A DNA stretch of 64,000 bases from Eledone cirrhosa (lineage: Eukaryota), in NCBI GenBank assembly GCA_964016885.1, contig OZ024745.1, forward strand, positions 48,422,001 through 48,486,000, given 5' to 3'. A program made the position numbers and the translations under genes. Within the stretch, counting starts at the first letter, position 1; every line of letters begins with the position of its first letter. Under the pieces are notes generated by a model. The model saw nothing but the letters and a program-made list of their open reading frames with translations, did no database searches and was not told where the DNA came from. Shown piece by piece: positions 1 through 64,000 of this stretch.

Positions 1-598
1 CCCAGCTTTACCACTACAATACTGAGGACAAAACCCAGTCAAAGCAATGGTTACCTAAAAGGTAGGGTCAAAGCAAGTGTGAACTGTTCAGGAGGAAAGG
101 TTATGGCAGCAGTCTTTTGGGCATTTTTTTAGTTGACTTCTTCAAGGGAAGAAAAATAGTAACATCTGCTTATGAAAAAGTTTTGAGAAATTTAGCAGAA
201 AAGTGTCTTGGAAAACTTCACCAGAGAGTTCTTTGTCACCATAACAATGCCCCTACGCATTCTTCTCATCAAACAAGGGGAACCTGGCAATAATTTTGAT
301 GGACCGTTATTAGATATCCACACTACAATCACAATTTAGCACCTTAAATTTTTTCTTATTACCTAAACTTTTTAAAGGTACACAATTTGATACCATGAAT
401 GATTAATGATGTAAAATTGGCTTGATGACATGGTTAAATTCTCAGTAACCTCAGTTCTATTAGGATGGTATACGTGGCTGGTATCATCACTTACAAAAGT
501 ACCTTGATGTTGATGGTGCTTATGTGGAGAAATAAGCTTTTACATAAAATAGTATCCTTTTCATTCCATTTTTCCATGAACTTTTTGAATGTTTCGTG
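1..598 (+). mobile_element. Decayed mariner (Tc1/mariner) transposon, 3' part of transposase plus right terminal inverted repeat remnant
   Basis: Frameshifted translation gives HHNNAPTHSS (mariner HHDNAPAH motif), YPHYNHNLAP (decayed HPPYSPDLAP) and C-terminal [13 protein letters not shown] (stop about 533-535). This is followed by a TIR-like GAACTTTTTGAATGTTTCGTG. Confidence 0.8.
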
Positions 599-599
599 T

Positions 600-1107
600 G
601 TGTGTGTGTATATATGTATATATATAAATATATGTATGTATATATATAAATATATGTATGTATATATATAAATATATGTATGTATATATATAAATATATG
701 TATATATATATCAATATATGTATATATATATATATAAATGTATGTATATATATATATGTATGTGTATATATAAATATATGTATATATATGTATGTATATA
801 TGTATGTATGTATGTGTATGTATATGTATATATGTATGTATGTATATGTATATATGTATGTATATGTATATATATGTATGTATGTATATATATGTATGTA
901 TGTATATATATGTATGTATGTATATATATGTATGTATGTATATGTATGTATGTAGATATGTATATATATATATATGTATGTATATATATATATGTATGTA
1001 TAAAGAATGAATAATAACGGAGACATCATAAAAAGGTAATTTATACCTATAGGATAATCCTATACCTAATATATATGTATGTATATATATATGTATATAT
1101 ATATATG

Positions 1108-1152
<45 letters not shown>

Positions 1153-1155
1153 GTA

Positions 1156-1189
<34 letters not shown>

Positions 1190-1703
1190 TATATATATAT
1201 ATGTATGTATATGTATATATATATGTATATGTATAGATATGTATATGTATATATATATGTATAGATATGTATATGTATATATATATGTATATGTATAGAT
1301 ATGTATATATATATGTGTATATATATGTATATATATGTATATATGTATATGTATGTATAAATGTATATATGTATGTATATATATGTATATATATGTATAT
1401 GTATATATATGTATATATATATGTATATATATGTATATATATATGTATATATATGTATGTATATATATATATATGTATATATGTATGTATATATATATGT
1501 ATATATATATGTATGTATATATATATGTATGTATATATATATGTATGTATATATATATGTATGTATATATATATATGTATATATATATATGTATGTATAT
1601 ATATATGTATGTATATATATATGTATGTATATGTATGTGTATGTATATATATATGTATGTATATGTATGTATATATATGTATATATATGTATGTATATAT
1701 ATG

Positions 1704-1750
<47 letters not shown>

Positions 1751-1751
1751 G

Positions 1752-1799
<48 letters not shown>

Positions 1800-1952
1800 A
1801 TATATATGTATATATATATATATGTATATATGTATATATGTATATATATATATATGTATATATGTATATATGTATATGTATATATATGTATATGTATATA
1901 TATGTATATGTATATATATGTATATGTATATATATGTATATGTATATATATG

Positions 1953-1985
<33 letters not shown>

Positions 1986-2019
1986 GTGTATATATATATA
2001 TATGTGTATATATATATAT

Positions 2020-2053
<34 letters not shown>

Positions 2054-2058
2054 ATGTG

Positions 2059-2091
<33 letters not shown>

Positions 2092-2567
2092 GTATGTATA
2101 TATATGTATATATATATATGTATGTATATATATGTATATATATATATGTATGTATATATATGTATATATATATATATGTATGTATATATATGTATATATA
2201 TATATATGTATGTATATATATGTATATATATATATTGTATGTATATATATGTATATATATGTATATATATATATGTATGTATATATATGTATATATATAT
2301 ATATGTATGTATATATATGTATATATATATATATGTATGTATATATATGTATATATATGTATATATATATATATGTATGTATATGTATGTATATATATGT
2401 ATATATATATATATGTATGTATATATATGTATATATATATATGTATGTATATATATGTATATATATGTATGTATATATATATATATGTATATGTATATAT
2501 GTGTATATATGTATATATATGTATATATGTATATATATGTATATATATATGTATATATGTATATATA

Positions 2568-2600
<33 letters not shown>

Positions 2601-2987
2601 ATGTATATATTGTATATATATATATATATATGTATATATATGTATATATATGTATATATATATGTATATATATATGTATATATATATATTATATTATGTG
2701 TATATATATATATTATATATATATATGTATATATATGTATATACATATATATGTGTATATATATATGTATATGTATATATATGTATATATTATGTATATA
2801 TATATGTATATATATGTGTATATATATGTATATATATGTATATATATGTATATATATGTATGTATATATATGTATATATATGTATATATATGTATATATA
2901 TATATGTATATATATGTATATGTATATATATGTATATATATATATGTATATATATGTATATGTATATATATGTATATATATATATGT

Positions 2988-3073
<86 letters not shown>

Positions 3074-3115
3074 GTATATATATATGTATATATATATATG
3101 TATTATATATATATG

Positions 3116-3194
<79 letters not shown>

Positions 3195-3671
3195 GTATAT
3201 ATTATATGTATATATATGTATATATATATATGTATATATATATGTATATATATGTATATGTATATATATATATATGTATATATATATGTATATATATGTA
3301 TATGTATATATATATATATGTATATATATGTATATGTATATATATATATATGTATATATATGTATATATATATATATGTATATGTATATATATATGTATA
3401 TATATGTATATGTATATGTATATATATATGTATATATATGTATATGTATATATATATGTATATGTATATATGTATATGTATATATATATATATGTATATG
3501 TATATGTATATATATATATATATGTATATATATGTATATATATATATGTATATGTATATATATATGTATATGTATATATGTATATATATATATATGTATA
3601 TATATGTATATATATATATGTATATATATATGTATATGTATATATATATATGTATATATATGTATATATAA

Positions 3672-3734
<63 letters not shown>

Positions 3735-3757
3735 GTATATATATGTATATATATATG

Positions 3758-3790
<33 letters not shown>

Positions 3791-3791
3791 G

Positions 3792-3840
<49 letters not shown>

Positions 3841-3919
3841 GTATATATATGTATATATGTATATATATGTATATATATATTATATATGTATATATATATA
3901 TATATTCTATATATATATG

Positions 3920-3972
<53 letters not shown>

Positions 3973-4014
3973 GTATATATATATATATATATGTATATAT
4001 ATGATATATATATG

Positions 4015-4081
<67 letters not shown>

Positions 4082-4112
4082 GTATATATATATATGTATA
4101 TATATATATATG

Positions 4113-4191
<79 letters not shown>

Positions 4192-4197
4192 TATATG

Positions 4198-4229
<32 letters not shown>

Positions 4230-4276
4230 TGTATTATATATATATATATGTATATATTTATATTGTATATGTTTAT

Positions 4277-4308
<32 letters not shown>

Positions 4309-4401
4309 GTATATGTATATATATATGTATATATATATATATATGTATATATGTATATGTATATATGTATATGTATATATGTATATATATATATGTATAT
4401 G

Positions 4402-4446
<45 letters not shown>

Positions 4447-4522
4447 ATATGTATATGTATATATGTATATATATATGTATATGTATATATATATATGTAT
4501 ATGTATATATATATATGTATAG

Positions 4523-4553
<31 letters not shown>

Positions 4554-4743
4554 ATATGTATATATATATGTGTATATGTATATATATATGTGTATATGTA
4601 TATATATATGTGTATATATATATATTGTATATGTATATATATATTTGTATATAGTATATATATATGTGTATATTTATATATATATGTATATATGTATATA
4701 TATATGTGTATATATATGTATATATGTATATAATATGTATATG

Positions 4744-4774
<31 letters not shown>

Positions 4775-4787
4775 GTATATATATATG

Positions 4788-4842
<55 letters not shown>

Positions 4843-4881
4843 GTATGTATATATATATATATGTATATATATATATGTATG

Positions 4882-4928
<47 letters not shown>

Positions 4929-5021
4929 GTATAATATATATATATTATATATTATATATGTATATATATATATGTATATATATATATGTATATATATATA
5001 TGTATATATATATATATAGTG

Positions 5022-5086
<65 letters not shown>

Positions 5087-5184
5087 GTATATAATATATT
5101 ATATAGTATATATATATATATGTATATATATATATGTATATATATATATGATATATATATATATATGTAATATGTATATATATG

Positions 5185-5244
<60 letters not shown>

Positions 5245-5302
5245 AATGTATATATATATATAAGTATATATATGTATGTATATATATATGTATATATATA
5301 TG

Positions 5303-5395
<93 letters not shown>

Positions 5396-5472
5396 GTATA
5401 TATATATATGTATATATATATGTATATGTTATAATATATGTATATATATATGTATATGTATATATATATATA
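600..5472. repeat. Long compound (TA)n/(TATATG)n microsatellite tract
   Basis: Directly visible. One short non-repeat island at about 1005-1070. The I/Y/M/C-rich ORFs here are artefacts of the repeat. Confidence 0.97.
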
Positions 5473-6640
5473 TCATCATCATCATCATCATCAACGTTTA
5501 ACGTCCGTGTTCCACGCTTGCATGGGTTTGGACGGGGGTAGTCCCACTTGAGGCAAGAGTGATTGTCTTGCTCGCATAGGACTGTCTGGCAGGTTTTCTA
5601 CAGTTGGATGCCCTTCCTAACACCAACCACATTTACAGTGTGGGTCTGGGAGGTTTTTACCGTGTTGCCTACACGGCCACATTACAGCGTGGACTGTGTG
5701 TTTTTTTTGTCGTGACACCTACACGATCTCATTTGTTTCGGCCTGGGTGGCGCGGCACCAACATAACTTTACATAGAACGGGGTGGTGTGGATGGGGTGG
5801 GGGTGGTGGCGGGACGGGGTGTATTTTGTTAGAGATGCCTACTGCAAGGCGGGTCTTCTCTGTTACTGAGTACCGCCAAAGGTCTCGTCCAGTGACATTG
5901 TCTTGGAGAGGTGTAAGTGTGTGAGGTCGGAGTTTATCAGCTCATCCCATGTTTTTCTAGGTCTGCCTATTCCGTGGCTACCGTCTATCTTTATTGCCCT
6001 GCACTTTGTATACAGCTATCGACTTTCATGCGCATCACGTGTCCATACCAACGCAGCCTTCTCTCGAGTAAACAACATCTGATCCCTCTTATCTCTAATT
6101 TTTTCCTTAGTTCGTTTATGCTTTGCCGTTCACGTATATTACTGTTACACATCCAGCGGAGCATGCAAGCTTCGTTCCTCTCTAGTCTGCGTATATCCTC
6201 TGCACACAATGCCCAGGTCTCACTACCATGCAACATTGCTGTTCGTATGCAGGCATCGTACAACCTGCCTTTCATTTTTAGGGAGAACCCTTTAGCAGCT
6301 AATAGTGGTATAAGCTCTCTGAACTTTTTCCAACCAGTTCTGACTCTAGCTACAGTACTTTCAGAGCACCCTCCCCACTGCTGATTTTATCACCCAGGTA
6401 ACGGAAGCTGTCCACTATTTCTATAGAACCCTCTGCGCAATTGAAAGAGCTAGTATTTTTGGGCACTTGCTGCTTACTTATTGCACCAGAACACCGGCCA
6501 CATGTAAAATCTATGTTCTTAGTTAGCTTATCTGTGATCCCACTACATCTTTTATGTACCCATACTTTACATTTAGGACATAAAATGGAGTTTCTACCTA
6601 CGCCTTTCCTACACACCGAGCACGACCATTTCCCAGAAGT
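5473..6640 (-). mobile_element. RTE-clade LINE family A, 5'-truncated copy with (GAT)n tail
   Basis: Minus-strand translation SGKWSCSVC...FRYLG...LHGSETW...[11 protein letters not shown]. It has the same 3'UTR as the copy at 7251-9546 and a (CAT)n tail at 5473-5492 on the + strand. Confidence 0.93.
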
Positions 6641-6743
6641 ATATATATATATATATATGTATATGTATGTATATGTATGTATATGTATATGTATATATAT
6701 ATATATGTATATGTATGTATATGTATATGTATATGTATATATG

Positions 6744-6814
<71 letters not shown>

Positions 6815-6940
6815 GTATATATGTATATATATATGTATATATGTATATATATATATGTATATATGTATATATATATATATGTATATATGTATATATATAT
6901 ATATGTATATATACATATACATATACATACATATACATAC

Positions 6941-6971
<31 letters not shown>

Positions 6972-6973
<2 letters not shown>

Positions 6974-7250
6974 TCTGGGAAATGGTCGTGCTTGGTGTGT
7001 AGGAAAGGCGTAGGTAGAAACTCCATTTTATGTCCTAAATGCAAAGTATGGGTGCATAAAAGATGTAGTGGGATCACAGGTAAGCTAACTAAGAACATAG
7101 ATTTTACATGTGGCCGGTGTTCTGGTGCAATAAGTAGCAGCAAGTGCCCACAAAATACTAGCTCTTTCAATTGCGCAGAGGGTTCTATAGAAATAGTGGA
7201 CAGCTTCCGTTACCTGGGCGATAAAATCAGCAGTGGGGGAGGGTGCTCTG
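6972..7250 (+). mobile_element. RTE family A internal fragment (PHD-finger segment), inverted mirror of 6361-6640
   Basis: Near-identical to 8237-8517 and to the reverse complement of 6361-6640. It is joined to the downstream copy through a repeated GAGGGTGCTCT. Confidence 0.9.
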
Positions 7251-9544
7251 AGGGTGCTCTTATCACCGACGCTGATAAGAAGGTAGCTTGGAAGTGTCAC
7301 TACGAAAGGCTTCTAAATGAGGAGAACAAATGGGAGAAAGACAGTCTCCCCCAGATCGATCCAATAGAGGGACCAGCAGTGTTAGTTGAAGGTAGTATAA
7401 TAAGTAAGGCAATCAAAGATATGAAGACGGGTAAGGCGTCTGGGCCTTCGGAAATAGTTGCTGAGATGCTGAAGGCATCTGGTTCGGTGGGACACACCAT
7501 GGTCACCCGGATAGTTAACCAAGTTGTACAGAATGGGGTTGTTCCGAAGGAATGGCGTAGCAGCATCATCGTTAACTGCTATAAGGGAAAAGGAGATGCC
7601 CTAGATAGGAGTAACTATAGAGGCATTAAATTAATCGACCAGGTCATGAAGGTCACGGAAAAAGTAATAGCGCAACTAATCAGAGAGAGAATTGATCTAG
7701 ATGAAATGCAGTTCGGGTTTGTGTCAGGCAAAAGTACCACAGACGCTCTTTTCATTGTACGACAACTACAGGAGAAGTACTTAGCTAAAAGTAAACCCCT
7801 ATACTTAGCTTTCGTCGACTTGGAGAAAGCCTTCGACAGAGTCCCCCGTTCCATTATCTGGTGGTCTCTTAGAAAACTAGGTGTTGACGAATGGCTTGTG
7901 AGAGCTATACAAGCCATGTATAAAGAAACAGTCAGTAAGGTTAGAATTAACAACGAATATAGTGAAGAGTTTAGCGTAAAAGTTGGTGTCCATCAGGGCT
8001 CTGTTCTTAGCCCCCTACTATTTATTATTGCCCTTCAGGCTATAACAGAGGAGTTCAAGACCGGCTGCCCATGGGAACTCCTATACGCAGATGATCTAAC
8101 GCTCATAGCTGAATCAATGACCGAACTAGAGAAGAAATTCCAAACGTGGAAGCACGGCCTAGAATCAAAAGGCCTTAAAATTAACCTGGCTAAGACTAAA
8201 GTTCTAGTTTGTAGGAAAGAAAATAAGGCGGCGGTCCCATCGGGGAAATGGCCATGCTCAGTGTGTAGGAAAGGCGTAGGTAGAAACTCCATTTTATGTC
8301 CCAAATGCAAAGTATGGGTGCATAAAAGATGTAGTGGGATCACAGGTAAGCTAACTAAGAACATAGATTTTACATGTGGCCGGTGCTCTGGTGCAATAAG
8401 TAGCAGCAAGTGCCCACAAAATACTAGCTCCTTCAACTGCGCAGAGGGTTCTATAGAAATAGTGGACAGCTTCCGTTATCTGGGTGACAAAATCAGCAGT
8501 GGGGGAGGGTGCTCTGAAAGTACAGTAGCTAGAGTCAGAACTGGATGGAAAAAGTTCAGAGAGCTTATACCACTATTAGCCGCTAGAGGGTTCTCCCTAA
8601 AAATGAAAGGCAGGTTATACGATGCCTGCATACGAACAGCAATGCTGCATGGCAGTGAGACCTGGGCATTGTGTGCAGAGGATATACGCAGACTAGAGAG
8701 GAACGAAGCTTGCATGCTCTGCTGGATGTGCAATAGTAATATACGTGAACGGCAAAGCATAAACGAACTAAGGAAAAAATTAGAAATAAGAGGGATCAGA
8801 TGTTGTTTACTCGAGAGAAGGCTACGTTGGTACGGTCACGTGATGCGCATGAAAGACGACAGCTGTATAACAAAGTGCAGGGCAATAAAGATAGACGGTA
8901 GCCACGGAGTAGGCAGACCCAGAAAAACATGGGACGAGCTGATAAATTCCGACCTCACACGCTTACACCTCTCCAAGACAATGTCACTGGACCGAGACCT
9001 TTCGCGGTACTCAGTAATAGAGAAGACCCGCCTTACCTAAATACAAAGTAAAAACCTACTACAGTCAGTAGGCATCTCTATCAAAACACACCCCCGTCCC
9101 ACCACCTCCACCCCACCCACACCGCCCCTTTCAATGTAAAGTTATGTTGGTCCCACAACATCCAGGCCGAAACAAATGAGATCATGTAGGTGTCACGACA
9201 AAAAACACACAGTCCACGCTGTAAATGTGGCCGTGTAGGCAACACGGTAAAAACCTCCCAGCCCCACACTGTAAATGTGGTTGGTGTTAGGAAGGGCATC
9301 CAGCTGTAGAAAACCCGCCAGACAGTCCACGCTGTAATGTGGCCGTGTAGGCAACACGGTAAAAACCTCCCAGCCCCACACTGTAAATGTGGTTGGTGTT
9401 AGGAAGGGCATCCAACTGTAGAAAACCCGCCAGACAGTCCTATGCGAGCAAGACAACCACTCTTGCCTCAAGTGGGAAAACCCCCGTCCAAACCCATGCA
9501 AGCGTGGAACACGGACGCTAAACCTGATGATGATGATGATGATG

Positions 9545-9546
<2 letters not shown>
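7251..9546 (+). mobile_element. RTE-clade LINE family A, 5'-truncated (no endonuclease), uninterrupted RT frame to 9040, 3'UTR and (GAT)n tail
   Basis: Motifs [42 protein letters not shown] (8084-8095), [25 protein letters not shown] are typical of RTE-clade RT. Ends in TGATGATG. Confidence 0.95.
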
Positions 9547-9580
<34 letters not shown>

Positions 9581-9663
9581 GTATATATGTGTATATATAT
9601 GTATATATGTGTATATATATATATATATGTATATATATATGTATATATATGTATATATATATG

Positions 9664-9718
<55 letters not shown>

Positions 9719-9784
9719 GTATATATGTATATGTATATGTATGTATGTATATATATATATGTATATATATATGTATATATATAT

Positions 9785-10710
9785 TTAAAATTAACCTGGC
9801 TAAGACTAAAGTTCTCGTTTGTAGGAAAGAAAATAAGGCGGCGGTCCCTTCTGGGAAATGGTCGTGCTCGGTGTGTAGGAAAGGCGTAGGTAGAAACTCC
9901 ATTTTATGTCCTAAATGCAAAGTATGGGTGCATAAAAGATGTAGTGGGATCACAGGTAAGCTAACTAAGAACACAGATTTTACATGTGGCCGGTGCTCTG
10001 GTGCAATAAGTAGCAGCAAGTGCCCACAAAATACTAGCTCTTTCAATTGCGCAGAGGGTTCTATAGAAATAGTGGACAGCTTCCGTTACCTGGGTGATAA
10101 AATCAGCAGTGGGGGAGGGTGCTCTGAAAGTACAGTAGCTAGAGTCAGAACTGGTTGGAAAAAGTTCAGAGAGCTTATACCACTATTAGCTGCTAAAGGG
10201 TTCTCCCTAAAAATGAAAGGCAGGTTGTACGATGCCTGCATACGAACAGCAATGTTGCATGCAGTGAGACCTGGGCATTGTGTGCAGAGGATATACGCAG
10301 ACTAGAGAGGAACGAAGCTTGCATGCTCCGCTGGATGTGTAACAGTAATATACGTGAACGGCAAAGCATAAACGAACTAAGGAAAAAATTAGAAATAAGA
10401 GGGATCAGATGTTGTTTACTCGAGAGAAGGCTACGTTGGTATGGACATGTGATGCGCATGAAAGTCGATAGCTGTATAACAAAGTGCAGGGCAATAAAGA
10501 TAGACGGTAGCCACGGAATAGGCAGACCTAGAAAAACCTGGGACGAGCTGATAAACTCCGACCTCACACACTTACACCTCTCCAAGACAATGTCACTGGA
10601 CCGAGACCTTTGGCGGTACTCAGTAACAGAGAAGACCCGCCTTACCTAAATACATAGTAAAACCTACTACAGCCAGTAGGCATCTCTAACAAAATACCCC
10701 CCCGTCCCAC
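9785..10710 (+). mobile_element. RTE family A 3' fragment (frameshift about 10260), broken early in the 3'UTR
   Basis: [10 protein letters not shown]...PHD...EKTRLT* nearly identical to 8177-9100. Confidence 0.92.
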
Positions 10711-11441
<731 letters not shown>

Positions 11442-11464
11442 CATACATATATATATATAAATAC

Positions 11465-11501
<37 letters not shown>

Positions 11502-11557
11502 CATATATTTTAATATCTAATTGATTCTATAGACACGTTTTATGTATATATATATAT

Positions 11558-12453
11558 ATAAGACAAAAGTGTTGATGAGTAGAAAAGAGGACAAAACCCT
11601 GATTCCGTCAGGGAAATGGCCATGTTCGATATGCAGAAAAGGAACTGGCATAAATTCTATAAAATGCACACAATGTAGGTCCTGGGTACACAAGAGATGT
11701 AGCGGGATAGCAGGCAAACTAACAGGTAGGGAGAAATATGTATGCAGTAGATGTACAGGGAAATTAGACAGTAGAAGTCGCACTGATAGACACATTTTTC
11801 AAATGCGAGAGGGCGCTATAGAAGTGGTGGATAGCTTCCGGTACCTAGGAGATCAGATTAGCATGGGAGGAGGGTGTTCCGAGGCCATAGTATCTAGAAT
11901 AAGGACGGGTTGGAAGAAGTTTAGGGAGCTGCTTCCTCTGTTGACGAAGAAGGGTTTCTCCCTGCGTACGAAAGGCCGGTTGTATGATGCCTGTGTGAGG
12001 AGCGCGATGCTGCATGGTAGTGAGACATGGGCAGCTACCGCAGAAGATATGCGACGGCTGGAGAGAAATGAGGCAAGCATGCTCCGTTGGATGTGCAGTG
12101 TAAATGTGCGTGAACGACCCAGCATAAATGTGTTGAGAGAGAAACTGTGTCTGAGAGGATAGAATGTAGTGTACGGGAGAGGAGACTGAGGTGGTATGGA
12201 CATGTGATGCGCATGGAGGATGACCGATGGGTGAAGAAGTGCCAGGAAATGCCAGTTGAAGGAAGACGTGGTAGAGGTAGACCACGAAAAACATGGGCGG
12301 AGGTGGTGAGAACAGACCTCAGATCATTGAAGCTCACGGTGGAGATGACGAGGGACCGTGACGAGTGGAGAGATGCTGTGCTGAATAAGACCCGTCCCAC
12401 CCTTGCAAGCAGGGAAAAGCGGACGTAAAATGATGATGATGATGCTGATGATG
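11558..12453 (+). mobile_element. RTE family C 3' fragment with PHD finger, almost no 3'UTR, (GAT)n tail
   Basis: [51 protein letters not shown], with a frameshift about 12160. Confidence 0.9.
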
Positions 12454-13371
<918 letters not shown>

Positions 13372-14043
13372 GACTTATATCGAGACGGACAAATTGTATT
13401 CACTTTAATTAGTTTATTTCATTAATAGCCGACTGTCTGTTGCAATGCAAACACGTTTTGTGTTTATCATGTATTTTAATGTATATTTAACTGCTCGGAA
13501 ATGACCCTTTCCTGGAGCTTAATTATTGTAAAGGACTGAGAGCTTATTCTCAAAATATTATATAGTATATTGCTCCTTAAATGTTAGAGCTGATTTTTAA
13601 TCCCGCATATATGGCTGTTATTTCTAGCACCGTTAATGCGGGACAGATAGTTTAGTCTGGTTATACACGTGTAGTCGGATTTGCTAAATTTTTTGATGTG
13701 AAATGTACTAATTTCTACTGGATTCCTGTTGATATGCACAGAAGATTTGGATATTTCACTTTTTATTTCAATTCCATTTCGATTCTCTTTATTTTTTAAA
13801 TTCACATACCACCATTGCGAAACGGATTTAGGTTTCGAGGTTCAAATTCGTCTACAGAACAGGTTTGGATTTTGAAATTTAAATCTGTCCAGGAATCATG
13901 GCAGTTGCCAATATAAGATTGTCTTTATTGACTTATATCGAGACAGACAAATTGTATTCACTTTAATTAGTTTATTTCATTAATAGCCGACTGTCTGTTG
14001 CAATGCAAACACGTTTTGTGTTTATCATGTATTTTAATGTATA
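13372..14043. mobile_element. Unclassified TA-flanked element with about 115-bp terminal direct repeats
   Basis: 13372-13486 is repeated at 13930-14043 with about 1 mismatch (period 558 bp). TA tracts lie on both sides. Confidence 0.6.
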
Positions 14044-14744
14044 TATATGTATATATATATGTATATATATATATATGTATATATATATATGTGTATAGGT
14101 ATATATGTATATGTATGTATATGTATATATATATATATAAATATGTATATATATATATAAATATGTATATATATATAAATATATGTATATATATAAATAT
14201 ATGTATATATATATATGTATATATATAAATATATGTATATATATAAATATATGTATGTATATAAATATATGTATATATATATATGTATATAAATATATGT
14301 ATATATATAAATATATGTACGTATATATATAAATATATGTATGTATATATATAAATATATGTATGTATATATATGTATATATATATATGTATATAAATAT
14401 ATGTATATAAATATATGTATGTATATGTATATATATATATATATGTATATAAATATATGTATATATGTATATAAATATATGTATATATGTATATAAATAT
14501 GTGTATGTATATATATATGTATATAAATATATGTATATATATATATATATGTATATGTATATAAATATATGTATATATATATATGTATATGTATATAAAT
14601 ATATGTATATAAATATATGTATATATATATATATGTATATAAATATATATATGTATATAAATATATGTATATATATATATATATATAAATGTATGTATAT
14701 ATATATGTATGTATGTATGTATATATATATATTTATGTATACTC

Positions 14745-17070
14745 TTTTATACTCTTTTACCTGTTTCAGCCATCCGGCTGAGGCCATGCTGGGGCACCGC
14801 CCTTGTTGCTACACATTTTATCTCCAGCCTGTATAGGTTGGCCACTGGTGTAGGAGGGAGTTTGTTGCTGCTGCCCTTAGGTTTCCCTCGTGTCTTGCTG
14901 TGGGCTCATCCGGGATCCTGGATAACAAGGTGTCGAGATGTTTCTTAAAGACATCCACCTCCACGTCATGCAAGTCTCGCAGATGCCTCGGCAGCCTGTT
15001 GAAGAGTTGAGGGCCCTTGAATCCCAGGCTATTGCAATACCTGCTCCTTATTCTAGATGTGGAAGACGGGACCTTTGGCACCACACAGTGACGTCCTGTT
15101 CGACGGTTGGTCCAGCTCCCAATGCCAAAGTTTGGTGCTAGTCCCTCCAGGATTTTCCACATGTAGATCACTGCGTATCTCTCCCGTCTTCGCTCCAAGG
15201 AGTAGAGGTTCAGTTCCTTCAGCCTCTCCCAGTAGCTTGTCTCCCTCATCTTGGCAATCCTCTTGGTGTAGCTTCGCTGGATTGCCTCAAGCTCCATGGT
15301 TAGTTTGACACTATGGGGTGACCACAGCTGGGAGCAGTAGTCCAGGCGGTTTAGGACAAAAGTCCTCCACAGTGTCAACATAGTGTCTCGATCTCTTGTA
15401 AGGAAAGTCCTCAAGATCCAGCCAGCGAATCGTCCACATGCTGTCGCCACCTTCATGATGTGTGAAGAAAAAGATGCATCATCGCTCATGTCTATGCCCA
15501 GGTCTCGTATCGATTTTGACACGGCGATATCGGTCCCTCCTGGTCCTGTGTAGCTGTGTTCCGCTATATTTGTGTTGGTGTTTGCAGGTTTGTATTGTAG
15601 GGCTTGAATTTGCCAGCATTAAACTGCATGTTGTTTTCTTCCGCCCATCTGTATATGGCATCCAGATCCTGCTGTAAGAGGGCAGCGTCAGCCGGGTTTT
15701 TGATTGCCTGTGCTACCTTAGTGTCATCAGCATAGCTAGTGAGGGATGTTGTTGCATGCACCACAGAGAGCATGTCTGAGAGAGCCACCAAAAACAGTAG
15801 TGGTCCCAGGACTGTCCCCTGAGGCACCCCACTTGTTATCGGTGTTTCCCTCGAGAGGGCCCCATTTGCTGCGACTGCCTGGCTTCTGTCTCTTAGGAAG
15901 CCATGCAGCCACTCACCTACTTTTCCAGTTATGCCGAGTCCGTGTAGTTTGTGACATATCATTCCGTGGTCGACCTTGTCAAAGGCCTTCGCAAAGTCAA
16001 GATATATCACGTCTACATGTGAGCTGTCTAGTAGTTGTCTCAGTACCCAGTCGTAGTGATGTAGCAGCTGTGTAAGGCAGCTTCTTCCTGGGCGGAAGCC
16101 ATGTTGCGTGCTAGTCAGGCGGTCATTTTCTTCGAGGAAAGTGATTAGTTTCTTTCTGACGACTCGCTCCATGACCTTACTGATATGCGACGTCAGGGAG
16201 ACTGGCCTATAGTTCTTGGCCTCCGCTCTACTACCTCCTTTATGGATAGGGCATATTGTGCCTTCTTTCAGCTCCCTGGGTAGTACACCGCTAGCCAAGA
16301 AGCTTCTGAAGAGCATCTTCAGTGGAGTTGCTAAGGCCCGCTTACATATTTTTAGGAGAACTGCTGGGAATCCATCAGGTCCAGCAGCCGAGTCTGTTCT
16401 AATTTCATCAATGGCGTACACCACATCCTCCTCCGTTATGTCTATGTGGTTGATGGTTGCCATTTCTTGATGTAGTGTTGTGGCATCAAAGAACTCCTCT
16501 GGCTTCGTTATTTGCATGTGCCTCAGTGGACATGTGAAGACACTTTTTGTACTGTTCGTTCAGTATTTCACATATCTCTTGGGGATTTTCGGTTAATGAA
16601 CCGTCCGTGTGGAAGAGTGGCCCAATCTTGCAGTGTACTGAGGCAGTTTCTTTTGCAAATTTAAAGAAGGCCTTAGGGTTTGTTTTAATGTTTTCTATGG
16701 CCCTGTTCTCTTTCCTTGCCCTCTCATTCTCATGTGAAAGCTTGAGTGCAATCTCGGTGTCAAGTAGTGCACGTTTCAAATAGGATTCCTTCTTGTTTTG
16801 GTTTTGTTGACTATTCAACTGGTTTGAGAGTTTAGTTCTACGTCTCATAAGGATTTTCCTATCTCTGGGAATAAGATTTTTGTGTCTGTTTGCCTCTTTC
16901 TCCGGGACACACTTTTTGCATATGGTGTGTATCGTTGTCATGAAGTGTTGAAATTGTGTGTTAGTGTCTTGTGTGGCGATGTTTGCACTCCATGTTTGCT
17001 TCCGGATTTCACTCTTAATCTTCTTCCAGTCAGCCCCGTAGAAATTAAGGCTGGATAGCGTCCCGGAGCT
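14745..17070 (-). mobile_element. CR1-group LINE, 5'-truncated and frameshifted RT pseudogene
   Basis: AAGPDG, IHKGG..NYRPVSLTS, QHGFRPGRSC, YLDFAKAFDKVDH, GVPQGTVLGPLLF, YADD, RDLG, LDYCSQLWSP, YWERLKELNLYSLERRR. Ends in a TAAAAGAGTA-type tandem tail. Confidence 0.92.
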
Positions 17071-17370
17071 ATATTTATATACATATATATATTTATATAC
17101 ATATATTTATATACATATATACATATATTTATATACATATATATATATACATACATATACATACATATATTTATATACATATATTTATATACATATATAT
17201 ATATATATATATACATACATATATTTATATACATACATATATTTATATATATACATATATACATATATTTATATACATATATATATATACATACATATAT
17301 TTATATACATACATATATTTATATATATACATATATTTATATATGTACATATATTTATATATATATACAT

Positions 17371-17805
17371 CATCATCATCATCATCATCATCACCGTTTT
17401 ACGTCCGTTCTTCCACGCTAGCATGGGTTAGACGGGTTGTCCTGTTGTGGGCAGTGTCTGGTCGGCTGACCATGCCTTGCTCATACAGGAACTGATCTGG
17501 CTTGATTTCTACAGCTGGATGCCCTTCCTAACACCAACCTCATTTACAGTGAGTGCTGGGTGCTTTTTCGTGGCGCCTACACGTCCACTTTACAGTGTGG
17601 GCTGGGTGCTTTTTTGCCGTGGCACCTCCACGACCACCTTGCGGTGGGGGGGGGGGGCATATTGTTTATATGCTTCAGCATGTACCCATGGGAGGTCGGG
17701 TACCCTGTATTACTGCGTGACGCCAGAAGTCACGGTCGTGTGTCATTGACTTTGAGAGGTGTAGTTGGGTAAGGTCAGCTTTTATCACCTCATCCCAAGT
17801 CATCA
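17371..17805 (-). mobile_element. RTE family B 3' end
   Basis: Reverse complement of about 10880-11305, with a (CAT)n tail on the + strand. Confidence 0.88.
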
Positions 17806-17842
17806 TGCATATTTATATATATATACATATACATACATACAT

Positions 17843-18090
17843 AGGGTCTCATGGTCGGGTCGTTGGCGACTAAACTGGCAACCCCACCAAGGTTTCTTGG
17901 TGAGGAGGGTGACTTTGGACATCCTGCAGGACTAAAAACAAAACCTGTCAAAGGGCAAAGGAGCTCTTAAGAGTCAATGGCCATCCAAAATCACCGGGAG
18001 AGATGACCCCTTAGCCTTTGTCAAGGCAGAATTCTAGGAGAAGGAAAACTCTGATATAACACCTGCAACTCTGATGGTATCCAATGATGT
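17843..18090 (+). mobile_element. Probable RTE-type 5'UTR fragment
   Basis: Contains CTAGGAGAAGGAAAACTCTGA, a motif I recall from RTE 5'UTRs. It begins directly after a TA tract, and a diverged relative lies at about 27285-27385 (TTGGTGAGGAGGGT...AAAGGGCA...ATGGC.ATCCA). Confidence 0.4.
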
Positions 18091-18229
18091 TGACTTGTTC
18101 TTCTTTTTGGTAAATATCATCTTGGTTAAGAGAGTGGGACTGGCTTTGTGCAGTACCTTTGCTCACTATAAAAGCTTCACGGCACAGGCATTGCTTTATA
18201 TCTGGAGATCTCTCTGCACTTGTCGTCAC

Positions 18230-18383
18230 ATGGTACCATGGGCCCAGCACTATGTGTCAATAATTGTACCATGGGCCCAGCACTATGTGCTCAAGGACAT
18301 AACGCATCGCCTGGTCCAGGAATCGAACTCACAACCTTACGATTGCGAATACAATTCTCTAACCACTCAGCCACACACCTTCA
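18230..18383 (-). mobile_element. tRNA-derived SINE head
   Basis: Minus strand has A box TGGCTGAGTGGTTAG, B box GAGTTCGATTCC and GTCCTTGAGCA core. A 24-bp duplication lies at the break. Confidence 0.75.
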
Positions 18384-18384
18384 C

Positions 18385-18404
18385 ATATATATATATATAT
18401 ATAA

Positions 18405-18436
<32 letters not shown>

Positions 18437-18442
18437 AAATAT

Positions 18443-18529
<87 letters not shown>

Positions 18530-18650
18530 AATATGTATATATGTATATGTATATATATATATATAAATATGTATATATGTATATGTATATATATATATAT
18601 AAATATGTATATATATATATGTATGTATATGTATATATATATGTATATAT

Positions 18651-18728
<78 letters not shown>

Positions 18729-18741
18729 GTATATATATATG

Positions 18742-18822
<81 letters not shown>

Positions 18823-19030
18823 GTATATATATTATATATATATATATGTATATATATATATTATATATATATGTATATATGTATATATATATATTATATA
18901 TATATGTATATATGTATATATATATATTATATATATATGTATATATATATATTATATATATATGTATATATATATATATGTATATATATATATTATATAT
19001 ATATGTATATATATATATTCTATATATATG

Positions 19031-19063
<33 letters not shown>

Positions 19064-19330
19064 GTATATATATATATGTATATATATATATGTATATATA
19101 TATATGTATATATATATGTATATATATATGTATATATATATATATGTATATAAATATGTATATGTATGTATATGTATATATATGTATATGTATATGTATT
19201 TATATGTATATATATGTAAATGTATATATATGTATATGTATATATATGTAAATGTATATATATGTATATGTATATATATGTATATGTATATATATGTATA
19301 TATATGTATATATATGTATATATATATATA
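18385..19330. repeat. (TA)n/(TATATG)n microsatellite tract
   Basis: Directly visible. Confidence 0.95.
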
Positions 19331-19334
19331 GCAT

Positions 19335-20165
19335 AATAGAGGTGTATTTGAAAACATATATACACATTTATATATATAATGGTTTTGATTTGAGTAAACT
19401 TGCATGCTTGAATATGGTTGGCAGACATAATGGTGTTGCTGCCAAGTTAAAAACAAAAATAGAAAACTTGCATCCAAATTCATCATTTGCACATTTTTAC
19501 TTTATTATTCATCAACAAAATTTGTGTTCAAAGATTTTAAAATGTGCTTAGCTTGGTCACAAAGACGGTGAACTATATCAGAGGTTGTGCTCTCAAACGC
19601 CGTCAGTTCAGCCTGTTGTTGGAAGACATGGATAATCAGTTCACCGATGTTCCATTCTATACAGAAGTCCACTGTTTGTCAGGTTACAAAGTGCTGAAAA
19701 GATTCTGTTTGTCGAGAAGAAATAATTATGTTTTTGGAGACGAAAGGTCAAAACACATGAAATAAAAGATGAAAGTGTGCTCCAAGATCTAGCTTTTACT
19801 GCACAATTAACTGATTTTAATTTGAAATTACAAGGTAAAAACAAACTCATCACTCAGTTGTATGATGACATCAAGTGGTTCATTAGAAAACTAAGCTTAT
19901 GGAAGTCACAGTTGTCAAATGAAAATTTAGTTCGTTTTCCTATGTGCAAAGAGCTGAAAAACACTGCCAATACTAAGTCTGTACTTAGCTTTGCTAAGTA
20001 TGACAGTCACTTGGAATTGTTGTCAAAGGTATTTCAGGAAAGATTTTGTGATTTCTCATCTTTTGAACATCAGTTTGCATTATTCTCAGCACCATTCACC
20101 TTTGATGTTGCCAAGGCCGAAGAAAGCCTGCAGATGGAACTATTGGAAATGTAGTCGGATTCTAC
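19335..20165 (+). pseudogene. hAT transposase relic (GTF2IRD2/SPIN/Buster-like)
   Basis: Frameshifted fragments [17 protein letters not shown] (CxxH region), VTKTVNYIR..RQF, YTEVHCLS..VLKRF (decayed RWLS), DLAF..FNLKLQGK..FIRKLSLW. Confidence 0.85.
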
Positions 20166-20182
20166 ATATATGTGTGTGTATG

Positions 20183-20222
<40 letters not shown>

Positions 20223-20587
20223 AATGTGGTTGGCATTAGGAAGGGTATCCAGCCATAGGAACCAAGATAGAAACAGTTCTGTATGGGCAAGACACAGTCA
20301 CTTGAGCTGACTTGCCTCAATGGAAAGTGGATATTAATCAATGATGATATGACTAAGTTTCAAAAAGCTGGTACGATGCAGTAGAAATATATAAAAGGCA
20401 AAGAATACCAAACAAAACAAAGTAATGTTTTATCCAATATATTTCTACATGATATTTCAGAGTAAATACCTTCTTTCAAATGTGAAATGGAAACAGTTCA
20501 AAACAAAAACGAATGATCGATGTGTTCTTCTCTAACTGGTCTATGTATCTGAAATACGCTTGCATGGAGCCATTATAGTAGCCAATC

Positions 20588-20629
<42 letters not shown>

Positions 20630-20630
20630 C

Positions 20631-20970
20631 GGAGGCACATGGCATAGTGATTAGAGCATTGGCCTTGCAATCGAAAGGTTGTGAGTTCAATTCTCAGACC
20701 GGGTGATGTGTTGTTTCCTTGAGCAAGACACTTTATTTCACATTGCTCCAGTTTACTCAGCTGTAGAAATGAGATGATAGGGACTAGGGTCCATATCATT
20801 CCACTGCAAAGTGGCCGTGGAGGTGCCACGGCAAAAAAAGCACCCAGCACTCACTGTAAATGAGGTTGGTGTTAGGAAGGGCATCCAGCTGTAGAAATCA
20901 AGCCAGAATCAGTTCACGTCCCACCCTTGCAAGTAGGGAAAAAGCGGACGTGAAATGATGATGATGATGA
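20631..20970 (+). mobile_element. Full-length tRNA-derived SINE with RTE-derived 3' end
   Basis: A box TGGCATAGTGATTAG, B box GAGTTCAATTCT, core TCCTTGAGCAAGACACTT, RTE-B-like UTR block, RTE-C-like terminus and (GAT)n. A second copy lies at 35010-35353 (-). Confidence 0.88.
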
Positions 20971-21977
20971 ATATAATAGAGACTTTTGTTGGTTGGTGTT
21001 TTTGCACATCACACAAAAACGAAAACTGACATTGAAAAGTACACCATTGGAATAAGGGTATACCCAGAAAGGTTTATTGATACTCATTTTATAATGAACC
21101 CCTGCTATACTTACATGCATATTGCATATCAGGGTCTCCATACAAATGTAAGATTTCAGCACATTTTTACATGGAACCACAAGATGACCAATTTGTTTTG
21201 ATATACCATGTGAAAGCAATCACAATTTTTTGGTGGGGATTGAATGAGGGCATTCACAATGTCATATTTTTCACTTGAGTGAACTAGTTAACAGCTAAGA
21301 CTGGAAGAGAGGATGTAAAAACGATGATGATGATAGAGTATGTAGCGAAGAGATCAAAGAATTGCTCTAGGTATAGCTGTTACTTCTCTGAATTGAGAGT
21401 CCATAGCTCCAATACTACAGACACATGGTTAGAATGTCTGAGTAAAGAATTGGGGGACAGATTTTATGGGCAAAGCCAACTGACAGAAGACTCAGAGGTA
21501 GACCATGAGCAAGATTGCTGGATAACATCTATCTGGTTTCCCTTGGGGATTCATTCAGATCAAATGGAGATGGTTGCTTCTGATAGGACCCTCTAGAAAG
21601 CATGTCAGAGGATTCTGCCCCAATGATCCTCCCAGAAATAAGTGGGTAAAGAAGAAATAACTTCATTTATTGCTATTGTTGTTTAACCTCAGCTTAGCCC
21701 TATGATGAAAGTAATCCCAACTACAAACATTCTATTGTTTTGTAATGTTCTTAACTTGTGTATCCTTTTTTTCTAGGTTGGTAGAATGTTATTTGAGGGA
21801 ATTTTGGCTGCTATTTAATAGATATTGAACCACAATTGTAAGACCCAGAATTTAGTAAATATATTTGAATTCTGAGCCAGTGTTTGTCACATAACTCAAT
21901 AAAAAAATGTTTGCATAAAATTGTTAGAATGTTTCAACTTAAACATGAATATAAATTTGAGTGACTTCCATCACAAA

Positions 21978-22092
21978 CTAGAGATGACTGAGAAAGGAAG
22001 GGCTGATGATGTCATGCACTAGAGATGGCTGAAAAAGGAAGGGGTGATGACGTCACGCACTAGGGATAATTGAGGAAAGAAGGGGTCATGAC
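21978..22092. repeat. About 41-bp degenerate tandem repeat, about 2.8 copies
   Basis: CTAGAGATGRCTGARAAAGGAAGGGSTGATGAYGTCAYGCA repeated. Confidence 0.8.
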
Positions 22093-23211
22093 AAACTACA
22101 GAAAACAGTGTCTAACATTCACTGATGCAGGCTGCTACCACTGTTGTTATGACTGCCTCATACTACTCCTCTCTATGTCTGATGCAGGCTGATACCACAC
22201 ATACACATCAGCATGTTGAAAAAATGAGGGATTTTGTATTATGGAATAGTTTGCATATTGGCCGTATGTATCTAGTTTAGAATAGGCATACCATATCTCT
22301 GCATGTGGTAAGAAGGGTTGGTGTCAGGAAGGGTGTCCAGCCCATGCCAGCTTGGAAAAGTCTACATAAAAATTATGATGAACAACCAGAGGTGATCTTA
22401 GGTAGGTTGGTATCATCATGCAAAGCTGATAATAGACCCAGAGCAGATGTAAAATATAGGCCCCCTCCCCTATTTCATTAAGTATTTGAATATTCAATGC
22501 TAAAATATGATCTATACATGGAGTATGGTCATATACATGTACATGTAGTGTACATGATGTACTTAAAAATAACAGAACAGAATAAAAGAACTAGAACTTG
22601 ATGTGAATAGTCCTCCTCAAAATCATAAGTCCATATCAACTGGCATATCTTTCCCCACTCCTCACTTTGATCTTCTGGTCTTACCTGCAATATAGATATC
22701 AAGTAAAAAACAGTGAAAGGGAGAAAAAGGGTGAAAACTAGTAAAAACTCAAACTAACAACTCTTAGAAAAAGATTTATAAAACTCTTTTCTACTAAATC
22801 TCTGACTTCCCCACCATAACCATCACCACCCTCTTCCTTTTTCTATAAAATACTTTGTGTCATTTCTGTTTCATCCTGACTTTTGAACTTGTTAACACTT
22901 CAATAAATCATCTTTTCACAACAGACCACTCAAACAAATATCTTTGTTAAGATTTCTTAACTCCATATATAATATTTCTTCCCACCAAACGTTACATATA
23001 AATCTAGTCATTATTTTTCTTATGTACTTGCATTCCTTCCATTATTAGATTCCAAGAAATCAAAAGCTTACCATTCTTCTGCTATTGTAGAGTCTTTACA
23101 GGTGATGTTTATGCAAGATGGGGTATTTAATCTTGTCAGTTATATCTAGTTTCACTCATCTACTTTTTCTACTTTTCTACTTTTTGAAATAGTTTCTTAC
23201 ATATAGATACA

Positions 23212-23370
23212 GGTATGGCTGTGTGGTTAAGGAATTCACTTCACAATAATGTGGTACTGTGTTCAATCCTGCTGCTCAACACCTTGGGCAAGTGTCTTCT
23301 TCTATAACCTCAGGTTAACCAATGCCTTATGAGCGGAATTAGATAGATGGAAACTGCAAAACCCCATTCA
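23212..23370 (+). mobile_element. Decayed tRNA-derived SINE
   Basis: TGGCTGTGTGGTTAAG, GTTCAATCC and ACCTTGGGCAAGTGTCTT. Relatives lie at about 34088-34245 and 44055-44390. Confidence 0.7.
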
Positions 23371-23395
23371 TCCATCTATCTATCTATCTATCTAT

Positions 23396-23868
23396 CTTTT
23401 CCTCTGTACGGTGGCTATGGTGAAAGAAGTTATATGGTGGACGAGGTTGAGAGGACTGAGGACAGATGCCTTTCTCTCCGGACAACAATTGATTCCATTC
23501 TTTAAGTATCACTTTAGAAGGAGAATCAGGGTGGAGAGAGAGGCACTGCACCCCAGTAAATTTACTGAAAGGTGGGTGAATGAAGCGAAAATGGCCCGAG
23601 TGATTGGGCCTTCTCTGTTTATAAGCCTGTAGGTTGAGGAAGAGAGCAAAAGGAAGAAAGGAGCACTTGCACAACACGCTCCTTGAGTTGAGGGCTGTTC
23701 TATCGACGGGGTATTAAACAACCCATTTGTGGCGCCTCCCCCCTATTGGGGATTTCGATTGTTGAAATTGTTTGTTTTTATATTTTTTTACACGACTGTA
23801 TGTAAAATCCCTGGCATGTCTTTGTATTGTCCCCTTTCTTGTTGCGCCCTTGTGGCTAATAAAGAAAT
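23396..23868 (+). mobile_element. Tx1/L1-clade LINE 3' end inserted in (TCTA)n
   Basis: KEVIWWTR...KFTERW C-terminus, T-rich UTR, AATAAAGAAA end. Homologous to 24125-24592. Confidence 0.7.
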
Positions 23869-23904
23869 CTATCTATCTATCTATCTATCTCTCTATATAT
23901 ATAT

Positions 23905-24592
23905 GGGCGCCCGGGTAGGGACCCTTCGAAAAAGATCTGTCCGAGATGCGTGTGAGACGAAGAAACCATCGCACACGCATTCATACACTGCCCGGGCATT
24001 GTTACCGACCTGTGGGGCTATGTAGAACGATTATTGTCGCGGGTGGGACCAATCCGGTTGACCACCGAGTCCATTGTCATGATCAAACCGCCACCCTCCT
24101 TCAAAAACGAAGAAGAGGCGGTTTTCCTTTGTGTGAAAGCTATGGCGAAAGAGGTTGAATGGTGGACGAGGTTAAAAGGGCTGAGGTCAGACACCTTTCC
24201 CTCCGGCCAACAACTGATTCTTTTTTTCAAATACCACTTTAGAAGAAGAATCAGGCTGGAGAGATGGGTGCTGTACCCCAGCAAGTTTTATGAAAGGTGG
24301 GTGAAAGTTGCGAGAATGGCCCGAGTGAATGGGCCTTCTCTCTATATCAGCCTGTAGGTTGAGGAAAAAGAGGAAGAGAGGAAAGGGGTACAAACTTTTC
24401 GTACTCCTGGAGATGAGGGTTGCACATTTTTTCGGGGGTATGTGTTACCCATATGAAATGTCTCCCGCTATTGGGGAAATTCAATTAATTTTTAAATTGC
24501 ATTTGTGATAGTATTTTACGCGTTTTTATTGTATGTAAACTTCCCGTTTGTATTTGTCCCCTTCTTTTGTGCCCCTGTGGCTAATAAAGAAA
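23905..24592 (+). mobile_element. Tx1/L1-clade LINE 3' end
   Basis: CPRC-x-DEETIAHAFIHCP zinc knuckle (about 23938-23995, with an in-frame stop), then KEVEWWTR...FYERW and an AATAAAGAAA end in TA. A third remnant lies at about 33820-33900. Confidence 0.78.
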
Positions 24593-24789
24593 CATATATA
24601 TATATAAATTAAAAGTGACAAAGGCGCTGTGTGGTTACTAATAAACATTATTTAGAAAACGTAAGAGAAACACAAGGACAATTCCCGCTATATATATGTA
24701 TATATACAAAATTAAATATAGAAATATAGCTTCTACAGGACTAGAACTGTTTATCTGTGTGTGTGAGAGAGTATATGTGTGTGTGTTTG

Positions 24790-24942
24790 TTTCATAAGTT
24801 CACTATTTGAGAAAAGGGGATTGTTAAAGAACTAGACTTCTAAAATAAACACTAAAGTTGATATAATCAACTAAATCAATGTGGTGCCCCAGCATGGCCG
24901 CAGTTTTATTACTGAAACTAGTAACAGAAAGAATAAAAGTAT
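24790..24942 (+). mobile_element. SINE 3' part sharing its tail with the CR1-like LINE
   Basis: GTGGTGCCCCAGCATGGCCGCAG...CTGAAAC matches the LINE terminus (reverse complement of 14750-14801). Confidence 0.7.
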
Positions 24943-25059
24943 ATGAATAATCAATGTTTTTTGTATTTTTTTAACATCATAATTTTTATGTTTGATTTTC
25001 CATGCAGTTGTATATTATCCAATCCTCTAAAAGTAAATAAATGGTTTCTGATATGGGAA

Positions 25060-25820
25060 GAAAGCCAACAATTTGAAGGGAGGGGAAAATCAATTAAATC
25101 TACCCAAGGCAGTATTTTATTTTATTGACCCCATAAGAATGAAAAACAAAGCTAGCCTCGGCAGGATTTGAACTCAGACCGTAAAGGGCCGTAACTCTAT
25201 GCCATACAGCATGTTGTCCACTGCAATAAAATAATAGTTTCTAATTTAGTCACAAGGTCAACAATTTGTGGGAAAGGAAAAGTTGATTATATTAACTCCA
25301 GTACTATACTGGCACTTTATTTGATCAACCCTAGTAGGATGAAAGGCAATGTTACTCTTGGTGAGATTTGAACTTAGAACATAGAAAGTCATAACTAAAC
25401 GCCACAAATCATTTTGTCTGATATTCTACCAATTTTGTCAATCCACCACACATTTTAATAATGATTTCTAACTAAGGCACAAGGCTAGTTATTTTGAGGG
25501 GAGTGGGAAGTCAATTATATCGACCCCAGTAAATGACGGTTAATTATTTAAACCTTTAGCATTTACATTACTCTATATTTACTATTGTATTTTTGTGGTA
25601 AAGGCTTTATCTCACATAATATCGAATCTATAAGATTTTGATATTATTTATTTTAAGAACAATACCTTAACATAAGTATGAGTGACTGGTTACAGCTGGT
25701 TTGAACAGAAAGAGGTGGAGAATTCTGGCTGGATATGGTCAGTTTAAATGCTAAAGAGTTAATTGAATCTAGAAGGATGAAAGTTGATTTCAGCAGGATT
25801 TGAGCTCAGAATGTAGAGGG
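25060..25820 (-). mobile_element. Cluster of three decayed copies of one SINE family
   Basis: Recurring GGATGAAA...GGATTTGAACTCAGA (B box on the - strand) and CACAAGG.CA blocks. More copies on + at about 27650-28070, 28400-28545, 29090-29210, 29940-30070 and 33070-33155. Confidence 0.7.
25552..25758. mobile_element. piggyBac-like MITE nested in a SINE
   Basis: TTAA|ACCTTTAGCATTTA ... TAAATGCTAAAGAG|TTAA: imperfect 14-bp TIRs with a TTAA target duplication. The SINE sequence resumes after it. Confidence 0.75.
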
Positions 25821-26614
25821 TCATAATTAAATACTTCAACGCATTGAGCACACACACTATTCCAAAGAAATCTCAGCAACTGTTTTTATAGACTTAGTTC
25901 TTGATTGATTGTAATTGATAGTTCACATATTGGTACAATTATTTACATAGCACCTATTTATATTTCCTTTGCCACATTAACAAATTATCATACTATTATA
26001 TGCATTCATACAAAACTGTTTTATTTTTTTCCATCTTAAAGGGGCAAAGTACTATTAAGAGATGTCTTGCTATGTATTCCAGTATTCTTTTGAACATAGA
26101 TCACAGCCTAGCAAGAAGGAAGCCAACAGCTGGCAGCAGCAACAACAAAACTAATCACAAGAACATAGCAAGACATTCTCAGTGGATAGTTGTGTTCTTT
26201 AATGGCAGATGGAGTTGTTTTGTAATAAATTCATAATATACAGAAGCATGTAGTGCACATAATGTACACACGCACACAAGCACACATACACACTCATGTA
26301 CACACAAACACATCGACACTCATGCGTACATAAATACAGACATACATATTTATTTACACACATATAAACACACACATACACATGCATATGTACACACACA
26401 CACACACACACACATGTATACAAACACACACATACATATACACTCATACAGACACACATACATATACACTCATGCATGCACACATGCACACACACAAATA
26501 CATACATACTCATGCATGCACACATATACACACACATAAATACATACACATATATGCATACACACACACGCACACATACACATACATACACATGCACACA
26601 TGTAAATACATACA

Positions 26615-27112
26615 TAGCTACATCATACTCTGAACGCCTTGCTTCCCTGGGCATGGATACATTGAAGGTCCGACGTCTGGCAACTGACTTTGTAAACACC
26701 CACAAAATTATTAACCATCTTGCCAACAACAACCCTGAGCACCTTTTTGATCTCCATGTGTCTAACACACGTGGGCATGCCCACAAAGTCAGAGAACAGT
26801 ACAGTTCCCATGACTTTCGGAAACATTTTTTCACGCTCAGAGTTGCTGAAGCATGGAACAAACTACCTGCATCAGTTGTTAGCTGTCGAGACACTGCATC
26901 CTTTAAAACCTCCATGCTCCCCGAGATTCGTCAACACTACACCTAATGTTCCCCCTCCATACACATACACACATGTATATCATGACTCATACACTATTCA
27001 CTTCCCTAACATTTGTATATTATTCTATGTACTATACATGCACCTTTGACGAGTTGTAGTGCACCTGAGCACTTTACACAATAATTTCATTATTATTATT
27101 TCATTATTATTA
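26615..27112 (+). mobile_element. CR1-like LINE 3' end with (ATT)n tail
   Basis: SYSERLASLGMDTLKVRRL...NTRGH..K..RKHFFTLRVAEAWNKLP. A second copy lies at 30260-30682 (-). Confidence 0.88.
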
Positions 27113-30100
27113 TCATGTTTCCTGAAAAGCCCCCAAAACTGTATCCATGATACAACATTTTATATTTTCTGAATAAAAGGAAAATTGTTTTCCACTTGTG
27201 AATAATTTAGTTAGATTAATATTGGTCAGGTCAGGCTTCTATCTGCTACTGTTACCATGTAACCCAGTAGAACCTTCATGGTTGAGTGGTTTGGTGAGGA
27301 GGGTAAGTGGAAGTACAATAGAACAAAAACAAGAGCTGTAAAAAGGGCAGATGAACTTCTCAGAGTTAATGGCAATCCACCCCAACTATGGGTTAAATAG
27401 CCTCACCAACCCACAATTGGCCAAGCATGGTGAGTACAGCTGCACCCCTAACAGGACTAACACCAAACAGAAGGTGGTGGAGGTCAACCAATGAGGGATT
27501 CCCCTAACAGGATTGAGAAGGTTCTGGATTGGATTGGAATTATGGTAGATTTAGAATAAATATTGAAGTTCATCATAAACTGAAGATTGATACTAGTGAA
27601 ACAACTTAATTACTGTGTTTTTACGTTTACCATTATAATAAAGTGGGAGACTGGCAGAATCGGATAAAATGCTTTGTGGTATATAGTTGTGACTATGTTC
27701 TGAGTTCAAATTCTACCAAGATCAACTTTGCCCTTCATCCTTCCAGAGTTGATAAAATAAATACCAGTCTAATATTGAGGTTGATTTAATTGACTTTCTC
27801 CTCTCCCCAAATTACTGGTACTGTGTCTAAAGTTGAAATCCTTATTACTGCTTAGAGGGCAGTGGATTGGCAGATTTGTTAGAGTGTCAGACAAATTGCT
27901 TAGTAGCATTTAGTTACAACTTTCTATTTTCTCAGTTCAAATCCCAACAAGGTCAAGTATGACTTTCATCTTTCTGGTGTCAATAAAATAAAATACCAGT
28001 TAAATACTGAGGTCGATATAACCAACTTCTCCTTCCCCTCAAATTACTGATCTCGTGACTATGTTAAAAAAATTATTATAGAGCAGTTGATTGGCAAAAT
28101 CGGTAGAGCATCGAAAAAAAGGATTTTCATTTCATTTCATTTCATTTCATTTGAGTTTGAGTCCATGCTCAGGCCAAGTCGAAGACTCCATCCTCAGAGT
28201 CTGGTGTGGTTGCCAGGTTGGATTCTCTGTTTAATTTTGACATGTGTAGGAGCGAGTTTGAGTCAGTTTGTGCTCATTGTGTATATCCTGGGAGATGGGG
28301 TTCATCTCTAATGGTGCTTAAGTATCTATCCAGCTGCAATTTGAATGATTCCACACTGCATCCTGATAGATTTCTGACATGTACCGGAATGGATTTGTTG
28401 CATTTAGTTATGACTTTCTATTTGCATCTTTGCATTTCATCCATCTGGGGTTGATAAAGTAAAAGTAACAGTTAAGTATTGATGTTGATATAATAGACTC
28501 TTCCCTTGCCCCAAATTGCAAGCCTTATGCCAATGTTAGAAAGAATTATAACCAGTTCATATCAATTCTATCATAATATATCTTTTTAGACGTCTTTGAT
28601 TTTTTGGGGATATTTTTCATATTTTTGTGCTCTCCTCCTCAACAAATTACTACATCAACGTAAGCTGGTAAAAACAATTTTGGCTCCAGTAAGTATCATT
28701 CACTTGTTGCAGAAAAAGGCATGTTAATATATGAAATAAGGATTGTGTACAAGAACTTTAAGAAGTGGGTTGCTGTGATGGATATCTATGCCATTCCTAA
28801 GAGATTTTGAAAAGAAAATGAGACTTTTGTTACTGTGAAACGAAACAGAGCCAAAGACTCAATTTGCCATATATTGCAGAGCAGTGTTTTTACCACTGTC
28901 CCATAATATATACCACTCACACATTCACTGGTGTGGAATAAGAATAATGCCAATGTAAACAAATGGAATGGTTCATATTTGAGGGGCAGTAGCATTACAT
29001 AATGGTATCATCTTTTTCAAGACAAATTTTAACAAATTTGATTAAGTTTATATCATTGTTAACTTAATGTATTATTCCAGCATGTAGGGCAGTGTAATGG
29101 CAATATCAGTTGAGCATTGGACAAAATGTTTTGGGGTATTTAGTTATGACTTTCTACATTCAGAGTTCAAATTCTGCAACGGTCAATTTTACCTTTCATC
29201 CTTCTGTCTAAATTAGAAACTGTTATTCTAAAGTGTTAATGTAGAGTGCACTGTGCAAGCTTCCTTGAGAGGATGAGTGTCTCAGTTTTCACAGCACTGA
29301 TTTTCATTCCAGCCTTGCAGCACTCAGCATCAAACCTATCAAGTGCAAGTCGGAGATCACCTTACTTACATTTTTTTATTGCAAACAAAATTTGTTGAAT
29401 TAATATATTCTTCTCTTCCTTTGATAACTGAAAAAGATTTTACAGAAGAGAAATTTATAATTTTCTTTGATAAATGAATGTAACCATTGATCAGACTTTA
29501 TGAAAACTTACCCCTCTTTTATAGCAGTAATTCTTTTGAAAACCTTATTAGCAAGAACACTCCAGTAAACTATTGTGCCCACTGGTGACAATTCAAAGTA
29601 TGTAAAGAGCCAAAAATATCACCTCATTGTTTTGCTGTGTGAATCATAGTGAGTTATATTAAAAAACAATCACAAGAAAAATGTTGGCAGTATCAACTAA
29701 AATAGTAAAAGATTGACACGAAACTACTTACTTCTATACAACTTTATAATCAGCAAGCAACCATGTGGAAACAATCGGTATTTACACACAAATATAACTA
29801 TAACAATACATCAGACAACATACATATCTAAAGATTGCTAAAATGCCTATCATTTTAATTTCCTGATCTGAGCTTTGAAAAGCACAGTATATATAGTTGC
29901 AGTATTCAGGAAAGTTGATCAGGTTAAACATCTCACACTCTAGTTCTAGTTTTCTGTGCTCTGAGTTCAAACCTGCTGAGGTCAGCTTTTCTTGTTGTCC
30001 TTTTGGGGTTGATAAACAGTATTAGTCGGGAGTAGTGGATTGGTAGAATTGTAAAAGTGCCAAACATGATGCTTAGAAAATGCAAACAGCCAGAACAAAT

Positions 30101-30259
30101 ACTGTAAGACATTTTGTCATAAGCTTTAATCACTGTCAATTCACCCCTAATATCAAACACAAAACATAGATCCTGTAACATGAACTATGAATAGAAGTGA
30201 TCATAGAGTTTAGATAACATACAAACATTATTGAAAATGCTCAGAACCAGATTCAAACA

Positions 30260-30682
30260 ATATAATAATAATAATAATAATAATGAAAATATTGTGTACA
30301 GTGCTCAGGTGCACTACAACTCATCAAAAAGTGTATGTATAGTACATAGGGTAATGTACAAACGTCAGGAAAATGAACAGTGCATGAGTCGTGATATACA
30401 CATAAGTGCATGTGTATGGAAGGGGTACATCAGGTGTAGTTTTGGCGAATTTCGGGAAGCATGAGGGTATTAAAGGATGCAGTGTCTCGGCAGCTAACAA
30501 CTGACGCAGGCAGTTTGTTCCATGCTTCAGCAACTCTAAACGTGAAAAAATGTTTCCGAAAGTCATGGGAGCTGTGCTGTTTTCTGATTTTGTAGGCATG
30601 TCCACGTGTGTTAGACACATGGAGATCAAAAAGGTGCTCAGGGTTGTTGTTGACAAGATGGTTAATAACTTTGTGGGCAACC
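30260..30682 (-). mobile_element. CR1-like LINE 3' end, same family as 26615-27112
   Basis: NTRGHAYKIRK..RKHFFTFRVAEAWNKLP, with an (AAT)n tail on the + strand. Confidence 0.88.
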
Positions 30683-31584
30683 ACTTGGGTATGCTTGATT
30701 TGAAGAATGTAAATTTTGTGTTAAGAAATGAATTATAGATAAATATTTTCTCAAGGGGATTTATTTGAATATTTCACTTTTGCTGAAATATTTCTAAGAA
30801 AATCCTAGAATAGAAATACAATAAAAAGAAAACGAAGGAGAGAAAAAAAAAGAGAAGGGGGAAGAAAATATGCTTCTAGCTTGCAGTTCTTTTTAGTCCT
30901 CATTTAAAAACAAAGTCAGATTTAATTTTCTATTTAAATTAAGGGAGTAAAAAGCTGCCAGTATTTATTCTATCAAGTTTTTTTTTTGCACTATAGAAAT
31001 ATGTTATAATTTCACTGTGTGAAAACTTGTGAGATAATTGATATCATGAAATAGATAATTTTGGGACCCAGACTAACTACTAATCTTAAAACATTAGATT
31101 GGGCAGGTTTTTTTTATTTCTAACATTAAACATTATTTCTTGCTTGTTATTTTAGTCAAGTCAAAGAAAGAATTTCTTACAAAGGAAAAGTGGTAGACAC
31201 TTATTTATTTAATCCCTTTCTTAAAGGTTTATGTTTTTCTTGTAACAGATGTGGTGTTCATTCCACCCTCCTTATATGATGATAATAAAGTTTCCATTTG
31301 TAATGACATTTGTGTCAAATCTAAAATATATATATTTTTTATTCTTGTTTCTAAACCACCAAATGGTTTTAGAAGCTGGCAATATAAAGAATTGTAAATA
31401 GCTTTAAGGCAATACAGAAACAGATAGAAGTAGTTGTCAAAGGTCTAAAAGAGGTAGAAATATAGTAGACCAATGTTCTTCTTCTTCTCCACCATTTGTC
31501 ACAATCCTTCCTATTGAAATGTATCAACATCACTAATTATGATTTAAATTTTATATAACAATAAGAGTAAAGGTGTGTGTGTGT

Positions 31585-31760
31585 GTGTGGCCTAGTGTTT
31601 AGGGTGTTGGGTTCATGATCATTAAGTTGTGAGTTGGATTCTCAGACCAGGTGATGCATTGTGTCGTTGAGCAAGGCACTTCATTTCACATTGTTCCAGT
31701 TCTCTACCAGCAGCAGCAGCTAAGCATTTTCCCTGCAATGGACTGGCATCACATTTCGGA
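31585..31760 (+). mobile_element. Decayed tRNA-derived SINE
   Basis: TGGCCTAGTGTTTAG, GAGTTGGATTCT and TTGAGCAAGGCACTT. Confidence 0.7.
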
Positions 31761-31999
31761 AGGAGGGCTTGACTTGTACCCTGAGTCACTGAAGACTCAC
31801 AAAAAAGGAAAAGCTCTGGGCTTTGTTCAATCTGTGCAAGTATGGAAAATCAGACATAAAATGATAACTCTAACTCTATAACAATAACCAATAGATGTTG
31901 TTACACAGATTTTTGTGCAGAGTTATATTTCCTTATGTTTTCTAGTATTCTGTGTAACATGTATGCAGTGCCTAGTAATGCTATTTTCTGTATGTTGTG

Positions 32000-32260
32000 T
32001 AAAACTAACTACAGCTGTCACACACAATCGAGTATGACTTGATAGTATTTACCATGATATTTTGTCCAACTCTCACAGTTGTGAGCAGACACAGACACCC
32101 CTCTTGATCATCAATTCTTTAATCCAGTAGATCATCCAGGATGTGACAACTGGAAGGAAAGAGGGTTGTACCAGCACCGGGCTGGTATTTTCTTTATCAA
32201 CCCTGCAAGGATGAAAAGTAAAATTGACCGCAGTGGGATTTGAACTCAGAGACCCAGAAC
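32000..32260 (-). repeat. Dispersed repeat (SINE-headed on - strand), second copy at about 38335-38600
   Basis: GAGTATGACTTGRTAGTATTTACCATGATATTTTG...CATCCAGGATGTGACAACT...GGATTTGAAC is shared by both loci. Confidence 0.75.
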
Positions 32261-32735
32261 AAATATCTATTACTTTAATGATTCTACTAAATTGACTGCC
32301 TTGTAGCTATGTTGTGTACTTAAGTGTAAATATAAGTTACGTATTTATCTGTATCTTATAAAATTATTCCCAAGGTTTCTACTATCATGAGATTTGTTTC
32401 TGTTTTCAATACCCACATTTTGGCTATCTCTATTTATAGGTCTTTATAGTAATATAGTTTTGTCATTTTTTTAAAACATATAATGTCATCTAATGGAATT
32501 AATACATCTATAGATTTATAGACTCTCCATTTCTTTTAAACATATATCGATTTCTAATTTAGGCACAAGGCCAGCAAATGTTTTGGGGAAGGGCAAACTT
32601 GATTAAATCAACCCCAGTACTTGACTGGTTGTCATTGAATAGAATCGATACATCTTTAGAATCCATTTATTTACCTGATGGTTGATTTGTCTTATTCTCC
32701 TTGCCTATTTCAATGAATATATCATAGTATAGTTA

Positions 32736-33032
32736 CTTTGTCGTTCTCTGAGATCTTTTCTGGTGTACATTTGTGCCATTTCTTTTCTGCGTGTGGATAT
32801 TTCATAATGCCAGCATATTCTTCACTCAGTGAGAACTCCAACTCTATCATACCTGTAGAAGTATTTTCTCTGGACATCAAGAAACAATGCTTGTACAGCC
32901 TCCATATATTATATTGTAACGTTTGGTATTCTGCTTCATTATGTTTTTTTTGTGTATCTGGTTTAATGTAATTACATTGTATTCTTGCATGACATAAAGG
33001 GTGGCCTTCAGGGTTGGTACTATAAAGGGCAT
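32736..33032 (-). CDS. Candidate host coding exon, product unidentified
   Basis: Non-repetitive open frame of about 100 codons with acceptor TCTTTTATTGTCAG| and possible donor |GTAACT. No recognisable homology. Confidence 0.25.
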
Positions 33033-34265
33033 CTGACAATAAAAGATTGCCTAAAAAGGAACTTCAATCGGTAGAGCATTGGACACCATGCTTTGCAGCA
33101 TAGAATTATGGCCCTTTATGTTCTGAGTTCAAATCTCACTGAGGTTAACTTTGCCTATATTAGTATGCAGTTTATTATAGGATCTAGAAAAATTTGTTGT
33201 TGTATATGTTTTTGGTAGTTCTAACTCTAGTTTAGTGTCATAATAAAAACTTCTCCGATCTTAGCTTCAGTTCTGTGCTTCTCAACTTTCTCCATTATTT
33301 ACATCCATTTTTAAAAATCTGTTAGCTACTGGCCATATAAGAGATACTCTTGTCAACAAGCATGATATTGAGCTAAACCATTTTGATATCAATCAAGTGA
33401 AATCCAGCTCTTGTTCTATGGCACAAAAATCACCCATTTTATTGGATTCTGATTGAAATTAAAATTTTCTAACATAATTTTATATAAGAACCATTTGTTA
33501 AGTTACATTACAAGTACTAGCTTAATTGAAATATAGTGGATGTCATTAGAAATATGGTAATGAAAGGAATAATTTTAAAGTTTTGAATAATTTCTGTAGC
33601 TGTCTCCTTTCATCAAACAAGAGGGAATTTTCAATTAATTGCCAATTTTTTGTGCAAGTCACTCAGTACAATTAGCCTTTAATTTACTTATCTAAATACA
33701 TACCATAGACATACTTAGCTTTGCTCATTTTGTTTTTTAATTATGGTATTTTAGTGTTTCTTCAATTTCCTCAAGGTTGCCTTGGTGTATTTCAAAACTC
33801 ATCAACTTTTTCAAGTACCACTAGAAGAGAAAGAATAGGGTGGAAGTGAGATGCTGCTCCCCAGTAAATTTTATGAAGGGTAGGTGAAACTGGCGAAATT
33901 GTGTGGGGCTGATTCTAATAAGACAGCTGTAGACTGGAGGCAAGAACTGGTAAAAATCACTTATCTTAGGTATGTCACAGTAATCAAATGTTTTGTGTGG
34001 GATGGGTGTTCCAATTTGGGAATCCTTTGTTGTTGTTATTTTACTGGGGTTTTTTTTCTTAATGTTATTGCTGTGTATAGTTACAGCTATGGCTATGTGG
34101 TTAAGATGTTTGGTTTGCTACTATGTGGTTCTGCATTCCATTCAGCTGCATGATATTTTAGGCAAGTACCTTCTACTATAGCAATGGGCTGCCCAATACC
34201 TTATGAGTGAATTCACCAAACAGAAACTGTGAAGAAACTTGTCATATATATATATATATATATAT

Positions 34266-34457
34266 GGGAACCAGTAGGACCCCGACGGCTGAGCTCAAGC
34301 CGTTTCGACGGCTAATTCTGGACTCAGAATTAGCCGTCGAAACGGCTTGAGCTCAGCCGTCGGGGTCTTACTGGTTCCTATTACCCACTCTACTACCCCA
34401 AGTATTGAGTACTTTGGTGCGTTATGGTTCACCTGGTTCCTTACCACATTTCCTTCG

Positions 34458-34459
<2 letters not shown>
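34266..34459 (+). mobile_element. TA-flanked element with a 54-bp-arm hairpin containing the 3' half of a hammerhead ribozyme
   Basis: Arms 34267-34320 and 34325-34378 (one G-T pair, loop GACT). GAAA-CGGCT-tgagctc-AGCCG-TC at 34339-34361 forms stem III plus the GUC triplet. Confidence 0.7.
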
Positions 34460-34513
<54 letters not shown>

Positions 34514-35009
34514 AAATATAAACGGAGTCAAAGACTCTCATTATTCCATGTAAATTATGTGCTCAAAGGAAAAGGAATCCTGAGCTCTTCAAAATACAAT
34601 ATGTAGAAAGGATAAGACGCTAGAGAGAGATAGAGTGTGTGCGATCACAGGGAAACCACCAGTGTATGGAAACTATGGAAGGTAAGGTAGACACATAATA
34701 ATTAAAAATATAAATCAAAACGTGTATACGCACCTCTATAACTATATAACACACACGTACATCATCATCACATAGAAATGACTTTTACAGTACTAGAACT
34801 ATTTCATTTATTTGAAATCATCAGTATGAAACATCTCTAGTCCTTTAGAAGTTATTTATATATTAAATAAATACATGCCTTCTCTAGTAATGTCTTGAGT
34901 GCCATATTGAACTGTGGTTCTGTTCCATTCTTCTTTCGAAAATCATAAAACTATTTTCAAATATGTATATATATATATGTATATATAAATGTAATCTGAG
35001 TTTTTCGAA

Positions 35010-35353
35010 TCATCATCATCATCATTTCATTTTACGTCCACTTTTTCCCTGCTTGCAAGGGTGGGACGGGAACTGATTTTGGCTTGATTTCTACAGCTGG
35101 ATGCCTTTCCTAACACCAACCTCATTTACAGTGAGTGCTGGGTGCTTTTTTGCCGTGACACCTCCACGACCACTTTGTAGTGGAATGATAGGGACCCCAG
35201 TCCCTATCATCTCATTTCTACAGCTGAGTAAACTGGAGCAATGTGAAATAAAGTGTCTTGCTCAAGGAAACAACACATCACCCGGTCTGAGAATTGAACT
35301 CACAACCTTTCGATTGCAAGGCCAATGCTCTTACCGCTAAGCCATGTGCCTCC
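35010..35353 (-). mobile_element. Full-length tRNA-SINE with RTE tail (same family as 20631-20970)
   Basis: Reverse complement matches 20631-20970 over its whole length. Confidence 0.88.
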
Positions 35354-35455
35354 ATTAATAATAATATTCGATTCGTTTGCAATAAGCCTCATTTTTAAAG
35401 CCATGTCAGTAGAATGAGCCCCTCATTCTTGCTCTTGTGTTGGCATGTAAACAGA

Positions 35456-35500
35456 ACTGCAGACACTAATGTTTCTGAGTATAACCCTTTATCAGTACTG
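35456..35500 (-). ncRNA. Degenerate type I hammerhead ribozyme motif
   Basis: Minus strand: cagta-CTGATAA-a-gggt-tat-actc-a-GAAAC-attagt-GTC-tgcag. One core substitution (G8A), and stems I-III can largely form. Confidence 0.55.
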
Positions 35501-36202
35501 TTTACTGTTCACCTGCCAACTGTCAGAGCTAGTGAAAATATATGATATTTTCTAAAATATACAGTGACTGATCAGTCAGATCTGCATATTAGCAGATCCA
35601 CTGATCAACCAGATTTGCATATCAGCAGACTGGCCAGTCAGTTTCCTGTATACGAGCGATCAATGGCTGGCTTTGCCATATTCAAATACATACATATATA
35701 TATATATATATATATGTATGTATTCATGAGTGAATAATAATAATATAATAATACCATAATATTATTAATATTCGGTTTGTTTACAAGTAAACAGCCTCAT
35801 AAAACACCACATGGTAGATGAACAACTTCATCCTTTTGTTCCAGCAGTAGCTGAGAGAAAACAATTGACAATTGTTTCGGAGTGACTTGTTCCAAGATTG
35901 CGTATTCTCCTCACTTGATACTTGCTGGAACTGCTGAGAACACATAGTATTCTCAGATGTATACATCGGCTGATTAGTTTCATTTGCATTCATACCGAAC
36001 AATTTTACAGCTGGCTTTGCCAAAAATTATCCACCATGTTAAGAGCGAAAACAAATTTTGTTTTATATATATGTATATATATTTAGAATTTTGAGAAGTG
36101 ACACGCTAGTTGATATCTATTAGGAAAATGAGAAAATAGTAGAAAATGGTAACAGAATTTTATTATAGAAAAACAGAAAAACATTTTTTTAAAAACAATT
36201 TT

Positions 36203-36247
36203 TAGTACTGGTTTCACTTGATAAAAATTTCAACTTCTTCATACTAG
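36203..36247 (-). ncRNA. Degenerate minimal hammerhead motif (Penelope pLTR type)
   Basis: Minus strand: tag-t-ATGAAGA-agttga-aattttta-tcaagt-GAAAC-CAG-TA-cta. C3 is mutated, and ACCAGT is one transition from the palindromic ACCGGT. Confidence 0.5.
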
Positions 36248-36355
36248 ATAAAATGATAAAAAGTATATAATAAGGTTAAGGTGTAGTTCAATTAGAAGAG
36301 AATATTAGAGAACATAGTTTACATATATATAAATTCATATTTTCATTTATTTATT

Positions 36356-36357
<2 letters not shown>

Positions 36358-36427
<70 letters not shown>

Positions 36428-36511
36428 TTGGTGGTGTGGTGGTAGTAGCAGCTAAAATAGATTGGTTGTCCCTTGCTACTGTCTGATTGGCTGTTGACTT
36501 CAATGGAGCAA

Positions 36512-36543
<32 letters not shown>

Positions 36544-36578
36544 AAGAAGAAAGAAAGAAAGAAAGAAAGAAATAACTA

Positions 36579-36634
<56 letters not shown>

Positions 36635-36645
36635 ATGAATGAATG
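36358..36645. repeat. (CT)n and (GAA)n/(GAAA)n microsatellites
   Basis: Directly visible at about 36360-36423 and 36510-36645. Confidence 0.92.
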
Positions 36646-36699
36646 AAGGTATTTGTTTTGCAAGATTCTTGATGTGAAATTGTGTGTTAAAGCTGATAT

Positions 36700-37004
36700 T
36701 GTTATATTTGGGGATGGTCATGTTGCCAATAAAACGAAATACACACACTATATGACTTTAACTTTTTCATTTTATCTTTATTATTAGTTATTCGTTAGTT
36801 CATGAAAGTTCTTTCTTCACACAGTCTGTGACCTCTTGAATGACTATTTGTTCTCTCCTGTGCTTCCTCTTCTTTCTGGTCTTAATTTGTTACTCCATCT
36901 TGGAATAACAGATTAACAGATTAAGTTGAAAAAGTGAAAATCATATGGTGTGTGTGTTTCTTTTATTGGCAATACTGGCAACATGACCAACCGCAAATAT
37001 AACA
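36700..37004. mobile_element. Non-autonomous TIR element with TGT...ACA ends (Ginger-like MITE)
   Basis: About 70-bp imperfect TIRs (TGTTATATTTG.GG.TGGTCATGTTGCCA... / ...TGGCAACATGACCAACCGCAAATATAACA) and 4-bp ATAT direct flanks. Confidence 0.65.
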
Positions 37005-37012
37005 ATATATAT

Positions 37013-37051
<39 letters not shown>

Positions 37052-37052
37052 C

Positions 37053-37510
37053 ACGATATTAAACAAATGGAAACTATATTTATAAAATCATATTTATTTC
37101 ATTATACATATTTCAGGGATACCATATTAAAAATATGGCATGCCTTCTTCAGATAAAATACAATATATAAGCAGTTTTATAAATAAATTTGACGTACCAT
37201 AAATATTGTTCAACTTCCATTTAAAAAAGTTGGTTTGGTAGTTTTTTTTTAAATGGAAGTTGAACAATATTTATGGTACGTCAAATTTATTTATAAAACT
37301 GCTTATATATTGTATTTTATCTGAAGAAGGCATGCCATATTTTTAATATGGTATCCCTGAAATATGTATAATGAAATAAATATGGTTTTATAAATATAGT
37401 TTCCATTTGTTTAATATCGTATATCTACTCCAAAACTTGTTGAGTGCTTTATATCAGTTATAAAATATTTACTCGTTGTAACCCAACAATTTTAAATAAA
37501 ACTTTTGCAT
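37053..37510. mobile_element. Inverted pair of Penelope-like pseudo-LTR sequences (176-bp arms)
   Basis: 37053-37228 is the reverse complement of about 37243-37420 (about 1 mismatch), and each arm holds a hammerhead motif. TA flanks, with AATAAA near 37495. Confidence 0.7.
37317..37371 (+). ncRNA. Minimal type I hammerhead ribozyme with intact core (mirror copy at 37102-37156, - strand)
   Basis: tta-t-CTGAAGA-agg-c-atgccatat-tttta-atatggtat-c-cct-GAAA-tatg-TA|taa. Canonical CUGANGA/GAAA/UH boxes with a long stem II. Predicted cleavage after 37368. Confidence 0.7.
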
Positions 37511-37770
37511 ATATATATGCAGGATATCATTGGATATAGTTTCGCCTACCACAATGTTCGATTTGTCAAGCTATTTAAACGTATGCAGGATATCTGTAGA
37601 TAAAAGGCCAAGGAAAACAATGCTCAATCTATTGCAAGAGAGCTTATTTAGTATATTTAAAATTCTACACAGTTAACATGTATGCACAACCTTAGGTTTT
37701 GCGGTCCATGACAAGACCCCAAAACCTTAGGTAGCACATACATGTTAAGTGTATAAAATTTAAAATATAC

Positions 37771-38064
<294 letters not shown>

Positions 38065-38330
38065 TCCGAAACAAATGAGGTCGTGTAGGTGTCACGACAA
38101 AAAAAACACACAGTCCACGCTGTAATGTGGCCATGTAGGTGACACGGTAAAAACCTCCCAGTCCACACTGTAAACGTGGTTGGTGTTAGGAAGGGCATCC
38201 AGCCATAGAAAACCCGCCAGACGGTCCTGAGCAAGACAACCAATCTTGACTCAAGTGGGACAATTCCTGTCCAGACCCATGCTAGCGTGGAAGATGGACG
38301 TTAAACGATGATGATGATGATGATGATGAT
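38065..38330 (+). mobile_element. RTE family A-related 3'UTR fragment with (GAT)n tail
   Basis: Matches 9167-9546 without the internal duplication. Confidence 0.85.
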
Positions 38331-38776
38331 ACATAAAACTACAACCATCACTCACAATAGAGTATGACTTGGTAGTATTTACCATGATATTTTGCTAAAG
38401 GTCTTAGGTGCTCATGCAGTTGTGAGCAGATACAGACACCCATCTCTTTTGATCCAATGGAACATCCAGGATGTGACAACTAGAAGGAAAGAGGCTTGTA
38501 CCGGCACTGGGCTGGTATTTCTTTATCAACTTCAAAATGATGAAAAGCAAAGTGGACCTTGGTAGGATTTGAACACAGATCTGGAACAAATATCCAATGC
38601 TCTGCCATACATATATATATGTATGTGTATATATATGTGTGTGTACGAGTATGTATATACCGTATGTACTTATGTGTATGTTGTAATGTTTTACTAAAAA
38701 TATCCAGTGTGAAAAACTGCATGTGACATATCTACAGAACCTTGTTCCCAGCCTAAAATTCACAGCTCTCATTAGC

Positions 38777-38885
<109 letters not shown>

Positions 38886-39307
38886 GCATACACACTAGTA
38901 TAGCTATACACATGTGCACATATGCATACACATACATACACTACATACAGGGATACACACATATGCATACATGCACACAAACACAGAGAGGCAAATGATT
39001 GAGTCTGTAGAGTGGGTTAGTCATGTTTGATGTCCTCTCTCTATAAATATCAGCATTGTAAACAAATATACACTGATGACATCTCGCGTAAAACAAAAAT
39101 GACTTCCACATGTACAAAATATATATGCACAGTTCTCAATTGGTCTACTGTAATCTTTAATGCCCATTAGACACAACATATATTGTCCCTCATTTAGAAA
39201 TGAGGATTTAAAAGCAATGGTTAATCTGGTTCTTTCGTGCATAAAAAACCCCATTAGTATGATTAGTAAGTACTAACATAGTGTGATTCATAATATATAT
39301 ATATATG

Positions 39308-39356
<49 letters not shown>

Positions 39357-39531
39357 CTATATATATATATATATATCCATCTCAATTCTACTTTTGAAAA
39401 GCATAAGAACTGTGAAACCAGTAAAGGAAACAAATATAAATATTCTTAAAAAGACTCCAGTTACATTTTCGATTTCTTTTCCTTATATATATATAAATAT
39501 ATAAATATATATATATAAATATATATATATA

Positions 39532-39622
39532 GGGGTCCTGACTCTTCCTATTAGCCACTCTACTACCCTAAGTATCGAGTACTCTGGTGTATTATGGTCC
39601 ACCTGGTTTCTTACCACACTTT
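39532..39622 (+). mobile_element. TA-flanked relative of 34362-34452
   Basis: GGGGTC...TTCCTATTAGCCACTCTACTACCCTAAGTATCGAGTACTCTGGTG...CACCTGGTTTCTTACCACA aligns to the sequence downstream of the GTC at 34361. Confidence 0.8.
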
Positions 39623-41948
39623 TTAAGTATATATATATTTATATATGAAGGAATATATAATATGCCTTCATATAAAAACACCCATTACTATGATATATGT
39701 AGTTTTCAGACTCAGCTTAACTCTACTGGCAATGACTGGGATAGATTAAGATGACTATTTTCTTTTTAATTAAACATCTGCAAAGGAAGTTGCAATCAAA
39801 GAAACACAAGGTTTATCTACTGGTCAAAGACAGACACCAAAATATTATAAACACAAAAGGATCTACGCATTAAAGGCAGACACTGGCCCATCTGAGAGGC
39901 CAATAGCTCTGACTCGGTCTGCGATGACTTGTCCAGCTAGGAGGGAAAACAAACGTTAACTGATATTGATGATGGCAATGATGGTGATAATGATAAAAAG
40001 GTACAACTTATTTTCTTCTCTGACTTATATGTTAATATATGCAGTAAATGTCAAGATATTTTATATTTTCTAAGTTGGATGAAATGGCCTAAATCTCACT
40101 TTTTTGATACAATCTCATATTGCAGAAATTATGAAATTTGAATATATTAAAAAAATTATGAATTTTTAAATTCTAATTGCTGAACAATATCTTTGACAAA
40201 CTATTGCTGCCTCCCTCTTTTGGTGGAACCAAGGAAATAATATGAAGAAATTTGATACTAAATTGTAAGAAAAATTTGAAATGGCATGTGATTAGAAAAC
40301 TAAGTGACATTTTGCATTTTATCATCATCTAACAATCCACTTTTCCTCCAAGAGTTGTCAACTGAATAGATCAGTACGGAAGCAGAGCTACTGACATCTT
40401 GGATGAGCCAGAGGCCTGCATCTCACATACATTCCCACACTCTACTGAGTGCTCAGCCAGGTTTGTAGCCCACATTTTGCTTATGATTCACTGCTGTATT
40501 TTATCATGGCATCAATGCTAGGGAGGTTTTCATGTCTTTGACACAGCTGAAGAGTCCTCCCAGCCCTTTGTTTCACAGGTATTTATAGCTGGATAACCTT
40601 CCTATCACCACTTTACAGGATGCATTTATTGTGTATATAGAATCTATTAGCAACATAACTGAGCATGTTTAGGTGCCAACAAATTAAGAATTCTCAACAT
40701 CTAAGTTGAATGAAATGTGGCCAAAATTTTGCTTTTTTGAGAGGTTTGCATATAGCAAAAATTGTGATATTTTGCACATTCAAAAGGTGAACATTTTTAT
40801 TCTAACGGGTGAACAAAATCTTCCACAAAATATTAGTGCATCTTTTGGAGCAGCCAAGGAAATGACTCTGAAAAATTTCACATTAAGTTTGATGGCATTT
40901 GAACTTTCTAATTGGGAGGAGGAGTGAAAAAGATGACTTTTAAGGTGTGTATGGACCTGTAACTCCTAATGGAGTCATAGGGGTGTTGCCATGACATACA
41001 TGGCATTTTAAACCTGGTGTAGTCTATCCTTCTTCATGTCTGAACATAGCTGATTTCTTCCAAAGAATTAACTCCACTGACTGGTACTTCTAACAACTCT
41101 GCTAATTCACCACCCTTAAATTGTATAGAATGTGGCAAAATTTGAAATCTCTAACAGTTATATAAATTAAACCCCTACATAACGGCTCTTTTGATGGTTT
41201 ATATATGTAGAAGTAATATCATTTGCATGTGTTAATGGTATAATGTACTTGTTAGAGCATGAGAAAGTATGTAAGCAAAATGCAGGCCCCTGCAGAAATG
41301 CATGTTCTTGAGATGCAGCATCCTCTGGCCCATCTGAGAGGTCAGTAACTCTGCTTCAGAACTCACCTAGTTTGTGATGACCCGTCTAGTCCTTGCTAGC
41401 AGGAGAAAAATGGATGTTAAAAGATGATGATGATGATGATGAATTCCTGAGATGCAAGGTAACATTGCTTACTCTATAAAAATAATAATTTAATTATTCA
41501 ACTTCCTTTTCTTTTCGCAGTTTCATAGGCTACTAGACTCATTATCATAATATTTAAATAATGACACAAACAGTTTGGAATAATATAGTGAATTAATAAT
41601 AGTATAAACCTGCCAGAGACGCTTCCGTGTGAGCAAGGCATGGTCTCCCGACCATTCCCGTATCGAATGGAACAAAACCATCTAATAGATGTTAGCGTGG
41701 AAGATGGACATCAAACGATGATGATGATGATGATGATAACCCTTCTTTCTAATCTATTAGTATTTATTATAAAGGAGGTGGTATCACTGTGTGATGCTAC
41801 TGCTCCTCAAATATTCCATTTGCTTATCTAAGCATTTTTTTCCATGACGACACATGACTGGACTGTGTTCTTCCTGAAACAATCTGATCAAATACCAATA
41901 TTAGAAATCAATATTATGCTAAACACATTTGATGAAGACTGGGCCACC

Positions 41949-42464
41949 TACTGTAAGCTGAGAAATATGTGACAAAAAATTCTATGGTAAAATGGAGGTT
42001 GACTTATATTCGAGGTCAATATTTTGCTGATTTTCATCAACTTCAAATTCTATGAAAACGAGGTGCTAAAATATTTTTGTTTTGGAGGTGAATATTACAT
42101 GGGTTTCACTTTGGAGGTAAATATTATACCAGTTTCACTTCGGAGGTGAATATTATACCAGTTTCACTTTGGAGGTGAAATTTCTATGGGTTTTTTTTGG
42201 GGTTTTTTTTTTTGTGATTTGTATGAATATAGCCTTCAAAACAGTAGGAAATCAGTAATGTTGCGTAACAAAAACTATACTCTAAATGACACATGAAACA
42301 TTTTAAATATAAAAATAATAAAACTTCATAAATACATTCTCATACATGAGAATTTTAAAACATAATTAGCTGCCTCAGCTTAGAAACAAGGTTTGAATTT
42401 TTCTCCATTTCTCAGATAGGGGTCGGCTTATATTCAAATCGACTTATATTCAAGTATATATGGT
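41949..42464. mobile_element. Decayed pogo/mariner-type MITE with internal 29-bp tandem repeats
   Basis: Right end GGGGTCGGCTTATATTC..GACTTATATTCAAGTATATATGGTA. About 3.5 copies of TTTGGAGGTGAATATTATACCAGTTTCAC at about 42081-42182. Confidence 0.55.
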
Positions 42465-42776
42465 AATTATATTTACAGATAACATTGTTAAACGAAAGCT
42501 ACTGGTCTTTTTTTTTTTTTTAGTCCCAATTTCTTTACAAAGAATCGTGTGAATTGTTATAAGAGTTCTGTGTTTATAAATAGGTAAGTTGTAAAAATAA
42601 GATAACAAGCTTTTAGTCTTTGAAGCAAAAGGGAAAGACACATGACAGGAAGTAAAATGGTATAAAATCCAATCTCACAAGTTATAAAGCAGTCAGCATG
42701 GAATTTAATATTTTCAATGCTGTATGTTACTTTGCGTTTCAAAATATTAAAAACATTCATCTGAAAATCACATTAT

Positions 42777-42877
42777 TCATCATCATCATCACCACCATCA
42801 TCATCAGTTGTGGAAAAACAGACATAAAAAAAGATGATAATAAAAACTAATAAAAATCATCATCATCATCCTCATTG

Positions 42878-42922
<45 letters not shown>

Positions 42923-42930
42923 CCACCACT

Positions 42931-42985
<55 letters not shown>

Positions 42986-42993
42986 CCACCACT

Positions 42994-43051
<58 letters not shown>

Positions 43052-43170
43052 CCACCACTATCATGATCATGATCATGATCATGATCATCACCACCACCAC
43101 CACCACCACCACCACCACCACCACCACCACCACCACCACCACCACCACCATCACCATCATCATCATCATT
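42777..43170. repeat. (CAT)n/(CAC)n trinucleotide tract adjoining a decayed RTE/SINE tail
   Basis: Directly visible. It continues into TTTATGTTTGCTTTCCATGTTGGCAT, an antisense RTE-type terminus. Confidence 0.9.
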
Positions 43171-43898
43171 TTATGTTTGCTTTCCATGTTGGCATTTGTT
43201 GGATGGACTGTTACACTCCTTGTCAGTCCTTATATGGAGTTAGTACTCTCCCTCTCAGGTTGGATTTCTTCTTCATTCATTCCAATGTTTAGCGTGGTTT
43301 CTATGGCTGGATGCTCTTCCTAGCCACTTTACAGTGTAAATATTTAAGTATAATTATTGATACAGATCTATATGAGCAAGACTCTGTCTCATGACCTGAC
43401 TTGTCTCATAACATGACAAACCATCTAATCCATGCAAGCGTCGAAAATGGACATTAAATGATGATGACGATGATGATTAAATAACAGAAATCTTTAAACT
43501 CGTTTAAATTATGAGCTTTTTTAATAATTGGATCTAATTTGTTAATATTGATTGTTGTTAATTAGATTAACTTATGTATATAATTACTTAAATTGCTGCT
43601 TGTACTTTAGTTGTTGTATGTCCAGTTTAGAATTGTCACCATATCCCTGTGAGTCAAAATGGTTACCACCAGAAACGCATTCGGTCATAAAACATTCTCT
43701 GAAAAAGGAGCATATAATGTCTATAAACCTGTGATGGGGATGTCCCAAGCTAACCCCTACTTTAGCAGAGAAAATGGCCTTAAAGCACTTGTTATAATGA
43801 AAGTGTAACAAAAGAAAAAAATTCCGAGATTTTAAGAAGTTCCTTCAGCTGGTTTAGATTATGCATAATCCTGACTCTGCACATAAAAGTACATATAT

Positions 43899-43950
<52 letters not shown>

Positions 43951-44889
43951 CTAAATATACTTTACCTCTAACTAATATAATTATATATTTAATGAAATGT
44001 ACTATCTCTCAAAATGTCAATTTTTAATGGGAAAATCAAAATTGAATGCAACATGGTGAAATGGTTATTAAGTTTGCTTAAGAATAATAAAGTTTTGGAT
44101 TTAGTCACATTGCAGGATGTTTTGGGCATGTGTCTTTTACCATGGCTTTAGATCCACCCAAGATTTGTGTGTGAAGTTGGTTAGATAGAAGCTGTTTAGA
44201 AAGCTGTTAGATGGACTATATCTATAATTCAAAGAGCCAGCCATGTCACACACGGCCCCATGTTGAATCTGCCCGAGGATTAGATTAAGTGTTCATGTGT
44301 CTGTGGGATACATTAATTTAACATGTAGATTGTACTATTGATGGGACAACTAGAACACTGATTATTGAAGCCAACAGAGGTCCATTTAACCTTTCTAATC
44401 TCCTTTAAATTTGATGATATCAGACTTTTATTTCTGTTTTATTTCACTTTTGCTAGAATTTTCTATGATATTTCTCCTCGGATAGTGTAATTTTTCATCT
44501 TCAGTATTGTGTGCAAATAAATTCTTTAATTTTTATTTTGACAGCAATTCAAGACTTGTTTATATAACTTCCTTAACTTATTTCAAGACCATTCACTACA
44601 CCTCTTTGACTTCAATAACTAGGTTAAATAATTTGAGACATGACCTGATTATATTGCTTATATAGCATGACATTTTAATCCTGCCTGTAAAGAAATACTA
44701 TCATGGAGTACACATTTCAGTATAACCTCGTTCATAAGACATTTTTTACAGACAAAATATTATAGGTTCAATAATATTATTAACTAATATTTCTTCCTTT
44801 GCAACTATTTCATGCCTTTTAACAAAAAAGAGAGAGGATAAAAAAGCAAAAGCATTGATTGTCAGATCAAGCCAAGGAAACATGGTTAG

Positions 44890-47800
44890 GGTGCGTTTTG
44901 TTGTGACTCCTACATGATCTCTTTACAGTGTAGGCTGAGTACTTTTTGTTGTGACTCCTACATGATCTCTTTACAGTGTAGGCTGAGTGCTTTTTGTTGT
45001 GACTCCTACATGATCTCTTTACAGTGTAGGCTGAGTGCTTTTTGTTGTGACTCCTACATGATCTCTTTACAGTGTAGGCTGAGTGCTTTTTGTTGTGACT
45101 CCTACATGATCTCTTTACAGTGTAGGCTGAGTGCTTTTTGTTGTGACTACTACATGATCACTATACAGTGAGGGTTGGGTAATTTTGTTGTGACTCCTAC
45201 ATAATCACTACACAGTGGGGGCTGGGTGCTTTTTGATATGACACCTATATGACCACTTTACAGTGTAGGCTGAGTGCTTTTTGTTGTGACACCTACATGA
45301 CCTCTTTACAGTGTAGGCTGAGTGCTTTTTGTTGTGACTCCTACATCATCACTTTACAGTGTAGGCTGGGTGCTTTTTGTTGTGACTCCTACATGATCTC
45401 TTTACAGTGTAGGCTGAGTGCTTTTTGTTGTGACTCCTACATGATCTCTTTACAATGTAGGCTGAGTGCTTTTTGTTGTGACTCCTACATGATCTCTATA
45501 CAGTGTAGGCTGAGTACTTTTTGTTGTGACTCCTACATGATCTCTTTACAGTGTAGGCTGAGTACATTTTGTTGTGACTCCTACATGATCTCTTTACAGT
45601 GTAGGCTGAGTACTTTTTGTTGTGACTCCTACATGATCTCTTTACAGTGTAGGCTGAGTGCTTTTTGTTGTGACTCCTACATGACCTCTTTACAGTGTAG
45701 GCTGAGTGCTTTTTGTTGTGACTCCTACATGATCTCTTTACAATGTAGGCTGAGTACTTTTTGTTGTGACTCCTACATGATCTCTTTACAGTGTAGGCTG
45801 AGTGCTTTTTGTTGTGACTCCTACATGATCTCTTTACAGTGTAGGCTGAGTGCTTTTTGTTGTGACTCCTACATGATCTCTTTACAGTGTAGGCTGAGTA
45901 CTTTTTGTTGTGACTCCTACATGATCTCTTTACAGTGTAGGCTGAGTGCTTTTTGTTGTGACTCCTACATGATCTCTTTACAGTGTAGGCTGAGTGCTTT
46001 TTGTTGTGACTCCTACATGATCTCTTTACAGTGTAGGCTGAGTGCTTTTTGTTGTGACTCCTACATGATCTCTTTACAGTGTAGGCTGAGTACTTTTTGT
46101 TGTGACTCCAACATGATCTCTTTACAATGTAGGCTGAGTGCTTTTTGTTGTGACTTCTACATGATCTCTATACAGTGTAGGCTGAGTGCTTTTTGTTGTG
46201 ACTCCTACATGATCACTTTACAGTGTAGGCTGAGTGCTTTTTGTTGTGACTCCTACATGATCTCTATACAATGTAGGCTGAGTGCTTTTTGTTGTGATTC
46301 CTACATTATCTCTTTACAGTGTAGGCTGAGTGCTTTTTGTTGTGACTCCTACATGATCTCTTTACAGTGTAGGCTGAGTGCTTTTTGTTGTGACTCCTAC
46401 ATGATCTCTTTACAGTGTAGGCTGAGTACTTTTTGTTGTGACTCCTACATGATCTCTTTACAGTGTAGGCTGAGTACTTTTTGTTGTGACTCCAACATGA
46501 TCTCTTTACAATGTAGGCTGAGTGCTTTTTGTTGTGATTCCTACATGACCTCTTTACAGTGTAGGCTGAGTGCTTTTTGTTGTGACTTCTACACGATCTC
46601 TATACAGTGTAGGCTGAGTGCTTTTTGTTGTGACTCCTACATGATCTCTTTACAGTGTAGGCTGAGTACTTTTTGTTGTGACTCCTACATGATCTCTTTA
46701 CAGTGTAGGCTGAGTGCTTTTTGTTGTGACTCCTACATGATCTCTTTACAGTGTAGGCTGAGTGCTTTTTGTTGTGATTCCTACATGATCTCTTTACAGT
46801 GTAGGCTGAGTGCTTTTTGTTGTGACTCCTACATGATCTCTTTACAGTGTAGGCTGAGTGCTTTTTGTTGTGACTCCTACATGATCACTTTACAGTGTAG
46901 GCTGAGTGCTTTTTGTTGTGACTCCTTCATGATCTCTTTACAGTGTAGGCTGAGTGCTTTTTGTTGTGACTCCTACATGATCTCTTTACAGTGTAGGCTG
47001 AGTACTTTTTGTTGTGACTCCTACATTATCTCTATACAATGTAGGCTGAGTGCTTTTTGTTGTGACTCCTACATTATCTCTATACAATGTAGGCTGAGTA
47101 CTTTTTGTTGTGACTCCTACATGATCTCTTTACAGTGTAGGCTGAGTACTTTTTGTTGTGACTCCTACATTATCTCTATACAATGTAGGCTGAGTACTTT
47201 TTGTTGTGACTCCTACATTATCTCTATACAATGTAGGCTGAGTGCTTTTTGTTGTGACTCCTACATGATCTCTTTACAGTGTAGGCTGAGTGCTTTTTGT
47301 TGTGACTCCTACATGATCTCTTTACAGTGTAGGCTGGGTGCTTTTTGTTGTGACTCCTACATGATCACTATACAGTGTAGGCTGAGTGCTTTTTGTTGTG
47401 ACTCCTACATGATCTCTTTACAATGTAGGCTGAGTACTTTTTGTTGTGACTCCTACATGATCTCTATACAGTGTAGGCTGAGTGCTTTTTGTTGTGACTC
47501 CTACATGATCTCTTTACAATGTAGGCTGAGTGCTTTTTGTTGTGACTCCTACATGATCTCTTTACAATGTAGGCTGAGTGCTTTTTGTTGTGACTCCAAC
47601 ATGATCTCTTTACAGTGTAGGCTGAGTGCTTTTTGTTGTGACTCCTACATGATCTCTTTACAGTGTAGGCTGAGTACTTTTTGTTGTGACTCCTACATGA
47701 TCTCTTTACAATGTAGGCTGAGTGCTTTTTGTTGTGACTCCTACATGATCTCTTTACAATGTAGGCTGAGTGCTTTTTGTTGTGACTCCTACATGATCTC

Positions 47801-50800
47801 TTTACAATGTAGGCTGAGTGCTTTTTGTTGTGACTCCAACATGATCTCTTTACAGTGTAGGCTGAGTGCTTTTTGTTGTGACTCCTACATGATCTCTATA
47901 CAGTGTAGGCTGAGTGCTTTTTGTTGTGACTCCTACATGATCTCTTTACAATGTAGGCTGAGTGCTTTTTGTTGTGACTCCAACATGATCTCTTTACAGT
48001 GTAGGCTGAGTGCTTTTTGTTGTGACTCCTACATGATCTCTATACAGTGTAGGCTGAGTGCTTTTTGTTGTGACTCCTACATGATCTCTTTACAGTGTAG
48101 GCTGAGTACTTTTTGTTGTGACTCCTACATGATCTCTTTACAGTGTAGGCTGAGTACTTTTTGTTGTGACTCCTACATGATCTCTTTACAGTGTAGGCTG
48201 AGTACTTTTTGTTGTGACTCCTACATTATCTCTTTACAGTGTAGGCTGAGTACTTTTTGTTGTGACTCCTACATTATCTCTTTACAGAGTAGGCTGAGTG
48301 CTTTTTGTTGTGACTCCTACATGATCTCTTTACAGTGTAGGCTGAGTACTTTTTGTTGTGACTCCTACATGATCACTTTACAGTGTAGGCTGAGTGCTTT
48401 TTGTTGTGACTCTTACATGATCTCTTTACAGTGTAGGCTGAGTGCTTTTTGTTGTGACTCCTACATGATCACTATACAGTGAGGGTTGGGTAATTTTGTT
48501 GTGACTCCTACATGATCACTACACAGTGGGGCTGGGTGCTTTTTGATATGACACCTATATGACCACTTTACAGTGTAGGCTGAGTGCTTTTTGTTGTGAC
48601 ACCTACATGACCTCTTTACAGTGTAGGCTGAGTGCTTTTTGTTGTGACTCCTACATGATCTCTTTACAATGTAGGCTGAGTGCTTTTTGTTGTGACTCCT
48701 ACATGATCTCTTTACAGTGTAGGCTGAGTGCTTTTTGTTGTGACTCCTACATGATCTCTTTACAGTGTAGGCTGAGTACTTTTTGTTGTGACTCATACAT
48801 TATCTCTATACAATGTAGGCTGAGTGCTTTTTGTTGTGACTCCTACATGATCTCTATACAGGTGTAGGCTGAGTGCTTTTTGTTGTGACTCCTACATGAT
48901 CTCTATACAGTGTAGGCTGAGTGCTTTTTGTTGTGACTCCTACATGATCTCTATACAGTGTAGGCTGAGTGCTTTTTGTTGTGACTCCTACATGATCTCT
49001 TTACAGTGTAGGCTGAGTACTTTTTGTTGTGACTCCTACATTATCTCTTTACAGTGTAGGCTGAGTGCTTTTTGTTGTGACTCCTACATTATCTCTTTAC
49101 AGTGTAGGCTGAGTACTTTTTGTTGTGACTCCTACATGATCTCTATACAATGTAGGCTGAGTGCTTTTTGTTGTGACTCCTACATTATCTCTATACAGTG
49201 TAGGCTGAGTGCTTTTTGTTGTGACTCCTACATGATCACTTTACAGTGTAGGCTGAGTACTTTTTGTTGTGACTCCTACATTATCTCTTTACAATGTAGG
49301 CTGAGTACTTTTTGTTGTGACTCCTACATGATCACTTTACAATGTAGGCTGAGTGCTTTTTGTTGTGACTCCTACATGATGTCTTTACAATGTAGGCTGA
49401 GTACTTTTTGTTGTGACTCCTACATTATCTCTATACAGTGTAGGCTGAGTACTTTTTGTTGTGACTCCTACATTATCTCTATACAATGTAGGCTGAGTGC
49501 TTTTTGTTGTGACTCCTACATGACCTCTTTACAGTGTAGGCTGAGTGCTTTTTGTTGTGACTCCTACATGATCTCTTTACAATGTAGGCTGAGTGCTTTT
49601 TGTTGTGACTCCTACATTATCTCTATACAGTGTAGGCTGAGTGCTTTTTGTTGTGACTCCTACATGATCTCTTTACAGTGTAGGCTGAGTACTTTTTGTT
49701 GTGACTCCTACATTATCTCTTTACAGTGTAGGCTGAGTACTTTTTGTTGTGACTCCTACATTATCTCTTTACAATGTAGGCTGAGTGCTTTTTGTTGTGA
49801 CTCCTACATTATCTCTATACAGTGTAGGCTGAGTGCTTTTTGTTGTGACTCCTACATTATCTCTTTACAATGTAGGCTGAGTGCTTTTTGTTGTGACTCC
49901 TACATGATCTCTTTACAGTGTAGGCTGAGTACTTTTTGTTGTGACTCCTACATTATCTCTTTACAGTGTAGGCTGAGTACTTTTTGTTGTGACTCCTACA
50001 TGATCTCTATACAATGTAGGCTGAGTGCTTTTTGTTGTGACTCCTACATTATCTCTATACAGTGTAGGCTGAGTGCTTTTTGTTGTGACTCCTACATTAT
50101 CTCTTTACAATGTAGGCTGAGTACTTTTTGTTGTGACTCCTACATTATCTCTTTACAATGTAGGCTGAGTGCTTTTTGTTGTGACTCCTACATTATCTCT
50201 TTACAATGTAGGCTGAGTACTTTTTGTTGTGACTCCTACATGATCACTTTACAATGTAGGCTGAGTGCTTTTTGTTGTGACTCCTACATTATCTCTATAC
50301 AGTGTAGGCTGAGTGCTTTTTGTTGTGACTCCTACATTATCTCTATACAGTGTAGGCTGAGTGCTTTTTGTTGTGACTCCTACATGATCACTTTACAATG
50401 TAGGCTGAGTGCTTTTTGTTGTGACTCCTACATTATCTCTTTACAGTGTAGGCTGAGTGCTTTTTGTTGTGACTCCTACATGATCACTTTACAATGTAGG
50501 CTGAGTGCTTTTTGTTGTGACTCCTACATTATCTCTTTACAATGTAGGCTGAGTACTTTTTGTTGTGACTCCTACATGATCACTTTACAATGTAGGCTGA
50601 GTGCTTTTTGTTGTGACTCCTACATTATCTCTATACAGTGTAGGCTGAGTGCTTTTTGTTGTGACTCCTACATGATCACTTTACAATGTAGGCTGAGTGC
50701 TTTTTGTTGTGACTCCAACATGATCTCTATACAGTGTAGGCTGAGTGCTTTTTGTTGTGACTCCTACATTATCTCTTTACAGTGTAGGCTGAGTGCTTTT

Positions 50801-53800
50801 TGTTGTGACTCCTACATGATCACTTTACAGTGTAGGCTGAGTACTTTTTGTTGTGACTCCTACATTATCTCTATACAATGTAGGCTGAGTGCTTTTTGTT
50901 GTGACTCCTACATTATCTCTTTACAGTGTAGGCTGAGTACTTTTTGTTGTGACTCCTACATGATCACTTTACAATGTAGGCTGAGTGCTTTTTGTTGTGA
51001 CTCCTACATGATCTCTTTACAATGTAGGCTGAGTGCTTTTTGTTGTGACTCCTACATTATCTCTATACAATGTAGGCTGAGTGCTTTTTGTTGTGACTCC
51101 TACATGATCACTTTACAATGTAGGCTGAGTGCTTTTTGTTGTGACTCCAACATGATCTCTATACAGTGTAGGCTGAGTGCTTTTTGTTGTGACTCCTACA
51201 TTATCTCTTTACAGTGTAGGCTGAGTGCTTTTTGTTGTGACTCCTACATGATCACTTTACAGTGTAGGCTGAGTACTTTTTGTTGTGACTCCTACATTAT
51301 CTCTATACAATGTAGGCTGAGTGCTTTTTGTTGTGACTCCTACATTATCTCTTTACAGTGTAGGCTGAGTACTTTTTGTTGTGACTCCTACATGATCACT
51401 TTACAATGTAGGCTGAGTGCTTTTTGTTGTGACTCCTACATGATCTCTTTACAATGTAGGCTGAGTGCTTTTTGTTGTGACTCCTACATTATCTCTATAC
51501 AATGTAGGCTGAGTGCTTTTTGTTGTGACTCCTACATGATCACTTTACAATGTAGGCTGAGTGCTTTTTGTTGTGACTCCAACATGATCTCTATACAGTG
51601 TAGGCTGAGTGCTTTTTGTTGTGACTCCTACATGATCACTTTACAGTGTAGGCTGAGTGCTTTTTGTTGTGACTCCTACATGATCACTTTACAGTGTAGG
51701 CTGAGTGCTTTTTGTTGTGACTCCTACATCATCACTATACAGTGTAGGCTGAGTACTTTTTGTTGTGACTCCTACATGATCTCTTTACAGTGTAGGCTGA
51801 GTGCTTTTTGTTGTGACTCCTACATTATCTCTATACAGTGTAGGCTGAGTACTTTTTGTTGTGACTCCTACATTATCTCTATACAATGTAGGCTGAGTGC
51901 TTTTTGTTGTGACTCCTACATGACCTCTTTACAGTGTAGGCTGAGTGCTTTTTGTTGTGACTCCTACATGATCTCTTTACAGTGTAGGCTGGGTGCTTTT
52001 TGTTGTGACTCCTACATGATCTCTTTACAGTGTAGGCTGAGTACTTTTTGTTGTGACTCCTACATTATCTCTATACAGTGTAGGCTGAGTGCTTTTTGTT
52101 GTGACTCCTACATGATCTCTTTACAGTGTAGGCTGGGTGCTTTTTGTTGTGACTCCTACATGACCTCTTTACAGTGTAGGCTGAGTGCTTTTTGTTGTGA
52201 CTCCTACATGATCTCTTTACAATGTAGGCTGAGTGCTTTTTGTTGTGACTCCTACATGATCTCTTTACAGTGTAGGCTGAGTGCTTTTTGTTGTGACTCC
52301 TACATGATCTCTTTACAGTGTAGGCTGAGTACTTTTTGTTGTGACTCCTACATGATCTCTATACAGTGTAGGCTGAGTGCTTTTTGTTGTGACTCCTACA
52401 TGATCACTTTACAATGTAGGCTGAGTACTTTTTGTTGTGACTCCTACATGATCTCTTTACAGTGTAGGCTGAGTACTTTTTGTTGTGACTCCTACATGAT
52501 CACTTTACAGTGTAGGCTGAGTACTTTTTGTTGTGACTCCTACATGATCTCTTTACAGTGTAGGCTGAGTGCTTTTTGTTGTGACTCCTACATGATCTCT
52601 TTACAGTGTAGGCTGAGTACTTTTTGTTGTGACTCCTACATGATCTCTTTACAGTGTAGGCTGAGTGCTTTTTGTTGTGACTCCTACATTATCACTTTAC
52701 AATGTAGGCTGAGTGCTTTTTGTTGTGACTCCTACATTATCTCTTTACAGTGTAGGCTGAGTACTTTTTGTTGTGACTCCTACATCATCACTTTACAGTG
52801 TAGGCTGAGTACTTTTTGTTGTGACACCTACATGACCTCTTTACAGTGTAGGCTGAGTGCTTTTTGTTGTGACTCCTACATCATCACTTTACAGTGTAGG
52901 CTGAGTGCTTTTTGTTGTGACTTCTACATGATCTCTATACAGTGTAGGCTGAGTGCTTTTTGTTGTGACTCCTACATGATCTCTTTACAATGTAGGCTGA
53001 GTGCTTTTTGTTGTGACTCCTACATTATCTCTTTACAATGTAGGCTGAGTGCTATTTGTTGTGACTCCTACATGATCTCTATACAGTGTAGGCTGAGTAC
53101 TTTTTGTTGTGACTCCTACATGATCTCTTTACAGTGTAGGCTGAGTGCTTTTTGTTGTGACTCCTACATGATCTCTTTACAATGTAGGCTGAGTGCTTTT
53201 TGTTGTGACTCCTACATGATCTCTTTACAGTGTAGGCTGAGTACTTTTTGTTGTGACTCCTACATGATCTCTATACAGTGTAGGCTGAGTACTTTTTGTT
53301 GTGACTCCTACATGATCTCTTTACAGTGTAGGCTGAGTGCTTTTTGTGGTGACTCCTACATGATCTCTTTACAATGTAGGCTGAGTGCTTTTTGTTGTGA
53401 CTCCTACATGATCTCTTTACAGTGTAGGCTGAGTGCTTTTTGTTGTGACTCCTACATGATCTCTTTACAATGTAGGCTGAGTGCTTTTTGTTGTGACTCC
53501 TACATGATCTCTTTACAATGTAGGCTGAGTGCTTTTTGTTGTGACTCCTACATTATCTCTTTACAGTGTAGGCTGAGTACTTTTTGTTGTGACTCCTACA
53601 TGATCTCTTTACAATGTAGGCTGAGTACTTTTTGTTGTGACTCCTACATTATCTCTTTACAGTGTAGGCTGAGTACTTTTTGTTGTGACTCCTACATGAT
53701 CACTTTACAGTGTAGGCTGAGTGCTTTTTGTTGTGACTCCTACATTATCTCTTTACAGTGTAGGCTGAGTGCTTTTTGTTGTGACTCCTACATGATCTCT

Positions 53801-56800
53801 TTACAGTGTAGGCTGAGTGCTTTTTGTTGTGACTCCTACATGATCTCTTTACAGTGTAGGCTGAGTGCTTTTTGTTGTGACTCCTACATGATCTCTTTAC
53901 AATGTAGGCTGAGTACTTTTTGTTGTGACTCCTACATGATCTCTTTACAATGTAGGCTGAGTACTTTTTGTTGTGACTCCTACATGATCACTTTACAGTG
54001 TAGGCTGAGTGCTTTTTGTTGTGACTCCTACATTATCTCTTTACAGTGTAGGCTGAGTGCTTTTTGTTGTGACTCCTACATGATCTCTTTACAGTGTAGG
54101 CTGAGTGCTTTTTGTTGTGACTCCTACATTATCTCTTTACAGTGTAGGCTGAGTGCTTTTTGTTGTGACTCCTACATTATCTCTTTACAGTGTAGGCTGA
54201 GTGCTTTTTGTTGTGACTCCTACATGATCTCTTTACAGTGTAGGCTGAGTGCTTTTTGTTGTGACTCCTACATGATCTCTTTACAATGTAGGCTGAGTAC
54301 TTTTTGTTGTGACTCCTACATGATCACTTTACAGTGTAGGCTGAGTGCTTTTTGTTGTGACTCCTACATTATCTCTTTACAGTGTAGGCTGAGTGCTTTT
54401 TGTTGTGACTCCTACATCATCACTTTACAATGTAGGCTGAGTGCTTTTTGTTGTGACTCCTACATGATCTCTTTACAGTGTAGGCTGAGTGCTTTTTGTT
54501 GTGACTCCTACATGATCTCTTTACAGTGTAGGCTGAGTGCTTTTTGTTGTGACTCCTACATCATCACTTTACAATGTAGGCTGAGTGCTTTTTGTTGTGA
54601 CTCCTACATGATCTCTTTACAGTGTAGGCTGAGTGCTTTTTGTTGTGACTCCTACATGATCTCTTTACAGTGTAGGCTGAGTGCTTTTTGTTGTGACTCC
54701 TACATGATCTCTTTACAGTGTAGGCTGAGTACTTTTTGTTGTGACTCCTACATGATCACTTTACAGTGTAGGCTGAGTGCTTTTTGTTGTGACTCCTACA
54801 TTATCTCTTTACAGTGTAGGCTGAGTGCTTTTTGTTGTGACTCCTACATCATCACTTTACAATGTAGGCTGAGTGCTTTTTGTTGTGACTCCTACATGAT
54901 CTCTTTACAGTGTAGGCTGAGTGCTTTTTGTTGTGACTCCTACATGATCTCTTTACAGTGTAGGCTGAGTGCTTTTTGTTGTGACTCCTACATGATCTCT
55001 TTACAATGTAGGCTGAGTGCTTTTTGTTGTGACTCCTACATGATCTCTTTACAATGTAGGCTGAGTGCTTTTTGTTGTGACTCCTACATTATCTCTTTAC
55101 AGTGTAGGCTGAGTGCTTTTTGTTGTGACTCCTACATCATCACTTTACAATGTAGGCTGAGTGCTTTTTGTTGTGACTCCTACATGATCTCTATACAGTG
55201 TAGGCTGAGTGCTTTTTGTTGTGACTCCTACATGATCTCTTTACAGTGTAGGCTGAGTGCTTTTTGTTGTGACTCCTACATGACCTCTTTACAGTGTAGG
55301 CTGAGTACTTTTTGTTGTGACTCCTACATGATCTCTATACAGTGTAGGCTGAGTGCTTTTTGTTGTGACTCCTACATTATCTCTATACAGTGTAGGCTGA
55401 GTGCTTTTTGTTGTGACTCCTACATGATCTCTATACAGTGTAGGCTGAGTGCTTTTTGTTGTGACTCCTACATGATCTCTATACAGTGTAGGCTGAGTGC
55501 TTTTTGTTGTGACTCCTACATGATCTCTTTACAGTGTAGGCTGAGTGCTTTTTGTTGTGACTCCTACATGATCTCTTTACAGTGTAGGCTGAGTGCTTTT
55601 TGTTGTGACTCCTACATCATCACTTTACAATGTAGGCTGAGTGCTTTTTGTTGTGACTCCTACATGATCTCTATACAGTGTAGGCTGAGTGCTTTTTGTT
55701 GTGACTCCTACATTATCTCTATACAGTGTAGGCTGAGTGCTTTTTGTTGTGACTCCTACATGATCTCTTTACAGTGTAGGCTGAGTGCTTTTTGTTGTGA
55801 CTCCTACATGACCTCTTTACAGTGTAGGCTGAGTACTTTTTGTTGTGACTCCTACATGATCTCTATACAGTGTAGGCTGAGTGCTTTTTGTTGTGACTCC
55901 TACATTATCTCTATACAGTGTAGGCTGAGTGCTTTTTGTTGTGACTCCTACATGATCTCTTTACAGTGTAGGCTGAGTGCTTTTTGTTGTGACTCCTACA
56001 TGATCTCTTTACAATGTAGGCTGAGTACTTTTTGTTGTGACTCCTACATTATCTCTATACAGTGTAGGCTGAGTACTTTTTGTTGTGACTCCTACATGAT
56101 CTCTTTACAGTGTAGGCTGAGTGCTTTTTGTTGTGACTCCTACATGATCTCTTTACAGTGTAGGCTGAGTGCTTTTTGTTGTGACTCCTACATCATCACT
56201 TTACAATGTAGGCTGAGTGCTTTTTGTTGTGACTCCTACATGATCTCTATACAGTGTAGGCTGAGTGCTTTTTGTTGTGACTCCTACATTATCTCTATAC
56301 AGTGTAGGCTGAGTGCTTATTGTTGTGACTCCTACATGATCTCTTTACAGTGTAGGCTGAGTGCTTTTTGTTGTGACTCCTACATGACCTCTTTACAGTG
56401 TAGGCTGAGTACTTTTTGTTGTGACTCCTACATGATCTCTATACAGTGTAGGCTGAGTGCTTTTTGTTGTGACTCCTACATTATCTCTATACAGTGTAGG
56501 CTGAGTGCTTTTTGTTGTGACTCCTACATGATCTCTTTACAGTGTAGGCTGAGTGCTTTTTGTTGTGACTCCTACATGATCTCTTTACAATGTAGGCTGA
56601 GTACTTTTTGTTGTGACTCCTACATTATCTCTATACAGTGTAGGCTGAGTACTTTTTGTTGTGACTCCTACATTATCTCTATACAATGTAGGCTGAGTGC
56701 TTTTTGTTGTGACTCCTACATGATCTCTTTACAGTGTAGGCTGAGTGCTTTTTGTTGTGACTCCTACATGATCTCTTTACAGTGTAGGCTGAGTGCTTTT

Positions 56801-59800
56801 TGTTGTGACTCCTACATGATCTCTTTACAATGTAGGCTGAGTGCTTTTTGTTGTGACTCCTACATGATCTCTATACAGTGTAGGCTGAGTGCTTTTTGTT
56901 GTGACTCCTACATGATCTCTTTACAGTGTAGGATGAGTGCTTTTTGTTGTGACTCCTACATTATCTCTTTACAGTGTAGGCTGAGTGCTTTTTGTTGTGA
57001 CTCCTACATGATCACTTTACAGTGTAGGCTGAGTACTTTTTGTTGTGACTCCTACATGATCTCTATACAGTGTAGGCTGAGTGCTTTTTGTTGTGACTCC
57101 TACATTATCTCTTTACAGTGTAGGCTGAGTGCTTTTTGTTGTGACTCCTACATGACCTCTTTACAGTGTAGGCTGAGTGCTTTTTGTTGTGACTCCTACA
57201 TGATCTCTTTACAGTGTAGGCTGAGTGCTTTTTGTTGTGACTCCTACATGATCTCTATACAGTGTAGGCTGAGTGCTTTTTGTTGTGACTCCTACATGAT
57301 CTCTTTACAATGTAGGCTGGGTGCTTTTTGTTGTGACTCCTACATGATCACTTTACAGTGTAGGCTGAGTACTTTTTGTTGTGACTCCTACATGATCTCT
57401 TTACAGTGTAGGCTGAGTACTTTTTGTTGTGACTCCTACATGATCACTTTACAGTGTAGGCTGAGTGCTTTTTGTTGTGACTCCTACATGATCTCTTTAC
57501 AGTGTAGGCTGAGTGCTTTTTGTTGTGACTCCTACATGATCTCTTTACAATGTAGGCTGAGTGTTTTTTGTTGTGACTCCTACATGATCTCTTTACAATG
57601 TAGGCTGAGTGCTTTTTGTTGTGACTCCTACATGATCTCTTTACAATGTAGGCTGAGTGCTTTTTGTTGTGACTCCAACATGATCTCTATACAGTGTAGG
57701 CTGAGTGCTTTTTGTTGTGACTCCTACATTATCTCTTTACAGTGTAGGCTGAGTGCTTTTTGTTGTGACTCCTACATGATCACTTTACAGTGTAGGCTGA
57801 GTACTTTTTGTTGTGACTCCTACATGATCTCTTTACAGTGTAGGCTGAGTGCTTTTTGTTGTGACTCCTACATTATCTCTATACAGTGTAGGCTGAGTAC
57901 TTTTGGTTGTGACTCCTACATTATCTCTATACAATGTAGGCTGAGTGCTTTTTGTTGTGACTCCTACATGACCTCTTTACAGTGTAGGCTGAGTGCTTTT
58001 TGTTGTGACTCCTACATGATCTCTTTACAGTGTAGGCTGGGTGCTTTTTGTTGTGACTCCTACATGATCTCTTTACAGTGTAGGCTGAGTACTTTTTGTT
58101 GTGACTCCTACATTATCTCTATACAGTGTAGGCTGAGTGCTTTTTGTTGTGACTCCTACATGATCTCTTTACAGTGTAGGCTGGGTGCTTTTTGTTGTGA
58201 CTCCTACATGACCTCTTTACAGTGTAGGCTGAGTGCTTTTTGTTGTGACTCCTACATGATCTCTTTACAATGTAGGCTGAGTGCTTTTTGTTGTGACTCC
58301 TACATGATCTCTTTACAGTGTAGGCTGAGTGCTTTTTGTTGTGACTCCTACATGATCTCTTTACAGTGTAGGCTGAGTACTTTTTGTTGTGACTCCTACA
58401 TGATCTCTATACAGTGTAGGCTGAGTGCTTTTTGTTGTGACTCCTACATGATCACTTTACAATGTAGGCTGAGTACTTTTTGTTGTGACTCCTACATGAT
58501 CTCTTTACAGTGTAGGCTGAGTACTTTTTGTTGTGACTCCTACATGATCACTTTACAGTGTAGGCTGAGTACTTTTTGTTGTGACTCCTACATGATCTCT
58601 TTACAGTGTAGGCTGAGTGCTTTTTGTTGTGACTCCTACATGATCTCTTTACAGTGTAGGCTGAGTACTTTTTGTTGTGACTCCTACATGATCTCTTTAC
58701 AGTGTAGGCTGAGTGCTTTTTGTTGTGACTCCTACATTATCACTTTACAATGTAGGCTGAGTGCTTTTTGTTGTGACTCCTACATTATCTCTTTACAGTG
58801 TAGGCTGAGTACTTTTTGTTGTGACTCCTACATCATCACTTTACAGTGTAGGCTGAGTACTTTTTGTTGTGACACCTACATGACCTCTTTACAGTGTAGG
58901 CTGAGTGCTTTTTGTTGTGACTCCTACATCATCACTTTACAGTGTAGGCTGAGTGCTTTTTGTTGTGACTTCTACATGATCTCTATACAGTGTAGGCTGA
59001 GTGCTTTTTGTTGTGACTCCTACATGATCTCTTTACAATGTAGGCTGAGTGCTTTTTGTTGTGACTCCTACATTATCTCTTTACAATGTAGGCTGAGTGC
59101 TATTTGTTGTGACTCCTACATGATCTCTATACAGTGTAGGCTGAGTACTTTTTGTTGTGACTCCTACATGATCTCTTTACAGTGTAGGCTGAGTGCTTTT
59201 TGTTGTGACTCCTACATGATCTCTTTACAATGTAGGCTGAGTGCTTTTTGTTGTGACTCCTACATGATCTCTTTACAGTGTAGGCTGAGTACTTTTTGTT
59301 GTGACTCCTACATGATCTCTATACAGTGTAGGCTGAGTACTTTTTGTTGTGACTCCTACATGATCTCTTTACAGTGTAGGCTGAGTGCTTTTTGTTGTGA
59401 CTCCTACATGATCTCTTTACAATGTAGGCTGAGTGCTTTTTGTTGTGACTCCTACATGATCTCTTTACAGTGTAGGCTGAGTGCTTTTTGTTGTGACTCC
59501 TACATGATCTCTTTACAATGTAGGCTGAGTGCTTTTTGTTGTGACTCCTACATGATCTCTTTACAATGTAGGCTGAGTGCTTTTTGTTGTGACTCCTACA
59601 TTATCTCTTTACAGTGTAGGCTGAGTACTTTTTGTTGTGACTCCTACATGATCTCTTTACAATGTAGGCTGAGTACTTTTTGTTGTGACTCCTACATTAT
59701 CTCTTTACAGTGTAGGCTGAGTACTTTTTGTTGTGACTCCTACATGATCACTTTACAGTGTAGGCTGAGTGCTTTTTGTTGTGACTCCTACATTATCTCT

Positions 59801-62800
59801 TTACAGTGTAGGCTGAGTGCTTTTTGTTGTGACTCCTACATGATCTCTTTACAGTGTAGGCTGAGTGCTTTTTGTTGTGACTCCTACATGATCTCTTTAC
59901 AGTGTAGGCTGAGTGCTTTTTGTTGTGACTCCTACATGATCTCTTTACAATGTAGGCTGAGTACTTTTTGTTGTGACTCCTACATGATCTCTTTACAATG
60001 TAGGCTGAGTACTTTTTGTTGTGACTCCTACATGATCACTTTACAGTGTAGGCTGAGTGCTTTTTGTTGTGACTCCTACATTATCTCTTTACAGTGTAAG
60101 CTGAGTGCTTTTTGTTGTGACTCCTACATGATCTCTTTACAGTGTAGGCTGAGTGCTTTTTGTTGTGACTCCTACATTATCTCTTTACAGTGTAGGCTGA
60201 GTGCTTTTTGTTGTGACTCCTACATTATCTCTTTACAGTGTAGGCTGAGTGCTTTTTGTTGTGACTCCTACATGATCTCTTTACAGTGTAGGCTGAGTGC
60301 TTTTTGTTGTGACTCCTACATGATCTCTTTACAATGTAGGCTGAGTACTTTTTGTTGTGACTCCTACATGATCACTTTACAGTGTAGGCTGAGTGCTTTT
60401 TGTTGTGACTCCTACATTATCTCTTTACAGTGTAGGCTGAGTGCTTTTTGTTGTGACTCCTACATCATCACTTTACAATGTAGGCTGAGTGCTTTTTGTT
60501 GTGACTCCTACATGATCTCTTTACAGTGTAGGCTGAGTGCTTTTTGTTGTGACTCCTACATGATCTCTTTACAGTGTAGGCTGAGTGCTTTTTGTTGTGA
60601 CTCCTACATCATCACTTTACAATGTAGGCTGAGTGCTTTTTGTTGTGACTCCTACATGATCTCTTTACAGTGTAGGCTGAGTGCTTTTTGTTGTGACTCC
60701 TACATGATCTCTTTACAGTGTAGGCTGAGTGCTTTTTGTTGTGACTCCTACATGATCTCTTTACAGTGTAGGCTGAGTACTTTTTGTTGTGACTCCTACA
60801 TGATCACTTTACAGTGTAGGCTGAGTGCTTTTTGTTGTGACTCCTACATTATCTCTTTACAGTGTAGGCTGAGTGCTTTTTGTTGTGACTCCTACATCAT
60901 CACTTTACAATGTAGGCTGAGTGCTTTTTGTTGTGACTCCTACATGATCTCTTTACAGTGTAGGCTGAGTGCTTTTTGTTGTGACTCCTACATGATCTCT
61001 TTACAGTGTAGGCTGAGTGCTTTTTGTTGTGACTCCTACATGATCTCTTTACAATGTAGGCTGAGTGCTTTTTGTTGTGACTCCTACATGATCTCTTTAC
61101 AATGTAGGCTGAGTGCTTTTTGTTGTGACTCCTACATTATCTCTTTACAGTGTAGGCTGAGTGCTTTTTGTTGTGACTCCTACATCATCACTTTACAATG
61201 TAGGCTGAGTGCTTTTTGTTGTGACTCCTACATGATCTCTATACAGTGTAGGCTGAGTGCTTTTTGTTGTGACTCCTACATGATCTCTTTACAGTGTAGG
61301 CTGAGTGCTTTTTGTTGTGACTCCTACATTACCTCTTTACAGTGTAGGCTGAGTACTTTTTGTTGTGACTCCTACATGATCTCTATACAGTGTAGGCTGA
61401 GTGCTTTTTGTTGTGACTCCTACATTATCTCTATACAGTGTAGGCTGAGTGCTTTTTGTTGTGACTCCTACATGATCTCTATACAGTGTAGGCTGAGTGC
61501 TTTTTGTTGTGACTCCTACATGATCTCTATACAGTGTAGGCTGAGTGCTTTTTGTTGTGACTCCTACATGATCTCTTTACAGTGTAGGCTGAGTGCTTTT
61601 TGTTGTGACTCCTACATGATCTCTTTACAGTGTAGGCTGAGTGCTTTTTGTTGTGACTCCTACATCATCACTTTACAATGTAGGCTGAGTGCTTTTTGTT
61701 GTGACTCCTACATGATCTCTATACAGTGTAGGCTGAGTGCTTTTTGTTGTGACTCCTACATTATCTCTATACAGTGTAGGCTGAGTGCTTTTTGTTGTGA
61801 CTCCTACATGATCTCTTTACAGTGTAGGCTGAGTGCTTTTTGTTGTGACTCCTACATGACCTCTTTACAGTGTAGGCTGAGTACTTTTTGTTGTGACTCC
61901 TACATGATCTCTATACAGTGTAGGCTGAGTGCTTTTTGTTGTGACTCCTACATTATCTCTATACAGTGTAGGCTGAGTGCTTTTTGTTGTGACTCCTACA
62001 TGATCTCTTTACAGTGTAGGCTGAGTGCTTTTTGTTGTGACTCCTACATGATCTCTTTACAATGTAGGCTGAGTACTTTTTGTTGTGACTCCTACATTAT
62101 CTCTATACAGTGTAGGCTGAGTACTTTTTGTTGTGACTCCTACATTATCTCTATACAATGTAGGCTGAGTGCTTTTTGTTGTGACTCCTACATGATCTCT
62201 TTACAGTGTAGGCTGAGTGCTTTTTGTTGTGACTCCTACATGATCTCTTTACAGTGTAGGCTGAGTGCTTTTTGTTGTGACTCCTACATCATCACTTTAC
62301 AATGTAGGCTGAGTGCTTTTTGTTGTGACTCCTACATGATCTCTATACAGTGTAGGCTGAGTGCTTTTTGTTGTGACTCCTACATTATCTCTATACAGTG
62401 TAGGCTGAGTGCTTTTTGTTGTGACTCCTACATGATCTCTTTACAGTGTAGGCTGAGTGCTTTTTGTTGTGACTCCTACATGACCTCTTTACAGTGTAGG
62501 CTGAGTACTTTTTGTTGTGACTCCTACATGATCTCTATACAGTGTAGGCTGAGTGCTTTTTGTTGTGACTCCTACATTATCTCTATACAGTGTAGGCTGA
62601 GTGCTTTTTGTTGTGACTCCTACATGATCTCTTTACAGTGTAGGCTGAGTGCTTTTTGTTGTGACTCCTACATGATCTCTTTACAATGTAGGCTGAGTAC
62701 TTTTTGTTGTGACTCCTACATTATCTCTATACAGTGTAGGCTGAGTACTTTTTGTTGTGACTCCTACATTATCTCTATACAATGTAGGCTGAGTGCTTTT

Positions 62801-64000
62801 TGTTGTGACTCCTACATGATCTCTTTACAGTGTAGGCTGAGTGCTTTTTGTTGTGACTCCTACATGATCTCTTTACAGTGTAGGCTGAGTGCTTTTTGTT
62901 GTGACTCCTACATGATCTCTTTACAATGTAGGCTGAGTGCTTTTTGTTGTGACTCCTACATGATCTCTATACAGTGTAGGCTGAGTGCTTTTTGTTGTGA
63001 CTCCTACATGATCTCTTTACAGTGTAGGATGAGTGCTTTTTGTTGTGACTCCTACATTATCTCTTTACAGTGTAGGCTGAGTGCTTTTTGTTGTGACTCC
63101 TACATGATCACTTTACAGTGTAGGCTGAGTACTTTTTGTTGTGACTCCTACATGATCTCTATACAGTGTAGGCTGAGTGCTTTTTGTTGTGACTCCTACA
63201 TTATCTCTTTACAGTGTAGGCTGAGTGCTTTTTGTTGTGACTCCTACATGACCTCTTTACAGTGTAGGCTGAGTCCTTTTTGTTGTGACTCCTACATGAT
63301 CTCTTTACAGTGTAGGCTGAGTGCTTTTTGTTGTGACTCCTACATGATCTCTATACAGTGTAGGCTGAGTGCTTTTTGTTGTGACTCCTACATGATCTCT
63401 TTACAATGTAGGCTGGGTGCTTTTTGTTGTGACTCCTACATGATCACTTTACAGTGTAGGCTGAGTACTTTTTGTTGTGACTCCTACATGATCTCTTTAC
63501 AGTGTAGGCTGAGTACTTTTTGTTGTGACTCCTACATGATCACTTTACAGTGTAGGCTGAGTGCTTTTTGTTGTGACTCCTACATGATCTCTTTACAGTG
63601 TAGGCTGAGTGCTTTTTGTTGTGACTCCTACATGATCTCTTTACAATGTAGGCTGAGTGTTTTTTGTTGTGACTCCTACATGATCTCTTTACAATGTAGG
63701 CTGAGTGCTTTTTGTTGTGACTCCTACATGATCTCTTTACAATGTAGGCTGAGTGCTTTTTGTTGTGACTCCTACATGATCTCTTTACAATGTAGGCTGA
63801 GTGCTTTTTGTTGTGACTCCTACATTATCTCTTTACAATGTAGGCTGAGTGCTTTTTGTTGTGACTCCTACATGATCTCTTTACAATGTAGGCTGAGTGT
63901 TTTTTGTTGTGACTCCTACATGATCTCTTTACAATGTAGGCTGAGTGCTTTTTGTTGTGACTCCTACATGATCTCTTTACAATGTAGGCTGAGTGTTTTT
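44890..64000. repeat. 48-bp tandem satellite, about 398 units, runs off the window end
   Basis: Consensus TTTACAGTGTAGGCTGAGTGCTTTTTGTTGTGACTCCTACATGATCTC with about 6 common variable sites. A 1-nt insertion lies at about 48861. Confidence 0.98.

What the first reader, a model, noticed from the sequence alone, without database searches (positions are those of the whole stretch)
44890..64000. 19-kb satellite apparently derived from a repeat unit of the RTE 3'UTR
Seen: the 48-bp monomer aligns without gaps at 41/48 to the reverse complement of 9178-9225 (TTTACAGCGTGGACTGTGTGTTTTTTGTCGTGACACCTACATGATCTC). The UTRs of RTE A and B already contain 2-3 diverged tandem units of about 47-50 bp (9178-9275, 17543-17640). 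Rare satellite variants (GACACCTAC, GGCTGGGTGC, GACCACTTTAC) match the LINE state. Inference: a UTR module shared by LINEs and SINEs seeded a satellite, whose + strand transcripts would be antisense to several retroelement families.
Basis: partly seen in the sequence, partly recalled or inferred. Interest (0 to 1): 0.72.

Follow-up and report, generated by a model that had tools for sequence, protein, structure and literature searches.

The report
Satellite grown from LINE tail repeat
A 19.4-kb block of 48-base repeats is one of many arrays of a unit carried in the tail of a very abundant jumping-gene (LINE/SINE) family, and it likely grew in place by repeated duplication, which is a known way for mobile elements to seed satellite DNA.

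Summary
A 48-bp tandem array runs from 44891 to 289 nt past the window end: about 19.4 kb, 404 monomers, 97% identical to their consensus. The consensus matches the reverse complement of 9178-9225 at 41/48, while shuffled monomers reach only 27-31.

The direction of descent is very likely retroelement to satellite. An exact 46-mer of the retroelement tail occurs 41,439 times in the 3-Gb genome. The exact satellite consensus occurs 81 times, all in this array. In 23 of 27 other 48-bp arrays with a readable downstream end, the array runs into the conserved LINE/SINE tail. Three of them have the LINE ORF end just upstream. One array of at least 34 kb is still fused to its tail. The array has 2 CpG in 19.4 kb, where the retroelement units carry CpG.

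- This is not a one-off seeding. It is one young, locus-private variant of a genome-wide family with at least 17,857 strict-pattern units.
- LINE A is not the nearest relative.
- Neither flank of this array keeps any retroelement remnant.

The antisense-transcript idea could not be tested. RTE clade membership is unverified. Overall this is a new member of a known kind.

The parts
44891..64000 (-). 48-bp tandem array. The sense of the parent LINE is the minus strand. It continues 289 nt beyond the window: 404 monomers, about 19.4 kb.
   Evidence: TRF; monomer chopping; extension. All 81 of 81 exact-consensus 48-mers in the genome lie here.
45131..45330 (-). Block of 3-4 diverged monomers carrying retroelement-like states. 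It is duplicated at 48442-48631.
48442..48631 (-). Second copy of the diverged monomer block.
51945..57992 (-). First copy of a ~6.06-kb (126-127 monomer) internal tandem duplication. The second copy is 57993-64100 in extended coordinates. Identity is 99.6%, with one 48-nt indel.
57993..64000 (-). Second copy of the internal 6-kb duplication. It runs past the window end.
6584..9040 (+). LINE A open frame of 818 aa (RVT_1, PHD finger). Its N-terminal part repeats residues ~531-690, so the copy is rearranged.
9041..9549 (+). LINE A 3'UTR: C-rich leader, 48-50-nt units, conserved core (GGTGTTAGGAAGGGCATCC...), distal tail and a terminal (GAT)n.
9178..9275 (+). Two tandem units in the LINE A UTR. 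9178-9225 is the 41/48 match to the satellite.
17349..17807 (-). 5'-truncated LINE copy of the 'B-type' tail: last ~40 codons of the ORF, two units at 17637-17543, core, (GAT)n.
10875..11330 (+). Second B-type copy, 95% identical to 17807-17349. ORF homology extends back to ~10690. Units lie at about 11045-11141.
20631..20970 (+). SINE-like short element: a distinct 5' head, one 50-nt unit (20811-20860), the same core and tail, (GAT)n.
   Evidence: ARAGORN found no tRNA.
35000..35300 (-). Second copy of the SINE-like element, with one unit and the shared tail.
5472..5844 (-). A-type LINE tail copy (91-96% to LINE A UTR).
38066..38328 (+). A-type LINE tail copy (88-91%).
43146..43337 (-). 5'-truncated tail fragment in the same orientation as the array, 1.55 kb downstream of it, followed by (GAT/GGT)n at 42856-43169. 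It is probably an independent insertion.

Best explanation
The 19.4-kb array is a young, locus-private member of a genome-wide family of 48-bp tandem arrays that sit in the 3'UTR of an abundant LINE family, and it likely arose when a short LINE-borne run of units that had already lost its CpGs was amplified in place by unequal exchange and block duplication.

Shown by the calls or the sequence:
- The monomer is homologous to the UTR unit.
- The unit also occurs in SINE-like elements that share the tail.
- At other loci, arrays of 5 to more than 700 units lie between the LINE ORF end or UTR leader and the conserved tail core.
- This array's consensus is found nowhere else in the genome.
- The array contains multi-monomer and 6-kb internal duplications.

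Inferred:
- The seed reached this locus as part of a LINE or 5'-truncated LINE insertion.
- The non-repeat parts of that insertion were later lost.
- Growth was by unequal crossing-over or replication slippage.
- The array has no function of its own and is a neutral by-product.
For: (1) Homology. The match is 41/48 ungapped at 9178-9225, against a maximum of 31 in 40 shuffles.

(2) Abundance asymmetry. An exact 46-mer spanning the unit end and the tail core occurs 41,439 times, with 0 in the reversed control. A DNA search with the tail returned nothing, and the tool warns that it skips words that are very common. The exact satellite consensus occurs 81 times, all within C5:48466987-48485608, which is this array.

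(3) Intermediates, first sample. Twenty loci were taken from the hits, and 14 of them have the downstream array boundary inside the fetched DNA. In 13 of these the array abuts the tail; L017 is the exception.

(4) Intermediates, second sample. Seventeen C1 loci were taken from the list, giving 13 readable boundaries. Ten have the tail, one of them with the core deleted.

(5) Position within real LINE copies. L004, L007 and L013 have the LINE ORF C-terminus, to residues ~807-817 of 818, just upstream of the array.

(6) A satellite-sized array still attached. An array of at least 34.4 kb (C1: up to 5496416) runs straight into the tail (E 2.9e-42).

(7) Polarity from CpG decay. The array has 2 CpG in 19,399 nt against 697 GpC. 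Retroelement units and some arrays (L013, L016, L021) have CG where the satellite has CA.

(8) An NJ tree places the window's monomers as one tight tip cluster nested among retroelement-attached arrays and retroelement units.

(9) Retroelement-like variants sit at the far edge of the array (64233-64289) and in a duplicated block near the other edge.

(10) Growth by block duplication. There are 9- and 13-monomer repeats and a 6.06-kb duplicate at 99.6% identity.

(11) This array is more homogeneous (95% adjacent matches) than two larger arrays (89-92%).
Against: - No tail, ORF or UTR leader is detectable next to this array. nhmmer with a tail profile finds nothing adjacent. Flank-versus-tail local alignments are not above shuffles: 12 of 200 shuffles equal or beat the left flank and 74 of 200 the right. 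The link to a LINE insertion at this locus therefore rests on homology and analogy alone.
- Four of the 27 other arrays also lack an adjacent tail (L017, L029, L036, L039), so another route of spread cannot be excluded.
- The satellite is a mosaic. Its first half is closer to LINE A's unit and its second half to the B-type and array units. No exact source subfamily was identified.
- The NJ tree rests on 48 columns and has no support values.
- The 99.6% 6-kb duplicate could be an assembly artefact. The only independent-looking check was one 715-nt contig across the left junction, and it may come from the same sample as the assembly.
- How much of the length was inherited from an already expanded LINE master, and how much was gained in place, is not resolved.
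Confidence: 0.8

Rival explanations
1. Reverse capture. A pre-existing 48-bp satellite was picked up by a LINE, for example by 3' transduction or template switching, and became its UTR module.
For: The UTR itself looks built from old tandem units: units 1 and 2, and perhaps the core. Tandem structure is therefore ancient in this region. Arrays are numerous.
Against: - The module is present in at least two diverged LINE tail subfamilies (about 75-80% identical) and in SINE-like elements, with 41,439 exact 46-mer hits.
- This satellite variant is confined to one locus.
- The satellite lacks CpG where retroelement units keep them.
- Arrays occupy one fixed position inside the element.
Confidence: 0.03
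2. The array was not seeded by a retrotransposition event at this locus. It was copied here from another array by a DNA-level route such as segmental duplication, extrachromosomal-circle reinsertion or ectopic recombination.
For: No retroelement tail, (GAT)n or UTR leader abuts either end. Four of 27 other arrays also end abruptly in non-retroelement DNA.
Against: - No other locus carries the exact consensus.
- The best other arrays are only 78-91% identical over 144 nt.
- Edge monomers are degenerate and retroelement-like, as expected for an old in-situ boundary.
- Loss of the ~250-nt tail by deletion is an equally simple account.
Confidence: 0.12
3. The length or internal structure of the array is partly an assembly artefact, for example the 6-kb duplicate.
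For: Two 6.06-kb blocks are 99.6% identical. Such arrays are hard to assemble. The read-laying tool could not lay the repeat interior.
Against: The left junction is bridged without a difference by a 715-nt contig of run X1. Sixty-two monomer variants in a non-random order argue for a real, structured array. Arrays of 30 kb or more of the same family exist elsewhere in the assembly.
Confidence: 0.1

Closest known systems
PisTR-A satellite from the hypervariable 3'UTR tandem repeats of Ogre LTR retrotransposons in pea. Seen in review PMC9659126 (passages and Table 1). See also PMC7004042, for which only the search listing and abstract start were seen.
   Same: A retroelement carries a variable run of tandem repeats in its 3'UTR. 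Short arrays are spread with the element, and some are amplified into long satellite arrays.
   Different: The element here is a non-LTR LINE with SINE-like partners in an animal (probably a mollusc). The monomer is 48 bp, and arrays remain fused to a conserved LINE tail core.
Cetacean common satellite related to the L1 3' end, and chicken HinfI/SCR1 satellite related to the CR1 3'UTR plus part of ORF2 (PMC9659126 Table 1).
   Same: Satellite monomers are homologous to the 3' end or UTR of a LINE.
   Different: In those cases, as far as the passages I saw describe them, the monomer is a piece of the LINE. Here the unit is already a tandem module inside the UTR, and a full series from 2 units to 34 kb or more is visible in one genome.
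18HT satellite from the HeT-A/TART 3'UTR in Drosophila (PMC9659126).
   Same: A non-LTR 3' non-coding region gave rise to a satellite.
   Different: Those are telomere-specific elements. The array here is interstitial: 48.47 Mb on a 134.7-Mb contig.
satDNA-like arrays dispersed by Helentron non-autonomous elements in the Pacific oyster (PMC7492417; only the search listing and abstract start were seen).
   Same: In a mollusc genome, many short satellite-like arrays are scattered because a mobile element carries them.
   Different: The carrier there is a rolling-circle DNA element. Here it is a LINE/SINE tail spread by reverse transcription (an inference from the (GAT)n ends and the 5' truncations).

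Membership tests
Satellite DNA (long homogeneous tandem array) | Head-to-tail monomers in an array of many kb with high inter-monomer identity | tested here: met
   404 monomers, 19.4 kb, 95% adjacent matches and 97.1% identity to the consensus.
Satellite DNA (long homogeneous tandem array) | Centromeric, pericentromeric or heterochromatic location | not testable with these tools
   Only the position is known: 48.47 Mb of a 134.7-Mb contig. No chromatin or cytological data are available.
Transposable-element-derived satellite | Monomer homologous to an internal segment of a mobile element, beyond chance | tested here: met
   41/48 against a maximum of 31 in 40 shuffles; alignment to 9 tail copies.
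Transposable-element-derived satellite | Intermediate forms: short arrays of the unit inside element copies | tested here: met
   23 of 27 arrays with a readable downstream boundary are fused to the tail. Three have the ORF end upstream. One fused array is at least 34 kb.
Transposable-element-derived satellite | Polarity: the element state is ancestral | tested here: met
   41,439 against 81 exact hits. CG in retroelement units against CA in the satellite, with 2 CpG in 19.4 kb. The evidence comes from within one genome only; no dated outgroup was available.
Transposable-element-derived satellite | Element remnants flanking this particular array | tested here: not met
   Nothing adjacent by nhmmer. 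Flank alignments are not above shuffles.
RTE clade of non-LTR retrotransposons | Single ORF with an N-terminal apurinic-type endonuclease followed by RT | tested here: inconclusive
   Only RVT_1 and a PHD finger were found in the 818-aa frame. No endonuclease family was found in 50 frame fragments of three degraded array-bearing copies. No full-length copy was examined.
RTE clade of non-LTR retrotransposons | 3' end with a microsatellite-like repeat instead of poly(A), shared with partner SINEs | tested here: met
   The tail copies aligned end in (GAT)n, and SINE-like elements share the tail. That this feature is typical of RTE-related retroposons comes from the abstract of PMC6007223.
RTE clade of non-LTR retrotransposons | RT phylogeny groups with RTE references | not tested
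   No reference RT set was available. The Atlas neighbours are unnamed RVT_1+PHD clusters, with Mollusca the commonest phylum.
Small-RNA (piRNA/siRNA) source locus antisense to retroelements | Transcription of the + strand and small RNAs mapping to the array | not testable with these tools
   No RNA run was listed for the stretch.

The most novel reading that the evidence does not exclude
A LINE family in this mollusc-like genome acts as a genome-wide disseminator of satellite seeds. Its 3'UTR carries an expandable 48-bp module that is retrotransposed to many hundreds of sites and repeatedly blows up into arrays of 20-35 kb or more. Because the long arrays are retroelement sequence in bulk, their transcripts could feed a small-RNA pathway that polices the LINE/SINE superfamily, which has more than 41,000 copies.
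Probability: 0.1. Interest if true: 0.6.

Novelty: new member of a known kind. Interest (0 to 1): 0.33.

Why it matters
The case gives an unusually complete series within one genome. The steps run from a 1-unit SINE-like tail, through 2-unit LINE UTRs and 5-60-unit arrays still inside LINE copies, to arrays of 30 kb or more, one of them still fused to its tail, and finally to a homogenised, locus-private 19.4-kb array with no retroelement flank. That makes the birth of a satellite from a non-LTR retroelement traceable step by step in an animal group where my two searches turned up no paper on the subject.

The practical point is for annotation. These arrays should be labelled as derivatives of the LINE/SINE tail, not as an independent satellite family. 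Nothing here suggests a new mechanism.

Tried and rejected
- An interrupted element. A same-strand tail fragment at 43146-43337 lies 1.55 kb downstream of the array, and its start is in phase with the array's break. However, the intervening 1.4 kb is mostly unique DNA plus an old ~350-bp dispersed repeat, not one insertion. I rejected this as unsupported.
- A retroelement remnant in the immediate flanks. Short eye-matches (ATCAAGCCA...AAACATG) are not above shuffles.
- RNA evidence. No RNA holder was listed, so expression and the antisense idea stay untested.
The left junction was laid instead. In runs of three other coded organisms, contig cover was limited to the monomers. X4 has 43-49-nt contigs with 0-2 differences, and X5 and X6 have 4-10 differences per ~60 nt. 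This is too little to name a range of species.
- A DNA search of the genome with the B-type tail returned nothing; the tool warns that it skips very common words. It was replaced by an exact pattern.
- Secondary structure. Satellite dimers fold no better than shuffles (z +0.47 and +0.15), so there is no hairpin-driven model.
- A tRNA origin for the SINE-like head. ARAGORN found nothing in 1-44900.
- An endonuclease domain to confirm RTE. None was found in degraded copies.
- Earlier notes of this scan: none near this place.
- Literature. No paper holds the 16-nt core motif. The searches listed no paper on cephalopod or mollusc LINE-derived satellites among the titles shown.
Full report
**What is there**

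TRF finds a single 48-bp array from 44891 to the window end, with 398.2 copies and 95% matches. The window is G000:C5:48422001-48486000 in a 3.0-Gb genome. After fetching the next 30 kb, the array proves to end only 289 nt further on, at extended coordinate 64289, in AT-rich DNA that matched no retroelement query. Chopping gives 404 monomers. Of these, 400 are exactly 48 nt long and average 1.41 differences from the consensus, which is 97.1% identity. Sixty-two variants occur among the 398 in-window monomers, and 81 monomers equal the consensus.

The array is structured. It contains 9- and 13-monomer repeats and a tandem duplicate of 126-127 monomers. That duplicate, 51945-58004 against 57993-64100, differs at 24 of 6060 aligned positions plus one 48-nt indel, which is 99.6% identity.

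**The claimed match**

An exhaustive scan of all rotations on both strands of 1-44880 gives a best match of 41/48 at 9178-9225 on the reverse strand. Forty shuffled monomers reach 27-31. The match lies in the 3'UTR of a LINE whose 818-aa open frame (6584-9040) carries RVT_1 (E 1.9e-32) and a PHD finger.

The UTR (9041-9549) has this order:
- a C-rich leader;
- two clear 48-50-nt units (9178-9225 and 9226-9275);
- a conserved core (TG.GGTTGGTGTTAGGAAGGGCATCC...);
- a distal tail;
- a terminal (GAT)n.

The same tail occurs nine times in the 94 kb examined, in two subfamilies:
- A-type: 9041-9549, 5472-5844 (minus), 38066-38328, and extended 83320-83626.
- B-type: 17349-17807 (minus), 10875-11330, two SINE-like copies at 20631-20970 and 35000-35300 (minus), and extended 85938-86102 (minus).

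That copy retains the last ~40 codons of a LINE ORF. The SINE-like element has a different head, one unit (20811-20860), and the same core and tail. ARAGORN did not recognise a tRNA in it.

**Other loci decide the interpretation**

A 144-nt piece of the array hits 48-bp arrays on at least 15 contigs at 78-91% identity, with 1073 first-look candidates of which 39 were scored.

First sample. I fetched 20 of these loci. In 14 of them the downstream boundary of the array, in LINE sense, lies inside the fetched DNA. In 13 of those the array runs directly into the tail core. L017 instead abuts an unrelated ~95-bp repeat. In L004, L007 and L013 the LINE ORF C-terminus, to residues ~807-817 of 818, lies just upstream of the array. 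The arrays therefore sit in the 3'UTR of real LINE copies. Those arrays have 5 to 50 or more units, each with private variants, and their consensus units match the window consensus at 40-44 of 48 positions.

Second sample. I chose this one by a strict 35-place pattern for the generic unit-to-unit junction. That pattern occurs 17,857 times, with 0 in the reversed control. Seventeen loci on contig C1 were fetched, giving 13 readable boundaries. Nine have the full tail and one has a tail with the core deleted. L029, L036 and L039 have no adjacent tail.

Combined, 23 of 27 arrays carry the tail. Extending two of the C1 loci showed an array of at least 34.4 kb that still ends in the tail (C1:5496421-5496610, E 2.9e-42) and another of at least 30 kb. 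These two arrays are less homogeneous (89-92% adjacent matches) than the window's (95%).

**Direction of descent**

- An exact 46-mer spanning the unit end and the tail core occurs 41,439 times. The exact satellite consensus occurs 81 times, all in this one array.
- The array has 2 CpG in 19,399 nt against 697 GpC. The retroelement units, and the arrays L013, L016 and L021, have CG at the positions where the satellite has CA. That is the expected direction of CpG decay.
- Retroelement-like states survive at the far edge of the array (64233-64289) and in a duplicated block at 45131-45330 and 48442-48631.
- A neighbour-joining tree of units places all common window variants in one tight tip cluster inside the retroelement-attached arrays, with the CpG-retaining arrays and retroelement units basal. 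It rests on 48 columns, has no support values and is descriptive only.

Together these make capture of a satellite by the LINE very unlikely.

**What remains open for this array**

Neither flank holds a retroelement remnant. A tail profile finds nothing adjacent, and flank-versus-tail alignments are not above shuffles. A same-strand tail fragment lies 1.55 kb downstream, in phase with the array's break. The DNA between is mostly unique, so I treat the fragment as a separate insertion.

The satellite is a mosaic of A-like (GAGATCATG...) and B/array-like (...AAAAAGCAC.CAGCC.ACACTGTAAA) states, with one private state, T at unit position 32. No exact source subfamily was found.

How much of the length came in with an already expanded LINE, and how much was gained here, is unknown. 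The locus-private consensus and the internal block duplications argue that most of the growth was local.

The left junction is bridged without a difference by a 715-nt contig of run X1, which may be the assembly's own sample.

**Mechanism and function**

Inferred mechanism: a LINE-borne minisatellite is spread by retrotransposition, with 5' truncation often falling inside the array. L006, L008, L010 and L015 start abruptly in non-retroelement DNA and end in tail + (GAT)n. The array then grows by unequal exchange or slippage and homogenises locally. The monomer has no notable fold (z +0.15 and +0.47).

No evidence bears on function. No RNA run was listed, so the antisense-transcript proposal is untested.

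**Comparison with known cases**

Origin of satellites from retroelement 3' regions is established. Review PMC9659126 (passages and Table 1 seen) lists:
- PisTR-A from the Ogre 3'UTR;
- the cetacean common satellite from the L1 3' end;
- chicken HinfI from the CR1 3'UTR;
- 18HT from HeT-A/TART.

Dispersal of short satellite-like arrays by a mobile element in a mollusc is described for oyster Helentrons (PMC7492417, listing only).

The label 'RTE' fits the microsatellite 3' end shared with SINEs (abstract of PMC6007223). It was not verified: no endonuclease domain was found and no RT phylogeny was made. The Atlas places the RT among unnamed RVT_1+PHD clusters, with Mollusca the commonest phylum.

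**Verdict**

This is a new member of a known kind, of modest interest, and a clean series of intermediates for satellite birth from a LINE tail.

Noticed in passing
window 605-5473, 9550-9784, 11305-11508, 12454-13371, 17070-17367: TA-rich microsatellites, up to 4.9 kb, directly abut the (GAT)n 3' ends of at least five LINE tail copies. This may reflect either a target preference for (TA)n or growth of (TA)n at LINE ends.
   Followed up: no
window 9209-9440: A 112-bp tandem duplication (2.1 copies, 98%) inside the LINE A UTR covers unit 2 and the core. It is also present in the 99.7% identical copy at L002 (extended 83320-83626). It is a second kind of tandem growth in the same UTR.
   Followed up: partly
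window 6584-9040: In the 818-aa LINE frame, residues ~87-237 repeat residues ~531-690, with two PHD hits. The copy is therefore internally rearranged or nested, not a clean full-length element.
   Followed up: partly
G000:C1:5462000-5496416 and C1:2431002-2460999 (L031, L037, L038, L044-L049): Two arrays of the same 48-bp family are larger than the one in the window, at 34.4 kb or more and 30 kb or more. Both run off the fetched DNA. The first still ends in the LINE tail.
   Followed up: partly
genome-wide: The strict array-junction pattern is strand-asymmetric in the assembly, with 11,838 forward and 6,019 reverse hits. This suggests a few very large arrays in one orientation.
   Followed up: no
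L009 1344-1750 (C14:41.91 Mb) versus window 17393-17800: A B-type tail copy on another contig is 99-100% identical to the window copy, which suggests very recent activity of this LINE tail subfamily.
   Followed up: no
L017 1-180 (C28:118.62 Mb): A 48-bp array ends against a different tandem repeat of ~95 bp instead of the LINE tail.
   Followed up: no
window 14818-17106 (minus): A second, distantly related LINE RT is present (RVT_1 E 2.1e-30, about 31% identical to LINE A's RT). It is unrelated to the satellite.
   Followed up: no
window 42856-43169: The terminal microsatellite of a truncated tail copy has grown into a 314-bp compound (GAT)n/(GGT)n tract.
   Followed up: no
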